Virus record (IMG/VR): IMGVR_UViG_3300027793_000052
Span: 124,001 to 188,000 of that record
Length of the DNA: 64,000 bases
Strand: one strand, 5' to 3'
The notes under the pieces: generated by a model
What the model was told of the DNA's origin: nothing
The model's database searches: none
What the model saw: the letters and a program-made list of their open reading frames with translations, nothing else
In this document: one piece after another, positions 1-64,000 of the stretch
Layout: every line of letters starts with the position of its first letter
Position numbering within the stretch: position 1 is the stretch's first letter
Position numbers and translations under genes: made by a program

Positions 1-2478
1 AGTCCAATCGCTAAGGAATTTCAAAAAATATATAAATCACCAAAAGATATAAATCAATATACGGATTGGGTTTTATTTGTTGAGGTAGTAAAATTCATTG
101 ATGAATTACTAACTAAATCTGACGTTAAAAAATTAGAAACTAAAACATTATATAATGATGATAATTTATTAATATTAATACCTTTATCACATAAAGCGTC
201 TTGTTTTTATGGTTCTGGCACTAAATGGTGTACAACAAATAAGGAATCTGACAATTATTTTAAAAGTTACAGTTCAAAAGGCACCCTATTCTATATAATA
301 AACAAAAAAGAACCTCAATCAAACCCTTGGTATAAAGCGGCCATTTTTTTCAACAATGACGGCAATGCTGAAGCTTATGATGCTCCAGATAAACCAACAT
401 CTATTAAAGTAGCTAAAGATAGTATACCTAATTGGGATACTGTTCGTGATGTTATTGTGGATTACTTATCATCTAACAACAAAAAAGGTATTGATAAGTT
501 ATATTTCGGTGATGAACTAATAACTTGGGTTGATTCATTAGGTTTGGATCCATTAAAAACTTTATCTTATGATAGATTTATTAAAGAATTAGGGGTTGAT
601 AAGGCATATGAATATATGGTTAAAAAACAAGTTGATCCTATAGATTACATTGAAGGTGCTGATAATATATTTTATTTTTACTCACAATTAATTAAGGATG
701 AACTTAAAACTGTTAAAACCTTATGGGAATTAGCCAAAAAAAGAAATTACAACCCTTTTGATTTTTTAGATTTTTCTTCTTCTAGTGTTAAATCATTATT
801 AAATGCAATAATAGAAAATATTATAAGTTTAGATGATTTTTTAAACGAAATCATGAAACATAAATACAGTATAAATAACCTTTTCGGTCATCTTAGTAAT
901 GCTACCACCGCTGAATATATTATTAAACTTTTTAAAACAAATAATACTGATAGTAATAAAGAGGCTGTTAATTTATTTTTTAATTTTTGTTTTGAGGCTG
1001 ATATAAACCCTTTTAATAATTTAAACCAAAGAGTTATAAAAATTATTTTAGATGTTTATAGTATTGAGGAAAAAATAGATTTTATTTTAAAAAATATTAA
1101 TTTAGTACCAAATGACGTTGAATTATACAAATACGGTATAGATGATGGACAAATATTTGCTTATTGTGATGAAGAAGAAATTAAACTAATATTATCAAAG
1201 AATTTACTTAGTGATATTAATTTAGATTTGTACATAAAAGTTTTTGGTAATTCACCAGAAACTTATTGGAGGTATATTTCACATATAACAGGGTTACATA
1301 TTGATATTATAAAATATAGATTAATTAATACTAGAGATTTTGTTGAAACTTATTTATTTGTAACAGGGGTTAGAAAAATATTCCCAACACTTGATGATTT
1401 ACAAAAATCTATAAACGACTTAGTTGGTTTGGACGAAGATGGTGATAATATAGTTGATGTGTTGTACAACGTCTCAACTCAAGTTGTTGTGGATGATTTT
1501 TTTAACAAAAATTATTATGAAGCTTATTTAAATTATAAAAAATTAGATATCTTGGATGATTTTGATGATTTATTTAAAATTTGTGCTTACAATTCCGCAC
1601 CACCAGAAGATAAAGAAATTAAAGAAGAAGTTCTATCTATTATTGAACATAGTTTTGGGGGTTACCGTAACGGTCAAATTAGGGAAGAGGGTGGAAGTTT
1701 TTATTTAACAATCGATGATTTATGTTATTTAGAAGATTTGTATACTGAAGTTTCTGGTAAAATTGTCTGTGGTGAAGATATTATAGATTGGTATGGTTAT
1801 GATGCTGATGAAGCTGTCCCAAGTGTTTTAGAAGTAAAGGGTGTTTCCGAATTAATTAGAGACTATTTGATGGAAGAAATGCGTAATAAAAAAATAACTT
1901 TAAAAGACTATTATATTGACGATTTTGAAAGTTGGGTGGAGGATTACGATGAAGATAACGGTAAATTTTCAATTACGTTATATGATGAAAGAATTGTGGG
2001 AATGTCTAATGATAATTTATTAACATTAATAATGAATGGTGATGAGTTAATTAAACTTAAAAGAGAAATAAGCTGGTCTTTTAATGATGCTGTAAATGGT
2101 TTATTGTCCGATAAATTATATAAAAAGGCTAAAAATTCAATTGAAGAAATTTTTGGTAGTAAGGGTGAGTGGCAAGATGTGACAATGAAGTATGGTAATG
2201 ATAATACCATGAAAGAAAAAAATGTATTTGTTATAAAATTAAATTATATTGTGGACGATGTTATAGATTACGCTTTAGAAAAAGTTAATCGTGAATCCAA
2301 TATACCTACGGCGACTTATGTAAGTTTAATAGAAGAAATGATGGAAGAGGGTATTGGTAGATTTGATGGTAAGGTAGATTTAAATGTTGATTATACTGTG
2401 GAAACTTTTTATCCATATACGGAAGACTTAAAACCAGTTCTTATAGATATTTTAAAAGACAGAATTTATGGTTTGTAA
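1..2478 (+). CDS. 5'-truncated large protein with N-terminal PcfJ-like (P-x(8-12)-G-x-x-T-x-WC) domain; the ORF is open from base 1
   Basis: Frame 1 has no stop from base 1 into the tracked ORF at 457 (GTG). It reads ...KDINQY...YNDDNLLILIPLSHKASCFYGSGTKWCTT..., a motif shared with 21827..22672 and 23606..24367. Confidence 0.75.
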   Translation, partial: SPIAKEFQKIYKSPKDINQYTDWVLFVEVVKFIDELLTKSDVKKLETKTLYNDDNLLILIPLSHKASCFYGSGTKWCTTNKESDNYFKSYSSKGTLFYIINKKEPQSNPWYKAAIFFNNDGNAEAYDAPDKPTSIKVAKDSIPNWDTVRDVIVDYLSSNNKKGIDKLYFGDELITWVDSLGLDPLKTLSYDRFIKELGVDKAYEYMVKKQVDPIDYIEGADNIFYFYSQLIKDELKTVKTLWELAKKRNYNPFDFLDFSSSSVKSLLNAIIENIISLDDFLNEIMKHKYSINNLFGHLSNATTAEYIIKLFKTNNTDSNKEAVNLFFNFCFEADINPFNNLNQRVIKIILDVYSIEEKIDFILKNINLVPNDVELYKYGIDDGQIFAYCDEEEIKLILSKNLLSDINLDLYIKVFGNSPETYWRYISHITGLHIDIIKYRLINTRDFVETYLFVTGVRKIFPTLDDLQKSINDLVGLDEDGDNIVDVLYNVSTQVVVDDFFNKNYYEAYLNYKKLDILDDFDDLFKICAYNSAPPEDKEIKEEVLSIIEHSFGGYRNGQIREEGGSFYLTIDDLCYLEDLYTEVSGKIVCGEDIIDWYGYDADEAVPSVLEVKGVSELIRDYLMEEMRNKKITLKDYYIDDFESWVEDYDEDNGKFSITLYDERIVGMSNDNLLTLIMNGDELIKLKREISWSFNDAVNGLLSDKLYKKAKNSIEEIFGSKGEWQDVTMKYGNDNTMKEKNVFVIKLNYIVDDVIDYALEKVNRESNIPTATYVSLIEEMMEEGIGRFDGKVDLNVDYTVETFYPYTEDLKPVLIDILKDRIYGL

Positions 2479-2518
2479 TTACGTAAAATAAAGAATAAAT
2501 GATTTAAATAATGTTCTC

Positions 2519-2528
2519 GATATTTATA
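2519..2528 (+). promoter_or_regulatory. Candidate late promoter GATATTTATA (terL)
   Basis: Exact 10-mer also at 7995(+), 27650(-), 32231(-), 59505(-), 60643(-), each upstream of a structural/late gene. Confidence 0.6.
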
Positions 2529-2548
2529 TATTAAAAGAACATTATTTC

Positions 2549-5500
2549 ATGTCTAATATACAACAAAATAAAACACAAAAACTTCTTGAACTTGCCAAAT
2601 GTATAAAAGATCCTATTTATACAATAGAAAACTATTTAACCACATTTGACCAAACACAAAAAGGATTTGTTAGTTTTAAATTATTCCCCAAACAAAAGGA
2701 ATTAATTAAAGCATACAAGAAAGAACAGTTTAATATAGTGATGAAACCCCGTCAGGCGGGTGTTTCCACAACAACGGCGGCTTATATAGCTGTCATGACA
2801 GCACTGGCTGACCCACAAAGCCCTCAAAGGGTTCTAATTTTAGCTAATAAACAGGAAACAGCTATAGAATTCCTTAAAAAAGTTAAAGACTTTACTTCAC
2901 AATTACCATCATGGATGAATGTTTGGGCACCACCTACTAAACCAGGTGATGAACCTTCATGGTATGATGCCGAAAAGAATTCAGCTAAACATTATAGATT
3001 AACAAACGGTTCAGAGGTTAAAGCCGTAGCTACATCAATGGATGCATTACGTGGTTATACACCTACATTACTAGTCATGGATGAGGCGGCGTATATTGAA
3101 GGCGGTGAAGAGGTTTATGCGGCGGCTCAACCAGCTTTATCAACAGGTGGTGGAGCTATTTTAATTTCTTGTGTAACAAAAGACACTTTTGTATTTACTA
3201 ATAAAGGTATTAGAGAGGTTGGTGATTTCGTTGATGAAAATAGAAAAGGTGGGTACAACATAGATAATTATGAAGTTTTAGGTTACGGTGGTTTACGAGG
3301 TTCTAATATTATGTTTAACAACGGTAATGTAGATACTAAAATAATAAAAACTAAAATAACCAATTTAGAAGGGAGTTTAAATCATAAACTTTACGTGTAT
3401 TCGGATAAAAACAAATCTTTTGGGTGGTATCAATTGAAAGATTTGTCTGTTGGTGATTATGTGCCTGTTGTTTATAACCAAAACATATGGGGTGATAATG
3501 ATGATTGTTCTGATTTCATTATTACCGAAAACAAAAGAAATAGGAACAAATTTAAAATAAATAAAATAACCGAAGATGTTAGTTATTTTATGGGTTTATT
3601 TTTAGCAGAAGGTAGTTCATATAAATCAATAAAAAACGGTAAACATGTAGGTACTTCAATAACTATTAGTTGTGGTGATGACATATCCGGTATATTCAAA
3701 AAATTAGGTTTAAAATATAGTTTCGACGGTAAATTTCATTACACCACATCATCCAAAGAATTAGGTGGATTTTTAGAATACATGGGTTTTGATTTAGCTC
3801 TAAAAGCTAAACTAAAAACAATACCTAAACGTATTTTTTCTTTGTCTAAAAAAAATGTGATATCTTTTATCAGAGGGTTTATGGACGGTGACGGTTATAG
3901 TAGGTCTGATAACGGTAATGTAGGTCTTTGTTCGTCTTCTAAAAGATTGGTGGAACAGTTTAGGGTGTTATTTATGAACTTGGGTATACTATGTGAATAC
4001 CAAGAAAAATTAACACCACCAACCAAAAGGGTTAAGGTTGAGTCTATGAATTATAGATTACATATGAACAGTAAAAATTCTAAACTTTTTTACGATTTAA
4101 TAGGTTTTAATTTAAAACGTAAAGATGTAAAAAAACATAACTTAGTAATGTATAAAATACATGAACCACATGACGTTGTACCAATGGGTGGTGATATAAT
4201 CCGTAATAATTACCATAAAAATGGGTTAGGTTTAAAATATTTTTCGGATAGAGGTTGTAAAATAAGTCACATAACTAGAACAAACAGTAAAGTAAATCAC
4301 GTTAGTAGAGGATTATTATTAAGTTATTTGGATATCGTAAACGAATCCTATAATAACATATCTCACAATATTATGTGGGTTGAGGTTAAATCTATAGAAG
4401 ATGGTAAAAACGATACCTACGATTTCTCATTACCTAATAATGATGATGATATGTGGTGTCACAGTGTTTTATATAACGGTATATTAGGTCACCAAACACC
4501 AAACGGTATGGACGCCTTATATTATAAAACATATATGGCGGCCAAAACAAAAGAAAAAACTAACAATCCATTTAATATTGTTGAAATGAGATGGTTTCAA
4601 GATCCACGTTACAACAAAGATATGAAATGGTTAAAATTTAATGATGCCGGAGAAGTGATAGAAGAAATTGTTGATATGAATTATGACAATTTCGATAGGT
4701 TAGAGTCTGAAGGTTGGCAACCAATTTCACCTTGGTATGAAAAAATGTGTGCCCAACTTAACCATAATCAACGTAAGATTGCACAAGAGTTGAACTGTAC
4801 GTTTAACGGTTCAGGTGATAACGTAATTAATGAAAAATATATAGATTACCACAGAAAGAATAATATACAAGATCCGGTTAGAATGGAGTGGTTGGATGGT
4901 GGTATGTGGATATGGGAAGACCCACAATTAGGTCATGAATATATAATGGCTATAGATGCCTCTTCAGGTTCAGCAGATGACTTTTCTACTATTTGTATAA
5001 TGGATTTCACCACAGGTAATCAAGTTGCTGAATACCACGGTAAGGTGGCCCCAGATATATTAGGTGAAATAGCTGTAGAATATGGTAATAGATATGAGGC
5101 TTTCGCTGTTGTCGATATTACAGGTGGTTATGGTGTTTCTTCCGTATTAAAAATGATAGAACTTAGTTATCCGGTTAAAAGAATGTACTATGACCAAATC
5201 ATAGGTATAGATGCCGTAACTAACAATAAAACGTTAGAAAAACACATGAGGGATGGTAAATTACCAGGTCTTAATTTTCAAAAAAATAGAAATACTATAG
5301 TTACAAAATTAGAGGAATCTGTACGTTTAAATTCTTTTAAAGTTAGGTCTATTAGAGCTTTGGCTGAAATGGATACTTTTGTGTTTAAAGGTGGCCGTGC
5401 TGACCATATGAAAGGTTATCATGATGATTTGTTGATGGGTATTGCGATGTGCTGTTACGTTGCACAAACATCATTTAAAGACTTACAAAAAAGTCAGGGG

Positions 5501-5707
5501 CAAACTAAAGCTATGTTGGATTCTTGGGTTGTTTCTACAAACACAACTGATACAATACAAGAGTTAAATGTTACGGAAAATAACCATATGAATTCGCGTG
5601 GTGATTTATCCAAACAAGTTCAATATGCCAACTCTGAACATAATTGGGTATTTTTTGGTATGGCGGGATTTACCGATAAAAACAGTAATAAAAAATTAAT
5701 AAAATAA
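2549..5707 (+). CDS. terL: Terminase large subunit (T4 gp17-like), intein-containing
   Basis: KPRQAGVST Walker A region, LLVMDEAA Walker B, IS/TPNG motif III interrupted by an intein, C-terminal RNase H-like nuclease (AIDASSG...DDFS; HDDLLM); lies upstream of the portal gene. Confidence 0.95.
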   Translation: MSNIQQNKTQKLLELAKCIKDPIYTIENYLTTFDQTQKGFVSFKLFPKQKELIKAYKKEQFNIVMKPRQAGVSTTTAAYIAVMTALADPQSPQRVLILANKQETAIEFLKKVKDFTSQLPSWMNVWAPPTKPGDEPSWYDAEKNSAKHYRLTNGSEVKAVATSMDALRGYTPTLLVMDEAAYIEGGEEVYAAAQPALSTGGGAILISCVTKDTFVFTNKGIREVGDFVDENRKGGYNIDNYEVLGYGGLRGSNIMFNNGNVDTKIIKTKITNLEGSLNHKLYVYSDKNKSFGWYQLKDLSVGDYVPVVYNQNIWGDNDDCSDFIITENKRNRNKFKINKITEDVSYFMGLFLAEGSSYKSIKNGKHVGTSITISCGDDISGIFKKLGLKYSFDGKFHYTTSSKELGGFLEYMGFDLALKAKLKTIPKRIFSLSKKNVISFIRGFMDGDGYSRSDNGNVGLCSSSKRLVEQFRVLFMNLGILCEYQEKLTPPTKRVKVESMNYRLHMNSKNSKLFYDLIGFNLKRKDVKKHNLVMYKIHEPHDVVPMGGDIIRNNYHKNGLGLKYFSDRGCKISHITRTNSKVNHVSRGLLLSYLDIVNESYNNISHNIMWVEVKSIEDGKNDTYDFSLPNNDDDMWCHSVLYNGILGHQTPNGMDALYYKTYMAAKTKEKTNNPFNIVEMRWFQDPRYNKDMKWLKFNDAGEVIEEIVDMNYDNFDRLESEGWQPISPWYEKMCAQLNHNQRKIAQELNCTFNGSGDNVINEKYIDYHRKNNIQDPVRMEWLDGGMWIWEDPQLGHEYIMAIDASSGSADDFSTICIMDFTTGNQVAEYHGKVAPDILGEIAVEYGNRYEAFAVVDITGGYGVSSVLKMIELSYPVKRMYYDQIIGIDAVTNNKTLEKHMRDGKLPGLNFQKNRNTIVTKLEESVRLNSFKVRSIRALAEMDTFVFKGGRADHMKGYHDDLLMGIAMCCYVAQTSFKDLQKSQGQTKAMLDSWVVSTNTTDTIQELNVTENNHMNSRGDLSKQVQYANSEHNWVFFGMAGFTDKNSNKKLIK
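3170..4495 (+). mobile_element. Intein (442 aa) with LAGLIDADG homing endonuclease, C-terminal Gln
   Basis: Starts CVTKDTFVFT after GAILIS and ends ILGHQ before TPNG. LAGLIDADG blocks are YFMGLFLAEGS and FIRGFMDGDG; block F is TYDFSLP. Removing it restores the terminase ISTPNG motif. Confidence 0.92.
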
Positions 5708-5952
5708 TGGCAACAGGAAGAAATATTTCACAAAACCAACCATTTAAAGGTCAACCCAATATGAGAAGAGGTGCTGGACCAGTTTATTATAAATGGAAAC
5801 CTTTACCGTTTGAAAAGGGTGGTAATTTAAAACAAACTGGTTTAAAATTAATTTGTGATAATGTTGTCGATAACATTACAACATATGTTTATGATATAGA
5901 TCCGGCTAACGGTAATCATTTGGCTTATGTTAATTGTGATTATGTTGAGTAA
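5707..5952 (+). CDS. Hypothetical protein between terminase and portal
   Basis: 81-aa ORF with TAATG overlap with the terL stop. Confidence 0.6.
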   Translation: MATGRNISQNQPFKGQPNMRRGAGPVYYKWKPLPFEKGGNLKQTGLKLICDNVVDNITTYVYDIDPANGNHLAYVNCDYVE

Positions 5953-6031
5953 CATTCACATTTAAACATGTTGGTTTAGATTTAAACTGAATATTTATGT
6001 TAAAAATAACAAGTTTTGGAAAAATTCATTA

Positions 6032-7993
6032 ATGGCAGACAATAAAAATCTAACAGTCTATCAAAAGTTATTCTATATGTTTGGGCAAAATAAACCCGAA
6101 CAAAGAAATACTACCCCTAAATACACTTTTAGTGATGGTGACTTAATTACCACGCAATCTCAACAAGATTATAATAAACAAAAATTAGAGTTACAACAAC
6201 AAAATTATCTTGAGGCACAATGGGCAAGAGTAGATAGTGAGTTATATCAAAAGGCTGTTTATTATGAAACATCCAGAATAGCGTCTTATATGGATTATGA
6301 GGCAATGGAATTTTCACCTGAAATTGCAGCTGCTTTAGATATAATGTCAGAGGAATCTTGTACACCTAGTGAACAAGGTAAAATATTAACAATACAATCT
6401 AATTCTAAACGTGTTAAAAATATATTGGAGGATTTATTCTACAACATATTAGACATTCAAACTAATTTACCAATGTGGACACGTAATACGTGTAAGTATG
6501 GTGATAATTTTGTTTACTTAAAAATAGATAGACAAAAGGGTATTATTGGTTCTGCTCAATTAACTAATATAGAAATTGAACGTAAGGAAGAAGGTTTATT
6601 TGGTACCACACCATCATCTAATAAAGGTGACGGAGTTACTCAATTACCTGAAAAGAAAAAACAAGTTATGTTTCATTGGAGGGACAAATCTATGGATTTT
6701 AATCCTTGGGAAGTTGCTCATTTTCGTTTATTAGGTGATGATAGACGTTTACCTTATGGTACTTCAATATTAGAAAAAGCTAGACGTATTTGGAAACAAT
6801 TATTATTATCTGAGGATGCAATGTTAGTATATCGTGTTGTTAGAGCACCGGAAAGACGTGTATTTAAAATATATGTTGGTAATATAGATGATAAGGATGT
6901 TGATGCATATGTACAAAAAGTTGCTAATAAATTTAAAAGAAACCAAATAGTAGACCAAAAAACAGGTCAAGTAGATTTGCGTTATAATACATTGGCGGTA
7001 GACCAAGATTATTTTGTACCAGTTCGTGACCCTAACGCACCAAACCCAATAGATACTTTGGCGGGTGCTTCAAATTTGGACCAAATTGCTGATATTGAAT
7101 ACATACAAAGAAAACTATTAACAGCATTACGCGTTCCTAAACCTTTCTTAGGGTTTGACGAAGCGGCTGGTGACGGTAAAAGTTTAGCTTTATTGGATAT
7201 TAGATTTGCACGTACTATTAATCGTATACAACAATCAATGATACAAGAACTTAATAAGTTGGCTATTATACATTTATATGTTCTTGGTTTTCACGATGAT
7301 TTAAATAACTTTACACTTAATTTAACCAACCCTTCAACTCAAGGTGAAATGTTAAAGGTTGAACAGTGGAAAGAAAAAGTTCTTCTTTATAAGGATCTTG
7401 TTTCACAAATAGACGGCGGTATTGCCCCAACATCTCATACTTGGGCAAAAAAGAATATTTTTAATTGGACTGATGACGATATTAAAATTGACCTTGAACA
7501 ACAACGTATGGAAAGGGCTGCAGCTAAAGAGTTAGAAAACACGCCTGAAACAATTAAAAAGACAGGTTATTTTGAAAGAGTTGATAAACTATACGGTGAA
7601 ATTGGTTCTCCGGCTAAAACTGAGACTGGTGCTGAAGGTACTTCAGGTGATGAAGAAACAGGAGGCGGTGGAGGCTTTGGTGGTGGAGGCTTTGGTGGTG
7701 GAGGCGGAGGCTTCGGAGGTGGAGACCTTGGTGGAGACCTTGGCGGTGATTTAGGCGGTGGAGAAGGTGGTGAAGGTGAAACAGGCGGTGGAGAGGCTGG
7801 CACAGAAGAAGCTGGTGGTGGTGGATTTGGTGAAAGTTTTAGATATAAGGATAAATCTATAATAGACAAACTACTTATGGAAGGTATTCGTAAAAATGAA
7901 GATATAATGATGATGACAGATGGTATTAAAGATTTAATTGGTGAGGAAGAAATAGATGAAGATGATGATGAATTAGATTTATTACAATCATAA
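6032..7993 (+). CDS. Portal protein (T4 gp20-like) with Gly-rich/acidic C-terminal tail
   Basis: gp20 motifs: YEAMEFSPEIAAALDIMSEE, YRVVRAPERRVFKIYVGN, EYIQRKLLTALRVPK, DIRFARTINRIQ. Confidence 0.93.
   Translation: MADNKNLTVYQKLFYMFGQNKPEQRNTTPKYTFSDGDLITTQSQQDYNKQKLELQQQNYLEAQWARVDSELYQKAVYYETSRIASYMDYEAMEFSPEIAAALDIMSEESCTPSEQGKILTIQSNSKRVKNILEDLFYNILDIQTNLPMWTRNTCKYGDNFVYLKIDRQKGIIGSAQLTNIEIERKEEGLFGTTPSSNKGDGVTQLPEKKKQVMFHWRDKSMDFNPWEVAHFRLLGDDRRLPYGTSILEKARRIWKQLLLSEDAMLVYRVVRAPERRVFKIYVGNIDDKDVDAYVQKVANKFKRNQIVDQKTGQVDLRYNTLAVDQDYFVPVRDPNAPNPIDTLAGASNLDQIADIEYIQRKLLTALRVPKPFLGFDEAAGDGKSLALLDIRFARTINRIQQSMIQELNKLAIIHLYVLGFHDDLNNFTLNLTNPSTQGEMLKVEQWKEKVLLYKDLVSQIDGGIAPTSHTWAKKNIFNWTDDDIKIDLEQQRMERAAAKELENTPETIKKTGYFERVDKLYGEIGSPAKTETGAEGTSGDEETGGGGGFGGGGFGGGGGGFGGGDLGGDLGGDLGGGEGGEGETGGGEAGTEEAGGGGFGESFRYKDKSIIDKLLMEGIRKNEDIMMMTDGIKDLIGEEEIDEDDDELDLLQS
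7661..7830 (+). repeat. Gly-codon low-complexity repeats (GGGGF, GGDL) in the portal tail
   Basis: ggtggtggaggctttggt and ggtggagaccttggt units repeated in tandem. Confidence 0.8.
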
Positions 7994-7994
7994 C

Positions 7995-8004
7995 GATATT
8001 TATA
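7995..8004 (+). promoter_or_regulatory. Candidate late promoter GATATTTATA
   Basis: 14 nt upstream of the ATG at 8019. Confidence 0.6.
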
Positions 8005-8018
8005 ATTAAAAAATAAAG

Positions 8019-9026
8019 ATGGATTTTGGAACAATAAAAAATACATTCACAGAGATTTTAATTGAATCTCACATTAAAGGTGATGACAAAGGTAAAAACT
8101 TATATAAAAAATTTTTAAGAACACTTAAAGAAAGTGAGACGTTAAAAACATATTTTGTTGCTTACAAAAATTTAGAAGATAAAACTTTTAATACAGAAAA
8201 TGAGGCCACCGAGTACATTAAAGAACATGTAAGTATTTTAAAAAAATATAAAGGTCAAAAAAGTATTTTTAATGAAAATAAAAAACTTATTAACTTATTA
8301 GAAAGTAATGGTTATAAAATTACACAAAAACCAAACGATTTACATAAAGCTTTAAATAATTTAATTCGCACGAATAAAGATGTTACAACAATTGATACTA
8401 TTATAGAATCCACAAATATTCTTAAAAAACATTTAATTACCCCCAAAACAAAATTAAATGAAAACCTATACTCTAAAACTAAATTTTTTAAAGAGGGTGA
8501 TAAAATAAAAGTAACTAGATTACCAGAAGAAAAACCTAATGACAGACTACCTAGAGGTTATGAAAATCTTAAAATAGGTGATGTATTGACAGTTAATAAA
8601 ATATGGAGTAACACTGAAGGTGTGATTTACGGTACAGATTTTAGTGATAATTATGGTTTATCTAATTATGACGTAGAAAATTTAACTGGTAAAAAATTAA
8701 AAGAAAATAAAGTAAACCCAAACAAATTTTTAAATATTGTAGTTGAAAAATACAATGAAAAATACTCCAACATGGATGAACAAGATAAAAAAATCATTAA
8801 AACAATTTTATCTAGTAATGAAAAAGAAAAAGAAACATTATTAAATAATTTAAAAAAGGAGTCTATTAATTTAATCACTAAATTAGTAAAAGAATATGAT
8901 AATAATTTAGAGGTTAAAGTTAAGTTATTGGAATCAAAAGATTTTATTTATAATATGGGTTTTAATAAAGAAACTTTTAAAGATGATGTTGTTAAAATAT
9001 ACGATTTAATGAAAAATTTAAGTTAA
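8019..9026 (+). CDS. Putative prohead core/head-associated protein with an inserted SH3/KOW-like domain
   Basis: Directly after portal, helical and charged; the segment FKEGDKIKV...LKIGDVLTV is bounded by LNE and LKE sites. Confidence 0.55.
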   Translation: MDFGTIKNTFTEILIESHIKGDDKGKNLYKKFLRTLKESETLKTYFVAYKNLEDKTFNTENEATEYIKEHVSILKKYKGQKSIFNENKKLINLLESNGYKITQKPNDLHKALNNLIRTNKDVTTIDTIIESTNILKKHLITPKTKLNENLYSKTKFFKEGDKIKVTRLPEEKPNDRLPRGYENLKIGDVLTVNKIWSNTEGVIYGTDFSDNYGLSNYDVENLTGKKLKENKVNPNKFLNIVVEKYNEKYSNMDEQDKKIIKTILSSNEKEKETLLNNLKKESINLITKLVKEYDNNLEVKVKLLESKDFIYNMGFNKETFKDDVVKIYDLMKNLS

Positions 9027-9047
9027 TTAAAAATAATTTAAAAAAGT

Positions 9048-9082
9048 AAAGGGTCTGAAATAAAAAATTCAGACCTTTTTTA
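9048..9082 (+). terminator. Intrinsic terminator
   Basis: aaagggtctgaa-loop-ttcagacctttttt. Confidence 0.8.
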
Positions 9083-9136
9083 TTTTTTCTTAATATTTAT
9101 TAAAATAAATATAACCTACAAAAAAAAGTTTACATA

Positions 9137-9361
9137 ATGATGGAATCCGAAAATATCGTACAACTTAGACATTTAATAGATGAGTTGGACAAACAAGATA
9201 GAATGAGTGATGAATATCATAAAATATTAAATAGTATAGTTCAAATTATAAACGAAGAACAAAATATTATATGTGGGTTAAAAGGTAATGAAATTAAAAT
9301 AAAACATTACGAAAGTATTTGTAAGAATATACTTTCGATTATTTCATCAGTTAAAGTATGA
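9137..9361 (+). CDS. Hypothetical protein
   Basis: 74-aa ORF preceded by an ATATTTAT motif; overlaps the next gene. Confidence 0.6.
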   Translation: MMESENIVQLRHLIDELDKQDRMSDEYHKILNSIVQIINEEQNIICGLKGNEIKIKHYESICKNILSIISSVKV

Positions 9362-9711
9362 GTTTAGATGACGAAAACATATCAAAAAATGGTTGGTCTG
9401 AGTATGGTCGTTTGGTTCTTAAAGAATTAGAAAGACTAAATGCCGGACAAGAAGAAATTAAAAGAGATTTAGATAAAAAATTTCAAGAATTAAACCAAAA
9501 AATGTCAGATTTTAAAAACACTGAAAAGGATGTTGAGGACCTTAAAAAATGGAAAGAGAGTGTTATAGAAGTATGGTCAGTAACACAAATGCAACAAGGT
9601 AAGAATGAAATTTATAAACAAAAAAATGAATGGCAAAAAGTTATTGGTATTGTTATTGCATCACAAGTTGTTGTGGGTTTATTATTAGCTTTTAAAGATA
9701 AATTATTTTAA
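9358..9711 (+). CDS. Coiled-coil protein with C-terminal transmembrane helix
   Basis: Charged heptad region followed by VIGIVIASQVVVGLLLAF. Confidence 0.6.
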   Translation: MSLDDENISKNGWSEYGRLVLKELERLNAGQEEIKRDLDKKFQELNQKMSDFKNTEKDVEDLKKWKESVIEVWSVTQMQQGKNEIYKQKNEWQKVIGIVIASQVVVGLLLAFKDKLF

Positions 9712-9712
9712 T

Positions 9713-9985
9713 ATGTTAAAAGAAATTTTAAAAGAAAAAGGTAAATGGTCACAAGGGCGTGTTTATTTATTTTTATCAATAGTATCTTATTATATAACTT
9801 TAGGTATATTAACTTATGTTGGTTTTAAAAAAAGTGAAGTTGATATGGATAAGTTTAAAATGATTGTGGATGCATTAGAATACGCTATGACACTATTTGG
9901 TGGGTATGTCTTTGGTGGTAAATTTATTGATGCTTACAAATCAATATCCGAAAGTAAAAAAACTGATAAACAAGAAGAAACTTAA
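9713..9985 (+). CDS. Small two-TM membrane protein (holin-like)
   Basis: Two hydrophobic segments (VYLFLSIVSYYITLGILTYVGF; ALEYAMTLFGGYVFGG) and a charged C-terminus. Confidence 0.45.
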   Translation: MLKEILKEKGKWSQGRVYLFLSIVSYYITLGILTYVGFKKSEVDMDKFKMIVDALEYAMTLFGGYVFGGKFIDAYKSISESKKTDKQEET

Positions 9986-10009
9986 AAAAACCCCTAAAGG
10001 GGTTTTTTT
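9985..10009 (+). terminator. Intrinsic terminator
   Basis: aaaaaacccc-taaa-ggggttttttt. Confidence 0.85.
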
Positions 10010-10020
10010 ATTTTAAATAG

Positions 10021-10051
10021 TTTCCAACATAATAAATTTTTATTATACTTG
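10021..10051 (+). promoter_or_regulatory. Possible host-type promoter for glutamine synthetase
   Basis: TTTC-N19-TATACTTG, one mismatch in each box versus the Bacteroidota TTTG-N19-21-TAnnTTTG consensus. Confidence 0.4.
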
Positions 10052-10083
10052 TTTTAATAATAAAAAATAAAATAACAAAATTT

Positions 10084-11220
10084 ATGAATGACAAAGTTTT
10101 CTTAGAGTACATTTGGTTAGATGGTAATGTACCACAAAAACTTCGTAGTAAAACTAAAGTTGTGGACGCTCAAGATATTGTAACTTCAGAAGGTACAAAA
10201 AATCAGGGTTATCCAGAAGCTTACCCACTATGGAGTTTTGATGGTAGTTCCACTAAACAAGCTGGCAAAGAATTTGATTTTAAAGGTACTGATTGTGTAC
10301 TTAAACCCGTCTATGTGGTAGATGACCCTTTAAGAGGGTCTCCACACAAATTAGTTCTATGTGAGGTATATAACCCAGACGGTAAAACACCTCATAAAAC
10401 AAACACAAGATCCAAACTTACTAAATTATTAAAAGAACTTAAGTTTAAGGAGTACGATGCCAATCACAATGAAGTACCTTGGTTTGGTTGGGAACAAGAG
10501 TATATAATAACTCATCCGGCAAATGAAAGTAGTCCATTTCAATATGATGGTGGTATACCTTTAGGTTTTAATAAAGATGCTGATAAACCTAGACCTCAAG
10601 GTGATTATTATTGTGGTATTGGAGGGTTGAATGTCATTGGTAGAGATATTGTTGAGGATCATCTTAACAAATGTTCTCAAATAGGTTTATCTATTGGTGG
10701 TATTAACGCTGAAGTATTGATAGGTCAGTGGGAATACCAAATAGGTCCTGTGACAGCATTAAACGGTTCAGACCAATTATGGATTTCTAGATACATTTTA
10801 CAAAGAGTTGCTGAAAATTATGGCTATGATATTAGTTTACACCCTAAACCTGTAAAAGGTGATTGGAATGGTAGTGGGTGTCATGTTAATTTTTCAACAA
10901 AAGAAATGAGAGATTATAGAGGTTTAGATGTTATATTAAAGGCTTGTGAAAAATTAAAAGTTAGACACAAAGAACATATTGAAGTCTATGGTGAACATAA
11001 TGAATTACGTTTAACAGGTAATCATGAAACATCTAGTATTAATGATTTTAGTTTTGGTAATAGTGACCGTGGTTCTAGTATAAGAATTCCCGTACAAACA
11101 TATAACGATAAAAAGGGTTATTTCGAAGACAGACGACCAGCAGCAAACTGTGACCCATACAAAGTTTCTTTAGTTATGATTGAAACTGTTTTTGATAAAG
11201 CTGCAATAACAGTTGAGTAA
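10084..11220 (+). CDS. glnII: Glutamine synthetase, type II
   Basis: EYIWLDG, WSFDGSST, WFGWEQEY, QGDYYCG, GQWEYQIGP, HPKP..GDWNGSGCHVNFST, RLTGNHETS, RGSSIRIP, GYFEDRRPAANCDPY. Confidence 0.95.
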   Translation: MNDKVFLEYIWLDGNVPQKLRSKTKVVDAQDIVTSEGTKNQGYPEAYPLWSFDGSSTKQAGKEFDFKGTDCVLKPVYVVDDPLRGSPHKLVLCEVYNPDGKTPHKTNTRSKLTKLLKELKFKEYDANHNEVPWFGWEQEYIITHPANESSPFQYDGGIPLGFNKDADKPRPQGDYYCGIGGLNVIGRDIVEDHLNKCSQIGLSIGGINAEVLIGQWEYQIGPVTALNGSDQLWISRYILQRVAENYGYDISLHPKPVKGDWNGSGCHVNFSTKEMRDYRGLDVILKACEKLKVRHKEHIEVYGEHNELRLTGNHETSSINDFSFGNSDRGSSIRIPVQTYNDKKGYFEDRRPAANCDPYKVSLVMIETVFDKAAITVE

Positions 11221-11231
11221 CTAATAGTTTT

Positions 11232-11663
11232 ATGAAAAGAGGAAAAGAAATTAAACTTAACCTACCTTATAATTACAATGTTATATCAGGTGCGGTTGAT
11301 AATAGAAACCCAGAATCTATATACATACAGATATCTGCTTGGGGTAAACCAAAAAATAAAGAAGAAGAAAATTTTGACACGATTATTAAACAAAAATCAA
11401 AAAAAGTAAAACGTAAGTTGTTTGAGGTTTTAGATACCGAACAATTTTTACCAAAAGCAATTGTGGATTTTAATATGGCATCATCGGGTATTTCTTATGA
11501 TAAAAGAAGTTTTATGTCGGTAGAATTGACTTTATTTCAAAAGATACCACTACCAGTTAATTCAGAAGAATTAATACCTAAATTAAATAAAATATCTGAA
11601 ATAATTATAAAAGATATTTTTGAAAAGGATGAAGATTTTAAATTTTACAAAAAAAAGAGTTAA
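11232..11663 (+). CDS. Hypothetical protein
   Basis: 143-aa ORF cotranscribed with the glutamine synthetase gene. Confidence 0.65.
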   Translation: MKRGKEIKLNLPYNYNVISGAVDNRNPESIYIQISAWGKPKNKEEENFDTIIKQKSKKVKRKLFEVLDTEQFLPKAIVDFNMASSGISYDKRSFMSVELTLFQKIPLPVNSEELIPKLNKISEIIIKDIFEKDEDFKFYKKKS

Positions 11664-11664
11664 C

Positions 11665-11691
11665 AAAAAACCCCGAAATTTCGGGGTTTTT
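11665..11691. terminator. Bidirectional intrinsic terminator
   Basis: aaaaaaccccgaaatttcggggttttt between convergent genes. Confidence 0.88.
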
Positions 11692-11695
11692 ATTT

Positions 11696-14005
11696 TTAAA
11701 AATAAATTTCTTTAATTATACCTTCTAATTCTAAAGGCGGTACACCAATCCAATCTTTTATATTATTAGACATAACAGGTTTACCACCCTTACTTCTATC
11801 TACAGCGATTGTTATATGTGGTGTTGTTGTTTTTGTAACTAATTCCGTATCTACTTTGACTGCCATTACATTATCTAACTCACCTACATGTGTCACAACT
11901 AAGTCAATTGATTGACCTAACAGTGGTTTATAAACTTCTTTTATAGGACCCATGTTTATTGTCATATGGTGTGCAATAACTTCCCAACCCTTAGGTATGT
12001 TTAAAGATTTAATCAACCTAATTCTAGATTCTTCTGTTAATACAACAGCAGAATAAGATACTTTTTTAACTTCTTCTTTTATTAACTTTTTGAAAATCTC
12101 CCTCTCAATTCTATCTTTCTCAACACCTATTTCCCTACCTTTAAAACCTTGTTTTATTAATTCTTCACCAGATGTTGTTACTTTATAATTTATGAATGCT
12201 TCAACTGATTTTGGGTTTATGTTGTTCATTTGACCAAAAATTCTTAACGTATCGTCATCCATTTTTATAGCGTCATATCTTTCTCTAAGTTTATATAAAT
12301 CACCACTATTAGTCTTAAAAAATTGTATTAAGAAGGCAATCTTTTTACCTTCTTCAGACGTATACTTAAGTGTGTCAACCAAGTACTTTTCAACCAACTT
12401 AGGTTCATTACTTACAAGTAAAGTAGCTATAAGTACCAATGGATTTCTAGTTTCTATTAATGGATCCGTAGTCACTACAAGTCTACCGAATATCCAATCC
12501 CATAGGTTTAGGTTGGTTATCATTTGTGTGAAATAACCAACAGACTGTGATTGTTTAACACCTTTTAAGAATTCATCCCTAATTCTTTCCTGTGATAGTG
12601 GTAAACCGTTACCACTTATTGGTGTTTTATCTTTAGTTATAGCGTCAACAATATCCTTATCTAATTGTGAACCAACTCTAGACGCAAATCTAATTGCTCT
12701 AAGTATACGTAATTTATCCTCATCAAAACGTTCTGAGGCTGAACCAACTGTTCTAACCACATTACCTTCTATATCACCAATACCACCAACTAAATCCACA
12801 ACCTCCCCTTTATCTATATCATAAAATAAAGCGTTAATGGTTAAGTCACGTCTTTTAACATCTTGGTCTATTGTTGTAAACTCAACAGAGTCTGGTCTAC
12901 GTCCTTTTCCCACATCTTTCCGGAACGAAGCGAGTTCAAACTCACCATCAGGTGTTATAACATTAACTACACCAAATTGTTCACCAACTTCAATTGTTCT
13001 AAACATGTTTAACATGGATTTAACAACTTCAGGTGTGGCATTTGTGGCCAAATCAAAATCCTTAGGTTCCTGACCTAATAATAAATCTCTAACAGCACCA
13101 CCAACAACATATAACTCATAACCGTTATCTTTAAAGATTTGGTTCATTTGTTTTACCGAGTTAGGTAAATCCATATTTATCTTTTTCCTTACAACATTTT
13201 CATTTATGTTAGGTTTTTTATATAAAGGATTTTTTATATATATTGTTAAATCTTGTTCGTTTGATTTATAGTATCTAAAATCTTTAAAAAAAGACCAACA
13301 TTTATTATCATAACACTCACTATTATCATGGTTGTTATAACCCACCCGACCTAAGTAATCAGAACCCAAATCATCTTTATTATAAAATTTAACTAAAATT
13401 AAATCTTTACCAAGAGTTGTTATACCTTCATCTATTATGACCCCCAAATCCATATTAAACTCAGCATCAATATCATCACCGTTAATTAATACCTCCATAC
13501 CTTTTTTTAACAAACCAATTGTGGGTATGATAAATTCTTTATCAGTTTCATCATCACCAATAACATCTTCCACCCAACTATATTCATCATATTCTTTTAC
13601 TATACTTTCATTTATTTTGGTTGAAACTAATATTTTTAAATGTTCAGAATCCTCAAATTTTGTATAATCTCTCATAAATGACCAACATTTTTTACCACGA
13701 CAATCTTCTTTGTAGCTATCCCACATAGGTGTTGACATGTTGATTACATTCTCGTCAAATTTTTTATCGTTAAATTTAACTAAAATAACATCGTTACCCA
13801 CATGCTGTCTAATACCGATAATAAAACCAATATCATCATTAAAAATAACATCTTCATCTTGTAAATCATAACCATTTACCAAAACAGTATCATTAATATT
13901 TAACATTTCTTTTGATACTGCAGGGACAAACCCACTACCTAGTGTATCATTAACCCATTCAAAATCATCAAATTCTTTTAACATTTTTTTAATAAGATCT
14001 TTCAT
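11696..14005 (-). CDS. cca: Multidomain protein: two N-terminal repeats, class II CCA-type tRNA nucleotidyltransferase, C-terminal 2H phosphoesterase
   Basis: VVGGAVRDLLLG..PKDFDLAT, RRDLTINALFYD, RFDEDKLRILRAIRF. C-terminal HHMTI...PHITI are paired HxT motifs. The PAP-type GRRF signature is absent (VGEQFGVV). Confidence 0.88.
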   Translation of the reverse strand: MKDLIKKMLKEFDDFEWVNDTLGSGFVPAVSKEMLNINDTVLVNGYDLQDEDVIFNDDIGFIIGIRQHVGNDVILVKFNDKKFDENVINMSTPMWDSYKEDCRGKKCWSFMRDYTKFEDSEHLKILVSTKINESIVKEYDEYSWVEDVIGDDETDKEFIIPTIGLLKKGMEVLINGDDIDAEFNMDLGVIIDEGITTLGKDLILVKFYNKDDLGSDYLGRVGYNNHDNSECYDNKCWSFFKDFRYYKSNEQDLTIYIKNPLYKKPNINENVVRKKINMDLPNSVKQMNQIFKDNGYELYVVGGAVRDLLLGQEPKDFDLATNATPEVVKSMLNMFRTIEVGEQFGVVNVITPDGEFELASFRKDVGKGRRPDSVEFTTIDQDVKRRDLTINALFYDIDKGEVVDLVGGIGDIEGNVVRTVGSASERFDEDKLRILRAIRFASRVGSQLDKDIVDAITKDKTPISGNGLPLSQERIRDEFLKGVKQSQSVGYFTQMITNLNLWDWIFGRLVVTTDPLIETRNPLVLIATLLVSNEPKLVEKYLVDTLKYTSEEGKKIAFLIQFFKTNSGDLYKLRERYDAIKMDDDTLRIFGQMNNINPKSVEAFINYKVTTSGEELIKQGFKGREIGVEKDRIEREIFKKLIKEEVKKVSYSAVVLTEESRIRLIKSLNIPKGWEVIAHHMTINMGPIKEVYKPLLGQSIDLVVTHVGELDNVMAVKVDTELVTKTTTPHITIAVDRSKGGKPVMSNNIKDWIGVPPLELEGIIKEIYF

Positions 14006-14040
14006 ATATAGTAAATATCTACAACTACTGCATATTTATA
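14006..14040. promoter_or_regulatory. Divergent pair of candidate late promoters (cca gene / prohead protease)
   Basis: GATATTTAC on the minus strand (14011-14019) and CATATTTATA on the plus strand (14031-14040). Confidence 0.5.
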
Positions 14041-14055
14041 TAATAAACTTTAAAA

Positions 14056-14868
14056 ATGAAAATTTTAAAACCAGGTGAAACAAATACTAGGGGATTTTTA
14101 GTTGAATATGATTCCGGATTTGTGGCCTCTAATTTATCTTATAAAGGTAAAACAAATTCTGATTTAATTAAAGAACACCTACAATATTTAAACGAGTTTA
14201 AATCGGGTACAAACATAGGGAAAGATGGTAGTTTACCAGAAACAATCATAGTATACGCTGTATTACAAAAATGGGGAATTGAAAATAAAAACGGTAGAAT
14301 TTACCCTAAAGAAATTCTAGAAAGAGAAAACAAAAGATATCAGGAATATATAAAAATGGGTACATCTTTAGGTGAGTTAAACCACCCAGAGTCTTCAATC
14401 ATTGACGCCGATAGAGTATCACATAGAATTACTGAAACATGGTGGGATGGTAAAACTTTAATGGGTAAATTAGAACTTGACACAACACCGGGTTACCACA
14501 AAATGGGTATTATATCTTCTGTTGGTGATAAAGTGGTTAACATGATTAGAAAAGGTTGGACAGTTGGTATTTCATCTCGTGGTGTTGGATCCCTTAAACA
14601 AGAAGGTGGTAAAAATGTTGTACAAGATGATTTCGAATTAATATGTTGGGATATTGTTACATCACCGTCTACCCCAGGTTCTTGGATATCTTCTGAGGAA
14701 GGTGATTTAAAACAGTTTACAGAATCTTATATAAAAGATAACGGTTGTAATGGTTACACATGTCAATGGAATTTAATGGAAGAAAATGAACCAACCGAAA
14801 TCCATTTTAATTCAATACCTACATCAAATAATAAAATATTAAATAGCTTAAATAAATTTTTAAAATGA
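14056..14868 (+). CDS. Prohead core protease (T4 gp21-like)
   Basis: NKNGRIYPKEIL, GELNHP, VGISSRGVGS, DFELICWDIVTSPSTPGS. Confidence 0.92.
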   Translation: MKILKPGETNTRGFLVEYDSGFVASNLSYKGKTNSDLIKEHLQYLNEFKSGTNIGKDGSLPETIIVYAVLQKWGIENKNGRIYPKEILERENKRYQEYIKMGTSLGELNHPESSIIDADRVSHRITETWWDGKTLMGKLELDTTPGYHKMGIISSVGDKVVNMIRKGWTVGISSRGVGSLKQEGGKNVVQDDFELICWDIVTSPSTPGSWISSEEGDLKQFTESYIKDNGCNGYTCQWNLMEENEPTEIHFNSIPTSNNKILNSLNKFLK

Positions 14869-15254
14869 AAAAAGTAATTAAATTAACAGAAAACGATATT
14901 GAAAAGTTGGTTAAAAAAATAATCAACGAAGGTAAAACTATCAATGAAGATTTACCAGAAAGAGAACAGGAAAGAAAAGATACTAGTTTCCGTAGAAGAG
15001 AATTTCAACCTTATAACAGAGAAAAACAAATTCAAAAACTTTTTGGTAAATACGCTGAAGATGTACCACCTCAAGTAATCCAATATTTAAGAAAAATACC
15101 TGGAACAATAGTTAAGAGGTTAGTTGATATCTATGGTTATGACAGGATACAAGGTTATTTGGATAAGGCTTCAGTAAATCAAGTTCAAGAGAATTATAAC
15201 TTTGATGAAATAATTTCAGAAAAAAATAAATCTAACAAAAAATTAGATATTTAA
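14865..15254 (+). CDS. Hypothetical late protein with KKVIKLTENDIEKLVKKIINE N-terminus
   Basis: ATGA overlap with the protease gene; the N-terminal motif recurs inside 24836..25780. Confidence 0.65.
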   Translation: MKKVIKLTENDIEKLVKKIINEGKTINEDLPEREQERKDTSFRRREFQPYNREKQIQKLFGKYAEDVPPQVIQYLRKIPGTIVKRLVDIYGYDRIQGYLDKASVNQVQENYNFDEIISEKNKSNKKLDI

Positions 15255-15257
15255 TTT

Positions 15258-15314
15258 GCGCAGCTGCGCTTTTGCAAAAGCAGCTTTGCAAAGATCAAAA
15301 AGATCCTAAGCAGC
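15258..15314. repeat. GC-rich cluster of overlapping palindromes
   Basis: GCGCAGCTGCGC (15258-15269), GCTTTTGCAAAAGC (15268-15281), CTTTGCAAAG (15284-15293), GATC x2. Confidence 0.85.
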
Positions 15315-15332
15315 AAGAAAAAATTTTTAAAA

Positions 15333-15818
15333 ATGAATTTTATAGACAGAGTAATATTAGAGGCCAAGAAAAAAGGTAAGAAAGTAAATCCTTGGTCTGT
15401 TTGTACAAAATCAGTTGGTGATAAAATAGGTACTACAGAAAGAAGTAAATGGACCAAAGCACAAAAAGAAAGATATGAAAGATGTGTTAAGGATGTTAAG
15501 AAAAAATCACCAATAAAAGAAGATTATATAAATGAATATGGTGGTTATGATGATCCAAGTATGTTTGCCACACACGCTGGTGGATATATGGGAACTATCA
15601 AACATCATTATAATACCATAGTTAGTTCTTTAAATGAATTAAATGATTTATCACCTGAGGTTTTAGATGACCAACTTAGGGTGGCTTTAGAAAATTTTTT
15701 AACTAAGATGGAAGGTTCTGTTAGAAATTTAGGTAAAGAAGCTATTGAGGCAGAAAAAAGACATTTAGGAAGTCTTAGAGGTGGAAGACCTTCACCAAGA
15801 GATTTTGACGAAGAATAA
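15333..15818 (+). CDS. Hypothetical late protein (NPWSVC...YERCV domain)
   Basis: 161-aa ORF with N-terminus MNFIDRVILE. Confidence 0.65.
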   Translation: MNFIDRVILEAKKKGKKVNPWSVCTKSVGDKIGTTERSKWTKAQKERYERCVKDVKKKSPIKEDYINEYGGYDDPSMFATHAGGYMGTIKHHYNTIVSSLNELNDLSPEVLDDQLRVALENFLTKMEGSVRNLGKEAIEAEKRHLGSLRGGRPSPRDFDEE

Positions 15819-15840
15819 TCAATATAATATTTTAATATAA

Positions 15841-15877
15841 ATAAGGGATATGTGGTTTACATATCCCTTATTTTTTT
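15841..15877 (+). terminator. Intrinsic terminator
   Basis: 13-bp stem ataagggatatgt/acatatcccttat followed by a T-tract. Confidence 0.85.
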
Positions 15878-15912
15878 GTAGAATTGTTGTATAAATATAA
15901 AAAATTAAAACA

Positions 15913-16173
15913 ATGAATGATAATGTAGCAAAATACTTCTTAGTGAAAGTAGAATTTGAAACCATCAACGAAAATAATGGTAAACCAAAAAAGATTAGAA
16001 CACAGTATCTTGTTGATGCTATGACATGTACTGAGGCTGAGGCACGTACACGTGTTTATTTAAAAGATTCTGTAATGGATTATGAAATTGTTAGTACAAC
16101 TAAGAGCCCTATTGAGGATATTATCTTAGTACCAGATCCTGAATTACAACCGAAAGTTGTAAGTAAAAATTAA
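15913..16173 (+). CDS. DUF4494-like protein (Bacteroidota family)
   Basis: YFLVKVEFE...GKPKKIRTQYLVDAMTCTEAEAR resembles DUF4494. Confidence 0.7.
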   Translation: MNDNVAKYFLVKVEFETINENNGKPKKIRTQYLVDAMTCTEAEARTRVYLKDSVMDYEIVSTTKSPIEDIILVPDPELQPKVVSKN

Positions 16174-16643
16174 TGTCTATATTTTTTAGGTAGACCAACA
16201 CGATCTGCCAAATCTTGAAATATACCTTTATGATTTCTGGCTTCAGTGTTTTTATGTCCATGTGAAGCGTGTATTAATTCATGTTTCAGAATATCTTCAA
16301 CATATTCTTTATCTTCTAAGGCTTTGGGATGAATTTTCATAATTCCAAGGTCTTTTTCGTTTTCAGGGTGTTTAAATGATCCAATTTTACCAGCTTTAAT
16401 ATTGTCATCAACTTTTACCACAATATTATCATCACTAACTGGTTCTTCACCAGTTATATCTTTATAAGCATTTTTTACTTTTTTACCAATCTCATCTTTC
16501 ATATGACTAATTTTTTTAGTCTCAGCAGGATATTTTGACTTTTTAATAATTTTTTTTTGCATATAATCTGCTTTATCAGAAACGTCGTTTTTTGATTGAT
16601 TTTCTACAAATTCCCTTAAAATAAGTCTGATTTTATCTTTCAT
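16170..16643 (-). CDS. SprT-like zincin metalloprotease
   Basis: KHELIH (HExxH) with downstream H (HKGIFQDLADRVG); N-terminus MKDKIRLILRE. Confidence 0.7.
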   Translation of the reverse strand: MKDKIRLILREFVENQSKNDVSDKADYMQKKIIKKSKYPAETKKISHMKDEIGKKVKNAYKDITGEEPVSDDNIVVKVDDNIKAGKIGSFKHPENEKDLGIMKIHPKALEDKEYVEDILKHELIHASHGHKNTEARNHKGIFQDLADRVGLPKKYRH

Positions 16644-16736
16644 ATTTAATAAATATCACAATTTTTTATAAAAATTTTTAACTTTTTTATTATCAAGTTA
16701 TTGCACTTTGCCGTCTTAATACATATTTATTTATAA

Positions 16737-16754
16737 ATCTCGTGTAAGCGAGAT
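16737..16754 (+). promoter_or_regulatory. Small hairpin in the scaffold-gene leader, after an ATATTTAT motif
   Basis: atctcg-tgtaag-cgagat. Confidence 0.35.
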
Positions 16755-16786
16755 AATATAACCATTAAAAACAATAAAAAAAGAAA

Positions 16787-18268
16787 ATGGCAAACGAAAA
16801 GAAATCAATTATTGAGGAAGCTCTTCTTGAGGCACAAGAAATTGACGCCACTTTCAAATCAAACGCAAAAGAAATACTGTCTCAGACGATGAGTTCAGAA
16901 ATTGAAGAAATGGTAAAGGAATCATTAACTGGTTCGAAAAAAAGATTGAAAGAGGATGAAGAAGAGGAAGAAGAATTAGACCTTGACTTAGACACTGAAG
17001 AAGAAGAGGAAGAATTAGACTTGGGTTTAGACACTGAAGAAGAAGGTGAAGACGAGACTGAAGAAACCGAAATGGATCTTGACTTAGGTGGTGAAGAAGA
17101 GGAAACTGAGATTGAAGATTTAGACCTTGACTTTGAAACCGAAGAAGGTGAAGAAGAGGGGGAAATGGATTTAGATCTTGGTGATGAAACTGAAGAAGTT
17201 ATGGGTGACGTTGAAACTGTGGATCTTACACAAGAACCATTATCAGACGTAATCTCAGTATTCAAAAAAATGGGTCCTGAAGATGAAATCGAAGTTGTTA
17301 ACGACAACGGTATCGTAACTCTTAAAGACAACAAATCTGGTTCTGAATACAGAATCGAAATGAACCCGGCAGGTGAAGTTGCTAGCGTTGAAGCTGGTGA
17401 AATTGAACTTGGTGAGGGTGAAGAAGGTTCTGATAACGTTATCTACGAAATAGTTGTGGATGATGGTGAGGAAGAAATGGAAGACGAAATGTCTTACATG
17501 GATTATGCCGAAGACGAAATGTCTTACATGGGTGATAAAATGTCTTATATGAACTATAAGAAAAGTGGTTTAAAAAATCCTGAAAAGGCTGATTTAGACA
17601 AAGACCACGATATTACACCTTATGAAAAGAAAAGAGGTATGGCTATCGAAAAATCTATGGAAGACGAGGGTGAAGACCATATGGATTATATGAAACATGA
17701 TGATGAAGATCACATGGATTATATGTCACGTACTTTAGGTGCTGGCAGAAGATTTGGACGTAATGGTTTAGACAAACCAAAAGCTGCTCCAAGACATCTT
17801 TATGTTGGTGAATCTAAAACTCCACAGATTTCAAAACTCATCAAAGAAAACACAAACTTAAATACCAGAAATTCTGAACTTGAAGTAGAAAATAAGGAAC
17901 TAAAAGAAAACTACGAAAAAATGGTAGACGCTCTTAAACAGTTCAGAACAAAACTTCAAGAAGTGGCTGTGTTCAACAGCAATCTTACTTACGCAGTAAG
18001 ATTATTCACTGAAAATACAACTACTAAAGAAGAAAAGAATGACATATTAAAAAGATTGGATTCGGCTAAATCTTTAAAAGAATCTCAATCAATTTATAAA
18101 CAACTTGTTAAAGAAATTTCTAACAGTAAGGCACCTATAAAGGAAACTATTGAAGAAAAAATCAATAACACTTCTTCTAGTGGAGCATTAATCAGTGAAC
18201 AAAGTGTTTTTGTACACCCAGAGATTGAAAAAATGAAAAAACTTTGGGGTTACAGTTACAAAAAATAA
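16787..18268 (+). CDS. Prohead scaffolding/core protein (T4 gp22 position)
   Basis: Very acidic with a C-terminal coiled coil and many (I/L)xE sites; immediately upstream of the major capsid gene. Confidence 0.75.
   Translation: MANEKKSIIEEALLEAQEIDATFKSNAKEILSQTMSSEIEEMVKESLTGSKKRLKEDEEEEEELDLDLDTEEEEEELDLGLDTEEEGEDETEETEMDLDLGGEEEETEIEDLDLDFETEEGEEEGEMDLDLGDETEEVMGDVETVDLTQEPLSDVISVFKKMGPEDEIEVVNDNGIVTLKDNKSGSEYRIEMNPAGEVASVEAGEIELGEGEEGSDNVIYEIVVDDGEEEMEDEMSYMDYAEDEMSYMGDKMSYMNYKKSGLKNPEKADLDKDHDITPYEKKRGMAIEKSMEDEGEDHMDYMKHDDEDHMDYMSRTLGAGRRFGRNGLDKPKAAPRHLYVGESKTPQISKLIKENTNLNTRNSELEVENKELKENYEKMVDALKQFRTKLQEVAVFNSNLTYAVRLFTENTTTKEEKNDILKRLDSAKSLKESQSIYKQLVKEISNSKAPIKETIEEKINNTSSSGALISEQSVFVHPEIEKMKKLWGYSYKK
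17480..17531 (+). repeat. 22-bp direct repeat with 30-nt period (EDEMSYM) in the scaffold gene
   Basis: gaagacgaaatgtcttacatgg at 17480 and 17510. Confidence 0.8.
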
Positions 18269-18299
18269 TAACAAATAACAATTAAAAAACCAATAAAAA

Positions 18300-20069
18300 A
18301 TGGGATATTTATTAAAATCAGGTGAGGTTGGTAATATCGGATTAAAGCATCAAAAAGCAATCCGTGAGGCAACTGTAAACAAATGGGAATCTTTAGGGTT
18401 CTTAGAGGGTCTTGAAGGCCACATCAGAGAAAACATCGCTTTGTTATATGAAAACCAAGCATCAACTCTTATCAGTGAAACATCTACTGCAGGTGGAGGA
18501 TCTACTGGATCTTTTGAAACTGTAGTGTTTCCAATCGTAAGACGTGTATTCTCTAAATTATTAGCTAACGATATCGTATCGGTTCAAGCTTTAAATTTAC
18601 CAATCGGTAAATTATTCTACTTCGTTCCAAAAACGTCTGATAGAGTTGATGACGCAGCTTTCTTAGCTGGTACAAACGGTGGTACATCTAAACATAGAGG
18701 TTTAGCTATCGCTAGTTGTGTTAACTGTCCTGAATCTACATTTAGTGGTTGTACTAAAAACCTTTATGATATTTTCTATAACGATGGATTATACGATCAA
18801 TCAAAAGGTGAAATTACTCTTAAAGTTGTTTCTGGTACAGCAGTTGTATTAACAGCTTGTACAAGTGGAAGTGAATATGTAGCAGGAAAAACTCCAGCAG
18901 CTTCTGATGGTTCATTACGTTACCAAAAATTTGAAGTTAAAGGTTTTAGCAGTACAGCTCCTGGACGTTTAGTAGGTCCTGATGGAAATGAAATGGATAC
19001 AGAATCTTTCTTAGCTTCATTAACAGTTGTAGCTGGTACTCAAGTATTAGATCCTTCTGGAAATGTAATTTTCAATCAAGGTGACCAAATTCCTTTCCGT
19101 TTAGTAACTCAAAAATACGGTAGAGGTATTGTTGACTACGGTGATATTTGTTCAGCAGATGGTAAATTGTATATTGAATTAGATTTCACAAGTCCAAATT
19201 GTGTTTCTTGTTCAACTAAAACATTTGATGGATATATCGGGGCTAATTATACAGGAACTTCTGTAACATCAGCATCTTTCGTAGCTATCGCTTGGAGACA
19301 ATACGCTGATTTAGAAGCTGAATCTAACATGGGTGAAGTTTCTTTTGAACTTGAATCTGTAACTGTATCGGTTACTGAACGTAAGTTAAGAGCTACTTGG
19401 ACTCCTGAATTAGCACAAGACGTTAGTGCATTCCACAACATCGATGCTGAAGCTGAATTAACAGCATTATTATCTGAGCAAGTTGCGGCTGAAATTGACC
19501 GTGAAATCTTAATGGATTTACGTAAAGGTGCAGCATGGCAATTACGTTGGGATTACAACGGATGGAAGCGTTTACCAAACAACAATGGTTACACTCAAAA
19601 AGATTGGAACCAAACTTTGATGACGGCTGTCAACCAAATCTCAGCTCAAATCCACAAATCTACGTTAAGAGGTGGAGCTAACTTCGTTGTTGTATCTTCT
19701 GAGGTATCAGCAGTATTAGACGATTTAGAATACTTCCACGTATCTAACGCAGCTCCTGAGCAAGACCAATATAACATGGGTATTGAAAGAGTAGGTTCAT
19801 TAAATGGTCGTTACACTGTTTACCGTGACCCATACGCTCCAGCGTACTCTGTTATCATCGGACATAAAGGTAAGTCATTACTTGACACTGGTTACATCTA
19901 CGCTCCGTATGTACCAATGCAGTTGACTCCTACAATGTACAATCCGTTCAACTTCGTACCAGTAAAGGGTATAATGACACGTTACGCCAAAAAAATGGTT
20001 AATAATCGCTTCTATGGCCATATTCGTGTAGATGGATTACGTACATTCGACGTAAGAGAATTACGTTAA
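18300..20069 (+). CDS. Major capsid protein (T4 gp23-like)
   Basis: FPIVRRVFSKLLANDIVSVQ, RKLRATWTPELAQD..AFHNIDAEAEL..LSEQVAAEIDREI, GYIYAPYVP, GIMTRYA. Confidence 0.96.
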   Translation: MGYLLKSGEVGNIGLKHQKAIREATVNKWESLGFLEGLEGHIRENIALLYENQASTLISETSTAGGGSTGSFETVVFPIVRRVFSKLLANDIVSVQALNLPIGKLFYFVPKTSDRVDDAAFLAGTNGGTSKHRGLAIASCVNCPESTFSGCTKNLYDIFYNDGLYDQSKGEITLKVVSGTAVVLTACTSGSEYVAGKTPAASDGSLRYQKFEVKGFSSTAPGRLVGPDGNEMDTESFLASLTVVAGTQVLDPSGNVIFNQGDQIPFRLVTQKYGRGIVDYGDICSADGKLYIELDFTSPNCVSCSTKTFDGYIGANYTGTSVTSASFVAIAWRQYADLEAESNMGEVSFELESVTVSVTERKLRATWTPELAQDVSAFHNIDAEAELTALLSEQVAAEIDREILMDLRKGAAWQLRWDYNGWKRLPNNNGYTQKDWNQTLMTAVNQISAQIHKSTLRGGANFVVVSSEVSAVLDDLEYFHVSNAAPEQDQYNMGIERVGSLNGRYTVYRDPYAPAYSVIIGHKGKSLLDTGYIYAPYVPMQLTPTMYNPFNFVPVKGIMTRYAKKMVNNRFYGHIRVDGLRTFDVRELR

Positions 20070-20097
20070 TTAGTGTAAAAAACTAATATTCTAATAT

Positions 20098-20126
20098 AAA
20101 AGAGGGACAATTGTCCCTCTTTTTTT
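20098..20126 (+). terminator. Intrinsic terminator after the capsid gene
   Basis: Perfect palindrome aaaagagggacaattgtccctctttt plus a T-tract. Confidence 0.9.
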
Positions 20127-20152
20127 ATGTCTTATTAATACCATATAACCTA

Positions 20153-20181
20153 TTTACTTTAATACCTAATTATGGTATAAT
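20153..20181 (+). promoter_or_regulatory. Promoter for the Hef-like endonuclease
   Basis: TTTACT-N17-TATAAT with a TG extension, 8 nt before the ATG at 20189. Confidence 0.45.
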
Positions 20182-20188
20182 TATATTT

Positions 20189-21793
20189 ATGGAACAAGAT
20201 ATAGTCAAATTATATACAGAAGAAAAATTATCAATTAATCAAATATGTGAGTTATTACACGTAGGTAAACTAAAAGTTAAATCCATTTTAAGTAATAATG
20301 GTGTAAGTTTAAACAAAAAAGGCGGTAAGGTTAAACACGTATTGGTGGATGTTGATTACACTAAATATGATAATAAAATACTTAAATGTAAGAAAACAGG
20401 TAAAATCATAAAAGATGTTTTAAATAGATCGGGGTTTGTTGTTATACATTTAAAAAATGTCTACAACATTGAATTACCGTCCACCTTCAAAAGGAATATG
20501 GTAACAAAAACCACTGGTAAATTATGGTATGAAGATTATTTTGATGTAATGGATGATGTCACAGTTGAGAAAGAAAAATGGAATTGCCCTCTATGTGAAT
20601 GGTCTACTAATGACACTGAAAATAAAGGTGGTTTTATTACTAAACACATAAGACAACATGATTATAATAACATAAGAGAGTTTTTTGAATACCACCCAAA
20701 TGTACGTATTAATTTAAAAGAGGAAAAAATATTTTTAGATAACCCAAAGTCTTTTATAAATTGTAAAATATGTAACCAACCTTTTAGATCTATATCTAAT
20801 ACTCATTTAAAATCACATAACATTAGTTTAGAAGAATATAAAACTAAATACGGTGAGGTTTTTTCAGAAGATTTTAAAACCGAATGTAAAACATATTTAG
20901 ATGTCGGTAGAAATAATATAGAGAATAATTTCACCTCAAAACATCAAAAAGAAATATCGGAATACATACAAAGTTTAGGTGTTACTGTTATAAATAACCA
21001 CAAAAAATCTTTAAACGGTGTTGAAATAGATATATATGTTCCGGAACTAAAGATAGGTTTCGAGTATAACGGTTTATTTTGGCATTCAGAAAAAATGGGT
21101 AAAGACAAAAACTATCATTTAGATAAACAAAAACTAGCCAAAAGTCACGGTATAAAACTATATCACATTTTTTCTGATGAGTGGATTAAAAATTGTGATA
21201 TTGTTAAGAAAAAAATTAAACATATATTAAAGTTATCTGAAGAAAAATTATACGCAAGAAACTGTGTAATAAAAGAAATTAACTCAAAAGAAAAAGAGGA
21301 TTTTCTAAATAAAAATCACATACAGGGTGGTGATAAATCTAAATATAAGTTAGGTGCTTTCCATAAAGATGAATTAGTGGCTGTTATGACATTTTCTGAC
21401 TTAAGGAATGTTTTAGGTTCTAAAAAGGAAGATGGTGTTTATGAATTGGTAAGGTTTTCTTCTAAAAACGTGGTAGGTGTAGCCTCTAAAATGTTAAAAT
21501 ATTTTATTAGAAAACAACAACCTAAAAAAATAGTAAGTTATGCGGATAAAAGATGGACTTTAGATGGTAATTTATACGAAAAAATAGGGTTTAAGTTGGT
21601 ATCAGAGACAAAACCTAACTATTGGTACACAATAGGTGATAGTAAAAGATATCACAGGTATAATTTTAGAAAGGATATTTTGGTTAAAGAGGGGTATGAT
21701 AAGAATAAAACTGAAAAACAAATTATGATAGATATGGGGTATCTGTCAGTTTGGGATTGTGGTAACTACAAATACGAATTAAATATAGATTAA
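20189..21793 (+). CDS. Hef-like homing endonuclease: Zn fingers, PD-(D/E)xK (Vsr/DUF559-like) nuclease, GNAT-like C-terminal domain
   Basis: CPLC..HIRQH, CKIC..HLKSH, EIDIYVPELKIGFEYNGLFWHS, YELVRF..GVASKML..SYADKRW..GNLYEKIGF. Start taken at ATG 20189 because the tracked TTG start lies in the terminator. Confidence 0.72.
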   Translation: MEQDIVKLYTEEKLSINQICELLHVGKLKVKSILSNNGVSLNKKGGKVKHVLVDVDYTKYDNKILKCKKTGKIIKDVLNRSGFVVIHLKNVYNIELPSTFKRNMVTKTTGKLWYEDYFDVMDDVTVEKEKWNCPLCEWSTNDTENKGGFITKHIRQHDYNNIREFFEYHPNVRINLKEEKIFLDNPKSFINCKICNQPFRSISNTHLKSHNISLEEYKTKYGEVFSEDFKTECKTYLDVGRNNIENNFTSKHQKEISEYIQSLGVTVINNHKKSLNGVEIDIYVPELKIGFEYNGLFWHSEKMGKDKNYHLDKQKLAKSHGIKLYHIFSDEWIKNCDIVKKKIKHILKLSEEKLYARNCVIKEINSKEKEDFLNKNHIQGGDKSKYKLGAFHKDELVAVMTFSDLRNVLGSKKEDGVYELVRFSSKNVVGVASKMLKYFIRKQQPKKIVSYADKRWTLDGNLYEKIGFKLVSETKPNYWYTIGDSKRYHRYNFRKDILVKEGYDKNKTEKQIMIDMGYLSVWDCGNYKYELNID

Positions 21794-21826
21794 AGAATAC
21801 CCAAAAAGATAATATTTATATAACAC

Positions 21827-22672
21827 ATGAGAGAATTAATTAAGAAAATATTAAAAGAGGCACGTGTACCTAGGGAAGAAAGGGTGGAACTATATAAGGA
21901 CGATAATATAATTGTTGTTGTTCCACTAACTCATAAAGCCTTACAAAAGTACGCAAACCAATGTCAATGGTGTATTAATAGTGATTTAGGTGAATGGGAA
22001 GATTACCATAAAGGAATGCATGCTATAATCATCCAAAGAAATCCAAAAAAAGATAAAATCGGTATAACAGGACATCGTGTGGCTGAAGAGATTTTACTTA
22101 TGGGCAGGTGGGATGAAGGTGGTTACACTTTTAAAGATGTTTGTGATATATTAGGTTATCAATTTAAAAATGAAACCGATATGGGTGATTATTATGTAAC
22201 AGTTACAAATGACATAAATAACTTCGCGACCAATATAGTTTATTACTCACCAGAAAATGGTATATACGACCAAGAAGATAATTTCTTATGGAACTTTCAT
22301 TACGAAATATCTGATATACCAAACGTAACACCAAATGTTGTCCATATTATGGATGATTATCTTTGGAGAAGTTCCTCATTAAAAGAATCAGAAGACGGTT
22401 TTGATTGGGCTAAAGAATTAATTGATGCTGATGGTATTAATACTGAGGTTTTAAATTATTTAAAAACAAATTATCCAAAAAAAACCGAATCAACGCCTTA
22501 TTTTGGGTTAAAATCTTTTATCATAATTGATGATAAACCATATTATTTTGATTATAGCTCCAAAAAATTAATATTAAATAAAATATATTGGGAGATTGAG
22601 GATGAATTTAACCATGTAGTTAAAAGTGTTTTAAGACGTACAATTAGACATTATATCAATAGTCTAATCTAA
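21827..22672 (+). CDS. PcfJ-like domain protein with tagged N-terminus
   Basis: YKDDNIIVVVPLTHKALQKYANQCQWCINS; starts MRELIKKILKE. Confidence 0.65.
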   Translation: MRELIKKILKEARVPREERVELYKDDNIIVVVPLTHKALQKYANQCQWCINSDLGEWEDYHKGMHAIIIQRNPKKDKIGITGHRVAEEILLMGRWDEGGYTFKDVCDILGYQFKNETDMGDYYVTVTNDINNFATNIVYYSPENGIYDQEDNFLWNFHYEISDIPNVTPNVVHIMDDYLWRSSSLKESEDGFDWAKELIDADGINTEVLNYLKTNYPKKTESTPYFGLKSFIIIDDKPYYFDYSSKKLILNKIYWEIEDEFNHVVKSVLRRTIRHYINSLI

Positions 22673-22924
22673 GAAATCATCATCATAATCATCATTCCAT
22701 TTATCACGTTGAATATCATCTCTATATGATTTCATGTTTGCCAAATCAACTGATACCCTTCTTAATTCATCATTAAGAATTTTAATATCTTCCATTTTTT
22801 CTGAAAAAAGTTCATAACCAAAATCAATTAATTCTTTTTCGGTTTGGGATAAATCTTCTATGCTAATAGATATTTTATCCGCCATTAATTTTATATATTG
22901 TTCCTTAAGTGATTTGATTTCCAT
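22664..22924 (-). CDS. Hypothetical coiled-coil protein
   Basis: 86-aa ORF with a TACCTTTG -7 box upstream. Confidence 0.6.
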   Translation of the reverse strand: MEIKSLKEQYIKLMADKISISIEDLSQTEKELIDFGYELFSEKMEDIKILNDELRRVSVDLANMKSYRDDIQRDKWNDDYDDDFLD

Positions 22925-22943
22925 AAAACAAAGGTAATAAAAA

Positions 22944-23273
22944 TTATTTTAAGAAATTAAATTTGTTTAAACCTTTTTTAATATCTAAAGGATTTCTCTG
23001 TAGGTCCAAAAGAATTTCATCCAATTCTTCTATTGTTAAATAAATTATGGGTTCTTCCCATAAATTTATGGCCCATATTTCATAAGTACCAATTTTATCA
23101 TCCATTGGATTGATGTTGTAAGGGTTTTTATATGGTCCCACAATAGAAACGGTACCGACTTTATCGATAAAAATTTTAGCATGACCACCAAAAAACATTG
23201 ATACCGGATGTGGTTCAAATTTTAAATCTTTAAATGTTATTGGTTTATTTCTATCCATTCGTTTCCGTCCCAA
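22944..23273 (-). CDS. Hypothetical protein
   Basis: 109-aa ORF. Confidence 0.55.
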   Translation of the reverse strand: MGRKRMDRNKPITFKDLKFEPHPVSMFFGGHAKIFIDKVGTVSIVGPYKNPYNINPMDDKIGTYEIWAINLWEEPIIYLTIEELDEILLDLQRNPLDIKKGLNKFNFLK

Positions 23274-23545
23274 TAATTTAACCTTCTTGTTTCTATATTA
23301 AATATTACCGAACCTAAAGCTCTAATTTGACCTTGTGTAAAAATATTACCACCATTACCCACAATCATAGTGGTGGTTAATCCGTCATTAATGGTAAAAG
23401 CATTGCCCATATTGTGGTTTAATATCTGACCTTCAGTCGCTAAACCTACAGCTACCAAATCATCAAATAGATTGTTAGTTTCTTCAAACTCAAAAATACT
23501 GTTTTTTTTAATAAAATGGAATTTTTTTAATTTCTTATTTACCAT
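23237..23545 (-). CDS. Hypothetical protein with a tail-fibre-like C-terminal motif
   Basis: GSVIFNIETRRLNYWDGNEW resembles the recurrent G-x-x-x-FN-x(5)-Y-x-G-x-x-W fibre motif. Confidence 0.45.
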   Translation of the reverse strand: MVNKKLKKFHFIKKNSIFEFEETNNLFDDLVAVGLATEGQILNHNMGNAFTINDGLTTTMIVGNGGNIFTQGQIRALGSVIFNIETRRLNYWDGNEWIEINQ

Positions 23546-23557
23546 GTTTTAACAATA

Positions 23558-23591
23558 AAAAAGGTGATGTTAATGTAAACACCACCTTTTT
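23558..23591 (-). terminator. Intrinsic terminator
   Basis: aaaaaggtg...caccttttt imperfect stem. Confidence 0.65.
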
Positions 23592-23605
23592 AAAACACAT
23601 AAAGA

Positions 23606-24367
23606 TTATCCATTATATACGTCATCTTTAATACCTTTTTCACGGGCCAATTCTTTGTTAGATTTACCTTTTAGGGTTGTATTAATAACTGTCATAACTT
23701 CAGATGGTATAATTGTCATTAAGTCCATCATGTTGACAGCATTAAGTTTAATATCTTTGGAATCCCATATAGTTGTAGCCTCATTACTTGTGGATTTAGA
23801 TTTGTCATGATGAAAAGCCACCTTGGAATAAATTTTATCACGAGTTTCTTCTTCTTTAACACGTTTATCAATGAAAAATACTAAAACACCATTTTCAGTA
23901 TATTGATTAAAATACTTTTTAAAATCATTTTGATCTGAAGAAACACACCATTTTGTTGATTTACCGTAAATATTAGAAGAACGAGAAGTTAATGGTTGTA
24001 ACACTAAAAAGTTATCATCTTCAAACAAAGATAATGTTTCATGTTTTTTAACATGACTTTTTGTTACTTTTTCACGAGCCAATTTAATAGTGTCAACAAT
24101 TTCTTGATTGGACGGATAAGAATAAATGTCTTTATTTTCCAATAAATTTTTATTGGATAATTCTTCGAATTCTTTTACAATATCAAACATTTCTTTGAAT
24201 GTATTGTTTTTTAATTCTTCTTTTAACCAATCAACCCAATTTTCAGTTTGTTTAACCATAAAAGGTAAATACTTATTTGTAGAAGAAGGATCGTTTTCAG
24301 CCAAAAGTTCAATCAAATCGATTGTAAATTTAGGATTTTGTTCTTTAAGGTCTTTTTTCTTAGCCAT
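23606..24367 (-). CDS. PcfJ-like domain protein
   Basis: NDPSSTNKYLPFM, KDIYSY, FEDDNFLVLQPLTSRSSNIYGKSTKWCVSS; likely start ATG 24367. Confidence 0.65.
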   Translation of the reverse strand: MAKKKDLKEQNPKFTIDLIELLAENDPSSTNKYLPFMVKQTENWVDWLKEELKNNTFKEMFDIVKEFEELSNKNLLENKDIYSYPSNQEIVDTIKLAREKVTKSHVKKHETLSLFEDDNFLVLQPLTSRSSNIYGKSTKWCVSSDQNDFKKYFNQYTENGVLVFFIDKRVKEEETRDKIYSKVAFHHDKSKSTSNEATTIWDSKDIKLNAVNMMDLMTIIPSEVMTVINTTLKGKSNKELAREKGIKDDVYNG

Positions 24368-24422
24368 ATTTAAACTATTTAATATCTTTAATTGTTTTGT
24401 AAAATTAATAATTTTTTTAAAA

Positions 24423-24773
24423 TCAATCAACTTTTATGAAAAAAATTTCATCAGGAAAACCACCAAAAATAAATTTAGTTACATCACATAACCAAAGTTC
24501 TTTATCCAAATCAACACCCATATGAGATTTTAAAAAATAAAATGAACCATTACCATATTCTGTGGCTTCTCTAATTAATTTTAATTTACTACCACCTTCT
24601 ATTTCTTTAACAGATAAAAGTAAACTAACACTGTCATTACCTTCTGATATGTAATCCAACATGTCATCAGCACCCTCAACCATTTCCAAATCTGCTTTAT
24701 CACCCGGCCATTCAGGTAAATCAATATACCACCTATTACTTGGTTCTTTATAAAATCTGAATATCTTTTCCAT
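24423..24773 (-). CDS. DUF6717-like protein
   Basis: RWYIDLPEWPGDKADLEMVEGADDMLD...LWLCDVTKFIFGGFP; start at 24773 follows the Bacteroidota-type promoter. Confidence 0.65.
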   Translation of the reverse strand: MEKIFRFYKEPSNRWYIDLPEWPGDKADLEMVEGADDMLDYISEGNDSVSLLLSVKEIEGGSKLKLIREATEYGNGSFYFLKSHMGVDLDKELWLCDVTKFIFGGFPDEIFFIKVD

Positions 24774-24780
24774 AATGACA

Positions 24781-24811
24781 CAAAGATACAGATTTTTTCT
24801 TAACATACAAA
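24781..24811 (-). promoter_or_regulatory. Bacteroidota-type primary sigma promoter
   Basis: Minus strand reads TTTG-N19-TATCTTTG, an exact match to TTTG-N19-21-TAnnTTTG. Confidence 0.75.
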
Positions 24812-24835
24812 TATTTATATAAAAAACATTTTATT

Positions 24836-25780
24836 ATGAATAACACATTAACTTTAAAAGAACAAAAATTATTTGAGTCTTTAGTGTTGGAAACTAATGG
24901 TTTACTAACTGAAAATATATTTCATGAAATTACTAATTTAATCAAAAAAAAGATATCACCTGAAAAGGCTGAAACAATTAAACAAGAGTTATCAGATGGT
25001 CTGGGTATTGATGAAAATTCTTCTAAAGAAGATATTCAGGATATTCTTATTAAAAAAACTGGTGGTGATGCTAGTTTATTAAAGAAAATTTTAAGAGAAT
25101 TCCTTAGTTTAACAACATCTATTTTATTATCGGATTTAATGAGATATATTGAAGCAGTTACCATTTATTTAACCGACTTTAATCCATTTGTTATTTTAGC
25201 TGTAATCATATCTTGGATTTTTAGTAGTACTAAAACTTACGAAAAGTATCGTAGAAAAGTTTTAGGACCAAAAATAGATAAATTTTTAAATGGCAAAAAA
25301 GTTTATTTAGGTGATTATGATGATAAAGATAATAAAGGTATGAAAGAAAATATGAAACTAAAAAAGGTGATCAAATTAACAGAGAACGATATAGAAAAAT
25401 TAGTAAAGAAAATTATTAAGGAAGAAGAGAATAATCAACCTGAACAAAAACAGGAAAAACAAGTTTCCTTATTAAGAACAAATAATGGTGAGTTATCAAC
25501 AATAGATGGTATTGTTAGGTCTATTCAACAAGCTAAGATGGCTTTTGAAGATTTATGTAACTCTAAGTTAACAGGGCAAGATGGTTACTCTAAAGAGATT
25601 GATGGGATAGTTAATGATTTCACTAAGTTGGAGGATAAGGTTAGAAAATCTAAAGAAACTGTTGGTAAATTTGTTCAACAAAAAAGTAAAGAAGACCATA
25701 TGAGACATCAAAAACAGAAACAGATGGATTATATGAGGAAGAAAGAAGAAGCTGTTGAAAAAGGTAGATTCTACGCATAA
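24836..25780 (+). CDS. Two-module hypothetical protein (N-terminal membrane-associated module plus tagged C-terminal module)
   Basis: Hydrophobic FVILAVIISWIF segment; internal MKLKKVIKLTENDIEKLVKKIIKE at 25352. Confidence 0.6.
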   Translation: MNNTLTLKEQKLFESLVLETNGLLTENIFHEITNLIKKKISPEKAETIKQELSDGLGIDENSSKEDIQDILIKKTGGDASLLKKILREFLSLTTSILLSDLMRYIEAVTIYLTDFNPFVILAVIISWIFSSTKTYEKYRRKVLGPKIDKFLNGKKVYLGDYDDKDNKGMKENMKLKKVIKLTENDIEKLVKKIIKEEENNQPEQKQEKQVSLLRTNNGELSTIDGIVRSIQQAKMAFEDLCNSKLTGQDGYSKEIDGIVNDFTKLEDKVRKSKETVGKFVQQKSKEDHMRHQKQKQMDYMRKKEEAVEKGRFYA

Positions 25781-25784
25781 AATT

Positions 25785-25811
25785 AAAAACCCCGAGAAAT
25801 CGGGGTTTTTT
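25785..25811. terminator. Bidirectional terminator at the strand switch
   Basis: aaaaaccccgagaaatcggggtttttt. Confidence 0.85.
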
Positions 25812-26089
25812 TATTTATTAAATTTCTTTTCTAAAAACTTATAGATAACACCTTTATTGTGTTTTTCGATTAAATTTGTTTTATGTACATGTAAATCGTA
25901 CAACTCCTTACAATTATCATTAAGTTGTTTAATGGTTTCATATTCTTCATCAGTTAACATGATGTTAGTATTTATTTGTTCAGGATAAAATTTATCAGTG
26001 GATGGTACTAAATAACCACCCTTTGTAAATTTATATGGTTTTGTTTTAACCACATCTTCTTTTAATATTTTCTTAATTAAATCTTTCAT
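25811..26089 (-). CDS. Hypothetical tagged protein
   Basis: Likely start MKDLIKKILKE at 26089 (TAATG overlap). Confidence 0.6.
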   Translation of the reverse strand: MKDLIKKILKEDVVKTKPYKFTKGGYLVPSTDKFYPEQINTNIMLTDEEYETIKQLNDNCKELYDLHVHKTNLIEKHNKGVIYKFLEKKFNK

Positions 26090-27636
26090 TAACACCAATC
26101 TTTTTCTGAAACTACCTCAAAAGGTATTATATCACCATAAGTCCTAACTTCCCCACCAGATTCTATCTTAATTTCTATAAAATAATCATTAGGTATGAAC
26201 CAAGACGTATCAACTAAGAAGAAATTACCATCAGGTGTTCTACTAACTTCTTGCCAATCTATGTAATCTATTTGTATGTGACCACCTTCTTTGATGAATA
26301 TTCTATAATAAACCTTATCTAATAAAGCTGTTTGGTCGTATGTATAAGGTATACGTACATTAACGTTTACACGTCTAGTGTCACCTCTTTTGATTTTTTC
26401 TTTTCTTTTTATTCCAACAACATTAAAGTCGTAATCATATATTGACATGTTACTTGCTGAACCCACACCTAACCCATTGGCATTTGCACTGTTAGTGGAT
26501 CCAATTCTATAGTAATCTGTATCGTCTAATACAATAAAATCTAATTCTACGTTGCCTAAATTCTTAGTACCAACGGTAACGTCTTTCCATACATCACGGA
26601 ATTGTATGTTACCACAATATCCTGATGTCGGGTTATCGTCAACCGTTAAATTAATACAATAAACACCCCTAGTTATTTGGGTAATACCTGATGAAGGTAT
26701 TGTTGTAAATAAGTCGTCGTTTTGGTCATAGACATCTACACCACTAAACGTTGCATTAGTGTTTTGTCCACCAGCGTTAACATATAAACAAATATTGTTT
26801 GATTTATTTAAATAAAATTTATTTCTATCATCACTAATTCTATCATTCCATTTAGTTTCTAAGAACGGTTCAAACACCGTATTAGTTTCCCTACTAAAGA
26901 AACCTACATATTCAGCGTCTTCTAATGGAGCCTGTTCTAAAGATGGTTTAAATGCTAAACCTAAACCATAAGTTAAACCTGTATAACCACTTAAAATTAA
27001 ACCGTTAATATAATCTGTAATATCAATACATACATTTTCGTTACCAAAATTAAAATGTTGTGTCGCAATAATTAAATTTGTACCACCGCTACATATTGTA
27101 GTACCAGAGGTACCACTAGTGGTTGCTGACGCACACCAATTACTTGGGTCTGTGGCATAAACACCTTCATTGGACCAACATGTTGTAACGTCACCCCTAA
27201 CAAACCAATTTGCAGGTCCTTCACAATATACCTTATCACCTTCAGCACAAGAAACAATAGTTTGTGTATAATCATAACCATTTCCTTCACACCATGATTC
27301 TGGAACTTCAAACAATATTAACTCGAAACAAGTGGCTCTTTTAATGTCACCTACGCATGACGAAACTGTTTTACACAATTGTTCTTGGTCAAAACAAGAT
27401 GTGTTGGTCATTTTTAAAGTATGGGTCATTCCACTTACGTAAGGTATATCTTTAGAATTAACCCTTTTTAATATCTCATTAAAATTTAAATCAAATATAT
27501 ATCTTGAATATTTTACTTCCTCCGCTTTTAATGATCCACCATGAAATAATTCTACAATAGGGTTTCTACCTGTGTTAACATAAGAATCCCTAATTAAAGT
27601 GGTGTCTTTATCGAAATATGTTCTTAAAATTCCCAT
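26089..27636 (-). CDS. Putative virion structural protein, Cys- and Ser/Thr/Gly-rich
   Basis: Beta-rich 515 aa next to baseplate genes; GATATTTATA upstream. Confidence 0.55.
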   Translation of the reverse strand: MGILRTYFDKDTTLIRDSYVNTGRNPIVELFHGGSLKAEEVKYSRYIFDLNFNEILKRVNSKDIPYVSGMTHTLKMTNTSCFDQEQLCKTVSSCVGDIKRATCFELILFEVPESWCEGNGYDYTQTIVSCAEGDKVYCEGPANWFVRGDVTTCWSNEGVYATDPSNWCASATTSGTSGTTICSGGTNLIIATQHFNFGNENVCIDITDYINGLILSGYTGLTYGLGLAFKPSLEQAPLEDAEYVGFFSRETNTVFEPFLETKWNDRISDDRNKFYLNKSNNICLYVNAGGQNTNATFSGVDVYDQNDDLFTTIPSSGITQITRGVYCINLTVDDNPTSGYCGNIQFRDVWKDVTVGTKNLGNVELDFIVLDDTDYYRIGSTNSANANGLGVGSASNMSIYDYDFNVVGIKRKEKIKRGDTRRVNVNVRIPYTYDQTALLDKVYYRIFIKEGGHIQIDYIDWQEVSRTPDGNFFLVDTSWFIPNDYFIEIKIESGGEVRTYGDIIPFEVVSEKDWC

Positions 27637-27667
27637 TAATCTTTTTTACTATAAATATCATCGGGAA

Positions 27668-28759
27668 TTAATTTGTTTTAACACCTTTACTTAAGAACTT
27701 ACAGTTTTCATAATCTATATAAGAGGTACCATCTGGGTTTAACTTTGTTTTTCTTGTACCCATGTTTTGGTTAAACCATTTTATTAAATCGTTTTTTGTT
27801 TTATCACCATCAGGTTCTCTCCTAGAAGCTTTATGAATGTGACCCTCAACATAAGCCCTTAATTTTTCCAACATATCCCAAATAAGGTCACCATAGATAA
27901 CTGGGTGTAATTTACTGTTTTCGGTAATAATTTGTAAATCTATGTTATCACCATTTAATATAGCCGGAGATTTACCTTTAGAAGATGATCCCATATGACT
28001 TATTAAATTTAATTTATCAGCAACTAAATTAACATGTGTCCTATCATCATTCAAACCTAATCCTATTTGTGTTGTTGTTTTATTTTTTTTAGGAAAAGTA
28101 TGGTTAATTGTTACATAAGCAGGGTTTTTTTTGTTTAAACTTACCGGATAAGGTTGATTTAAATTTCTATAATCAATCTTACCTGATCTTAATATTATTT
28201 CATCATAATTAGATTTATTTCTTAATATTAAATCAGTATTTCTTCTACCTAATAAAGCTATATCACTTTTATTAGGATATACCCCCCAAACACCTTGTTT
28301 AGAATCTGGCCATTTACTTATAGCAGGGTTATAACCAGAATTTTCTACTTGTATTTTAGCTACATTGTAATTACTTTGTTGGTAATCTAAAGGGTTTTCT
28401 TGTCCAATAACAGGACCAATATATTGCCTTCTTTGTTGTTTATTACGATAATCAAAAACAGCCACCTTAACCATTTCACCGACTTTAGGTATCATGTTAA
28501 GAAATTTAGGTAATAAAGGTTCACACCAAGGCAAATAAGCATCAGTTTCGTTATTACCCAAGTTTTGATTTTGTTGTTTACTATTGCCACCACCTTGTAA
28601 AACAATGTTTTTATCAACACCCTCAAGTCTAACCTTAATACGTCCCGCATCGTAAGGATCATCAATTCTTATTACTACACCGTAATACCATAACGGAAAT
28701 GACATTTTATCCAATCTTGAATCCGCATAACCAAGGTCGTATCTTCTTTCGTCACTCAT
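27668..28759 (-). CDS. Baseplate hub/spike protein with gp5/VgrG-like OB-fold
   Basis: YYGVVIRIDDPYDAGRIKVRL...LPWCEPLLP...IPKVGEMVKV. Confidence 0.75.
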   Translation of the reverse strand: MSDERRYDLGYADSRLDKMSFPLWYYGVVIRIDDPYDAGRIKVRLEGVDKNIVLQGGGNSKQQNQNLGNNETDAYLPWCEPLLPKFLNMIPKVGEMVKVAVFDYRNKQQRRQYIGPVIGQENPLDYQQSNYNVAKIQVENSGYNPAISKWPDSKQGVWGVYPNKSDIALLGRRNTDLILRNKSNYDEIILRSGKIDYRNLNQPYPVSLNKKNPAYVTINHTFPKKNKTTTQIGLGLNDDRTHVNLVADKLNLISHMGSSSKGKSPAILNGDNIDLQIITENSKLHPVIYGDLIWDMLEKLRAYVEGHIHKASRREPDGDKTKNDLIKWFNQNMGTRKTKLNPDGTSYIDYENCKFLSKGVKTN

Positions 28760-28938
28760 TTGTTGTTAATTCCAAATCTATCGTTTAATTCATTATTTAT
28801 TTCATTATATTTTTTTTCGATTAAAGACCAATAATCATAGATTTTGACCAAATCAATTCTAACTTTTTCAAACTCATCTTTTAATTTTTTTTGCATTTCA
28901 ATAAGTTCGGCATTACTTTTATTTTTAATTTTTTCCAT
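28756..28938 (-). CDS. Small coiled-coil protein (uL29-like helix hairpin pattern)
   Basis: 60 aa, overlaps neighbouring genes. Confidence 0.5.
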   Translation of the reverse strand: MEKIKNKSNAELIEMQKKLKDEFEKVRIDLVKIYDYWSLIEKKYNEINNELNDRFGINNK

Positions 28939-28940
28939 AA

Positions 28941-29369
28941 CTATCTAGCTGTAGCGTTACCAGAAGCTATACCAACAACAGTACCGGCAACTTGTACCGG
29001 CCCCCCTGCATTACCACCAGTACCTTGTATAATAGTACCTGGTTGTATGGCAACATCTATCACCATTTCTGATGTTATAGCATTGACTATTTCTTCTACT
29101 CTAATTTTTTCCATAATTTCGTCAGGTGAAATTTCACCACTCGGTAATGGACCTACTGGTATACCGGCTTCAGCTTGTCTTTGTATTATTTTTGCTGCAA
29201 TTTTTGAAGGGCTTAATCCTGGTCTGGCTTTTGAGGCCAGTATTAAAGGGTTGGGGATGGCTCTTGATCTAGTAGAGGCTATTTTAAATAAATTTAAAAG
29301 TGAGTTTAAAACCGAGTTGGGATTTTTAAAGTCGGTTTTGTTTGGATCTATATCTTTACACTTTGCCAT
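28941..29369 (-). CDS. Putative baseplate-associated protein
   Basis: Located in the gp5 cluster; Gly-rich beta C-terminus (GTGGNAGGPVQVAG). Confidence 0.5.
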   Translation of the reverse strand: MAKCKDIDPNKTDFKNPNSVLNSLLNLFKIASTRSRAIPNPLILASKARPGLSPSKIAAKIIQRQAEAGIPVGPLPSGEISPDEIMEKIRVEEIVNAITSEMVIDVAIQPGTIIQGTGGNAGGPVQVAGTVVGIASGNATAR

Positions 29370-29370
29370 A

Positions 29371-30816
29371 TTAAATATATTTTGATGAGTTGGGTGTTGG
29401 TATGGTATTTAATAAACCATTTGAAGCCCCTGATATTATACTATTTATTGATTTTATTCTTATTTTAACTTTTTCCTTAACTATTTTTAAAGTTATTTCT
29501 TCAACTAAGGCTAATATTTCTTTTTTAACTCTTTTAAAAACAATCTCAACTAAGGCAGCTAGACTTTCTCTAGTTACGTATTCAAAAAAAACTCTAGTTA
29601 TTTTAACAAAATCAAAACCATTTGTTTCATCTACTGTTGTATCGTTAACAGTTTTTGAAGATAGTTGATATAGTGATACTATTTTAGGTTCCAAAATAAC
29701 ACTAGTAAATACTTTAGGTAAAGATTCAATCATTTTTAAATTTAATGATTGTTTAGCTACAGTTCTATCCTCATCTGGGACGTTAATAGTCAAATTATCG
29801 TTCATTAAATTAATTGATTGTTTTATTACGACATCTACTTTAGAAACTGGTGTATTTAATATGTTGTCAGAAATATTTTTCATAACATCTGGTGAAGATG
29901 TTACTGGTAAGGTACCACAACCCAAATCCAAGTAAACAACACCAACTTTTTTTTGGTTTGACGTATTTTCCACTTCAAAATTTTCTTCATTCGTAAATGA
30001 AAAATAACTATCATCGTAAGTATATTCCTCTTTACAAGGATCTGAATTATTTATTTTATCTTGTAAAACATTAATTTTTTCAATACTAATTAATTTATCC
30101 AAACTAAAATTTATACCTTCCAAATTTGATGTTAGTGATCCTGTCATCATATCATTAATTTTAGGTAACATGTTTTGTAATGGTATTAAATCGATAGAGT
30201 TTGTATAATCAAACAAAAATTTATTAAAAGATTTGCCATGATAAGGTTGACTGACAGACATTTCAAATTCTTGACTGGTATTAAAATAAGTAACATCTAC
30301 AATATTAACACCGTCAATATTTTTCCAACTACCAGAACCACCTGTTTGTATTAAATTATATAAAAACCAATTAAAATCTTCATTAGGACTTTTATTATAA
30401 AACATAGAACCTATTTTACTATTTGGGTTAATTTTTAATAAATCACCAAAATCAATATTATTTACTTTAACCCTAATAGATGGTGGATTATTGCTTGGTA
30501 TTTTAAAATCTACACCACAGGCTAAACAAGATTTTATACCTTTATTAATACCATCTTTTAGAATTCTAATTAACACCGGATAAAATTCAACCAAAATATC
30601 AGTTAATATACTTGTTGCCTCACATTTTGCTCTATTATTTTTATCTTTATCTTTACAAGTAGTACTTAATAAATCTAATAAAAAAGGTAATAAATTTTTA
30701 CTTTTTGAGTTCACAGACTCCAATGAAGATGTTACTTTACTTTTTGGCAAGTTGTTTAACACTTCTAATAAAGCCACATTATTAATAGATTGTGTTTTAT
30801 CGTCAATAAACCCCAT
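29371..30816 (-). CDS. Hypothetical (probable structural) protein
   Basis: 481 aa, tightly coupled within the late baseplate operon. Confidence 0.55.
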   Translation of the reverse strand: MGFIDDKTQSINNVALLEVLNNLPKSKVTSSLESVNSKSKNLLPFLLDLLSTTCKDKDKNNRAKCEATSILTDILVEFYPVLIRILKDGINKGIKSCLACGVDFKIPSNNPPSIRVKVNNIDFGDLLKINPNSKIGSMFYNKSPNEDFNWFLYNLIQTGGSGSWKNIDGVNIVDVTYFNTSQEFEMSVSQPYHGKSFNKFLFDYTNSIDLIPLQNMLPKINDMMTGSLTSNLEGINFSLDKLISIEKINVLQDKINNSDPCKEEYTYDDSYFSFTNEENFEVENTSNQKKVGVVYLDLGCGTLPVTSSPDVMKNISDNILNTPVSKVDVVIKQSINLMNDNLTINVPDEDRTVAKQSLNLKMIESLPKVFTSVILEPKIVSLYQLSSKTVNDTTVDETNGFDFVKITRVFFEYVTRESLAALVEIVFKRVKKEILALVEEITLKIVKEKVKIRIKSINSIISGASNGLLNTIPTPNSSKYI

Positions 30817-31211
30817 TATTTAATGTTATAGTTTTTTTTATCATTCCCACCCTCTTTATCGTCACCTTCATTAAAAATATTACGTAATAAAGCCATATCT
30901 TCAGGTGTTAAAGAACCATTTCCATTTCCACCAGTATCGGATTCACCACCTTTAAAAATTAGTTGGCTCATTAGTTTAACCAAGGATATTTTTTTATCAA
31001 TGGTAGAATCAATAATTTTAAGAAGGTCAGTATTAGCTTTGTTTAAATTGGTTAAATCATGCATATCTTCAACATTAACTTTGTTTTTGTTTTCGTTAAT
31101 TGTCCTAATACATGTACTTCTTTGTTCTACAAGTTCATTGTAGGCCTCCTGAGCCACAATTTGAAAACTTTGTTTAGTTAACTCTATTTTTTTCTTAGTT
31201 GGTCTAGCCAT
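30816..31211 (-). CDS. Hypothetical protein
   Basis: 131 aa; its N-terminus is duplicated at 32116..32217. Confidence 0.65.
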   Translation of the reverse strand: MARPTKKKIELTKQSFQIVAQEAYNELVEQRSTCIRTINENKNKVNVEDMHDLTNLNKANTDLLKIIDSTIDKKISLVKLMSQLIFKGGESDTGGNGNGSLTPEDMALLRNIFNEGDDKEGGNDKKNYNIK

Positions 31212-32086
31212 AATTCGTTATTTATATTCGTATCAGTAATTCTAATTAATTTAATATTATTTTCTGTACAGTATTTATTTTTAATTTCATCCCTTTCTTT
31301 GGTTTTAATAAAATTTTTACCACTATGATCACCCCAATGAGGTTGAAAATGTTGATACCCATCATATTCAATACATACGTTGAGTTTTGGTAGATAAAAA
31401 TCGAACTTTAGAGGGAATTTATTTTTACAATCAGGAAAACTGTGTTGTTGTATATATTTAATTTTTTCTTCTTCTAAAATTTTTTTAATCCTCAGTTCAC
31501 CCTTAGATACATTACACATTTTACATCCAAAACCCTGTAAATGGCTATATGGTTTTTGTTCAAAAATACCATGATTTGGGCATATAATAAATACTTTTTT
31601 ATGTGAATTCACATAATCCACTAATGAATAGTCAAATTTATTATTATGTATTTTATTTGCTCTATCTATGAAAATATTAGTTGTTAGTTTTTGGTTATTA
31701 CTACAATGTGGGCACCCACATTTTTTCAATAGATGATCACACGATCTTTGTTCAAAAATACCATGATTTGGGCATATAATTTTTATTTTAGTAGAACAAC
31801 AATCAACATATTCAGATAAAGAATAATCGTACTTATTTTTATGTATTTTTTTAGCCTCACGGATAAAAACCTCTGTAGATAACTTTTTATTTTTAGCACA
31901 ATAAGGACATCCGTGTTTTTGTTTTATATGTGAACATGGACGTTGTTCGAAAACACCATGAATGTTACATATTATTTTAACTTTAGTATTTGTGTTAACG
32001 TAATCAACTAAAGAATAATCATACACATTATGGTGTATTTTATTTGCCTTATTTATGAAATCATATGTTGTTAATTTTTTAGGCAT
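31184..32086 (-). CDS. Free-standing putative homing endonuclease: 3 zinc-ribbon repeats plus PD-(D/E)xK (DUF559/Vsr-like) domain
   Basis: 3x YDYSLV.Y....KV.IICP.HG.F.Q.P..H....GCP.C; LKFDFYLPKLNVCIEYDGYQHF; likely start MPKK at 32086. Confidence 0.78.
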   Translation of the reverse strand: MPKKLTTYDFINKANKIHHNVYDYSLVDYVNTNTKVKIICNIHGVFEQRPCSHIKQKHGCPYCAKNKKLSTEVFIREAKKIHKNKYDYSLSEYVDCCSTKIKIICPNHGIFEQRSCDHLLKKCGCPHCSNNQKLTTNIFIDRANKIHNNKFDYSLVDYVNSHKKVFIICPNHGIFEQKPYSHLQGFGCKMCNVSKGELRIKKILEEEKIKYIQQHSFPDCKNKFPLKFDFYLPKLNVCIEYDGYQHFQPHWGDHSGKNFIKTKERDEIKNKYCTENNIKLIRITDTNINNELWLDQLRKK

Positions 32087-32115
32087 ATACATATAAATAT
32101 AAGGTAAATGGTTTT

Positions 32116-32217
32116 TTACCACCATAACCCAATTTTATTTGTACTATAACTTTCCTGAGTTATGCCTAAAAAACTTTCGGTATTTAATTTAACTTGTTTT
32201 TTTTGTGGTCTTCCCAT
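32116..32217 (-). pseudogene. 33-codon orphan N-terminus homologous to 30816..31211
   Basis: MGRPQKKQVKLNTESFLGITQESY vs MARPTKKKIELTKQSFQIVAQEAY, 11/24 identical. Confidence 0.7.
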
Positions 32218-32230
32218 GATTTCTTTTATT

Positions 32231-32240
32231 TATAAATATC
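32231..32240 (-). promoter_or_regulatory. Candidate late promoter GATATTTATA for the baseplate operon
   Basis: Directly after the terminator at 32241-32267. Confidence 0.6.
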
Positions 32241-32267
32241 AAAATGGTGGTTTTTACAAACCACCAT
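32241..32267 (-). terminator. Terminator at the end of the sigma/glycosylation operon
   Basis: 10-bp stem atggtggttt/aaaccaccat followed by tttt. Confidence 0.7.
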
Positions 32268-33027
32268 CTTTTATAAACTTATAAATACCACGATATCTTT
32301 TCATTGCGTTTCTAATATCTTTGGTACTTAGTGATGTCATTTCTCTCATATAATAAAGAATTAAATTTTTATTATACTTATTAGTCGCTTCCTTACCCTC
32401 AAAAACATTTTCCCAATTTTCCAAAATAGAAACCAAAGCGTTACCAACTTTTATTTCATTTTCGGTTAAAATTTTATTTTGTAATTCTTCTTTAATTGAA
32501 GTTGATATTTCATCTATTAATAAAGTTAAATCTAGTTCTTGATTATCTATCTCATAAGAGTATTCTTCATTTTCTTCTAAATCTGGGGCGATATCTTCAT
32601 ATGATATCAAAGTTTTTAGTTTTTTATCATCTTTTATTAGTTTACCTAATAAATAATGTTTACAAACAGTACCATAATAAGAATATGATTTTTTACCTTT
32701 TGATGGTTTAAATTTATGAAATTTCATCATTAAAAATGATAGTGTATCAGAATGTAAATCTTCAAAAGTCATACTTTTAGAATATAACTTATATCTTCTA
32801 ATGATACTTTCTATCATTTTATTTAATGGAGCTTGTAAGTGTTGGCGATAAATTTCATTTCTTCTAAATTCATCTTTTGTACTACCAGTCCATCTGTATC
32901 CCTCTAATGATTTTGAATCATGTATTAAACTACCTAAAGATAAAAATTCTTTAACAGCTAATTCTTCTACATGTCCAAAATAAGGATCTTTTGACGGTTT
33001 TCTTCCTCTTTTTCTTTCTGTGGACAT
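32254..33027 (-). CDS. Phage sigma factor (sigma70 region 2 / T4 gp55-like late sigma)
   Basis: EDLHSDTLSFLMMKFHKFKPSKGKKSYSYYGTVCKHYLL resembles the region 2.3/2.4 FDPxKG..F.Y motif; about 257 aa. Confidence 0.65.
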   Translation of the reverse strand: MSTERKRGRKPSKDPYFGHVEELAVKEFLSLGSLIHDSKSLEGYRWTGSTKDEFRRNEIYRQHLQAPLNKMIESIIRRYKLYSKSMTFEDLHSDTLSFLMMKFHKFKPSKGKKSYSYYGTVCKHYLLGKLIKDDKKLKTLISYEDIAPDLEENEEYSYEIDNQELDLTLLIDEISTSIKEELQNKILTENEIKVGNALVSILENWENVFEGKEATNKYNKNLILYYMREMTSLSTKDIRNAMKRYRGIYKFIKDGGL

Positions 33028-33827
33028 TATACTATTGTAGAAATCTCTCTATCAAACTTTATGTTTCTATCGGCTTTAAAATAACATTCCTTACGGGAAG
33101 TACTAAACCAAAATCTGGCCTCAATAACATCGATTTTATCCGTTTCTTTATTTTGATAATTAAAAAATAAAGAATCTGGTCTCATATTAACTTTTTTATA
33201 CCCTAATTTAGGGATGGTCATTATTTTTTTATCATAATAAGTCATTCTTAATAAAAACTCATATATAAAGTGAAGTTTAATACTAGGTTTTAAACCACCC
33301 ACGGCTTTGAAAGCGTCTACCTTAATAACAGCACCCGACAATTGAAAGTTGGGGAAGTTCAATAAAGCATCATTGTCTAAAAACCCTAATTTATCAGAAA
33401 AGTCTTTAGCCCATACAGGTTCATTACTAAAATGTAAAAAACGACCTTCAGGACTTACATCTAAAACAATTGGTAAGAAAACATCTGTTTCATCGTAAGC
33501 CTCTACATATTTGTTAACATTATCAAACCATATTTTTGAATACTCGTCATCAACTTCTAATATAGAAAAGAAAGTGGTTTTAACTTGTTCAACACCAAAA
33601 TTAATTTGTGAACAAAAATCAGTATTACCTTCATTAACTACTATTCTATAATTTACGTTTTTTAAATATTCTTCATTAATTTTAACACCTTTTGCTGTTA
33701 CAATAATAACTTCTTCTGGGTTAATTTTTTGATTTTCAACACTTTTTATAGCCTTTTCAAAATAAGAACTTAGAGTGTCATCCATTTTATGGATTGGAAT
33801 TATAATTGTTGTTTTATTTTCTGCCAT
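33027..33827 (-). CDS. Glycosyltransferase family 2
   Basis: TTIIIPIH, FSILEVDDEY (DxD), FLLRMTY. Confidence 0.8.
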   Translation of the reverse strand: MAENKTTIIIPIHKMDDTLSSYFEKAIKSVENQKINPEEVIIVTAKGVKINEEYLKNVNYRIVVNEGNTDFCSQINFGVEQVKTTFFSILEVDDEYSKIWFDNVNKYVEAYDETDVFLPIVLDVSPEGRFLHFSNEPVWAKDFSDKLGFLDNDALLNFPNFQLSGAVIKVDAFKAVGGLKPSIKLHFIYEFLLRMTYYDKKIMTIPKLGYKKVNMRPDSLFFNYQNKETDKIDVIEARFWFSTSRKECYFKADRNIKFDREISTIV

Positions 33828-33835
33828 TTTTTAAA

Positions 33836-34909
33836 TTATTTTTCTGTTTCTACATTATTTTCCACTTCTAACGGTAGTGAAGATTTTAATTCATTAATTC
33901 TATTTGTAAAGAATTTTTCATAAACTTCTTTTATTTTTGATTTTTGTTCTTCATAAGAGTAAGTATCTTTTTGTTTAGACATTTCTTCATATAATTCAGA
34001 AGGTTCACCATCTTCTAACCAAGCTTGAAAATAGTTAGCTATTAAATCAACAATCATCAATGGGTCATGTGTCCAAAGACCGTTTTTATCTGACATCCAT
34101 TCAGGTACCATGTTTGGTACTAACCCTAAAACGGGTACATTACATTTCATAGCTTCTAACGGAAATGTACCAAAAGAGGAATCCTTATCAATCCAAATAG
34201 CTAAACAGGATTCTGATAAAGATTTAGCAAAAGTTTCTCTAGGTAAACCTCTCATGTCGCGGAAAGAAACCCATTTTAAATGAGGGTATTTTAAATAAAA
34301 TGCCTTGTAAAGTTTAACTAAATCCCTTTGGTCACGAGTTGAAATCGCTATTATTGGTTTTTTTGGTTTATCTGAGGGTTTGAAGTATTTTGGTATACTT
34401 ACAGGAACTACTTCGGCTTTAATTTTTTTAGAAAACAAATTTTCAAGATATTCTTTTTGTTTCTCACTTGTTGTAATAACTTCTGTAATACCGTAATCAG
34501 ACCAACTTTTACCTGGCATTAACATTTCAAAAATGTAATCGTAAGATTGTGAAAATACTATTCTCTTAGAAGGTAAATTTAAAGTTTGTTCCATTACATT
34601 TGAAAATACTTCAGGTATGATTATAAAATCTTGTGGATTAACTTTTAATTGTTGAGCTTCAATTGACACGTGTGGTATTTCAGCGTAAACTTCACCTAAT
34701 GTGTTGGCTACTGAAACGTAATCATTTTTTTCATGTAAAATTTGAGCGTCATAACCTAAATCACGTAATATTTTAGCATGATCATAAATGTTGGCCAAAC
34801 TAGCGATTGGATTACCTTTGGTGTCCATTGTAAAAAAATAAATTTTAAATTGTTTGTTCTCTAAATTAGAGATTGCGTTCTTAACGACTTGTTTAGTGTT
34901 ATCTTCCAT
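33836..34909 (-). CDS. GT-B glycosyltransferase (GT4-like)
   Basis: SFGTFPLEAMKCNVPVLG (Ex7E-like motif region). Confidence 0.75.
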   Translation of the reverse strand: MEDNTKQVVKNAISNLENKQFKIYFFTMDTKGNPIASLANIYDHAKILRDLGYDAQILHEKNDYVSVANTLGEVYAEIPHVSIEAQQLKVNPQDFIIIPEVFSNVMEQTLNLPSKRIVFSQSYDYIFEMLMPGKSWSDYGITEVITTSEKQKEYLENLFSKKIKAEVVPVSIPKYFKPSDKPKKPIIAISTRDQRDLVKLYKAFYLKYPHLKWVSFRDMRGLPRETFAKSLSESCLAIWIDKDSSFGTFPLEAMKCNVPVLGLVPNMVPEWMSDKNGLWTHDPLMIVDLIANYFQAWLEDGEPSELYEEMSKQKDTYSYEEQKSKIKEVYEKFFTNRINELKSSLPLEVENNVETEK

Positions 34910-35282
34910 TGTTTTCTTTTATTATATTATGTTTTAATAATGTGTTAAATGATAATCTAAAGGGTATTGATAATTGTTCACCTAATTTAGTTCTACCCAT
35001 AGCTTCATCAACGATTGAATTTTCGTTTAAAATTACATCCATTAAAGCTTTGGTAGTTTCCCATTTGGTTAAATCTACTATTTGAGTGTAATCTACAACA
35101 TCATCCGTTTCATTGTTTTTTTCGGATTCCATTTCTTTTTTGGCCTCACCTAAAATATCTTCTATACTTTCAGAATTATCTAAACGTACAAATTGACTTA
35201 AAGTTTCTAAATCAAAATAAAATTCATTTCCGGCTATCGCAAACAATGAAGATTTATTATCCGTATTTTTAAATTTGTTCAT
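34899..35282 (-). CDS. Hypothetical protein
   Basis: 127-aa ORF. Confidence 0.6.
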   Translation of the reverse strand: MNKFKNTDNKSSLFAIAGNEFYFDLETLSQFVRLDNSESIEDILGEAKKEMESEKNNETDDVVDYTQIVDLTKWETTKALMDVILNENSIVDEAMGRTKLGEQLSIPFRLSFNTLLKHNIIKENNGR

Positions 35283-35326
35283 AAAATAGATTTAATTAAT
35301 AATTGTAATAAGTAAACTTTAAAAGA

Positions 35327-35992
35327 TTAATTAAATAAATCTAATCCTATAAGTTCTTTAACTGTTTTGATTGTATATTCTGAAGGTATATCTTTGTTAT
35401 ATGTTTTTTCGATTTTAATAACAATTTTACCTTTAGGTTTGGAGTTTAAAATTTCTGGGTGATCTGTAATCATACAATCAACATGTTGCCAACAGTCTGT
35501 TGTATTTACCGTAAATTTAATGTCTTGTATCATACAACCTGTTTTAGATAGGAAAAATAGTGTGGCAGGAATACTCCTACCCACTTCACGACTTGTTATA
35601 ATAATATCATGTTTTTTTCCATTATCTTTTAAATGTAAATTTAAATCATTTATAGATTGTACAGCACCGTCTATAACTTCGTCAGAATAACCAAAAATCT
35701 CTAAACAACATTTATCGTATATAAATTCTTCTACAGTAATTGGTTCTTCCTTAACCTCAGTAAGTTCGAATGTTGCTTCAGATTTTACAAACTCCTTTTC
35801 ATTGAAGTTGGGGTTGAATTCTATTTCATTCCTTACAATTTCTTCTTCAGGGAACTTAATCCATTTTTCTAAATCGTAGTCTTGTATGAATATTTCTTCA
35901 CCATCCTTTGGATTAAAATATTTTGTATGTGTTTTCTCAATCTTCCCGAAAAAATCACGTAAAACCCCATTAATTGAAACACCTATTTTCAT
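35327..35992 (-). CDS. HAD-fold 5'(3')-deoxyribonucleotidase-like protein with a degenerate catalytic motif
   Basis: MKIGVSINGVLRDF (canonical IGIDIDGVL.DF), IITSR, CMITDHP. Confidence 0.6.
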   Translation of the reverse strand: MKIGVSINGVLRDFFGKIEKTHTKYFNPKDGEEIFIQDYDLEKWIKFPEEEIVRNEIEFNPNFNEKEFVKSEATFELTEVKEEPITVEEFIYDKCCLEIFGYSDEVIDGAVQSINDLNLHLKDNGKKHDIIITSREVGRSIPATLFFLSKTGCMIQDIKFTVNTTDCWQHVDCMITDHPEILNSKPKGKIVIKIEKTYNKDIPSEYTIKTVKELIGLDLFN

Positions 35993-35996
35993 ATTT

Positions 35997-36785
35997 TTAG
36001 TCTTTTAGAATTTGTTTTTTACCGTTATTAGATTTCTCTTCCTCTAGTTGGTCAAATATATCCTCTATTACCTTAATAATTGGGTTTCTAACGATATCTT
36101 CTTCATTTCTTAATTCTACAGTACCGAAACCTTTTTTATCTTTAAAACGTTCTATGACAACTTCTAAAGAACTTTCTTTTTTATTACGTATGTCTTTCTG
36201 TTTAACATCACCTAATATTATTAGTTTTGAATTTTCACCGATACGTGTCATTAGCGTCCTCATATTATCCAAGGATATGTTTTGAGCCTCATCAATGATG
36301 ATAATGGATTTATCAATACTCCTACCACGAACATAAGCTATAGGCTTAATTTCAATCAACTTCATTTCTTTAAGTCTGTTAGTTAAACCTTCTCCTATAA
36401 TTTTACTAAAATTATCAATAAAAGAATCCATAAAAGGTTCCATTTTTTCTTCCATAGTACCTTTTAAAAAACCTATTTCCTCATCTTTTAATGTGGTTAC
36501 AGATTTAACTAATATGATTTTTTGATAGGCAGTTTCAGGGTTTTTTAGTAGTTTTAAAGCTTCGGCACAGGCCAAGAAAGTTTTTCCGGTTCCTGGTAGC
36601 CCAGAAGCTATGGTAATTTCATTTTCTTTTATTGCTTGTAAAAGTTTTTTTTGATTTTCAGTTTTTGGTTTTACGTCAACCTTAATTTGTGTAAAAAAAT
36701 TATCACCATTTCGATTATAGTTGGTGCTATTTTCTACTTCTAATATTTCTTCTTCTGAAAGTTTTTTAGTTCTTCTTTTAGTCAT
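35997..36785 (-). CDS. phoH: PhoH-like ATPase
   Basis: GLPGTGKTFLA, IAYVRGRSI, IIIDEAQN, TRIGENSKLIILGDVKQKD, DIVRNPII. Confidence 0.93.
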   Translation of the reverse strand: MTKRRTKKLSEEEILEVENSTNYNRNGDNFFTQIKVDVKPKTENQKKLLQAIKENEITIASGLPGTGKTFLACAEALKLLKNPETAYQKIILVKSVTTLKDEEIGFLKGTMEEKMEPFMDSFIDNFSKIIGEGLTNRLKEMKLIEIKPIAYVRGRSIDKSIIIIDEAQNISLDNMRTLMTRIGENSKLIILGDVKQKDIRNKKESSLEVVIERFKDKKGFGTVELRNEEDIVRNPIIKVIEDIFDQLEEEKSNNGKKQILKD

Positions 36786-36788
36786 ATT

Positions 36789-38363
36789 TTATTTATTATT
36801 ATTTAAGTGGTAATCTAACCAATAGTTATATGTTTTTAAATCGTTAGGTGTGCCCCAACAAATATAATCCTCAACCTCAAATACTTTTACGTTTAAATTA
36901 TCGTTAATATTTTGGTTCAATATATCGTCAACATAGAACTCACCGTTAGTTCTAACATTTTCTTTATAATTCTTATGTAAACCATCTATAAAATATTTAG
37001 CCTTCCTGAAAAACATAGTACCTATTATAGCGTGTGTTTTTAAAGGATTATCATATATAAATTTTTTACATGACACATGTTTTATATTATTATTATCATC
37101 TACATCCAACCAAGCGTATGCGTTAGGATTTACCTTACTTGTTTGATTGTTTCTAAAAGACCAAACTATAATGTCTATGGTTTCATCTTTTAACATCTCA
37201 TTACATATTTCTGTGTTATAATATATACCATTATCACACGCAGATATTAATATAGGGTTATCTAAATTAACATCTTTAAGACCTATTTCACAAGTACAAG
37301 CCTGACCTTCAGTAACACCATCAATACCTATAACATCAGAATACCTGTTAAAATTTTTCAAAACCTCATCTATACCATATTCTTGTATATGTTCATTTCT
37401 TACTATGAAAACATTTTTATCACAGTTAGGTAAGTTTTCTATTGCCTTTATGACCATAGGTTTATTATCTACAGTTATAAGTGGTTTTGGCAAACCATAA
37501 CCCTCCTCACTGAACCTACTACCGTTACCAGCCATTGGTAATATTAACGTGGTATTCTTTGGACAAGATATGTTTTTCATCTTAGGTTTTTTGAAGAAAT
37601 CGGACCAACTATTATATGTTTCCAAATCATAAGGTGTCCCCCATTGTAACATTTTGTTTATTTCAAATATTAAAACAGATAAACCATCACGAACTAACAG
37701 ATTATAAACCAAACTAACATAGAACTCACCTTTTATATTCACATTTAAATCGACTAATTCTTTGAAATATTTTTTTAAGATATTTAAATTCTTAAAATAA
37801 TAGGTTCCGTTAGAGGCATATTCATTCATTTTATTATTGGTGAATGGTTCCTTTTCTTTTATCTCTAATAATTCATTTTTTTTGTTAGTTTTACAAAAGG
37901 CATAATTATCATTACCTAACATATGTGGGTGAAATCCTGTATAACAAGGTATAGCACCGTCATAGTTGTTATTTCTAACATCATTCAAAAATTTATTATA
38001 ATCCCATACAGTACCGTAATCACAATAACTAACAATTATATCCCTATCATTCTCTAAATGTAAAAAATCCACAATTTGGTTTATAGCATCAACAGGGCCT
38101 TTCCTATCTTCTATAGATACTTCATATATTTTACAATTTGGTGATATGCTCTTAAGTATGTTTGACGTATTAGTTTCAGACAAATGTTTTTTATTACATA
38201 TAAAAATAACATCTTCTGGGTTATCGAATAATTCTACAACATGTTGAATTATTGGTTTACCGTCAACAACTATTAATGGTTTTGGTTCTAAATAACCGGC
38301 CTCAATAAATCTTTTACCAATACCAGACATGGGTATTATTATTTGTGGTTTTTTTGTTAACAT
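36789..38363 (-). CDS. Tandem (two-domain) sugar-phosphate nucleotidyltransferase
   Basis: IIIPMSGIGKRF..GY..PKPLI.VDGKP and LILPMAGNGSRF..GY..PKPLI.VDNKP; both halves end in WGTPxDL. Confidence 0.85.
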   Translation of the reverse strand: MLTKKPQIIIPMSGIGKRFIEAGYLEPKPLIVVDGKPIIQHVVELFDNPEDVIFICNKKHLSETNTSNILKSISPNCKIYEVSIEDRKGPVDAINQIVDFLHLENDRDIIVSYCDYGTVWDYNKFLNDVRNNNYDGAIPCYTGFHPHMLGNDNYAFCKTNKKNELLEIKEKEPFTNNKMNEYASNGTYYFKNLNILKKYFKELVDLNVNIKGEFYVSLVYNLLVRDGLSVLIFEINKMLQWGTPYDLETYNSWSDFFKKPKMKNISCPKNTTLILPMAGNGSRFSEEGYGLPKPLITVDNKPMVIKAIENLPNCDKNVFIVRNEHIQEYGIDEVLKNFNRYSDVIGIDGVTEGQACTCEIGLKDVNLDNPILISACDNGIYYNTEICNEMLKDETIDIIVWSFRNNQTSKVNPNAYAWLDVDDNNNIKHVSCKKFIYDNPLKTHAIIGTMFFRKAKYFIDGLHKNYKENVRTNGEFYVDDILNQNINDNLNVKVFEVEDYICWGTPNDLKTYNYWLDYHLNNNK

Positions 38364-38833
38364 AACCCCTTCTTTTTTAATTGATTTTCAGCATGTAATA
38401 CATAATCGGAACAAACAGCGTATACAACATCTTTGTTATAATCATCTATGTCTTGAATATTTAAAAGTGGTATTATTGTCGATTTACTAGATAAGTTCCT
38501 AGTTAAATCATGTACCCATATAAATTTATTACTAGTCAAAACATAAGGATCTGAATTATGACAAAAAAACATAAAACCACCAATTTCTATTAATTTATTG
38601 GCTGAATCTAAATCTTTACAATGAATCCATAATTTTTCTTTTCTCAATTTCAACCATGTTTCTGACACTTCATAATCTGGGGTGTCATGACCCAAATAAA
38701 ATTTATCACAGATATATCTTAAATCAATTTCAACCTCATAACCAGCAGAAATGGCTGTATCTATATAAGACGGTGAGTTTTCTCTATCTATCTTTGGTCC
38801 TTGTATATTACCCCTATGAGAAATTAACTTCAT
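38357..38833 (-). CDS. GDPD/PLC-like phosphodiesterase
   Basis: ISHRGN..EN, VEIDL, LGHD, WIHCK, AVCSDY. Confidence 0.72.
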   Translation of the reverse strand: MKLISHRGNIQGPKIDRENSPSYIDTAISAGYEVEIDLRYICDKFYLGHDTPDYEVSETWLKLRKEKLWIHCKDLDSANKLIEIGGFMFFCHNSDPYVLTSNKFIWVHDLTRNLSSKSTIIPLLNIQDIDDYNKDVVYAVCSDYVLHAENQLKKKGLC

Positions 38834-39123
38834 ATTTCTTCTATTCTTAATGTTTTATCATCGATAAACAAATCGTAATAAGGTTTATTAACATTCAATT
38901 CGTGGTGTTTAGCACCCCATTCTAATAATTGTTTTTTAGTTAATTCATACCAATTTATTTGTGTTCTACTACCACGTGCTGTCCAATAAACTATAGTATA
39001 ACCTTTATCATATAATTTATTAATCTTATCTATATTTTCTGTTATTGGTTTTGCGTTGAAATAATTTCTTGGTGAGGGTGTCTCACAAATAGTTTCATCT
39101 ATATCCACGTATATAACTTTCAT
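38830..39123 (-). CDS. Capsule-biosynthesis-type HAD phosphatase
   Basis: YVDIDETIC, YWTARG, KP.YDLFIDDK. Confidence 0.8.
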   Translation of the reverse strand: MKVIYVDIDETICETPSPRNYFNAKPITENIDKINKLYDKGYTIVYWTARGSRTQINWYELTKKQLLEWGAKHHELNVNKPYYDLFIDDKTLRIEEI

Positions 39124-39818
39124 GTTAAATTTTCTTGTCTATATTTTTCTTGCTTATCCTTCAATAAATCTATAACCTGTTTTTTTGTTAAAAAATTAGA
39201 ATAATTGGTGTTTTGTATAAAAACCTCGGCAGATTTTTCACAAATTTCTGATGATATTAAACACTCTTCGATGTTTTTACCACAAGTGATTATGCCGTGA
39301 TTTTGTAACAATATGAGTTTTGGGAAATATCCCTCCTTTTTAATGAAGTTCTCGACATATTTTTTAACCATTATGGTTAATTCATCACCAGGTTTAACGT
39401 ATGGTATTAAACAAGATTTACCACCGTTAAATACTACCTGATCTGGAAATAATCTATATTTAGCAAATGTTTCAGAGTGTGTACTACATAATATTTTTAA
39501 TGTATTTACCGGGTGAGTGTGTGATACAAAATTAATATCATCAAAACTCAACAAGTATGTATGGAAACCTAACTCCATACTACCTTTTTTATTTAAATTA
39601 GATATTTGTTTACCTTCTGAGTCGAAATCAACTAAATCATCCTCAGACAAATTAGATAGTTTAGTGCCACTAGCTTTTATCACTATCAAATAATTTTGTG
39701 GTGTTTTTATCTTGGTTGAAACGTTTCCTTCGACACCTACACAAAACTTAGATACTTTTTTAGACAATTCTAACAATTTTATTTTATTCTCAAACATACC
39801 AAATATTACCAATTTCAT
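39120..39818 (-). CDS. Class II aldolase/epimerase (adducin-like)
   Basis: GVEGNVS, IKASG, SMELGFH, VSHTHP, LLQNHGII. Confidence 0.8.
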   Translation of the reverse strand: MKLVIFGMFENKIKLLELSKKVSKFCVGVEGNVSTKIKTPQNYLIVIKASGTKLSNLSEDDLVDFDSEGKQISNLNKKGSMELGFHTYLLSFDDINFVSHTHPVNTLKILCSTHSETFAKYRLFPDQVVFNGGKSCLIPYVKPGDELTIMVKKYVENFIKKEGYFPKLILLQNHGIITCGKNIEECLISSEICEKSAEVFIQNTNYSNFLTKKQVIDLLKDKQEKYRQENLT

Positions 39819-41038
39819 TCACCATTGTAAATAGTTGTGATTAAATCTTTAACATTAAGAGTCCATTCAGAATTTAAACCGTTATCTAATGGTTTACAAT
39901 ATTTTTTATTTAAAATTTTATTTTCATATTTTGTTTGATTATTCCACCCTGCTACAAAATTTTTAGAATAACTTATAGTTAGTTCATCTTCAGATACATC
40001 AATAATTTCACCAATAACATCATTACACTTAACTCTCATATATTTTTTAAATAAATCGTTAGATACATGTGATGTTTCTGTGAAATATGACACATTAACA
40101 TTACTGAATGAGTATTTAAACCTGTTATTAACGTCTAAGAATGTTGGTGATATTATTGATAATACTTTTGTTTGTGGTTTAGAAAATAGAACGTTACACA
40201 TACCACCACCAATTGAACCAACCACATATTCTACTTGTGAAAATAACAATATCTTCTCAACGGTAGTTAAATTTTCGGTGAAAACCTCTACAAATCCTTG
40301 TTTAACTAGAGACTCTACTAACTCATCCTCATTGATTAATTTCCTTCTTGTGGTATAATTAGTACCTATATTGGTGAAGTCGTTATGCATCCAACTTCTT
40401 CTAGATACATATATTTTTTTAGGTTGATTATTATAATCCACAACGGATTTGGTGACTTTACCTACTATGTGTTTATATAATTGGTAAACTTCATACCTTG
40501 GTGGTAGATTTGAATCTATACCGTGAGTATATGAATTTGATATGTAAATTTCTTTATAGACAGTGTTTGAATCACAAATAACTACATCCCCCACAACATC
40601 AATATCTAATAAATTTAAAAATTCTAAAACAAATGGGTAAAATTTATTATTATTTTCAGCGGGGTAGTTCATTAATAATTTTATACTGGGTATTTCTTTT
40701 TTAATAAATTTATAACTCATTAAATAAGGTAAAGTATCATATATAAAATGGTAGTAATTATCTGTATTATATACAAAATAAAAAACAGGTGTATTAAGTA
40801 CGGTGGTTTTTACGGTGTCATTTATACTGTAGTTCTCTTGGGTGGTAACATCTTTTAGAGACATTATCTTCTCATCCATTGGGTTTATTACATTACTTTC
40901 TTTTTTTAATAAACAATTAGGGTAGTAAAGGTTTTGTCCGATTAAACTTACATCCGTTATTTTATATAAATTAATTTCCCTATTGTTACGGTCTTTTTTG
41001 TGAATGTTTTTATATAAAAAATTACTATCTAAAAACAT
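39815..41038 (-). CDS. Glycosyltransferase family 61 (DUF563)-like
   Basis: NYYHFIYDTLP, KKIYVSRR, RKLINEDEL, VVGSIGGGMCNVLF. Confidence 0.78.
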   Translation of the reverse strand: MFLDSNFLYKNIHKKDRNNREINLYKITDVSLIGQNLYYPNCLLKKESNVINPMDEKIMSLKDVTTQENYSINDTVKTTVLNTPVFYFVYNTDNYYHFIYDTLPYLMSYKFIKKEIPSIKLLMNYPAENNNKFYPFVLEFLNLLDIDVVGDVVICDSNTVYKEIYISNSYTHGIDSNLPPRYEVYQLYKHIVGKVTKSVVDYNNQPKKIYVSRRSWMHNDFTNIGTNYTTRRKLINEDELVESLVKQGFVEVFTENLTTVEKILLFSQVEYVVGSIGGGMCNVLFSKPQTKVLSIISPTFLDVNNRFKYSFSNVNVSYFTETSHVSNDLFKKYMRVKCNDVIGEIIDVSEDELTISYSKNFVAGWNNQTKYENKILNKKYCKPLDNGLNSEWTLNVKDLITTIYNGE

Positions 41039-41766
41039 TAGAAACCCTTTTTATACATATAAGCTGTGGGTGCAATCCAGTTTGTACTTTTTAAACTAAA
41101 ATCTATACCTTTTTCTTTTAAAAACTTCTCTACACCTTTACTTTCCGTGAATTTATGGTATTCAAATTCATCAAACAAAATTACGCCACCAGGTAAAATT
41201 CTGTCCCAAAGATATTTTAAAGCAAAATAAGTGGGTCTATCTAAATCAACATCTATATATAACATTGAAATTCTAAAACCAGGATTTTCTTCTAAAAATC
41301 TTGGTATTGATGTCTCTACATCACCTTTTATTAATTCGTATTTATCGGTAGATATTTTAGTACCCAATAATCTACCTTTCACTGATTCCAAAGATAGGTC
41401 ATCTACATTAACTCTATTGTATACTATATTCATAGATTCTTTATCTAATTTACTATCTTTATTTAAAATTTCATCGGCCTCAACAGTACCAAAAATATCA
41501 AATCCTAATACTTTTTTATTTGAGTTTGGGCAATAAACTTCTATAAATTTTGAAAATGTGGCAATACCCGAACCTTTAAACACCCCTACCTCTACTATAT
41601 CACCAGGAATATCTTTAATATTTAAAAAGTGTTGGAATCTATGTAACAGTTTACCAACTAGCTTAGTATCTTCTGAAAATATAAAATCATTAAATGATTT
41701 ATAAATTTCATCTTTTGGGTTATTTTTTGTATTCTTATTTGTTATATCTATTATCGTATTTTTCAT
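41038..41766 (-). CDS. TylF/MycF-family sugar O-methyltransferase
   Basis: PGDIVEVGVFKG, GFDIF, LIKGDV, LYIDVDL..PT, GGVILFDEF. Confidence 0.85.
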   Translation of the reverse strand: MKNTIIDITNKNTKNNPKDEIYKSFNDFIFSEDTKLVGKLLHRFQHFLNIKDIPGDIVEVGVFKGSGIATFSKFIEVYCPNSNKKVLGFDIFGTVEADEILNKDSKLDKESMNIVYNRVNVDDLSLESVKGRLLGTKISTDKYELIKGDVETSIPRFLEENPGFRISMLYIDVDLDRPTYFALKYLWDRILPGGVILFDEFEYHKFTESKGVEKFLKEKGIDFSLKSTNWIAPTAYMYKKGF

Positions 41767-41767
41767 A

Positions 41768-42493
41768 TTATTTTTTTATAATAAAAATTATTTCTGAATA
41801 TCGACCTTTTTCTAAATTAAATTCTAATATGTTATCATTTAAATATTCGATCTCATCTTTTGCCATAAAATCTGATTCTATCTTACCAGTCTTTAGGTAA
41901 TTTTCTGCCATCCATAAAGTAGTTTTATCTGTACTAGGACCCTGATTATACCTTCCATCTCTTGATGTAAATAAATCTTCAATTACAAATAATCCACCAG
42001 ATTTTAAATGTTTAAACATAAAACCTAAAAAAATTTGTTGCCCTGCCATAGTATGTGGACCGTCATCAATTATAATATCATAGTCAGAGCCAAATGTATT
42101 TATTACATGGTCTAACCCTATTTTTCCCCCTTCCATGTTGGTGTGGATATTTTTTAAAAAAGTATTTTCATAGTTTTGAAAATCACTGCTTGTTCTTATT
42201 TCACAATTACAACAAGTAGTTTTTATATTTTTATAATGTCTATCCAAAACAGTGTGGTCTACTAAATCTAACCCATATATTGTTGCATCGGGGTAATATT
42301 CCGACCAAGTTCTTAATGAGGCACCACAAGTATCTATTTGTGGAACTGCTGTAGTAGAATAAATTCCAAGTTCTAATATTTTATTTGGGGACTTAATATA
42401 CTTATCAAAATATTTTTGATAATGTTGGGTATACTGATGATCTAAACTACTTTTATCAGTATTGTGTTTAACAGCTAATTCGTCTATTGTCAT
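41768..42493 (-). CDS. Class I SAM-dependent methyltransferase (sugar O-methyltransferase-like)
   Basis: TDKSS..HQY..Y, ILELG, DIIIDDGPH, GGLFVIED. Confidence 0.8.
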   Translation of the reverse strand: MTIDELAVKHNTDKSSLDHQYTQHYQKYFDKYIKSPNKILELGIYSTTAVPQIDTCGASLRTWSEYYPDATIYGLDLVDHTVLDRHYKNIKTTCCNCEIRTSSDFQNYENTFLKNIHTNMEGGKIGLDHVINTFGSDYDIIIDDGPHTMAGQQIFLGFMFKHLKSGGLFVIEDLFTSRDGRYNQGPSTDKTTLWMAENYLKTGKIESDFMAKDEIEYLNDNILEFNLEKGRYSEIIFIIKK

Positions 42494-42506
42494 ATTGTTT
42501 TTTTTA

Positions 42507-43241
42507 TTAAGAGTGTTCGTATTTTAAAGCCCAAGAATGATCGTTTGGGTATGACGTATAACCATATTTCTCTACAATCATAGGGAAATCACGTTCAAAA
42601 AAATATAAATCAAATTTATGTTCAACACCTAATGTAAGTAGATTTTTTTGAAAAAAGTCTTCAATAACATCATTTAGGAAATTTTTTATAATAGAACCTT
42701 TTATTGTGTAAAAAGTATAATGACCAGTTAAATCTGAACATCTATTAAAATGATTACCAATTAATATGTGTTTTAAATTATTTTCAACATAATCTTTATT
42801 CTTAGGTAGTTGCCTTATCATCCAAGGCATAAATAAACCTAAACGATCATTATTATCAAATAAAGTTTCTATATCCTTTCTTTTTGAGTGGAATATTTTA
42901 TATACTGAACTTCTTAACGTACTACCAGATGTGACACCTTTTGTATGCATAAACCATAATAATTTATGTTCTAAACCAATTTTTTTGTATAATTTTAAAG
43001 CCGTTTGATATGCGGAGGCGTCTGATTTGATCACCTTATCATCTTCTGTGATTTCATAATATATATTCAATCTATCTTTATAAGATTCTATGGTTTCAAC
43101 CCACTCTCTACAAGATGGATTAATCCCTATGAAAATATCACAATCTTTAAAATGTTCACATATTTTATCTAACATTTCTATACCAATGTGTAACCTATCA
43201 ACTGTAGGTACATAGGTCGCGAATATTACGGCATCTTTCAT
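42507..43241 (-). CDS. Hypothetical glycan-biosynthesis protein (RgpF-like HTKG motif)
   Basis: WFMHTKG, FFERDF; context. Confidence 0.45.
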   Translation of the reverse strand: MKDAVIFATYVPTVDRLHIGIEMLDKICEHFKDCDIFIGINPSCREWVETIESYKDRLNIYYEITEDDKVIKSDASAYQTALKLYKKIGLEHKLLWFMHTKGVTSGSTLRSSVYKIFHSKRKDIETLFDNNDRLGLFMPWMIRQLPKNKDYVENNLKHILIGNHFNRCSDLTGHYTFYTIKGSIIKNFLNDVIEDFFQKNLLTLGVEHKFDLYFFERDFPMIVEKYGYTSYPNDHSWALKYEHS

Positions 43242-43244
43242 ACT

Positions 43245-44663
43245 CTAATTATAATTAACGTTCATTATAAAATAAAGTATATAATCGTAGTAATTACCGA
43301 CCTTAAAATGTGGTTTTAAGTTTTTAAACCCACAATAAGTATCGAATGTTAGTACATTAAATTTAATATTTGTTTCCCTAATAAATGGTATACCATCACC
43401 CATCAATTCATCTACCACTTTATCTATGTTGTATTTTTTATTTATACATAATTTCAATTTCAGACCATCATTTTCATGAAAATTTATTATAATATCAGAT
43501 AAATCTTTCTGTGGTAGAATGTATTTTTCATAATCTACACGTCTACCCTCAATCTGTTTTAAAACTTTATCCATACTATAACCACGTTCTACAACATCTC
43601 TTTGTATTTTCCACTTTTTTTTAAGTTCACTATCAGTATCTATGAATATTTTTAAATTGTATATACTATCATTTTGTACATATAAACTGTGTAAACCACA
43701 AACTATTATATTATCGGATGATTCTATATACTCTTTTTCTGTAAACTTACCTGTTTTGTGATCATAATCAACTTGATATATGTCTTTACCTATTTTTAAA
43801 TCAAAGATGTCGTCGTTCATTTTGGTGATGAAATTAGCTTCTGGGTTTAAATGTGTTAAGTCTTTCCATTTATCATGACCCCTTTCCCATTTATGATATC
43901 TATCACACTCCAACATTAGAGAATTTGAAAAATATTTTTTTAGTAAATTACCTAGTGTAGTCTTACCAGAACCAGAATCACCAGCAATGGCGAAAACATT
44001 ACACATAGATAAAATAACCATATAATCTATATGTAATTCTTTGTACTTTATACCATATTCCACCAAATACCAATATAATAATGTTTCAGACACATTACCA
44101 TATTTTTTTGTCATATAATCTAAATGAGTATATAAAGAAAAATATTCATTCATAACTTTAGAGTTACCGTAAGCTATTATATCACATAGATATTTGTCAT
44201 CTATTTTAGTTAATTTATTTTTATCTATCTTACTGTCCTTAGGTATGTAAACAACATCTTTCAATGGATCATCTATTATTAATCCATCAGATATTAAATC
44301 CAAATCTGGTCTATATTTTATAACCAAATCATAGTCACCAAATTTAGTTTCATTATCTATTTTAATTTGGTTAAGTTTGAAAAATTTGAACCACTTATTA
44401 TATAAACTATTTTTCTCTTTATCTTCAAACCATTCTATATTTGGTTCATATATTAAAGCTATAGGGTTCAACATTTTAGAAATGTAACCTATCTCTTGTG
44501 ATTCGTTTATGTTGTTTAAATATTTGTCCTCTTCTGATTCATTTTTAGTTATATGCATATAAACATCTACCCTGTCAAATTTATCAATAATTTTTTCCTT
44601 GATATTGGGTATGTTGTTTTTAAAACTTCTTAAGTATCCAGAAATTAATAGAGCAACTTTCAT
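43245..44663 (-). CDS. Fusion of a putative glycosyltransferase and a phosphoribulokinase/uridine kinase family domain
   Basis: N-terminal ALLISGYLRSF...YDLVIKYRPDL...CDIIAYG; C-terminal AGDSGSGKTT, DRYHKW, NPEAN, YDHKTGKF, RDVVERG. Confidence 0.78.
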   Translation of the reverse strand: MKVALLISGYLRSFKNNIPNIKEKIIDKFDRVDVYMHITKNESEEDKYLNNINESQEIGYISKMLNPIALIYEPNIEWFEDKEKNSLYNKWFKFFKLNQIKIDNETKFGDYDLVIKYRPDLDLISDGLIIDDPLKDVVYIPKDSKIDKNKLTKIDDKYLCDIIAYGNSKVMNEYFSLYTHLDYMTKKYGNVSETLLYWYLVEYGIKYKELHIDYMVILSMCNVFAIAGDSGSGKTTLGNLLKKYFSNSLMLECDRYHKWERGHDKWKDLTHLNPEANFITKMNDDIFDLKIGKDIYQVDYDHKTGKFTEKEYIESSDNIIVCGLHSLYVQNDSIYNLKIFIDTDSELKKKWKIQRDVVERGYSMDKVLKQIEGRRVDYEKYILPQKDLSDIIINFHENDGLKLKLCINKKYNIDKVVDELMGDGIPFIRETNIKFNVLTFDTYCGFKNLKPHFKVGNYYDYILYFIMNVNYN

Positions 44664-44666
44664 GTA

Positions 44667-45476
44667 TTAACTAAATGGTCTACCACAATTTCTTAGATTA
44701 TATTTGTTAACTATTTCTGTATACTCTTCAGCTGCATCAATATATGTGTGACCAAACTCACATTTCCATGTACCATCAAATCTCAACAATCTACGATAAT
44801 GTGTTATGTGTATGTATTTGTAAAAAGGTAAACTATTCATATAACCACAACGTAATGTGTGGTTTACTGAATATAAATTATAAATCTTAAATTTTGTACA
44901 ATAATTTTGTACATCACCATATTCTATATCTCTATAAGTCCTACCCTTAAATGTTTCAAATACTTCAATAAGTGAATTTCTATTCCATATAGATGGGTTA
45001 ACATTATAAATATAAGTATCGGGATTTGTATGTAACCCTAAACACATATCATCATTATCTATTTCATTAAACTCAATATGAGGCCATTCTTCAACTTTTT
45101 TATCTTTTAAAATTTTTATAAACCTACCTGATTGACCCCCATTTGGTTGTAAATCAATCCTATCAATAGATTCTAATTCCATTAATTGGATAAATTTATC
45201 TAAAATAGATTCGTCACGTTTTAAAGGGACATCAACTTCATGTGTGAATAATATATATTTAGAGTCTATTTTACTTAAAGCCTCAGAAACTTTATTGGTG
45301 TAAGGCAGAGAATCGTCATAAAATAAAACTTTTTTAAATTTAGAATATATATCATGTTCATGATTACTTTTATTTATCAAAAGTATTTTATTATCAACAT
45401 TTTCTAAATAGTCGTAAGTTATTTTTAGTAAATCTAAAAACTCTGTGTGTGAGTATATTACATAAGTTAACTCCAT
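44667..45476 (-). CDS. Putative glycosyltransferase
   Basis: GT-A-like N-terminus; likely start MELTY at 45476; context. Confidence 0.5.
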   Translation of the reverse strand: MELTYVIYSHTEFLDLLKITYDYLENVDNKILLINKSNHEHDIYSKFKKVLFYDDSLPYTNKVSEALSKIDSKYILFTHEVDVPLKRDESILDKFIQLMELESIDRIDLQPNGGQSGRFIKILKDKKVEEWPHIEFNEIDNDDMCLGLHTNPDTYIYNVNPSIWNRNSLIEVFETFKGRTYRDIEYGDVQNYCTKFKIYNLYSVNHTLRCGYMNSLPFYKYIHITHYRRLLRFDGTWKCEFGHTYIDAAEEYTEIVNKYNLRNCGRPFS

Positions 45477-45477
45477 A

Positions 45478-46203
45478 TTATTTATATTTTTCTTTTGTAG
45501 GTAATCTTTGTAAAGGAGCATCTCTAGATTCATCATTTATATCTATAGATTCACCAATAAAAGCAAAATCACAAGATTTTCTGTCATGATTTAGTTTTAC
45601 ACAATTTGGTTCGTATCTAAAATACTCGTCGTGTATTAACGCATCATTTACAATATTTGGATAAATAACCTGACCAAGAAATATTTGGTCTTGGTTTCTT
45701 ATACTATCTTTTTTTGATTCTGGTGTGTTATAAATATGATTAAATTTATTTTTTAAAAATTCATCAATGTAAACATTTATTTTTTTTATAAATTCGGTTT
45801 TTTTTGCCCCCCACATACCACCATTAATTCTGTAATGATGACCTATAGGGTGGTCTCTAATTATAGAGTAATTATAATTTGAATTTTCAAACTCTCTTAT
45901 TGCTATAACATCTCTTTCAAAAACTCTAGAATCACAATCTCTAGACATCATTATAGATACGTTATCATAAGATATTGGTAAAAACCTCCAAAACATCCCT
46001 GTAAAGCTCTCATTATGGTCCATAATTTTTATTATGCCACCGTTTTTTTCTATTTGTTCAATAATATTTTTATTAACATTATCAGCACAAAAAAACATAG
46101 AATTCCAATCAGGTAAAAGTTCTTTTACCGCTTTCGCATTTTTAATGGCCCCAACAGAATATAAAGGGTCATCACCATATAAACAAAAAGATATTATTTT
46201 CAT
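45478..46203 (-). CDS. Putative glycosyltransferase (SRDCDSR/GGMWG family)
   Basis: ISFCLYG, MFWRF, SRDCDSR (DxD), IRDHP, NGGMWG, DQIFL. Confidence 0.65.
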   Translation of the reverse strand: MKIISFCLYGDDPLYSVGAIKNAKAVKELLPDWNSMFFCADNVNKNIIEQIEKNGGIIKIMDHNESFTGMFWRFLPISYDNVSIMMSRDCDSRVFERDVIAIREFENSNYNYSIIRDHPIGHHYRINGGMWGAKKTEFIKKINVYIDEFLKNKFNHIYNTPESKKDSIRNQDQIFLGQVIYPNIVNDALIHDEYFRYEPNCVKLNHDRKSCDFAFIGESIDINDESRDAPLQRLPTKEKYK

Positions 46204-46215
46204 AGTAAATAATTT

Positions 46216-47322
46216 TTAAGTATGTGTGTTAATTAGTAAATATTTTAAAATTTTATTTGAAATAAAATCAATTTGACCATCTTTTAAGTCTGGAAAACTA
46301 GGTAGTATTAGACATTCTTTTTGTAAAATGTCTGCATTAATGTTTGATGAGTCAATATTTTTTAAATATTCATGTTTATTTATATTGTAAAACATAGGTC
46401 TTGTGTCAATACCGTTTTGAAACAAATAATTTTCTAAATTTTTTTTCATCTCAACTGAAATACCTTCAAACCTAATACCAAACATCCAATTAGAATGTTT
46501 AGTATTTTTTTCTATTTTTTGTGTTAAAATATTTTTATTTGTATTAAAAATTTCTTTATATCTCATAAAAACCCTATTTTTATTTTTGATTATAAAATCA
46601 TAATCTTTTATTTGACCATACAATAATGCCGCTTGTATATTAGTCATTCTATAATTATAACCTAAAAATTTATGGATAAATTTTACGTCAGATTGTCCTT
46701 GATTTTTAACACAATTTATGTATTCGAACACTTCATCATCGTTAGTTATAAAAGCACCACCTTCCCCACTTGTTAGTGTTTTATTACCGAAAAAAGATAT
46801 AGAAGAAGCAAAACTTTCTGTTCCAGTAGGTTTATCTTCATATTGACCTAAAAACCCCTCACAATTATCTTCTAAAATAACTGTGTTTGGGAACTTTCTT
46901 TTCAATTTAGGTACATTTACAACATTACCGATATTATGTACAACTAATATTGCCGTATTTTCATCTAAATTTTCTTTAATTTTATCAATATCAAAATTCC
47001 AAGTGTTTAAATCACAATCTATAGGTATCAAACGGTAGTTCTTATCAAATAAAAAAGAGTTCCAAGCTGCAACATATACGTTATTTGGTACTATAATTTT
47101 ATTGATATTTGGGTGCTTAAATTTTAGAGCTAAGGATAACAAATGTGTCGCGGTGGTACCATTGTTAGTTAAAATTATTTTTTTACAATCCAACATTGTT
47201 TTTAACTCATTTTTAACTAAATCCAAATACTCACCTTGTGATGAGACCCAACCTGAATCAATTGCTTCATGTGCGTAACTTAAATTTTGTTTATTAAAAT
47301 ATGGTTTATAAATAGGTATCAT
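46216..47322 (-). CDS. DegT/DnrJ/EryC1/StrS PLP aminotransferase (perosamine synthase-like)
   Basis: GWVSSQG, NGTTATHL, EDNCEG, SFFGNKTLTSGEGG, GYNYRMTNIQAA. Confidence 0.92.
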   Translation of the reverse strand: MIPIYKPYFNKQNLSYAHEAIDSGWVSSQGEYLDLVKNELKTMLDCKKIILTNNGTTATHLLSLALKFKHPNINKIIVPNNVYVAAWNSFLFDKNYRLIPIDCDLNTWNFDIDKIKENLDENTAILVVHNIGNVVNVPKLKRKFPNTVILEDNCEGFLGQYEDKPTGTESFASSISFFGNKTLTSGEGGAFITNDDEVFEYINCVKNQGQSDVKFIHKFLGYNYRMTNIQAALLYGQIKDYDFIIKNKNRVFMRYKEIFNTNKNILTQKIEKNTKHSNWMFGIRFEGISVEMKKNLENYLFQNGIDTRPMFYNINKHEYLKNIDSSNINADILQKECLILPSFPDLKDGQIDFISNKILKYLLINTHT

Positions 47323-47458
47323 TTAATTTTTTTTTTAATTGAGCAAACCCAGTAGATTCTTCTATAACATTAATAATCTCAAAGTTTTTATTATTCGTAT
47401 CTTCTAAATACATTTTAATGAAACTACCACTACCACCAACAACTGACCAATCATTCAT
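47306..47458 (-). pseudogene. 50-codon ORF, possible C-terminal stump of a methyltransferase
   Basis: MNDWSVVGGSGSFIKMYLEDTNNKNFEIINVIEESTGFAQLKKKLNDTYL; fills the gap between two genes and is absent from the ORF track. Confidence 0.3.
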
Positions 47459-47460
47459 AA

Positions 47461-47769
47461 TTAATACGTTTTATGAGTTCTTTGTAGAAATTTACCATTA
47501 TCCAAGTCTTCACCATTCAATTTGGCGTTAACAATTTCTATTATTTTTTCATCGATTTCATTTATCAAATGATTTCTTTGTACGTTTAAGTCACAAGCCT
47601 TTTTTAAACAGTCCCAAAGTCTTTCCGCACCATCTGTGGTGTCAAAATATTTTTCTTTATATTCCTCAAAGCTCATTCTTCTGATTTCATAAAGAAGTTC
47701 TTGATTATTCCACATTTTTAAATCAACCGTTGTTAATTTATCGACTAAAGTTCCTAGTGTATCTGCCAT
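47461..47769 (-). CDS. DUF4254-like helical protein
   Basis: TLGTLVDKLTTVDLKMW...DLNVQRNHLINEID. Confidence 0.55.
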   Translation of the reverse strand: MADTLGTLVDKLTTVDLKMWNNQELLYEIRRMSFEEYKEKYFDTTDGAERLWDCLKKACDLNVQRNHLINEIDEKIIEIVNAKLNGEDLDNGKFLQRTHKTY

Positions 47770-47783
47770 TTTTTTGTTTTTTG

Positions 47784-48416
47784 TTAATTGTTATTTTTCA
47801 TTATTTTAGCTGGGATACCTACGTATACACCATCATTGTTTATATTTTTAGTTAAAAGAGCTGAAGCACCAATAACGTTGTTATTACCTATTTCCATGTT
47901 TTCTAAACTAATAGAACCAACACCAAATAAATTACCATTACCTATCTTGTTGTTTCCAGATATATTTGTAGATGGGTTAAAAACATTATGGTTACCTATC
48001 ATTGAATCATGTCCTATTGTCATGTTTAAATTAAAAACATTGAAGGACCCTATTGTTATATTTGTTGTAAAAATAACACCAGCGGTTATTATGTTACCAA
48101 CACCCATTATTATATTTTTACTATCTGAAATAAAGCTAGGGTGAATTATATTTGGTTTGTTAAAATTTTTAAATTTTTCTGACAACATTTTTAATAAATG
48201 TGGTCGTCCAACACCTATGACTATATTTGACGATTCATACCCGTTTAAAAACTCATCTTCATCAATAATTGGAAATGATTCCACACCTATTGTTAAGGTA
48301 GTGTTTTTTGGTTTATAATCAACGAATCCTTTAAATTCATAGAGATTAGTTTCTTTAATTAGAAAATAAACTTCTTTAGCAAAACCACCAGAACCTATTA
48401 TGTAAATATCTTCCAT
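47784..48416 (-). CDS. NeuD/PglD-like sugar N/O-acetyltransferase (hexapeptide repeat)
   Basis: IIGSGGFAKEV, IIHPS, IGHD, left-handed beta-helix repeats, YVGIPAK. Confidence 0.92.
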   Translation of the reverse strand: MEDIYIIGSGGFAKEVYFLIKETNLYEFKGFVDYKPKNTTLTIGVESFPIIDEDEFLNGYESSNIVIGVGRPHLLKMLSEKFKNFNKPNIIHPSFISDSKNIIMGVGNIITAGVIFTTNITIGSFNVFNLNMTIGHDSMIGNHNVFNPSTNISGNNKIGNGNLFGVGSISLENMEIGNNNVIGASALLTKNINNDGVYVGIPAKIMKNNN

Positions 48417-48417
48417 A

Positions 48418-49110
48418 TTATACTATAATATTTATACCATTCTGTGATATGTAATTAGTTAACTCCATTCTACCACTATACATGTGTGCAAAAGTGTTTT
48501 CATTAAATTTTTTACACATAGATAATGATAAAAATGAACTACTTATTATATGAAACTCACTACACATTTCTATAGTATATAATAAATCAAAAAAATTGAA
48601 GTCTTTGGTTATTACGAAATTTGGTAAATTATTAGATATTTTACCTCTATCTATAACCCTATTGGTCTCTACATCCTCATGTATCAGGTTAAACTTTTCT
48701 GACCCCACAATACTAATTATTTTTTCATAAACAATATTTTCTTTAATAAGATCACGTTCTATTTTAAAAAATTCTTTTTTAACTTTAGGATCCATACCCA
48801 CTTTTAAATAAAAAGTATCATCAAAATACTGTCCGTAATCAAACTGGGTTTGACCTATCAGATATGAAGATACTACATGGTCATAATGATTTTGCTCTAT
48901 ATGGTTAAACATACCTTCATCGTTAATAATATCCACAACTTTAATTTTTTCGGTATCTCTAAACATAAATTTAACGTTATTAAAATTATGTGTTTTAGAA
49001 GGTACATATATATCATAGTTTGGGTTATCCAATGACAGTTTTCTAATCATACCATTATGGACTATATTATCACCCATACCCAAGTGTTGTTTTATAAAAA
49101 ATTTTCCCAT
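48418..49110 (-). CDS. Putative GT-B glycosyltransferase
   Basis: HLGMGDNIVHNG, FHIISSSF; context. Confidence 0.5.
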   Translation of the reverse strand: MGKFFIKQHLGMGDNIVHNGMIRKLSLDNPNYDIYVPSKTHNFNNVKFMFRDTEKIKVVDIINDEGMFNHIEQNHYDHVVSSYLIGQTQFDYGQYFDDTFYLKVGMDPKVKKEFFKIERDLIKENIVYEKIISIVGSEKFNLIHEDVETNRVIDRGKISNNLPNFVITKDFNFFDLLYTIEMCSEFHIISSSFLSLSMCKKFNENTFAHMYSGRMELTNYISQNGINIIV

Positions 49111-49847
49111 TAACCGTAATAGTAGTATATTTTAGAATCTATAATCATAGATTTATTATAGTTTTTTAGACATTCAACACAAAACTCATAATCTTCAGCG
49201 CCTTTATAAGATGAATCGAACCATCTAGGTGAAAACCTTAATTCATCTCTATTCTTCCATTTTATATCATTTAAAACCTCTTTTTTAATACTAACAGCTC
49301 CGGCATGTGTAGGATATTTAAGACCATAATGATTACTTAATCGTATACATTCATTTAAATCATTATTGGGTAACATAAATTTACGTATTTCTTCATTATA
49401 CACATAATTTATATTACTTAAATCTATAAAATCGTTTCCCATCAAATTTTCTATGTCTAAAGAATTGATGTTGGTGTTTAGATTTTGATATGAATGATTT
49501 AAATGTACAATATCGTTATTTTTAAACACATGTAGAATGACTTCAATCCTCTGTTTATGTGGTAAATCGTCTGAGTCTTGGTATATTATTATATCAGAAT
49601 GACAATAGTCTTTTGATACCTGCCTGTTAGGTCCTGCTAATAATATATTTTCATGTATTACAAATTCAACATCCTTAAATTTTTCACGTAAAATATTTAA
49701 TTCTGTATGGTTAATATTTTTACCGTCAGAAATTGATACCACAATTTGGTTAGGTTTTATTGTAGATTTATTTAAAAATAAATTTAATATATTATCTAAA
49801 AAAAATAAATGACTTGGTGTGGTAGGTATAAAAACGGATGTCGTCAT
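49110..49847 (-). CDS. Glycosyltransferase family 2-like
   Basis: SVFIPT, PNRQ, IYQDSDD, AEDYEF. Confidence 0.75.
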   Translation of the reverse strand: MTTSVFIPTTPSHLFFLDNILNLFLNKSTIKPNQIVVSISDGKNINHTELNILREKFKDVEFVIHENILLAGPNRQVSKDYCHSDIIIYQDSDDLPHKQRIEVILHVFKNNDIVHLNHSYQNLNTNINSLDIENLMGNDFIDLSNINYVYNEEIRKFMLPNNDLNECIRLSNHYGLKYPTHAGAVSIKKEVLNDIKWKNRDELRFSPRWFDSSYKGAEDYEFCVECLKNYNKSMIIDSKIYYYYG

Positions 49848-49850
49848 AAA

Positions 49851-50666
49851 TTAAAATATGTTATAATTTATTAAATAGTCTTCAGCTGTTTTATATTTCA
49901 TAGAAATGTTGAAGTTATTTTCTACGGATTTTATCATTTTTAAATATGTTTCTTCTGTTATATTATTTAATATATCATTTAAATCATCCATATTATTAAA
50001 AGAAATAATACCATTTTTATCAAAAAATTTATCAATAGAGGGACATCCCCAGTAAATTGGTACTGTACCTGTCACAAAACAGTCTAATAATTTTTCGGTA
50101 AAATAAAAATTTTGTTTAGTGTTTTCTATCACAATAGAAAATCTATAATCACTTAATCCCGTAAGTTTATTTTCAATAGCTCTATAACCGTTTCCATAAA
50201 CATCCATTTTATCATTAAAAGCATGTATAACATTGTGTCTTAATCTATGACCTTCTGTTTGTCTTTTAAAGGATGCTATTATTGAGATTGTTTTGTTTTT
50301 TTTATATATTTTTCTTTCTTTTTCAGATATCCATGTACACCAAACAGGTAAAAATTTAAATTTAGGTGAAAAATTTAAAAAATCCTCTCTACATGTGTAC
50401 ACCTCATCAAAATAATCAATATAGTCAAATATTTTATTTTGATTTATAATAGCGGGTGATTCTAATAACCAACCTACACATTTAATATTTTTGTCTTTAT
50501 AGTTTAAAACTTTTTCTAAATCATGTTCAGTAAAAAAGACAGTATCCCCATCTTTTATTTCTGTTGGGTTAACGTCCCATTCCATATAGTCAGAATCACA
50601 GTTAAAACAACTGTATGGATTGTGTGAAAAAATACTATCAAAAATTTTTATTTTTTTTCTTTTCAT
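49851..50666 (-). CDS. Glycosyltransferase family 10 (fucosyltransferase-like)
   Basis: YRFSIVIEN...YFTEKLLDCFVTGTVPIYWG. Confidence 0.85.
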   Translation of the reverse strand: MKRKKIKIFDSIFSHNPYSCFNCDSDYMEWDVNPTEIKDGDTVFFTEHDLEKVLNYKDKNIKCVGWLLESPAIINQNKIFDYIDYFDEVYTCREDFLNFSPKFKFLPVWCTWISEKERKIYKKNKTISIIASFKRQTEGHRLRHNVIHAFNDKMDVYGNGYRAIENKLTGLSDYRFSIVIENTKQNFYFTEKLLDCFVTGTVPIYWGCPSIDKFFDKNGIISFNNMDDLNDILNNITEETYLKMIKSVENNFNISMKYKTAEDYLINYNIF

Positions 50667-50672
50667 TTTCTT

Positions 50673-51323
50673 TTATTTTAAAAAATCGTAATTTACCTTA
50701 TTCTTTTGTATATCAGAAAAATCTTCTTTTTGCCAAGCCAGATGTGGTGTAAAACAATACCAATTCAATACTTGTTGTGTATCAGCCATGAAAAAATCTG
50801 CAGCCACAGATGATCTTATCACACCCCTACCTTCTTTTATAACTCTATTTATTTTATGTTCCATGTAGTTAATAATATAGTCATAAGATTTTTCGTTTAA
50901 ACCGTAGGCGTGTAAAGCGTAAGACCTATTAACCTTACTAATGTTAGAAGATATTTGTATTCTACCACCAACATGGTTACCACCAAAAAGGAAACACTCC
51001 CAATTGTCAGGTAATTGTTTAACAAACTCACCAAATAAATAATCCACATCATCATGAAAAACTACATCATCTTCTAAAATAAGAACGTTTTTTAAACCTA
51101 ATTCTTTAGCTTTTTTAATAACGTTTAAATGACTAATAGCACCAGCTAATTCGTTGTCATATGGGTAACCTAAATTGTAATTTTGGGTGTCCCCATCTAC
51201 TGCCGAAAATCTTTCAACAGTAATTCCGTGTTTATCAAATTCTTTTAAACACGAGTCCCATCTATCATTTCTTCTGTCTATATTTATACAATAAACTTTA
51301 TCAAAAAACTCATTTATTTTCAT
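50673..51323 (-). CDS. Glycosyltransferase family 25
   Basis: YCINIDRRNDRW, RFSAVDG, SHL, LILEDD, HAY. Confidence 0.85.
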   Translation of the reverse strand: MKINEFFDKVYCINIDRRNDRWDSCLKEFDKHGITVERFSAVDGDTQNYNLGYPYDNELAGAISHLNVIKKAKELGLKNVLILEDDVVFHDDVDYLFGEFVKQLPDNWECFLFGGNHVGGRIQISSNISKVNRSYALHAYGLNEKSYDYIINYMEHKINRVIKEGRGVIRSSVAADFFMADTQQVLNWYCFTPHLAWQKEDFSDIQKNKVNYDFLK

Positions 51324-52092
51324 TGAATAGGTTTTTAACTTGTTTTACGTTATGTAATGTACTTGGTAGTCCTCCCCATAATACTTTATTCGGGTAGGAC
51401 CAAGTATTGTAATGTTCAACGATTCTATCAATATCCTTATTAAAGTTGACAGAGGCTGAACTATTTGTTAGTTTTGTTCGTATATTATCTCTAATGTATG
51501 ATCCATGATGCATTTGTATTTCTCCTCTTTTTAATATTAAAGGGTTATTACTAGGTGACATCCTTCTAGTTGGGTCAACTAATACCGGGGCTGGTGCACC
51601 TATAATATAGGAAGAATCTTGTTTAATTTTAAAAATAAGTGAAACATAATATTCTTCAGGTGGGTTCAGAGAGTATTCCCAAGACTTATAGTAAGTCTGC
51701 ATTTGACAATATGATGAATCATAATCACCCTCTATCATTTTATTTTTCATATATTCGAACTCTGACGGTAAATAATACTCATCGGAATCCATAGACATGT
51801 GATGTGTACACCCTGCTCCCTGTGATAAGGCTAAACCTATGTTTCTTTTATGTGTTTCATTAGAGTGACCACCTTTATTAACTTTTGGTGAGTATTCGAA
51901 TAATTCATCGACTAATCCCTCTGATTTTAATCTTTCCAATAATGGTACCAACCCTGAGTCACATGGATTACCAAAGTTAGATGTTGTTTGATATACAACA
52001 CTTACGTAATCTACTAGGTTTCTAATTTGTTTTATTGAACCTTCTAGTAATTCTTCCCCGTCCCAAATATTATACGAAATTCCTAACTTCAT
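51310..52092 (-). CDS. Glycosyltransferase family 2-like
   Basis: E..KRN.GL, SMDSDEYY (DxD), MHH.SYIR. Confidence 0.65.
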   Translation of the reverse strand: MKLGISYNIWDGEELLEGSIKQIRNLVDYVSVVYQTTSNFGNPCDSGLVPLLERLKSEGLVDELFEYSPKVNKGGHSNETHKRNIGLALSQGAGCTHHMSMDSDEYYLPSEFEYMKNKMIEGDYDSSYCQMQTYYKSWEYSLNPPEEYYVSLIFKIKQDSSYIIGAPAPVLVDPTRRMSPSNNPLILKRGEIQMHHGSYIRDNIRTKLTNSSASVNFNKDIDRIVEHYNTWSYPNKVLWGGLPSTLHNVKQVKNLFNENK

Positions 52093-53626
52093 TATTTTTC
52101 ATTGCTTGTTGTAACAACATTTCAAAGTCTTTGGCTTTAACGTTGTTAAAATAATTATAACTTTTCTTATTGTTAATAATAAAAGGTATTAACCTTTTTG
52201 TGTAGTCTTCACCTTCTTTTTTAAGTTTTTCTTCACTCTTATTTCTAGTCTGACTTTCATAATGATAACAAACAGCGTCACCAACAAAAATATTTTCTTT
52301 ACCTCTATTAATACACTCTATATTTAATTCAACGTCTTCAAAACATTCCCTATAAGATGTGTTAAAACCACCAATATCGTCAAATAGTTTCTTACTCATC
52401 ATCATAAACGCTGCTGTATTACCAAAAACATCCCTAGTCATTTCTTTATGGTATGAATAATAAGACCTTAATCCATGGTGTGACAATCTTATTTGTCTGT
52501 TTTGGTCTAAGAACATTATTATACCTGAATGTTGTATTGTATTATCACCGAAATGTAACCTAGCACCAATAGTCCCAACAGTTTTTTTATTCTTTAAATA
52601 AACATCAACCATTTTGGATATAGCGTTGTTTATAACCTTTATGTCATTGTTACAGAACAACAACAATTCAGTGTCTTTATCTACGTGGTTTTCCACAACG
52701 TCATTATTGATAACAGCGAAATTATAAAAATCATACTCAATCAATTTTATTTTATTGAAAATACCATAAGTTGATTTTATTTCTTCCTTTTCTTCTGGGG
52801 TAGATCCTGTATCGGCTATATATACTTTTAAATTATCATATGGGTTTTGTTCTACTATAGAATTTATACATTGTTTAAGTAGATGGACATTACCTTTTGT
52901 TGGTATAATAACACTAATCTTAGGTGTTTCTTTTAGTTTTACCTCTTTAAAGTCTACCTTTATTTCAGGTACGATATTGTATGGTAATTTATCCTTATAT
53001 TTTTCAGCAAACTGTAATCTGTTTTTTTCCCACTCATCATTAGTCATACCTATAGATTTATGTGTTATCTTGAAATCAAACATAACACCAACTTTAACAC
53101 CATTTAAGTGGTTATTAAACGTGAAATCTATATCATAAAAATGGAAACCTTTAATATTCTCATCAAATCTTTCCTTAATACGTTCTTTATGTACTACAAA
53201 GAAAAGACCATCTAACATTACAGTTTCTATCACATCACCCTCAAAATTAGAAGAGTATCTATTTTCCCAAGTTCTACCTTCATGTGAGTGTGAAACAATA
53301 CCTATCATTTTAGTCGTATCTTCCCACCACCTACCAATACTAGGTATATCAGTTGTACCTGCTTTACCTAAAATACCGAAATCAGTATTTTCAAAATGTT
53401 TAACCACCTTCTTACCCCAATTATCACTTAATATAATATCATCATGGCAGAATACGGTTATATTATTTTTTGTAACATCTAAACCGTGGTTGTAACATTG
53501 GGTTAGTGATTTTTCACCGTTATTAACAATTTCAACAATCTCATAATCTTTAACACCTATCGTTTTCTTAATATGGTCTTGGAATTGTTTATTTGGGGTC
53601 CTTGTTGAGTATACTATGCTAATCAT
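52070..53626 (-). CDS. Tandem GT2 glycosyltransferase
   Basis: N-terminal VFCHDDI...LDG...FDE..GFHFYD.D; C-terminal SVIIPT, LFCNNDI, GGFN..EDVEL. Confidence 0.85.
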   Translation of the reverse strand: MISIVYSTRTPNKQFQDHIKKTIGVKDYEIVEIVNNGEKSLTQCYNHGLDVTKNNITVFCHDDIILSDNWGKKVVKHFENTDFGILGKAGTTDIPSIGRWWEDTTKMIGIVSHSHEGRTWENRYSSNFEGDVIETVMLDGLFFVVHKERIKERFDENIKGFHFYDIDFTFNNHLNGVKVGVMFDFKITHKSIGMTNDEWEKNRLQFAEKYKDKLPYNIVPEIKVDFKEVKLKETPKISVIIPTKGNVHLLKQCINSIVEQNPYDNLKVYIADTGSTPEEKEEIKSTYGIFNKIKLIEYDFYNFAVINNDVVENHVDKDTELLLFCNNDIKVINNAISKMVDVYLKNKKTVGTIGARLHFGDNTIQHSGIIMFLDQNRQIRLSHHGLRSYYSYHKEMTRDVFGNTAAFMMMSKKLFDDIGGFNTSYRECFEDVELNIECINRGKENIFVGDAVCYHYESQTRNKSEEKLKKEGEDYTKRLIPFIINNKKSYNYFNNVKAKDFEMLLQQAMKNNEVRNFV

Positions 53627-54117
53627 TTCTTTTCTACTTCTATTATGTTTATTGGTTCTTCACAAAGTATTGATAAATGACATGCTGTTTTAATGGCGTC
53701 ACTAACTGAAGAACCTAAATATAAAGCGGCCAAAGCAAAATCCATACCCGCACCAATTGCGGCATAATCTGTTATTTCTTTAACATAAAAACCTTCTACT
53801 AAAAATGCCTTACTTTCAAATATAATAATATAACTATTTTCTAATTTATCGGCATCAGTTTTTTCCCTTTTCCATTGAAAAAAATCGAATAAATATTCTG
53901 TTATAGCTTCTACCGAGGCCTCCCTAGGTTTCCTTGTCTTAGAAAAAATTTGGAATAAAGCTCCTTCTTGTGCTTCACCAACATCACCAACCACCATCCA
54001 TTCGTTTTTGAAAAGTTTGGCTAGTTTATCTTTTTCCTGTGTATAACCATTAACTAATATACTATCAGCACCTATGGTTATTTTATTTTTACCTATTTTT
54101 ACCGCTACTACCGACAT
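53623..54117 (-). CDS. Ntn-hydrolase (HslV/proteasome beta-like) protein
   Basis: SVVAV...IGADS, AIGAG..FALAAL, AIKTAC. Confidence 0.65.
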   Translation of the reverse strand: MSVVAVKIGKNKITIGADSILVNGYTQEKDKLAKLFKNEWMVVGDVGEAQEGALFQIFSKTRKPREASVEAITEYLFDFFQWKREKTDADKLENSYIIIFESKAFLVEGFYVKEITDYAAIGAGMDFALAALYLGSSVSDAIKTACHLSILCEEPINIIEVEKK

Positions 54118-54120
54118 ATT

Positions 54121-54768
54121 TTATTTATTACCTGTTGAGCCAAAACCACTTACACCACGATCAGTTTCACTTAATTGTTCCACCGATGTTAATTTAACTA
54201 ACTTACCTAATTCTGTACTAACTCTAGGCGCTACAACTCCTTGGGCTATTCTTTCACCATGTTCTATCGTAACGTCTTTATCAGATAAATTAATAAGTAT
54301 AACTTTTACCTCACCTCTATAATCACGGTCTACAGTACCTAGAATTGCCATTAAACCAGTCTTAAATGAATGACCACTTCTTGGTCTAATTTGTAATTCA
54401 TAACCGTAAGGTAACTCAAAAAACAAACCTGTAGGTATTAAAGACCTCTCAAAAGGTTTCATAACATATTCGTGATTAACCTCTATATTTTGACCATTTT
54501 TAAAAATGGTTCTAGTAAAGTTAGCTCTTAAATCAAAACCAGAATCACCGTCTTTTGCGTAAACAGGATCAGGATTATTAGATGTATTAACAAATTTTAT
54601 TGGTATGTTAAATTCCTGATTGTTGGGGTTTAAATTTTCTTCATCGACATCTATATGGTTTAATTTTTCTATTAAACCATCTAATTCTTCAGCATCTTCA
54701 CCAACTACCAAACCTAAACTTTTAAGGTGTAATAATTCTTTAATGTAATTTTCAATTTCGTTACTCAT
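54121..54768 (-). CDS. dut: Trimeric dUTPase
   Basis: GDSGFDL, IPTGL, QIRPRSG, GTVDRDYRGE, GERIAQ, RGVSGFGSTG. Confidence 0.95.
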   Translation of the reverse strand: MSNEIENYIKELLHLKSLGLVVGEDAEELDGLIEKLNHIDVDEENLNPNNQEFNIPIKFVNTSNNPDPVYAKDGDSGFDLRANFTRTIFKNGQNIEVNHEYVMKPFERSLIPTGLFFELPYGYELQIRPRSGHSFKTGLMAILGTVDRDYRGEVKVILINLSDKDVTIEHGERIAQGVVAPRVSTELGKLVKLTSVEQLSETDRGVSGFGSTGNK

Positions 54769-55478
54769 TATTGTAAATTGTTTAATTTCGTAATAATATC
54801 TACCAAAGATTTGGTATCTCTTTCACAATATTCTTTTATTTCTTCATGTTTATCAAGCCAATAGCTTGATGTTACATTGTCACCTTTAACATCACCATTT
54901 TTTGGTGACTCTATATTAAGTGCTGAACATATTAAATCTAAAGAACCTAAGGACCAATTATTGCCAAATTGCCAAATATCCTTAGTATCTAAAACTTTAA
55001 GTTCCCAAGGTTTAGTATCATGATTAGGGAATATTGTGGGTGGTCTTAAACCGTTTATGAAATATCTTTTACCTAAAAACGGTATATCAAAAACTTTAAT
55101 ACTATGACCACAAAGTGAGAAATCTAATTTATCTACTTTGTCAAATATATTTCTAACATTTTTTAATATTTCTAATTCATCCTTACCGTAATAAGAATCA
55201 AATTTAGTTTTACCTTTATTTACGAAAGCCATTGACACACAGGCAACCTTCCCAAATTCTGGGAAGAATGCCGCTGTTTGTCTGTAAACTTCATTGTAAT
55301 ACTCTTTTGAACCTTCTTTTAAACCATCTAGTTTAGTCTCATCTGTAACTTTTTTTCTAGATGACTCATAATATCTCATCCACATGTCCAATTCAATATC
55401 TATCATGTCATAAAGACTTTGATATTTGGATACAGTTTCAACATCAAAGAATAATAGTTTTTCAATGTTAAATTTCAT
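54768..55478 (-). CDS. Stand-alone 3'-5' exonuclease (PolB-like/DnaQ fold)
   Basis: FFDVETV, PEFGKV, GHSIK.FDIPFL, KPWE..LDT, YCERD. Confidence 0.8.
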   Translation of the reverse strand: MKFNIEKLLFFDVETVSKYQSLYDMIDIELDMWMRYYESSRKKVTDETKLDGLKEGSKEYYNEVYRQTAAFFPEFGKVACVSMAFVNKGKTKFDSYYGKDELEILKNVRNIFDKVDKLDFSLCGHSIKVFDIPFLGKRYFINGLRPPTIFPNHDTKPWELKVLDTKDIWQFGNNWSLGSLDLICSALNIESPKNGDVKGDNVTSSYWLDKHEEIKEYCERDTKSLVDIITKLNNLQ

Positions 55479-56790
55479 TTGTTTCTTTTACTAATTGTTT
55501 AACTTCTTTTTCTTTACCATTCACTATTGAGGAATAAAATTCAGCTCTCAACTTTGTAACAACATCGATATGGTATCTTTTTACAACTGTATTATAAAGG
55601 TTTTCACCCATTTTATCAACCATTTCTGGGTTATTGTATAAAAATTTAATAGCTTTTAACCAATCCTTATGGTTTTTGTTGGAGTCGATTAATATAGCGT
55701 TTCCATTTTCATTAATTTTCCCACCATATTCAATTACATTAACCAAGTCAATTGTGTAAGGACCAAAATTTTGAGCTATCAAAGCCTTTTTATGAAAACC
55801 AGCTTCAATAACCTTTAATTGTGATTTTACTTTATTAAATAAAGTTTCTTTTAAAGGAGCCAAAGACACATCAAACATGTTATAATTAGAGGCATATGTG
55901 GTAATAGGTTTGGTCCATACTCTTCTGTAAGTTTCATTACTATCTGAATAATCATTATCCTCATCTTGATTATATTTTAATAAATGTTTTTTATAATCAT
56001 TAGATAATGAATTATAATGATTTGTAAAAATTTCTTCATATCTGCACCATACACTTTCATGTGGTAAAATTTTTCTTGTTTTTTGTTCACCTGTATTAGG
56101 GTTTGTTTCTGTAACATTACCACGTAAATCAAAACCACATAAAACTAATTGAGAATTTTTTCCTTCTTCACTGCCAGTCCAAATATTTAAACCTTGTCTA
56201 AGAATTTCTAAATCATGTAAATGAGAAGAACCACCTAACCAACCAAATCTAAGTTTTTTATCGGATTTAATTTTTTTCTTTTGAAATTGTGGTTCTGAAG
56301 GGTCTATAGCGTTTGGTAAAACAACAACATTTTTGTTGTATTTTTTAATTTCTTCGGCAAATATTGATGTTGTGGTTGTAACATAATCTACTACGGCAAA
56401 ATTGGATTTTATTAATTCGTCCATTTTCATTTGTTTTAACATAACGTGTACTGGGTGTTCTGGACCTGGCATCCAATAATCATCTAAATCCATTATGGTT
56501 ATAATGCCATATTTTTTTAACCTATCAAAAACGTTTTTAACTTTTTCACCGTAAACAGGTTGTAACCTACCATCAACAACATCACTAATTGTTCTATGAA
56601 AATGTATTATGTTAAATTGTTTGAGATAATTTTCATCGTTCCAGTCGATACCGTCAGTACCAGCTGTTACAATATCAACAAAAAATTCTTTAGGGAATAA
56701 TTCTTGTAATTTTATGTGTGGATCCACTGAACGAAATTTACTAACACCTGAACGGTCCGAAGGTATTACCAGTACTTTAATTTGACTCAT
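55468..56790 (-). CDS. GT-B glycosyltransferase (GT4-like)
   Basis: SGVSKFRSVDP, DLDDYW, VLPNAID, GWLGGSSH..DL, APL..FN..KSQLKVIEAG. Confidence 0.8.
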   Translation of the reverse strand: MSQIKVLVIPSDRSGVSKFRSVDPHIKLQELFPKEFFVDIVTAGTDGIDWNDENYLKQFNIIHFHRTISDVVDGRLQPVYGEKVKNVFDRLKKYGIITIMDLDDYWMPGPEHPVHVMLKQMKMDELIKSNFAVVDYVTTTTSIFAEEIKKYNKNVVVLPNAIDPSEPQFQKKKIKSDKKLRFGWLGGSSHLHDLEILRQGLNIWTGSEEGKNSQLVLCGFDLRGNVTETNPNTGEQKTRKILPHESVWCRYEEIFTNHYNSLSNDYKKHLLKYNQDEDNDYSDSNETYRRVWTKPITTYASNYNMFDVSLAPLKETLFNKVKSQLKVIEAGFHKKALIAQNFGPYTIDLVNVIEYGGKINENGNAILIDSNKNHKDWLKAIKFLYNNPEMVDKMGENLYNTVVKRYHIDVVTKLRAEFYSSIVNGKEKEVKQLVKETNEI

Positions 56791-56824
56791 TATGTATATA
56801 TTAAAAATATTATGGGTATAAAAT

Positions 56825-56851
56825 AAAAAACCCCATATAATAATGGGGTTT
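56825..56851 (-). terminator. Intrinsic terminator
   Basis: aaaccccat-loop-atggggtttttt on the minus strand. Confidence 0.75.
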
Positions 56852-56877
56852 CAATCACTTTTTGTAAAGGTTACGAA

Positions 56878-56940
56878 TTACTTCTTATTACCTTTTGGTG
56901 TACCTTTGTTGCCTTTACAACCACATCCTTTAGTCGTCAT
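56878..56940 (-). CDS. 20-aa basic Cys-Gly micropeptide (MTTKGCGCKGNKGTPKGNKK)
   Basis: Read directly; A-rich leader, TAA stop, terminator immediately downstream. Confidence 0.45.
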   Translation of the reverse strand: MTTKGCGCKGNKGTPKGNKK

Positions 56941-56958
56941 GTTGTATTTTTTTTAATG

Positions 56959-57585
56959 TTAAATGTTATTCTTTCCTTTTAACTTTGGCATTGGCATTAC
57001 GGTACCGGAAAAGATAGTGTTACCTGCCTTAAATTGCACGTTTTCTTTAACTAAACGTTTATCAAAATAATCTTCAACTATTTTAGGTAAAGCTTTTGAT
57101 ATTTCAGAAGCTATTAATTTACGTAAATAAGATTCATTAATATCTACAGATTTAGATTCCACATTTTCTTTGATTGGTCTCTTTTGTTGAGTTTCGTACC
57201 TTCTTACCGGTTTTTCATACATATCAATTTCATCTTCTTCACTATATGTATTTACAGGTTCATCCATTTCTCTAAGTTGTCTAATAGCCTCTTGATCCAC
57301 ACTAACAAACTCGGCTTGTGGTATTGGATTTTCCAACATAGCTTTTTGTATTGCTGGTGGTAGTTTAGAGTTCGTCACAGCTTGTCTGTAATTTTCACTA
57401 CCAATATCTTTTTTAATTGATGGTGTGGATTCACTCATCATCGTTGTGTCACCATAACCACCCATCTGATCCAACAAACCGCCAGATTGTGGTTTTTTTG
57501 GTGCACCAGTATCAAATTTTCTTGCTGCTTTATCGATAGCTTTAGCCTTTTTCAAGATTTCTATCATTTGTGGGTTCATTTCCAT
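56959..57585 (-). CDS. Hypothetical late protein
   Basis: 208 aa with internal IKE/INE/VKE sites. Confidence 0.6.
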   Translation of the reverse strand: MEMNPQMIEILKKAKAIDKAARKFDTGAPKKPQSGGLLDQMGGYGDTTMMSESTPSIKKDIGSENYRQAVTNSKLPPAIQKAMLENPIPQAEFVSVDQEAIRQLREMDEPVNTYSEEDEIDMYEKPVRRYETQQKRPIKENVESKSVDINESYLRKLIASEISKALPKIVEDYFDKRLVKENVQFKAGNTIFSGTVMPMPKLKGKNNI

Positions 57586-57586
57586 A

Positions 57587-57970
57587 TTAAAATTTTGCCT
57601 GTTTAAATATTGTTATCATACTTCTATCCCCATTAGGGTTATATTTTGGTATATTTGAAATTCTATCTGAAATTGGTGTGTTAAAAGTTCGACCCAATTC
57701 TTGCCAATCTCTTATTTTATCCAATCTAAAAGTTTTCCAACCTGGTTGTTCGGTATCAGTAACACCTGCATATTGATATGCACGTAATATTAAATTTTCT
57801 CTAGGAGAGACACCTAACACGTAAGGTTCAATACTACGTCGACCTGGGTTGATTGTTTCATCACCCTCATAATAAATTTCAATTAAATCATGATTTGTGA
57901 TAGCCTTTTCAACTTCATTCCTACTAGCTTCTTCTACAATAATTTCTTTTAGGAGATTGTAAAGCTTCAT
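57587..57970 (-). CDS. Stand-alone WYL-domain protein
   Basis: IYYEG...GRRSIEPY.LG...LRAY...GWKTFRLDKI. Confidence 0.82.
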   Translation of the reverse strand: MKLYNLLKEIIVEEASRNEVEKAITNHDLIEIYYEGDETINPGRRSIEPYVLGVSPRENLILRAYQYAGVTDTEQPGWKTFRLDKIRDWQELGRTFNTPISDRISNIPKYNPNGDRSMITIFKQAKF

Positions 57971-59070
57971 CTTACCGATATATTGTTTTTAATAAATAGT
58001 TCATATAAATCATAATTATCATTATATTTAATACGTATCAGTTTTATATTATTTTTTTTACAATAATTATCTTTAATTTCGTCACATTTTTTAGTCCTTT
58101 CGAACTCGATACCACTTTTATCTAAGTTATGTGGTCTAAAGTGTTGTACACCATCGTATTCAATACATGTATTATAATCCGGTAAGTAAAAATCAAATTT
58201 TAAAGGTAATTTATACCTACAATTAGGAAAACTGTGTTGTTGTATATAATTAATCAAATTATCATCTAAAAAACCCTTAATCATTAATTCACCTTTAGAT
58301 GTGTTACAACTTGGGCAACCAGAACCGTTTAAATGGTTATTTGGTTTTTGATTGAATTCACCGTGTTTAGGACATGTGATAACCACTTTTGTTTTTGAAT
58401 CCACATATTTAAGGTATTTATAATCGTATTTGTTTTTATGGACTTTTTTGGCTAATTCAATAAAAACTTCTGTAGTATGAAATAAACTTTCTTTATAACA
58501 TATAGGACACCCACAACCGTTTATATGGCTAGTTGGTTTTTGTTTAAAAACACCGTGTTGGTTACATAGTATATCTACTTTGGTGTAGTTGTTCACATAA
58601 TTAACCATTGAATAATCATATCTAGACCCATGTTTTGATGTTGCTTTATTTATAAAAATTTCTTTAGAGGATCTGGTATCTGAACATTTAGGGCATTCAC
58701 AACCTTTTAAATGTAACTTTGGTTTTTGTGAAAATTTACCGTGTATTGGACATATGATATCTACATTTGTGTTTGTGTTTATATAATTAACTAAAGAGTA
58801 ATCATACTTATAACCGTGTATTTTTTTAAACCCGTTTATCACATTTTCTTTACTATTAGCAAATAACTTTGATAATTTATTTTTAGCACAAGATGGACAA
58901 GCACTTTTCTTACTTAAATGATTATTGGGTGTACACTCAAAAACACCGTGACTTGGACATATAATTTTAACTTTAGTATAATTATTATAATATTCTACTA
59001 AAGAATAATCATAACTTGAGTTATGTATTATTTTTGATTTACTAATAAAATCATATGTTTTTGTGTTCAT
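57967..59070 (-). CDS. Free-standing putative homing endonuclease: 4 zinc-ribbon repeats plus PD-(D/E)xK domain
   Basis: 4x YDY..V.Y....KV.I.C..HG.F.Q.P..H..G..CP.C; LKFDFYLPDYNTCIEYDGVQHF; paralogue of 31184..32086. Confidence 0.78.
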   Translation of the reverse strand: MNTKTYDFISKSKIIHNSSYDYSLVEYYNNYTKVKIICPSHGVFECTPNNHLSKKSACPSCAKNKLSKLFANSKENVINGFKKIHGYKYDYSLVNYINTNTNVDIICPIHGKFSQKPKLHLKGCECPKCSDTRSSKEIFINKATSKHGSRYDYSMVNYVNNYTKVDILCNQHGVFKQKPTSHINGCGCPICYKESLFHTTEVFIELAKKVHKNKYDYKYLKYVDSKTKVVITCPKHGEFNQKPNNHLNGSGCPSCNTSKGELMIKGFLDDNLINYIQQHSFPNCRYKLPLKFDFYLPDYNTCIEYDGVQHFRPHNLDKSGIEFERTKKCDEIKDNYCKKNNIKLIRIKYNDNYDLYELFIKNNISVR

Positions 59071-59089
59071 AATTAATTTGGGTGCTATT

Positions 59090-59443
59090 TTACCAATGTT
59101 GCTCTGGGTATGATATGTTATTATACCCATTTCCGTTACCAGGTTTGTACTTATTACCTGATGAGTATAATAAAGTATTTTTGGTCATAATGTCTGTTTT
59201 AGTACCTACTTGGTTGTTAGTTTCACCACGACCTTTTTCATCCATATCACTTAAAGCATTAGGGTGTTGTGCATTATATCTGTCATTATTATTATCTTTG
59301 TAATCATTTAAGACAGTTAATTTTACTCTTTCACTATCAGCTGTAGCTTTTAAACTAGGTAATTGGTTTAAGACACCACCTGGTCCCATATCCTGAACAC
59401 TGTTAGCGTCAGTTAAGATTGGAGAGATTGTTTGTGCTGGCAT
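59090..59443 (-). CDS. Hypothetical protein
   Basis: 117 aa, Asn-rich. Confidence 0.6.
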   Translation of the reverse strand: MPAQTISPILTDANSVQDMGPGGVLNQLPSLKATADSERVKLTVLNDYKDNNNDRYNAQHPNALSDMDEKGRGETNNQVGTKTDIMTKNTLLYSSGNKYKPGNGNGYNNISYPEQHW

Positions 59444-59970
59444 ATTTCTTTGTTTTTATCAAAAATGTTTATCAGAGATTCCATTAAAGCCATCTCCTTC
59501 TTTATATAAATATCTTTATTTATTTGTTTTTGTTCTTTTAATTCTTTATTACCATCAACTTTTGTTGGATTTTTAGATAAACCTTTTGTATGACTAAGTC
59601 TGTCTTTTTGAAACTGGTTCATCATACCAACATCTTTTTTCAACTCTTTAGGGTTTTTAACGCCTGATCTAGCATCTTCCAAAGTTTTATCAACCCAATA
59701 TCTCATTTTAGAACCACCATTTAATATAAATTGTGTATCTTGTTTCTTATCATCCATATAATCAGTATTGGATGTTTGGTGAGTATCAAAAAAGTTTTTA
59801 ATTCTTTTTAATTGTTCATAACTCATTTTAGGGTTTTTAATTAGATTATCCAATCTACCATAACCTTCAACATTCTTATCACCTTTATAGGCCCTATGTA
59901 TCCTTTTAAGATGATTACATAACTCTTGCGGTAAATCCCATGTGTGTCCTTGTAATGAAGAATTTGCCAT
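59413..59970 (-). CDS. Hypothetical protein
   Basis: 185 aa. Confidence 0.6.
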   Translation of the reverse strand: MANSSLQGHTWDLPQELCNHLKRIHRAYKGDKNVEGYGRLDNLIKNPKMSYEQLKRIKNFFDTHQTSNTDYMDDKKQDTQFILNGGSKMRYWVDKTLEDARSGVKNPKELKKDVGMMNQFQKDRLSHTKGLSKNPTKVDGNKELKEQKQINKDIYIKKEMALMESLINIFDKNKEICQHKQSLQS

Positions 59971-60629
59971 TATCTTAATTTTTTTAACATTTCTTGTTTA
60001 TATTCTGTTGGAATATCCATGGTATCTATATTGGTTATTAAGAAGTTTAATATAACACCTTTTTCTTCACCTGTTGCCAAATTGGTTTTAATGGCGTCAA
60101 TAAGATTTTTGGTTTTTCTAACCAAAACCGGATTTTCTTCCGCAATAATATCAATGTCAGGAATACCATTTTTTCTAATATCTCCGTCTTTTCTAACTTT
60201 ATCTAAAACGTCTTTAGATATTTTTTTAGAAACAATATCCTCAACATATTCTTCCATTTTTTTCTTAGAAGATTCTTTTAGTTTATTTTTTGCACATATT
60301 TTACAACCTTCACCTTTACAATGTTTACAAGTTTTTTCTTTTTCGTCATCCATGTAACTAATATTATCATCAACATCTATACTATTTCTCATAGGTGTTT
60401 TAACAGCAGGCATAGGTACAAGAGAGTACCACCCTCTATAACCTTGTTGTCTTGTACTTTGTATTGATGAGTTTTTTATTTGGTCACCATCTTTAGGATC
60501 AAACATAGGATCCATGGTACTATTGGAGGCCGATTTAGAATTGTCTACACTTAATTTGACATTGTCACTACCTAACTTACCGCCGTCTTTATTAACCAAT
60601 TCTTGTATTATTTTCTTAGATATAAACAT
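59970..60629 (-). CDS. Hypothetical late protein with a CxxCxGxGC motif
   Basis: CKHCKGEGCKIC; GATATTTATA upstream. Confidence 0.6.
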   Translation of the reverse strand: MFISKKIIQELVNKDGGKLGSDNVKLSVDNSKSASNSTMDPMFDPKDGDQIKNSSIQSTRQQGYRGWYSLVPMPAVKTPMRNSIDVDDNISYMDDEKEKTCKHCKGEGCKICAKNKLKESSKKKMEEYVEDIVSKKISKDVLDKVRKDGDIRKNGIPDIDIIAEENPVLVRKTKNLIDAIKTNLATGEEKGVILNFLITNIDTMDIPTEYKQEMLKKLR

Positions 60630-60642
60630 TTTAAGTTTTCTT

Positions 60643-60652
60643 TATAAATATC
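60643..60652 (-). promoter_or_regulatory. Candidate late promoter GATATTTATA
   Basis: Between polB and the gene starting at 60629. Confidence 0.55.
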
Positions 60653-60671
60653 AAAGAAAACTTAAATATTC

Positions 60672-63530
60672 CTAATTTTCTTGTAATTCTTCAAAACGAT
60701 CCTTTATCATATAATTTGAAGGTTTACCATTTAAATCCCAAAATTTAATCTCACTATCACTCATAGTCATAAGTTCCTCCAATGTATCTTGGTCTTCAGG
60801 GTTAGTTGCTACACCACCTATTAGTTCTAATTCCTTAGATGTGAAAAATTGTTTATTTTCAGGGTTATCTATAATTAACGACTCTCTAATATGTAATGGG
60901 AATACAACTAAAAGTGGCTCAACTTTTTTATTAAAAGCTTCAATGTATTTTGGTACATTATAATCACCAGTCAAATCGGGATTTTTCTTAATTTGGTCTT
61001 CTGTAATTAAATAACAGTTAAATTTAAGTTCACCTTCAGGTGTTTTTTTAGTCTTACTGAAAGAAATATCGGCATGTGATTTACGACTACCGTTATTAAC
61101 ATAATACAAAGTATCACCTAAATTAACATGAATGTTATCACGAATTATTAATTCCATGTGGGCCTGTCTTGGTAAGTCTCTACCATTTTTATCCAAACCT
61201 CTTTTAAGGTACGATTGAACGGTTTTTTTAACTTTAGATTTGTTAGCTATATCAACTAAAGGTATTTGTTTATTATAAATTTTTTCTAAATACCCATAAT
61301 AAAAATCAACAAATTCTTTACCTTTACCATCCAATAATAATCTAATAGCCTTAGCTAAGAATTTCTCAATATATTTAGGTATTGTTTTACCCTTAATAGT
61401 ATTACCTGTTAATTTAACTTTACCACTTGGTTTTAGAATGGCATAATTCTTTCTAGACAAGTTAATGGTAGCGTCCATAATATCATCGATATCAAGACCC
61501 ATAGCACCAAACATATATCTTTCATTATATTCAGCAACATCTGCATCTATACCTGTATAAACCTCATCTTTTTTAACAAAACGATGTAAACCCTTACCAT
61601 TATACGTTCTATTTTCAACATCTTCAGGACATGAAAAGTTAACACCATCAGTATCTAACACTAAAGGTGTATAACCTCTATCCATGAAAAATTTAATCAT
61701 TAAACGAAGGTATTGTCTACCTGTACAAGTAATCATTTCACCTATATCAATATCACCCCAAGGAAAAATATAAGGTGCTGAAATAGAACCAAAAGCTGAG
61801 TTATTTAAAATTTTAATAGGTAATTGTTTTTTGTCATACATAGATGATAATTTCATATTACCTTTTGCTGCCTCGTCATTCATTAATTTTTTATACTTAT
61901 TACGAGTATCAGAAAGATATTTTAACATGGCTCTCAAAGCTCCTGTAATGTCACAACTTGGGAATACTTCATGTGTTAATTGTATGGACGGATAAAGTGA
62001 TGCGTAGTCAAATTTAGCCACCTTCTTACTATACCCTAAGTGTAATAACCTCGATAAACCACCTGTGAAATCTCTTTTGGGTAGTATATCAGGTAATGCC
62101 AAACCATTTTCATAAGACCAAGACATCATTAATAATTTCCACATTGTTGCCGTACCCATAGTTATTGAACGGTTAAATGTTGTTGGTACTAAAGCTGCCG
62201 TTAAAAAACCTGCTTGTGTGTAAATATCATCTACTTGCTCAGTTTCCAACAAGTCATCCGTAAGATATTCTGTAATTAAAAATCTACCGTCAACCTCTTC
62301 CCACTTATCTTCATAACCATCAATAACAACCATCTCACCTTTTTTATCTTCAAATAATTTAGGTTCAGGTTTAATACCATCTAAATCATACCATTGACCA
62401 CTAGTTGGGTTGTACCAATATTTTTTATTCTGAACCCACATTCTACCTAATTGACCCCCGTCCACATAAACACGATTAGGTCTTTCTACTTTGGCTTCTT
62501 TAGCGATATATTTTAAACCTGCCTCTTTTAAGTTTGAATTTAATGCCTGTGCCTGTCTAACCCTATGTAAAGTATCTAAAATGTTAATACCCCACATAAC
62601 TGTTTGTTCATATTTTTCTAATTCAGCACCTAACTTAAGGGACGCTGTTTTACGATACATAGGTATTTCAGGATGTCTTGTTTTAATAATACCTTTAGTG
62701 TTTATTGTGGTTGTTTTATCACCTATCTTACTAATAACAAAAGCTTCATTACTAATACCTAAGATTCTCATTCTACCTAAGATATACTTCCAGTCAAAGT
62801 TTTCTGAATTATAACCTGTAATAATAGAAGCATTACGTTCATGTAAAATGTTAAAAAATTCTTTTAACATTCTACGTTCAGTTTCTTCACTCCAATTACC
62901 ACTTTCATCATAGGAGTCAATAATCTTACGAAAACCACGATTGTCTTTAATCCCAATCAAAAATATGTGACCATCTTCAGGATCTAATGAGGTGGTCTCA
63001 ATATCAAATACTAACTTATGAACCTCAGTATAATCATCAAAACCTTTAAATAAACGTTTACCCGTTTGTATCATAAACTGTTCGATGGGTTGTACCATTT
63101 GAATTAGGTCTTTTCTTTTCCAAGGGTCTAAACCACCTTTTTTAAAGAAGTTTATTAATTCTCTATATGTACCAGAAGTTTTAACAATAAATTTAAAACC
63201 ATCTTCTAAACGTTCATCACCGTCAGTTCTAAGTTTCTCTGTGAAAATACCGAATTTTTTGGCTTCAGCACGCATTCTATCCATGTCATCACCATAGAAA
63301 CCACTGCCTCTAAGTGATTTTGTCCATAAGAAAGGTGTAAATTTTTGGGTTTTTATCATTTTACCCTTTTTAGGGTCATCGATAAATGTGTAAACTCTAT
63401 CGGTTTCATCTACCGACCAGTCCCCAGTTTGGGGTAACTCTACGGCTACAATATATTTTTCAGGGTCTTGGCCTTCTAGAAACACCTTAATATCTTCGGG
63501 TGTTGCTTGTTTAATTTCTTTTTTACTCAT
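60672..63530 (-). CDS. polB: DNA polymerase family B
   Basis: Exonuclease FDIETT, GYNSENFD, YLTDD; polymerase KFDYASLYPS, KQLPIKILNNSAFG, LDTDG. Confidence 0.95.
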   Translation of the reverse strand: MSKKEIKQATPEDIKVFLEGQDPEKYIVAVELPQTGDWSVDETDRVYTFIDDPKKGKMIKTQKFTPFLWTKSLRGSGFYGDDMDRMRAEAKKFGIFTEKLRTDGDERLEDGFKFIVKTSGTYRELINFFKKGGLDPWKRKDLIQMVQPIEQFMIQTGKRLFKGFDDYTEVHKLVFDIETTSLDPEDGHIFLIGIKDNRGFRKIIDSYDESGNWSEETERRMLKEFFNILHERNASIITGYNSENFDWKYILGRMRILGISNEAFVISKIGDKTTTINTKGIIKTRHPEIPMYRKTASLKLGAELEKYEQTVMWGINILDTLHRVRQAQALNSNLKEAGLKYIAKEAKVERPNRVYVDGGQLGRMWVQNKKYWYNPTSGQWYDLDGIKPEPKLFEDKKGEMVVIDGYEDKWEEVDGRFLITEYLTDDLLETEQVDDIYTQAGFLTAALVPTTFNRSITMGTATMWKLLMMSWSYENGLALPDILPKRDFTGGLSRLLHLGYSKKVAKFDYASLYPSIQLTHEVFPSCDITGALRAMLKYLSDTRNKYKKLMNDEAAKGNMKLSSMYDKKQLPIKILNNSAFGSISAPYIFPWGDIDIGEMITCTGRQYLRLMIKFFMDRGYTPLVLDTDGVNFSCPEDVENRTYNGKGLHRFVKKDEVYTGIDADVAEYNERYMFGAMGLDIDDIMDATINLSRKNYAILKPSGKVKLTGNTIKGKTIPKYIEKFLAKAIRLLLDGKGKEFVDFYYGYLEKIYNKQIPLVDIANKSKVKKTVQSYLKRGLDKNGRDLPRQAHMELIIRDNIHVNLGDTLYYVNNGSRKSHADISFSKTKKTPEGELKFNCYLITEDQIKKNPDLTGDYNVPKYIEAFNKKVEPLLVVFPLHIRESLIIDNPENKQFFTSKELELIGGVATNPEDQDTLEELMTMSDSEIKFWDLNGKPSNYMIKDRFEELQEN

Positions 63531-63622
63531 ATAAAACTCTGTTTGGGACGGGTTACAGATAACCTCTCGTTTATAAATTAATAACTAATAAAATTTATAT
63601 AAATAAAATGATATTGTGAATA

Positions 63623-63961
63623 TTATTTTTGTTTAATAATTAATTCACCTAAAACTTCTATCAGACCAACCAATTTTTGAAATTCAACTTGTGACATTTC
63701 AACATTTTCAGATAATTCACATAATTGGTCTAATTTTTCTTTAAATTCTTTTTTTGTTTTTTCAATATCTAACTTACCTTCCATAGCTTTTTTATAGTAA
63801 GGAAGTTTAACCCTAAAGTGATGGTAAGTTAACATCGCTGGGCCACCTTTTTCTTTAGCATTGTTTGTGATTTTTTCAGCTCCAGCTAATCTTTTTTCAG
63901 CAAAAGTTTTAAAACTTTCACTATTTTCTAATTCTTCTTTTATTAATTTTCTTATATCCAT
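63623..63961 (-). CDS. Hypothetical tagged protein
   Basis: Likely start MDIRKLIKEE at 63961 (TAATG overlap with an upstream truncated ORF). Confidence 0.6.
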   Translation of the reverse strand: MDIRKLIKEELENSESFKTFAEKRLAGAEKITNNAKEKGGPAMLTYHHFRVKLPYYKKAMEGKLDIEKTKKEFKEKLDQLCELSENVEMSQVEFQKLVGLIEVLGELIIKQK

Positions 63962-64000
63962 TAACAAACTATTTTACTCTTAGTAAAGCTATCCAATACC

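What the first reader, a model, noticed from the sequence alone, without database searches (positions are those of the whole stretch)
36789..44663. Unusual activated-sugar/polyol-phosphate sub-pathway: tandem NTase, GDPD-like, HAD, class II aldolase and a GT-PRK/uridine-kinase fusion
Seen: adjacent, overlapping genes encode a two-domain nucleotidyltransferase, a phosphodiesterase, a HAD phosphatase and a class II aldolase/epimerase. A little further upstream in the operon is a glycosyltransferase-like domain fused to a phosphoribulokinase-family P-loop kinase (DRYHKWER, NPEAN, YDHKTGKF). Inference: a pathway that phosphorylates or isomerises a pentulose or other sugar, activates it as an NDP-sugar or NDP-polyol and transfers it, possibly a rare building block. 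A GT fused to a PRK-like kinase in a phage is not something I recognise as characterised.
Basis: inference. Interest (0 to 1): 0.6.

Follow-up and report, generated by a model that had tools for sequence, protein, structure and literature searches.

The report
Viral pentulose-phosphate sugar-activation gene module
A common freshwater jumbo phage carries a tightly packed set of genes, shared with marine cyanophages and probable giant viruses, that most likely turns ribulose phosphate into a nucleotide-activated rare sugar for a virus-made glycan; no part of it has been tested, and its kinase has been read elsewhere as a photosynthesis gene.

Summary
On the minus strand, 36789-45536 is one overlapping operon in a T4-like, 318-kb freshwater phage. 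It encodes a tandem nucleotidyltransferase, a 158-aa GDPD-like protein, a 97-aa HAD phosphatase, a Zn class II aldolase-fold enzyme, GT61, two methyltransferases, and a GT-A-fold domain fused to a phosphoribulokinase (PRK)-type kinase.

The set is not a one-off. Of 37 non-redundant viral loci with enough flank, 37 have a HAD and GT61, 36 a GDPD-like protein, and 35 each the tandem NTase and the aldolase-like gene.

A second variant, mostly on 'GVMAG' contigs, fuses the parts differently: HAD::aldolase and GDPD-like::NTase. Its HAD domain best matches the haloarchaeal ribulose-1,5-bisphosphate 5-phosphatase. That enzyme works next to a FucA-like ribulose-1-phosphate aldolase.

Cultured cyanophages S-SM2 and Bellamy carry the module without the kinase.

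Best reading (inferred, about 0.4): Ru5P -> RuBP -> Ru1P -> remodelling -> NDP-linked pentulose -> transfer by the glycosyltransferases. This is the heptose-pathway logic applied to a ketopentose. The product and the role of the GDPD-like protein are unknown.

It is a new variant of viral nucleotide-sugar synthesis, and it argues against reading such viral PRK hits as Calvin-cycle genes.

The parts
36789..38363 (-). Tandem nucleotidyltransferase (NTase2x), 524 aa, with two GlmU/RmlA/IspD-like NTase domains (about residues 5-255 and 270-520).
   Evidence: PF12804 and PF00483 are above cut-off. NCBIfam hits to GlmU, RmlA and AglF-type NTases fall on both halves. Both halves keep the G-x-G-x-R, K-P-L and Asp motifs across 27 homologues. 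It matches phrog_3980 (unknown function) at E 4e-115. The PDB match is 4evw, a V. cholerae NDP-sugar pyrophosphorylase. It is present in 35/37 non-redundant loci.
38357..38833 (-). Short GDPD-like (PLC-like phosphodiesterase fold) protein, 158 aa.
   Evidence: No Pfam or NCBIfam hit. HRG, EN, ExD and HD motifs are invariant. The model has pLDDT 82.7, and its top Foldseek hits are GDPDs 1v8e, 7e0v and 4oec at E 5e-4 to 5e-3. The profile hit to 1zcc is only E 0.88. A GDPD-like protein of either type is present in 36/37 loci. In variant B a different HR-N/ExD/HD domain takes its place and is often fused to the N-terminus of the NTase.
38830..39123 (-). Minimal HAD phosphatase, 97 aa, of the EcbF/BcbF 'capsule biosynthesis phosphatase' type.
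   Evidence: TIGR01689 scores E 9.5e-9, below its cut-off. HAD motifs I-IV are invariant. The profile matches PDB 9iqw at E 1e-16 and 1xpj at 1e-5. It is mutually exclusive with the HAD_2 domain of variant B: 61 versus 22 loci, none with both. More than 7,900 close homologues exist in metagenomes.
39120..39818 (-). Zn-dependent enzyme of the class II aldolase / epimerase / dehydratase fold (AldII), 232 aa.
   Evidence: PF00596 scores 87.5 bits. E82, H100, H102 and H174 align with the FucA and AraD metal ligands. D126 aligns with AraD D120, and the C-terminal Y226 aligns with AraD Y229 and FucA Y209. The best NCBIfam models are the L-Ru5P 4-epimerase subfamily, 3-oxo-tetronate-4-P decarboxylase, FucA and MtnB, all far below cut-off. 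It is missing in two lineages, L015 and L022/23.
39815..41038 (-). GT61-family glycosyltransferase, 407 aa.
   Evidence: PF04577 scores 67 bits against a cut-off of 27. It is present in 37/37 non-redundant loci and in S-SM2 and Bellamy.
41038..41766 (-). TylF-type O-methyltransferase, 242 aa. It is an accessory part.
   Evidence: PF05711 scores 50 bits. It lies beside the kinase or aldolase gene in 19 of 87 loci.
41768..42493 (-). Second methyltransferase-like protein, 241 aa. It is lineage-specific.
   Evidence: It has a weak Methyltransf_24 hit at E 0.005. Homologues appear in only 5 loci.
42507..43241 (-). Unknown 244-aa protein, lineage-specific.
   Evidence: No family hit. It is found only in the near-identical contigs.
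44019..44663 (-). N-terminal domain of the fusion protein (residues 1-215). It has a GT-A / nucleotide-diphospho-sugar-transferase fold and is DUF7796-like.
   Evidence: Modelled pLDDT is about 90. VIA Z is 10-12.7 to GT6, GT25, GT2 and Mnn9, and equally to GlmU and IspD. ESM Atlas matches DUF7796 and 'capsular polysaccharide biosynthesis protein' clusters at TM 0.84-0.86. PF25072 matches homologues only at 26-28 bits and does not match the window protein. It matches phrog_13607. It stands alone as a 250-300-aa protein in cyanophages.
43245..44018 (-). C-terminal PRK-type P-loop kinase (residues 216-472) of the fusion protein.
   Evidence: PF00485 scores 114.9 bits. NF005655 phosphoribulokinase scores 170.8 bits against a cut-off of 236, and uridine kinase 79.8 against 180. 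The profile scores E 4e-40 to 1e-38 against PRK structures 9qko, 6hzk, 6kev and 5b3f, versus 3e-12 for uridine kinase. VIA Z is 14.6 over residues 219-471. The motifs D254-x-x-H257-x-x-x-R261, Y300-x-H302 and K352-x-x-R355-D356-x-x-x-R360 are invariant.
44667..45536 (-). Conserved 289-aa protein of unknown function (unk289), possibly GT-A-like.
   Evidence: No family or PDB hit. It is present in 34/37 non-redundant loci. The Atlas shows viral-only clusters, and the nearest named cluster is GT2 at 0.94, which is a lead only.
48418..49110 (-). 230-aa unknown protein. Its relatives (244-315 aa) sit inside the module elsewhere and are fused to the GDPD-like protein in one locus.
   Evidence: BLAST links it to 244-315-aa ORFs next to the HAD and GDPD-like genes in many loci. 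L033:4093-5472 is a fusion of this family with the GDPD-like protein.

Best explanation
This is a conserved viral module for making and transferring an activated ketopentose, or a close derivative of one. It starts from the pentose-phosphate pool.

Proposed order of steps:
1. The PRK-type domain phosphorylates ribulose 5-phosphate, or a very similar pentulose 5-phosphate, at C1 to give the 1,5-bisphosphate.
2. The HAD phosphatase removes the 5-phosphate to give ribulose 1-phosphate. The net effect is to move the phosphate from C5 to C1. The ADP/GDP-heptose pathway uses the same kinase, HAD phosphatase and nucleotidyltransferase logic.
3. The Zn class II aldolase-fold enzyme remodels the ketose 1-phosphate. 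I favour an AraD-like epimerisation that changes which pentulose is made, because two lineages do without this gene. Cleavage to DHAP plus glycolaldehyde is the alternative.
4. The tandem nucleotidyltransferase, working with the GDPD-like protein, links the sugar phosphate to a nucleotide.
5. GT61, the GT-A-fold domain fused to the kinase, the conserved 289-aa protein and the methyltransferases install and decorate the unit on a glycan made by the surrounding island, which holds about ten glycosyltransferase-like genes.

What is shown: the gene set, its conservation, the fusions, the folds and the active-site motifs.
What is inferred: every substrate, the order of steps, the product, and the target (virion or host envelope).
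For: - The operon is tight, with overlapping genes.
- The set co-occurs strongly. Among 37 non-redundant PRK-fusion loci with at least 7 kb on both sides, a HAD is present in 37, GT61 in 37, a GDPD-like protein in 36 and NTase2x in 35. The aldolase-like gene is in 33 by HMM. Two more carry the divergent variant-B form, and only L015 and L022/23 truly lack it.
- Three independent fusions tie the parts together: GT-A::PRK, HAD_2::AldII and GDPD-like::NTase2x. A fourth links an unk230-like protein to the GDPD-like protein.
- Two unrelated HAD types never co-occur (61, 22 and 0 loci). The same holds for the two GDPD-like types (61, 18 and 0). This suggests one phosphatase role and one diesterase role, each filled in two ways.
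- The kinase is PRK-like in sequence, fold and substrate-site motifs.
- The variant-B HAD domain best matches NF053830, ribulose-1,5-bisphosphate 5-phosphatase, at E 1e-45 and 152-156 bits. In haloarchaea that enzyme is in an operon with a FucA-like Ru1P aldolase, and RuBP -> Ru1P -> DHAP + glycolaldehyde was shown biochemically (PMC9700705).
- The two best NCBIfam models for the S-SM2 aldolase-like protein are both ribulose-phosphate enzymes.
- The cyanophages S-SM2 and Bellamy, plus 14 related contigs (GC 0.36-0.43), have the whole module with the GT-A-fold protein standing alone and no kinase. All kinase-bearing loci have GC 0.20-0.35. This fits a Calvin-cycle host supplying RuBP.
- Nucleotide-linked ketoses joined through a non-anomeric phosphate have precedent: CDP-6-fructose (PMC10918830).
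- The phage genome has no RuBisCO.
- The stretch is found, 100% identical, in contigs of four freshwater metatranscriptome libraries.
Against: - No enzyme was assayed.
- Every specific family model is below its curated cut-off: PRK 170.8 against 236, RuBP phosphatase 156 against 330, Ru1P aldolase 28-50 against 300.
- NF053830 also rings weakly in all 14 control genomes. In L002 the broader TIGR02253 model scores slightly higher.
- The window's own HAD is a different, minimal type. Its closest solved relative is a 'capsule biosynthesis protein', and HADs in comparable systems dephosphorylate sugars after transfer to the glycan (PMC12096443).
- The position that aligns with PRK Arg67 is not conserved.
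- The kinase substrate-binding region (residues 248-327) is poorly modelled.
- The scheme gives the GDPD-like protein and the second NTase domain no defined job.
- No reductase or isomerase is conserved in the module.
- One high-GC locus (L108) does carry a stand-alone kinase. From my own knowledge, many cyanophages carry CP12, which inhibits host PRK.
- Hosts of the kinase-bearing viruses are unknown.
- RNA-library contigs can derive from carried-over DNA.
Confidence: 0.4

Rival explanations
1. The chemistry happens on the glycan. The fusion protein is a glycosyltransferase joined to a kinase that phosphorylates a sugar already on the glycan. Alternatively, a sugar phosphate is transferred and the small 'capsule biosynthesis' HAD then removes the phosphate from the glycan, as in PRPP-dependent ribofuranosylation. 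The NTases would simply supply ordinary NDP-sugars.
For: - The mini-HAD's nearest relatives are capsule-locus phosphatases: TIGR01689 and PDB 9iqw.
- Cj1432 and Hib Bcs3 show transfer of ribose-5-P followed by HAD dephosphorylation on the polymer (PMC12096443).
- The same GT-A-fold domain is fused to a sulfotransferase in other viral proteins. That suggests a 'transfer then modify' enzyme.
- The GT-A-fold domain persists when the kinase is absent.
Against: - It does not explain the near-universal aldolase-fold enzyme, or its fusion to a HAD that resembles a free RuBP phosphatase.
- The kinase keeps the PRK small-molecule site motifs.
- It does not explain the loss of the kinase specifically in cyanophages.
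Confidence: 0.2
2. The module is a catabolic auxiliary pathway. [quoted passage not shown] Its position next to glycan genes would be incidental.
For: - A PRK-like kinase, an RuBP-phosphatase-like HAD and a FucA-like enzyme form exactly that series.
- Phages commonly carry pentose-phosphate-pathway genes (PMC3037559).
Against: - The three genes are almost never found without the tandem NTase, the GDPD-like protein and GT61.
- The GDPD-like protein is fused to the NTase, and the kinase to a GT-A-fold domain.
- Two lineages lack the aldolase but keep everything else.
- The route spends ATP to make DHAP, which every host already has in abundance.
Confidence: 0.12
3. The kinase is a Calvin-cycle auxiliary gene that boosts host CO2 fixation. 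Metagenome surveys have read viral PRK hits this way.
For: - It is PRK-type by sequence and fold.
- Published viromes list PRK among photosynthesis-related auxiliary genes (PMC10732071, PMC11421388).
Against: - It is always embedded in the glycan module and fused to a GT-A-fold domain.
- The genome has no RuBisCO.
- The cyanophage versions of the module are the ones that lack the kinase.
- The P-loop Cys of the redox-regulated PRK pair is a Ser here: GDSGSGKT against GDSGCGKS.
Confidence: 0.03
4. The kinase is a uridine/cytidine kinase for nucleotide salvage, as IMG annotates it. The neighbouring genes would make a heptose nucleotide, as the S-SM2 annotation implies with 'phosphoheptose isomerase' and 'heptose kinase/adenylyltransferase'.
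For: - JGI names for homologues are 'uridine kinase'.
- The S-SM2 and Bellamy records carry heptose-pathway labels.
Against: - Uridine-kinase models and structures score far worse than PRK.
- The cyanophage 'phosphoheptose isomerase' ORFs are the 100-aa HAD (A4 profile, E 1e-50), so that label is an annotation error.
- No SIS-domain isomerase or GHMP/PfkB heptose kinase belongs to the conserved core.
Confidence: 0.04

Closest known systems
Haloarchaeal non-carboxylating pentose bisphosphate pathway: RuBP 5-phosphatase plus ribulose-1-phosphate aldolase (Sato et al. 2022, PMC9700705)
   Same: A HAD-IA phosphatase sits next to a FucA-like Zn aldolase. Variant-B viruses fuse the two, and their HAD domain has NF053830 as best model. 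RuBP is the implied common intermediate.
   Different: - The viruses make RuBP with a PRK-type kinase, not through ribose-1,5-bisphosphate isomerase.
- Scores are far below the equivalog cut-offs.
- The window phage uses an unrelated 97-aa HAD.
- The viral set is tied to nucleotidyltransferases and glycosyltransferases, so it is probably anabolic.
ADP-/GDP-heptose pathway: kinase -> 1,7-bisphosphate -> HAD phosphatase GmhB -> nucleotidyltransferase (from my own knowledge)
   Same: The same three-step logic moves a phosphate to the position used for nucleotide activation. It is likewise encoded beside glycosyltransferases.
   Different: - The enzyme families differ: a PRK-type P-loop kinase rather than PfkB/GHMP, and no SIS isomerase.
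- The substrate would be a ketopentose, whose C1 phosphate is not anomeric.
NDP-ketose and polyol routes: CDP-6-fructose -> CDP-6-glucitol in C. jejuni HS:5 (PMC10918830); CDP-xylulose -> CDP-arabinitol and CDP-ribitol (from my own knowledge)
   Same: GT-A-fold (IspD-like) nucleotidyltransferases activate a ketose phosphate through a non-anomeric phosphate, for use in surface glycans.
   Different: - Those pathways use the existing 5- or 6-phosphate and a reductase.
- Here there is no conserved reductase, the phosphate is first moved, the NTase is tandem, and a GDPD-like partner is present.
PRPP-dependent ribofuranosylation with an in-line HAD phosphatase: Cj1432 and Hib Bcs3 (PMC12096443)
   Same: A pentose phosphate enters a glycan, and a small capsule-type HAD removes a phosphate.
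   Different: - No PRPP-type phosphoribosyltransferase domain was detected.
- That system has no aldolase-fold enzyme and no NTase or GDPD-like partner.
'LPS gene clusters' of large T4-like cyanophages near phoH (Sullivan et al. 2010, PMC3037559)
   Same: S-SM2 genes SSM2_204-209 are the same module without the kinase, at 43-65% identity. The window module also abuts phoH.
   Different: - Those clusters were described only as possibly functional or as 'stuffer DNA'.
- The module, its fusions and the PRK link were not recognised.
- Several genes in those records are mis-labelled.
Calvin-cycle phosphoribulokinase (class II PRK: 6hzk, 6kev, 9qko, 5b3f)
   Same: The fold matches over the whole kinase (Z 14.6). 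The Walker A motif, the D-x-x-H-x-x-x-R, Y-x-H and K-x-x-R-D-x-x-x-R-G motifs are all kept.
   Different: - It is fused to a GT-A-fold domain.
- It scores below the NCBIfam PRK cut-off.
- It lacks the P-loop regulatory Cys.
- It sits in a glycan setting, in viruses without RuBisCO.

Membership tests
Phosphoribulokinase (PRK; PF00485, NF005655) | PRK/uridine-kinase family domain above the Pfam gathering score | tested here: met
   PF00485 scores 114.9 bits against a cut-off of 22, over residues 223-394.
Phosphoribulokinase (PRK; PF00485, NF005655) | Score above the curated NCBIfam PRK cut-off | tested here: not met
   NF005655 scores 170.8 bits against a cut-off of 236. NF011997 scores 43.6 against 362.
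Phosphoribulokinase (PRK; PF00485, NF005655) | Walker A motif plus the catalytic Asp and the His/Arg residues that bind the sugar phosphate (roles recalled from the PRK literature) | tested here: met
   GDSGSGKT starts at residue 228. D254, H257, R261, Y300, H302, K352, R355, D356 and R360 are invariant in 36 homologues and align with the PRK motifs in 6hzk and 9qko. The position equivalent to Arg67 is not conserved.
Phosphoribulokinase (PRK; PF00485, NF005655) | ATP-dependent phosphorylation of Ru5P to RuBP | not testable with these tools
   This needs an enzyme assay.
Uridine/cytidine kinase | Score above the curated Udk cut-offs, and closer to Udk than to PRK | tested here: not met
   NF004018 scores 79.8 against 180, and TIGR00235 scores 69.2 against 220. 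The profile scores E ~3e-12 against Udk structures, versus 4e-40 for PRK.
Glycerophosphodiester phosphodiesterase (GDPD, PF03009) | Match to the family profile | tested here: not met
   There is no Pfam or NCBIfam hit at E<=1. The profile scores only E 0.88 against PDB 1zcc.
Glycerophosphodiester phosphodiesterase (GDPD, PF03009) | Catalytic HR(G)...EN...ExD...HD motifs and a (beta/alpha)-barrel fold | tested here: inconclusive
   The motifs are invariant. Top Foldseek hits are GDPDs, but at E 5e-4 and TM 0.39. At 158 aa the protein is too short for a full 8-stranded barrel.
HAD phosphatase superfamily | Motifs I (DxDxT), II (T/S), III (K) and IV (DD) | tested here: met
   D7-x-D9-x-T11, T48, K80 and D88-D89 are invariant in 25 homologues.
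EcbF/BcbF capsule biosynthesis phosphatase (TIGR01689) | Score above the curated cut-off | tested here: not met
   It scores 35.3 bits against a cut-off of 162. The profile does match the related PDB entry 9iqw at E 1e-16.
Ribulose-1,5-bisphosphate 5-phosphatase (NF053830) | Equivalog-level match | tested here: not met
   The window genome has no match. Variant-B HAD domains score 119-156 bits against a cut-off of 330. That is the best model in 2 of the 3 tested.
Class II aldolase/adducin fold (PF00596) | Domain above the gathering score, with the His3 (+Glu/Asp) Zn site and the phosphate-binding GN-S / SG motifs | tested here: met
   It scores 87.5 bits against a cut-off of 22.2. G31-N32-x-S34, S50-G51, S80-x-E82, H100, H102 and H174 are conserved and align with FucA and AraD.
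Ribulose-1-phosphate aldolase (NF053831), FucA, AraD, MtnB | Equivalog-level match to any one of these | tested here: not met
   All are far below cut-off: 28-52 bits for the window protein, and 49.7-61 bits for the S-SM2 homologue.
Sugar-phosphate nucleotidyltransferase (PF00483, PF12804) | NTase domain above cut-off with the G-x-G-x-R signature; here in both halves | tested here: met
   PF12804 scores 49.2 against 27, and PF00483 scores 45.4 against 21.2. Both halves keep the signature and the Lys and Asp residues. No equivalog model is reached, so the nucleotide and sugar are unknown.
GT61 glycosyltransferase (PF04577) | Domain above the gathering score | tested here: met
   It scores 67 bits against a cut-off of 27.
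DUF7796 (PF25072) | Match to the family profile | tested here: inconclusive
   The window protein has no hit at E<=1. Homologues P0105 and P0070 score 28.4 and 26.1 bits against a cut-off of 27. The Atlas structural match to DUF7796 clusters has TM 0.84.

The most novel reading that the evidence does not exclude
Viruses of both bacteria and eukaryotes share a previously unrecognised route to a nucleotide-linked ketopentose of the ribulose or xylulose type, made through ribulose-1,5-bisphosphate.

- A co-opted PRK makes RuBP where the host has no Calvin cycle. Cyanophages instead tap the host's own RuBP pool.
- The GDPD-like partner that is fused to the nucleotidyltransferase does new chemistry. 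It might cyclise the NDP-pentulose to a 1,2-cyclic phosphate donor, or it might form a pentulose-phosphate diester on the glycan.
- The result would be virus-specific pentulose or pentulose-phosphate residues on virions or on infected cells.
Probability: 0.15. Interest if true: 0.85.

Novelty: new variant of a known kind. Interest (0 to 1): 0.62.

Why it matters
If the reading is right, it matters in four ways.

1. RuBP, the Calvin-cycle intermediate, would gain a second biological use as a precursor of a glycan building block. This would also define a new way of making an activated ketopentose.

2. Viral 'PRK' hits in metagenomes are currently counted as carbon-fixation auxiliary genes (PMC10732071, PMC11421388). 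At least for this abundant family they would need re-reading.

3. The same seven-function module occurs in T4-like jumbo phages, in cultured cyanophages and in probable giant viruses. It is rebuilt with different fusions and with non-homologous HAD and diesterase parts. That makes it a clear case of modular exchange of glycan chemistry across the virosphere.

4. The module gives the long-unexplained 'LPS clusters' of large cyanophages a concrete, testable function. Two cultured phage-host systems, S-SM2 and Bellamy, are available for glycan analysis and gene deletion. The enzymes could also serve for making rare sugar nucleotides.

Tried and rejected
- **Complex prediction.** I did not resend those rows by any route. 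A second job used only the window's own NTase2x and GDPD-like proteins and gave 'no answer', score 0.00. This is not evidence either way.
- **Phage or giant virus?** I tried to classify variant-B contigs by searching their records for NCLDV and gp23 capsid families. The records are not held. The giant-virus assignment therefore rests only on the IMG/VR 'GVMAG' names and a few neighbours: an EsV-1-7 repeat protein, a Bro-N/T5orf172 protein and an acyl-CoA dehydrogenase.
- **Two GDPD-like types.** A profile-profile comparison gave only 20% probability over 24 columns. Their homology is suggested by motifs, not shown.
- **Literature.** Searches for PDB codes 9IQW and 9QKO, and for PRK together with giant virus and glycosyltransferase, found nothing useful.
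- **Bacterial genomes.** The first single-sequence scan found nothing. The alignment-based scan found two MAG/SAG contigs. It used only two peptide patterns, so absence from bacteria is not proven.
- **HAD word search.** It returned only close viral orthologues, more than 7,900 of them, and so gave no bacterial context.
- **Readings considered and rejected:**
  - Uridine-kinase salvage, a Calvin-cycle auxiliary gene and the heptose pathway (see the rival explanations).
  - A methionine-salvage MtnB/MtnC-like pair. The fusion order and the HAD subfamily do not fit, and there is no MtnK or MtnA.
  - CDP-ribitol synthesis. No reductase is conserved in the core.

Full report
**What is in the window**

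The window is bases 124001-188000 of a 317,983-bp IMG/VR viral record judged 96% complete. It encodes a T4-type portal, a gp23-type capsid protein, a terminase large subunit with an intein, PolB, dUTPase and PhoH. GC content is about 28%. It is therefore a T4-like jumbo phage. Its capsid protein is only distantly related to those of cultured phages.

A single minus-strand gene array runs from about 63.5 kb down to 26 kb. Between about 33 and 57 kb it holds roughly ten glycosyltransferase-like genes, a DegT aminotransferase and a PglD-like acetyltransferase.

The finding sits inside this island. Reading in the direction of transcription, the genes are:
- a conserved 289-aa unknown (44667-45536);
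- the GT-A-fold::PRK fusion (43245-44663);
- a 244-aa unknown;
- two methyltransferase-like genes;
- GT61 (39815-41038);
- the class II aldolase-fold gene (39120-39818);
- the 97-aa HAD (38830-39123);
- the 158-aa GDPD-like gene (38357-38833);
- the tandem nucleotidyltransferase (36789-38363);
- phoH.

Neighbouring genes overlap by 1-7 nt or are separated by at most 13 nt.

**Checking each protein**

*The kinase half of the fusion.*
- It matches PF00485 at 114.9 bits.
- Among NCBIfam models, phosphoribulokinase NF005655 scores best: 170.8 bits, E 4e-50, cut-off 236. Uridine kinase scores 79.8 bits.
- A profile built from 36 homologues matches solved PRKs (9qko, 6hzk, 6kev, 6gve, 5b3f) at E 4e-40 to 1e-38. 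It matches uridine kinases only at about 3e-12.
- The AlphaFold model superposes on a PRK over residues 219-471 with Z 14.6.
- The invariant residues D254, H257, R261, Y300, H302, K352, R355, D356 and R360 fall in the PRK motifs D-x-x-H-x-x-x-R, Y-x-H and K-x-x-R-D-x-x-x-R-G. From the PRK literature, as I recall it, these carry the catalytic Asp and the residues that hold the phosphate of Ru5P.
- The P-loop reads GDSGSGKT, whereas redox-regulated PRKs have a Cys in it.

*The N-terminal half of the fusion.*
- It is confidently modelled, with pLDDT about 90.
- It has the GT-A / nucleotide-diphospho-sugar-transferase fold, Z 10-12.7.
- It resembles true glycosyltransferases (GT6, GT25, GT2, Mnn9, Mimivirus R699) and nucleotidyltransferases (GlmU, IspD) about equally.
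- In the ESM Atlas it matches viral 'DUF7796' and 'capsular polysaccharide biosynthesis protein' clusters at TM 0.84-0.86.

*The aldolase-fold protein.* It keeps the Zn ligands and the phosphate-binding motifs of FucA and AraD. An Asp (D126) aligns with AraD D120, and a C-terminal Tyr (Y226) aligns with AraD Y229 and FucA Y209. No specific subfamily model comes close to its cut-off.

*The HAD.* It is a minimal but complete HAD. Its closest solved relative is annotated as a capsule biosynthesis protein.

*The 158-aa protein.* It has no family hit. It does carry the GDPD catalytic motifs, and its model retrieves GDPDs first, though weakly.

*The nucleotidyltransferase.* Both of its halves look catalytically competent.

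**Is the association real?**

The fusion protein has more than 1,200 full-length homologues in metagenomes. I fetched 80 IMG/VR loci plus several metagenome contigs that encode it. I called ORFs on them and searched with the window proteins and with profiles.

After collapsing to 54 clusters at 90% identity, I kept the 37 clusters with at least 7 kb on both sides. The counts were:
- HAD: 37/37
- GT61: 37/37
- GDPD-like protein: 36/37
- tandem NTase: 35/37
- 289-aa unknown: 34/37
- aldolase-like gene: 33/37 by HMM, and 35/37 once the divergent variant-B copies are counted. Only two lineages truly lack it.

PhoH, the TylF-type methyltransferase and other glycosyltransferases are frequent but optional neighbours.

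**Two builds of the same module**

Variant A includes the window. It has separate genes for the aldolase, the 97-aa HAD and the 158-aa GDPD-like protein.

Variant B is mostly on contigs that IMG/VR names 'GVMAG', and it has some giant-virus-like neighbours. It differs in two ways:
- One roughly 550-aa protein carries a HAD_2 domain fused in front of the aldolase domain.
- A different roughly 200-aa domain carries HR-N, ExD-R and HD motifs. It is either a separate gene or fused to the N-terminus of the tandem NTase, giving a protein of 737-746 aa.

The two HAD types never occur together: 61 loci, 22 loci, none with both. All remaining loci are truncated, or carry a stand-alone HAD_2. The two diesterase-like types behave the same way: 61, 18 and none. 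I read this as one phosphatase role and one diesterase-like role, each filled in two different ways.

Together with the GT-A::PRK fusion, these fusions tie all the parts into one process.

**The key lead to function**

The variant-B HAD domain has as its best NCBIfam model NF053830, ribulose-1,5-bisphosphate 5-phosphatase. It scores E 1e-45 and 152-156 bits in two of the three proteins tested. The cut-off of 330 is not reached, and the broader TIGR02253 model is a close second or, in the third protein, first.

That enzyme was discovered in haloarchaea. There it is in an operon with a FucA-like, Zn-dependent ribulose-1-phosphate aldolase. The sequence RuBP -> Ru1P -> DHAP + glycolaldehyde was shown with purified proteins (PMC9700705).

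So a PRK-type kinase, an RuBP-phosphatase-like HAD and a FucA-like enzyme, encoded side by side and partly fused, form a chemically continuous series around RuBP and Ru1P.

The pattern of kinase, then HAD phosphatase, then nucleotidyltransferase is also the logic of the bacterial heptose-nucleotide pathway (my own knowledge). Nucleotide-linked ketoses joined through a non-anomeric phosphate are known: CDP-6-fructose (PMC10918830) and CDP-xylulose (from memory).

**A natural experiment**

The tandem NTase belongs to phrog_3980. It is found at 44-45% identity in the cultured cyanophages S-SM2 and Bellamy.

In those phages the order is NTase2x, then a GT61-like gene, the aldolase-like gene, the 100-aa HAD, the GDPD-like gene and a stand-alone GT-A-fold/DUF7796-like protein. 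There is no kinase. No PRK-like gene turns up anywhere in the phage collection at E<=1e-5, apart from one weak match on an unrelated 5.9-kb faecal-sample phage contig.

Of the 17 IMG/VR loci fetched with the S-SM2 aldolase (two of them S-SM2 and Bellamy themselves; GC 0.36-0.43), 16 show the same kinase-less arrangement. One (L108) has a stand-alone 202-aa PRK-type gene. All kinase-bearing loci have GC 0.20-0.35. Another metagenome contig shows the kinase as a separate gene inside an otherwise typical module.

The kinase is therefore a detachable feeder step. It is absent exactly where the known hosts, Synechococcus, make RuBP themselves. That is what the RuBP hypothesis predicts.

There are caveats. 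The hosts of the kinase-bearing viruses are unknown. L108 is an exception. And many cyanophages suppress host PRK through CP12 (my own knowledge).

**Best explanation and its limits**

I commit to the following scheme, at about 0.4 overall and somewhat higher for the first two steps:
1. Ru5P is phosphorylated to RuBP by the PRK domain.
2. RuBP is converted to Ru1P by the HAD.
3. Ru1P is optionally remodelled by the aldolase-fold enzyme. I favour epimerisation, because two lineages dispense with the gene. Cleavage is possible.
4. The product is activated with a nucleotide by the tandem NTase together with the GDPD-like protein.
5. The unit is transferred and methylated by GT61, the GT-A-fold domain, the 289-aa protein and the methyltransferases.

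What is shown is anatomy, conservation, folds and motifs. Every substrate is inferred.

The weakest points are these:
- The window's own HAD is of a capsule-phosphatase type, which in comparable systems acts after transfer (PMC12096443).
- All specific family scores are below their cut-offs.
- NF053830 is not very selective.
- The GDPD-like protein and the second NTase domain have no defined role.

The main rival, at 0.2, places the kinase and phosphatase steps on the glycan. A purely catabolic reading gets 0.12. Calvin-cycle and nucleoside-salvage readings get 0.04 or less each. They fit the context poorly, and the genome has no RuBisCO.

**Distribution and expression**

Near-identical DNA occurs in public runs from 17 studies, mainly freshwater metagenomes. 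It is also assembled, with no differences, from four freshwater metatranscriptome libraries. That is consistent with transcription but does not prove it, because DNA can be carried over into such libraries.

In prokaryotic species genomes, the pattern scan found the fusion on only two MAG/SAG contigs. One of them carries a lactate permease and so may be truly bacterial.

**Relation to the literature**

- Sullivan et al. (PMC3037559) noted large 'LPS gene clusters' near phoH in the biggest cyanophages. They left open whether these are functional or 'stuffer DNA'.
- Two virome papers list viral PRK among photosynthesis-related auxiliary genes.
- I found no paper that describes this module, its fusions or its link to RuBP.

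- Read laying was given 5,901 letters, within the 6,000-letter limit.
- No alternative genetic code was used.
- No step needed referral.

Noticed in passing
window 2549-5707 (+): The terminase large subunit (PHROG terminase families, residues about 6-206) is interrupted by an intein with a LAGLIDADG homing-endonuclease domain (Intein_splicing, LAGLIDADG_3).
   Followed up: partly
window 10084-11220 (+) and 11696-14005 (-): The phage encodes a glutamine-synthetase-like protein (Gln-synt_C/N) and a 769-aa protein with a poly(A) polymerase / CCA-adding head domain. No tRNA genes occur in the window.
   Followed up: no
window 20111-21793 (+): Directly after the capsid gene lies a 560-aa protein that combines a C2H2/Ros-MucR-type zinc finger, an REase_MTES_1575 nuclease domain and a Mom-like domain. 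All hits are near or below cut-off.
   Followed up: no
window 31184-32125 (-), 57967-59130 (-), 33836-34909 (-): Two DUF723 / treble-clef zinc-finger ORFs, which look like homing endonucleases, sit inside the long operon. The GT1-like gene at 33836-34909 shows a weak LAGLIDADG_2 match in its middle, so it may carry an inserted endonuclease.
   Followed up: no
window 18300-20069 (+): The gp23-type capsid protein is 589 aa. Against most relatives it aligns in two pieces covering only about 55% of its length. This suggests a large N-terminal or internal insertion compared with T4-like capsid proteins.
   Followed up: no
L090 (S-SM2) 12303-12614 and 13944-14273; L091 (Bellamy) 12297-12605: ORFs annotated 'phosphoheptose isomerase' in these cyanophage records are actually the roughly 100-aa HAD phosphatase of the module (A4 profile, E 2e-29 to 2e-50). 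The label looks like an annotation error that has been propagated.
   Followed up: yes
L033:4093-5472: A 459-aa protein fuses a member of the unk230-like family (window 48418-49110) to the GDPD-like protein. Members of that 244-315-aa family lie between the HAD, GDPD-like and NTase genes in many loci.
   Followed up: partly
L058:16263-17639 (-) and 20125-21462 (-): A variant-B contig encodes, near the module, a protein with an ADP-ribosyltransferase exoenzyme domain and a protein made of EsV-1-7 cysteine-rich repeats. The repeats are typical of eukaryotic large DNA viruses.
   Followed up: no
L007 (Emcibacteraceae SAG contig) 66-7261: A possibly bacterial copy of the module exists next to an L-lactate permease. 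Its kinase fusion is longer (686 aa, with an N-terminal part of about 400 aa). Its HAD_2 stands alone, and its aldolase-like protein is closest to the aldolase domain of bifunctional rhamnulose-1-P aldolase/dehydrogenases.
   Followed up: partly
window 38800-44700: The same DNA, essentially without differences, is present in public runs of 17 studies (freshwater, sediment and 'fungus' metagenomes, 2017-2024) and in six freshwater metatranscriptome libraries. This phage is therefore widespread and recurrent.
   Followed up: partly
H34/H35, Synechococcus phage S-SKS1, about 38750-39529: In S-SKS1 a single-domain relative of the nucleotidyltransferase lies next to a 3,4-dihydroxy-2-butanone-4-phosphate synthase, which is another enzyme that uses Ru5P. 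Several other cyanophages pair a single NTase with a HAD hydrolase.
   Followed up: no
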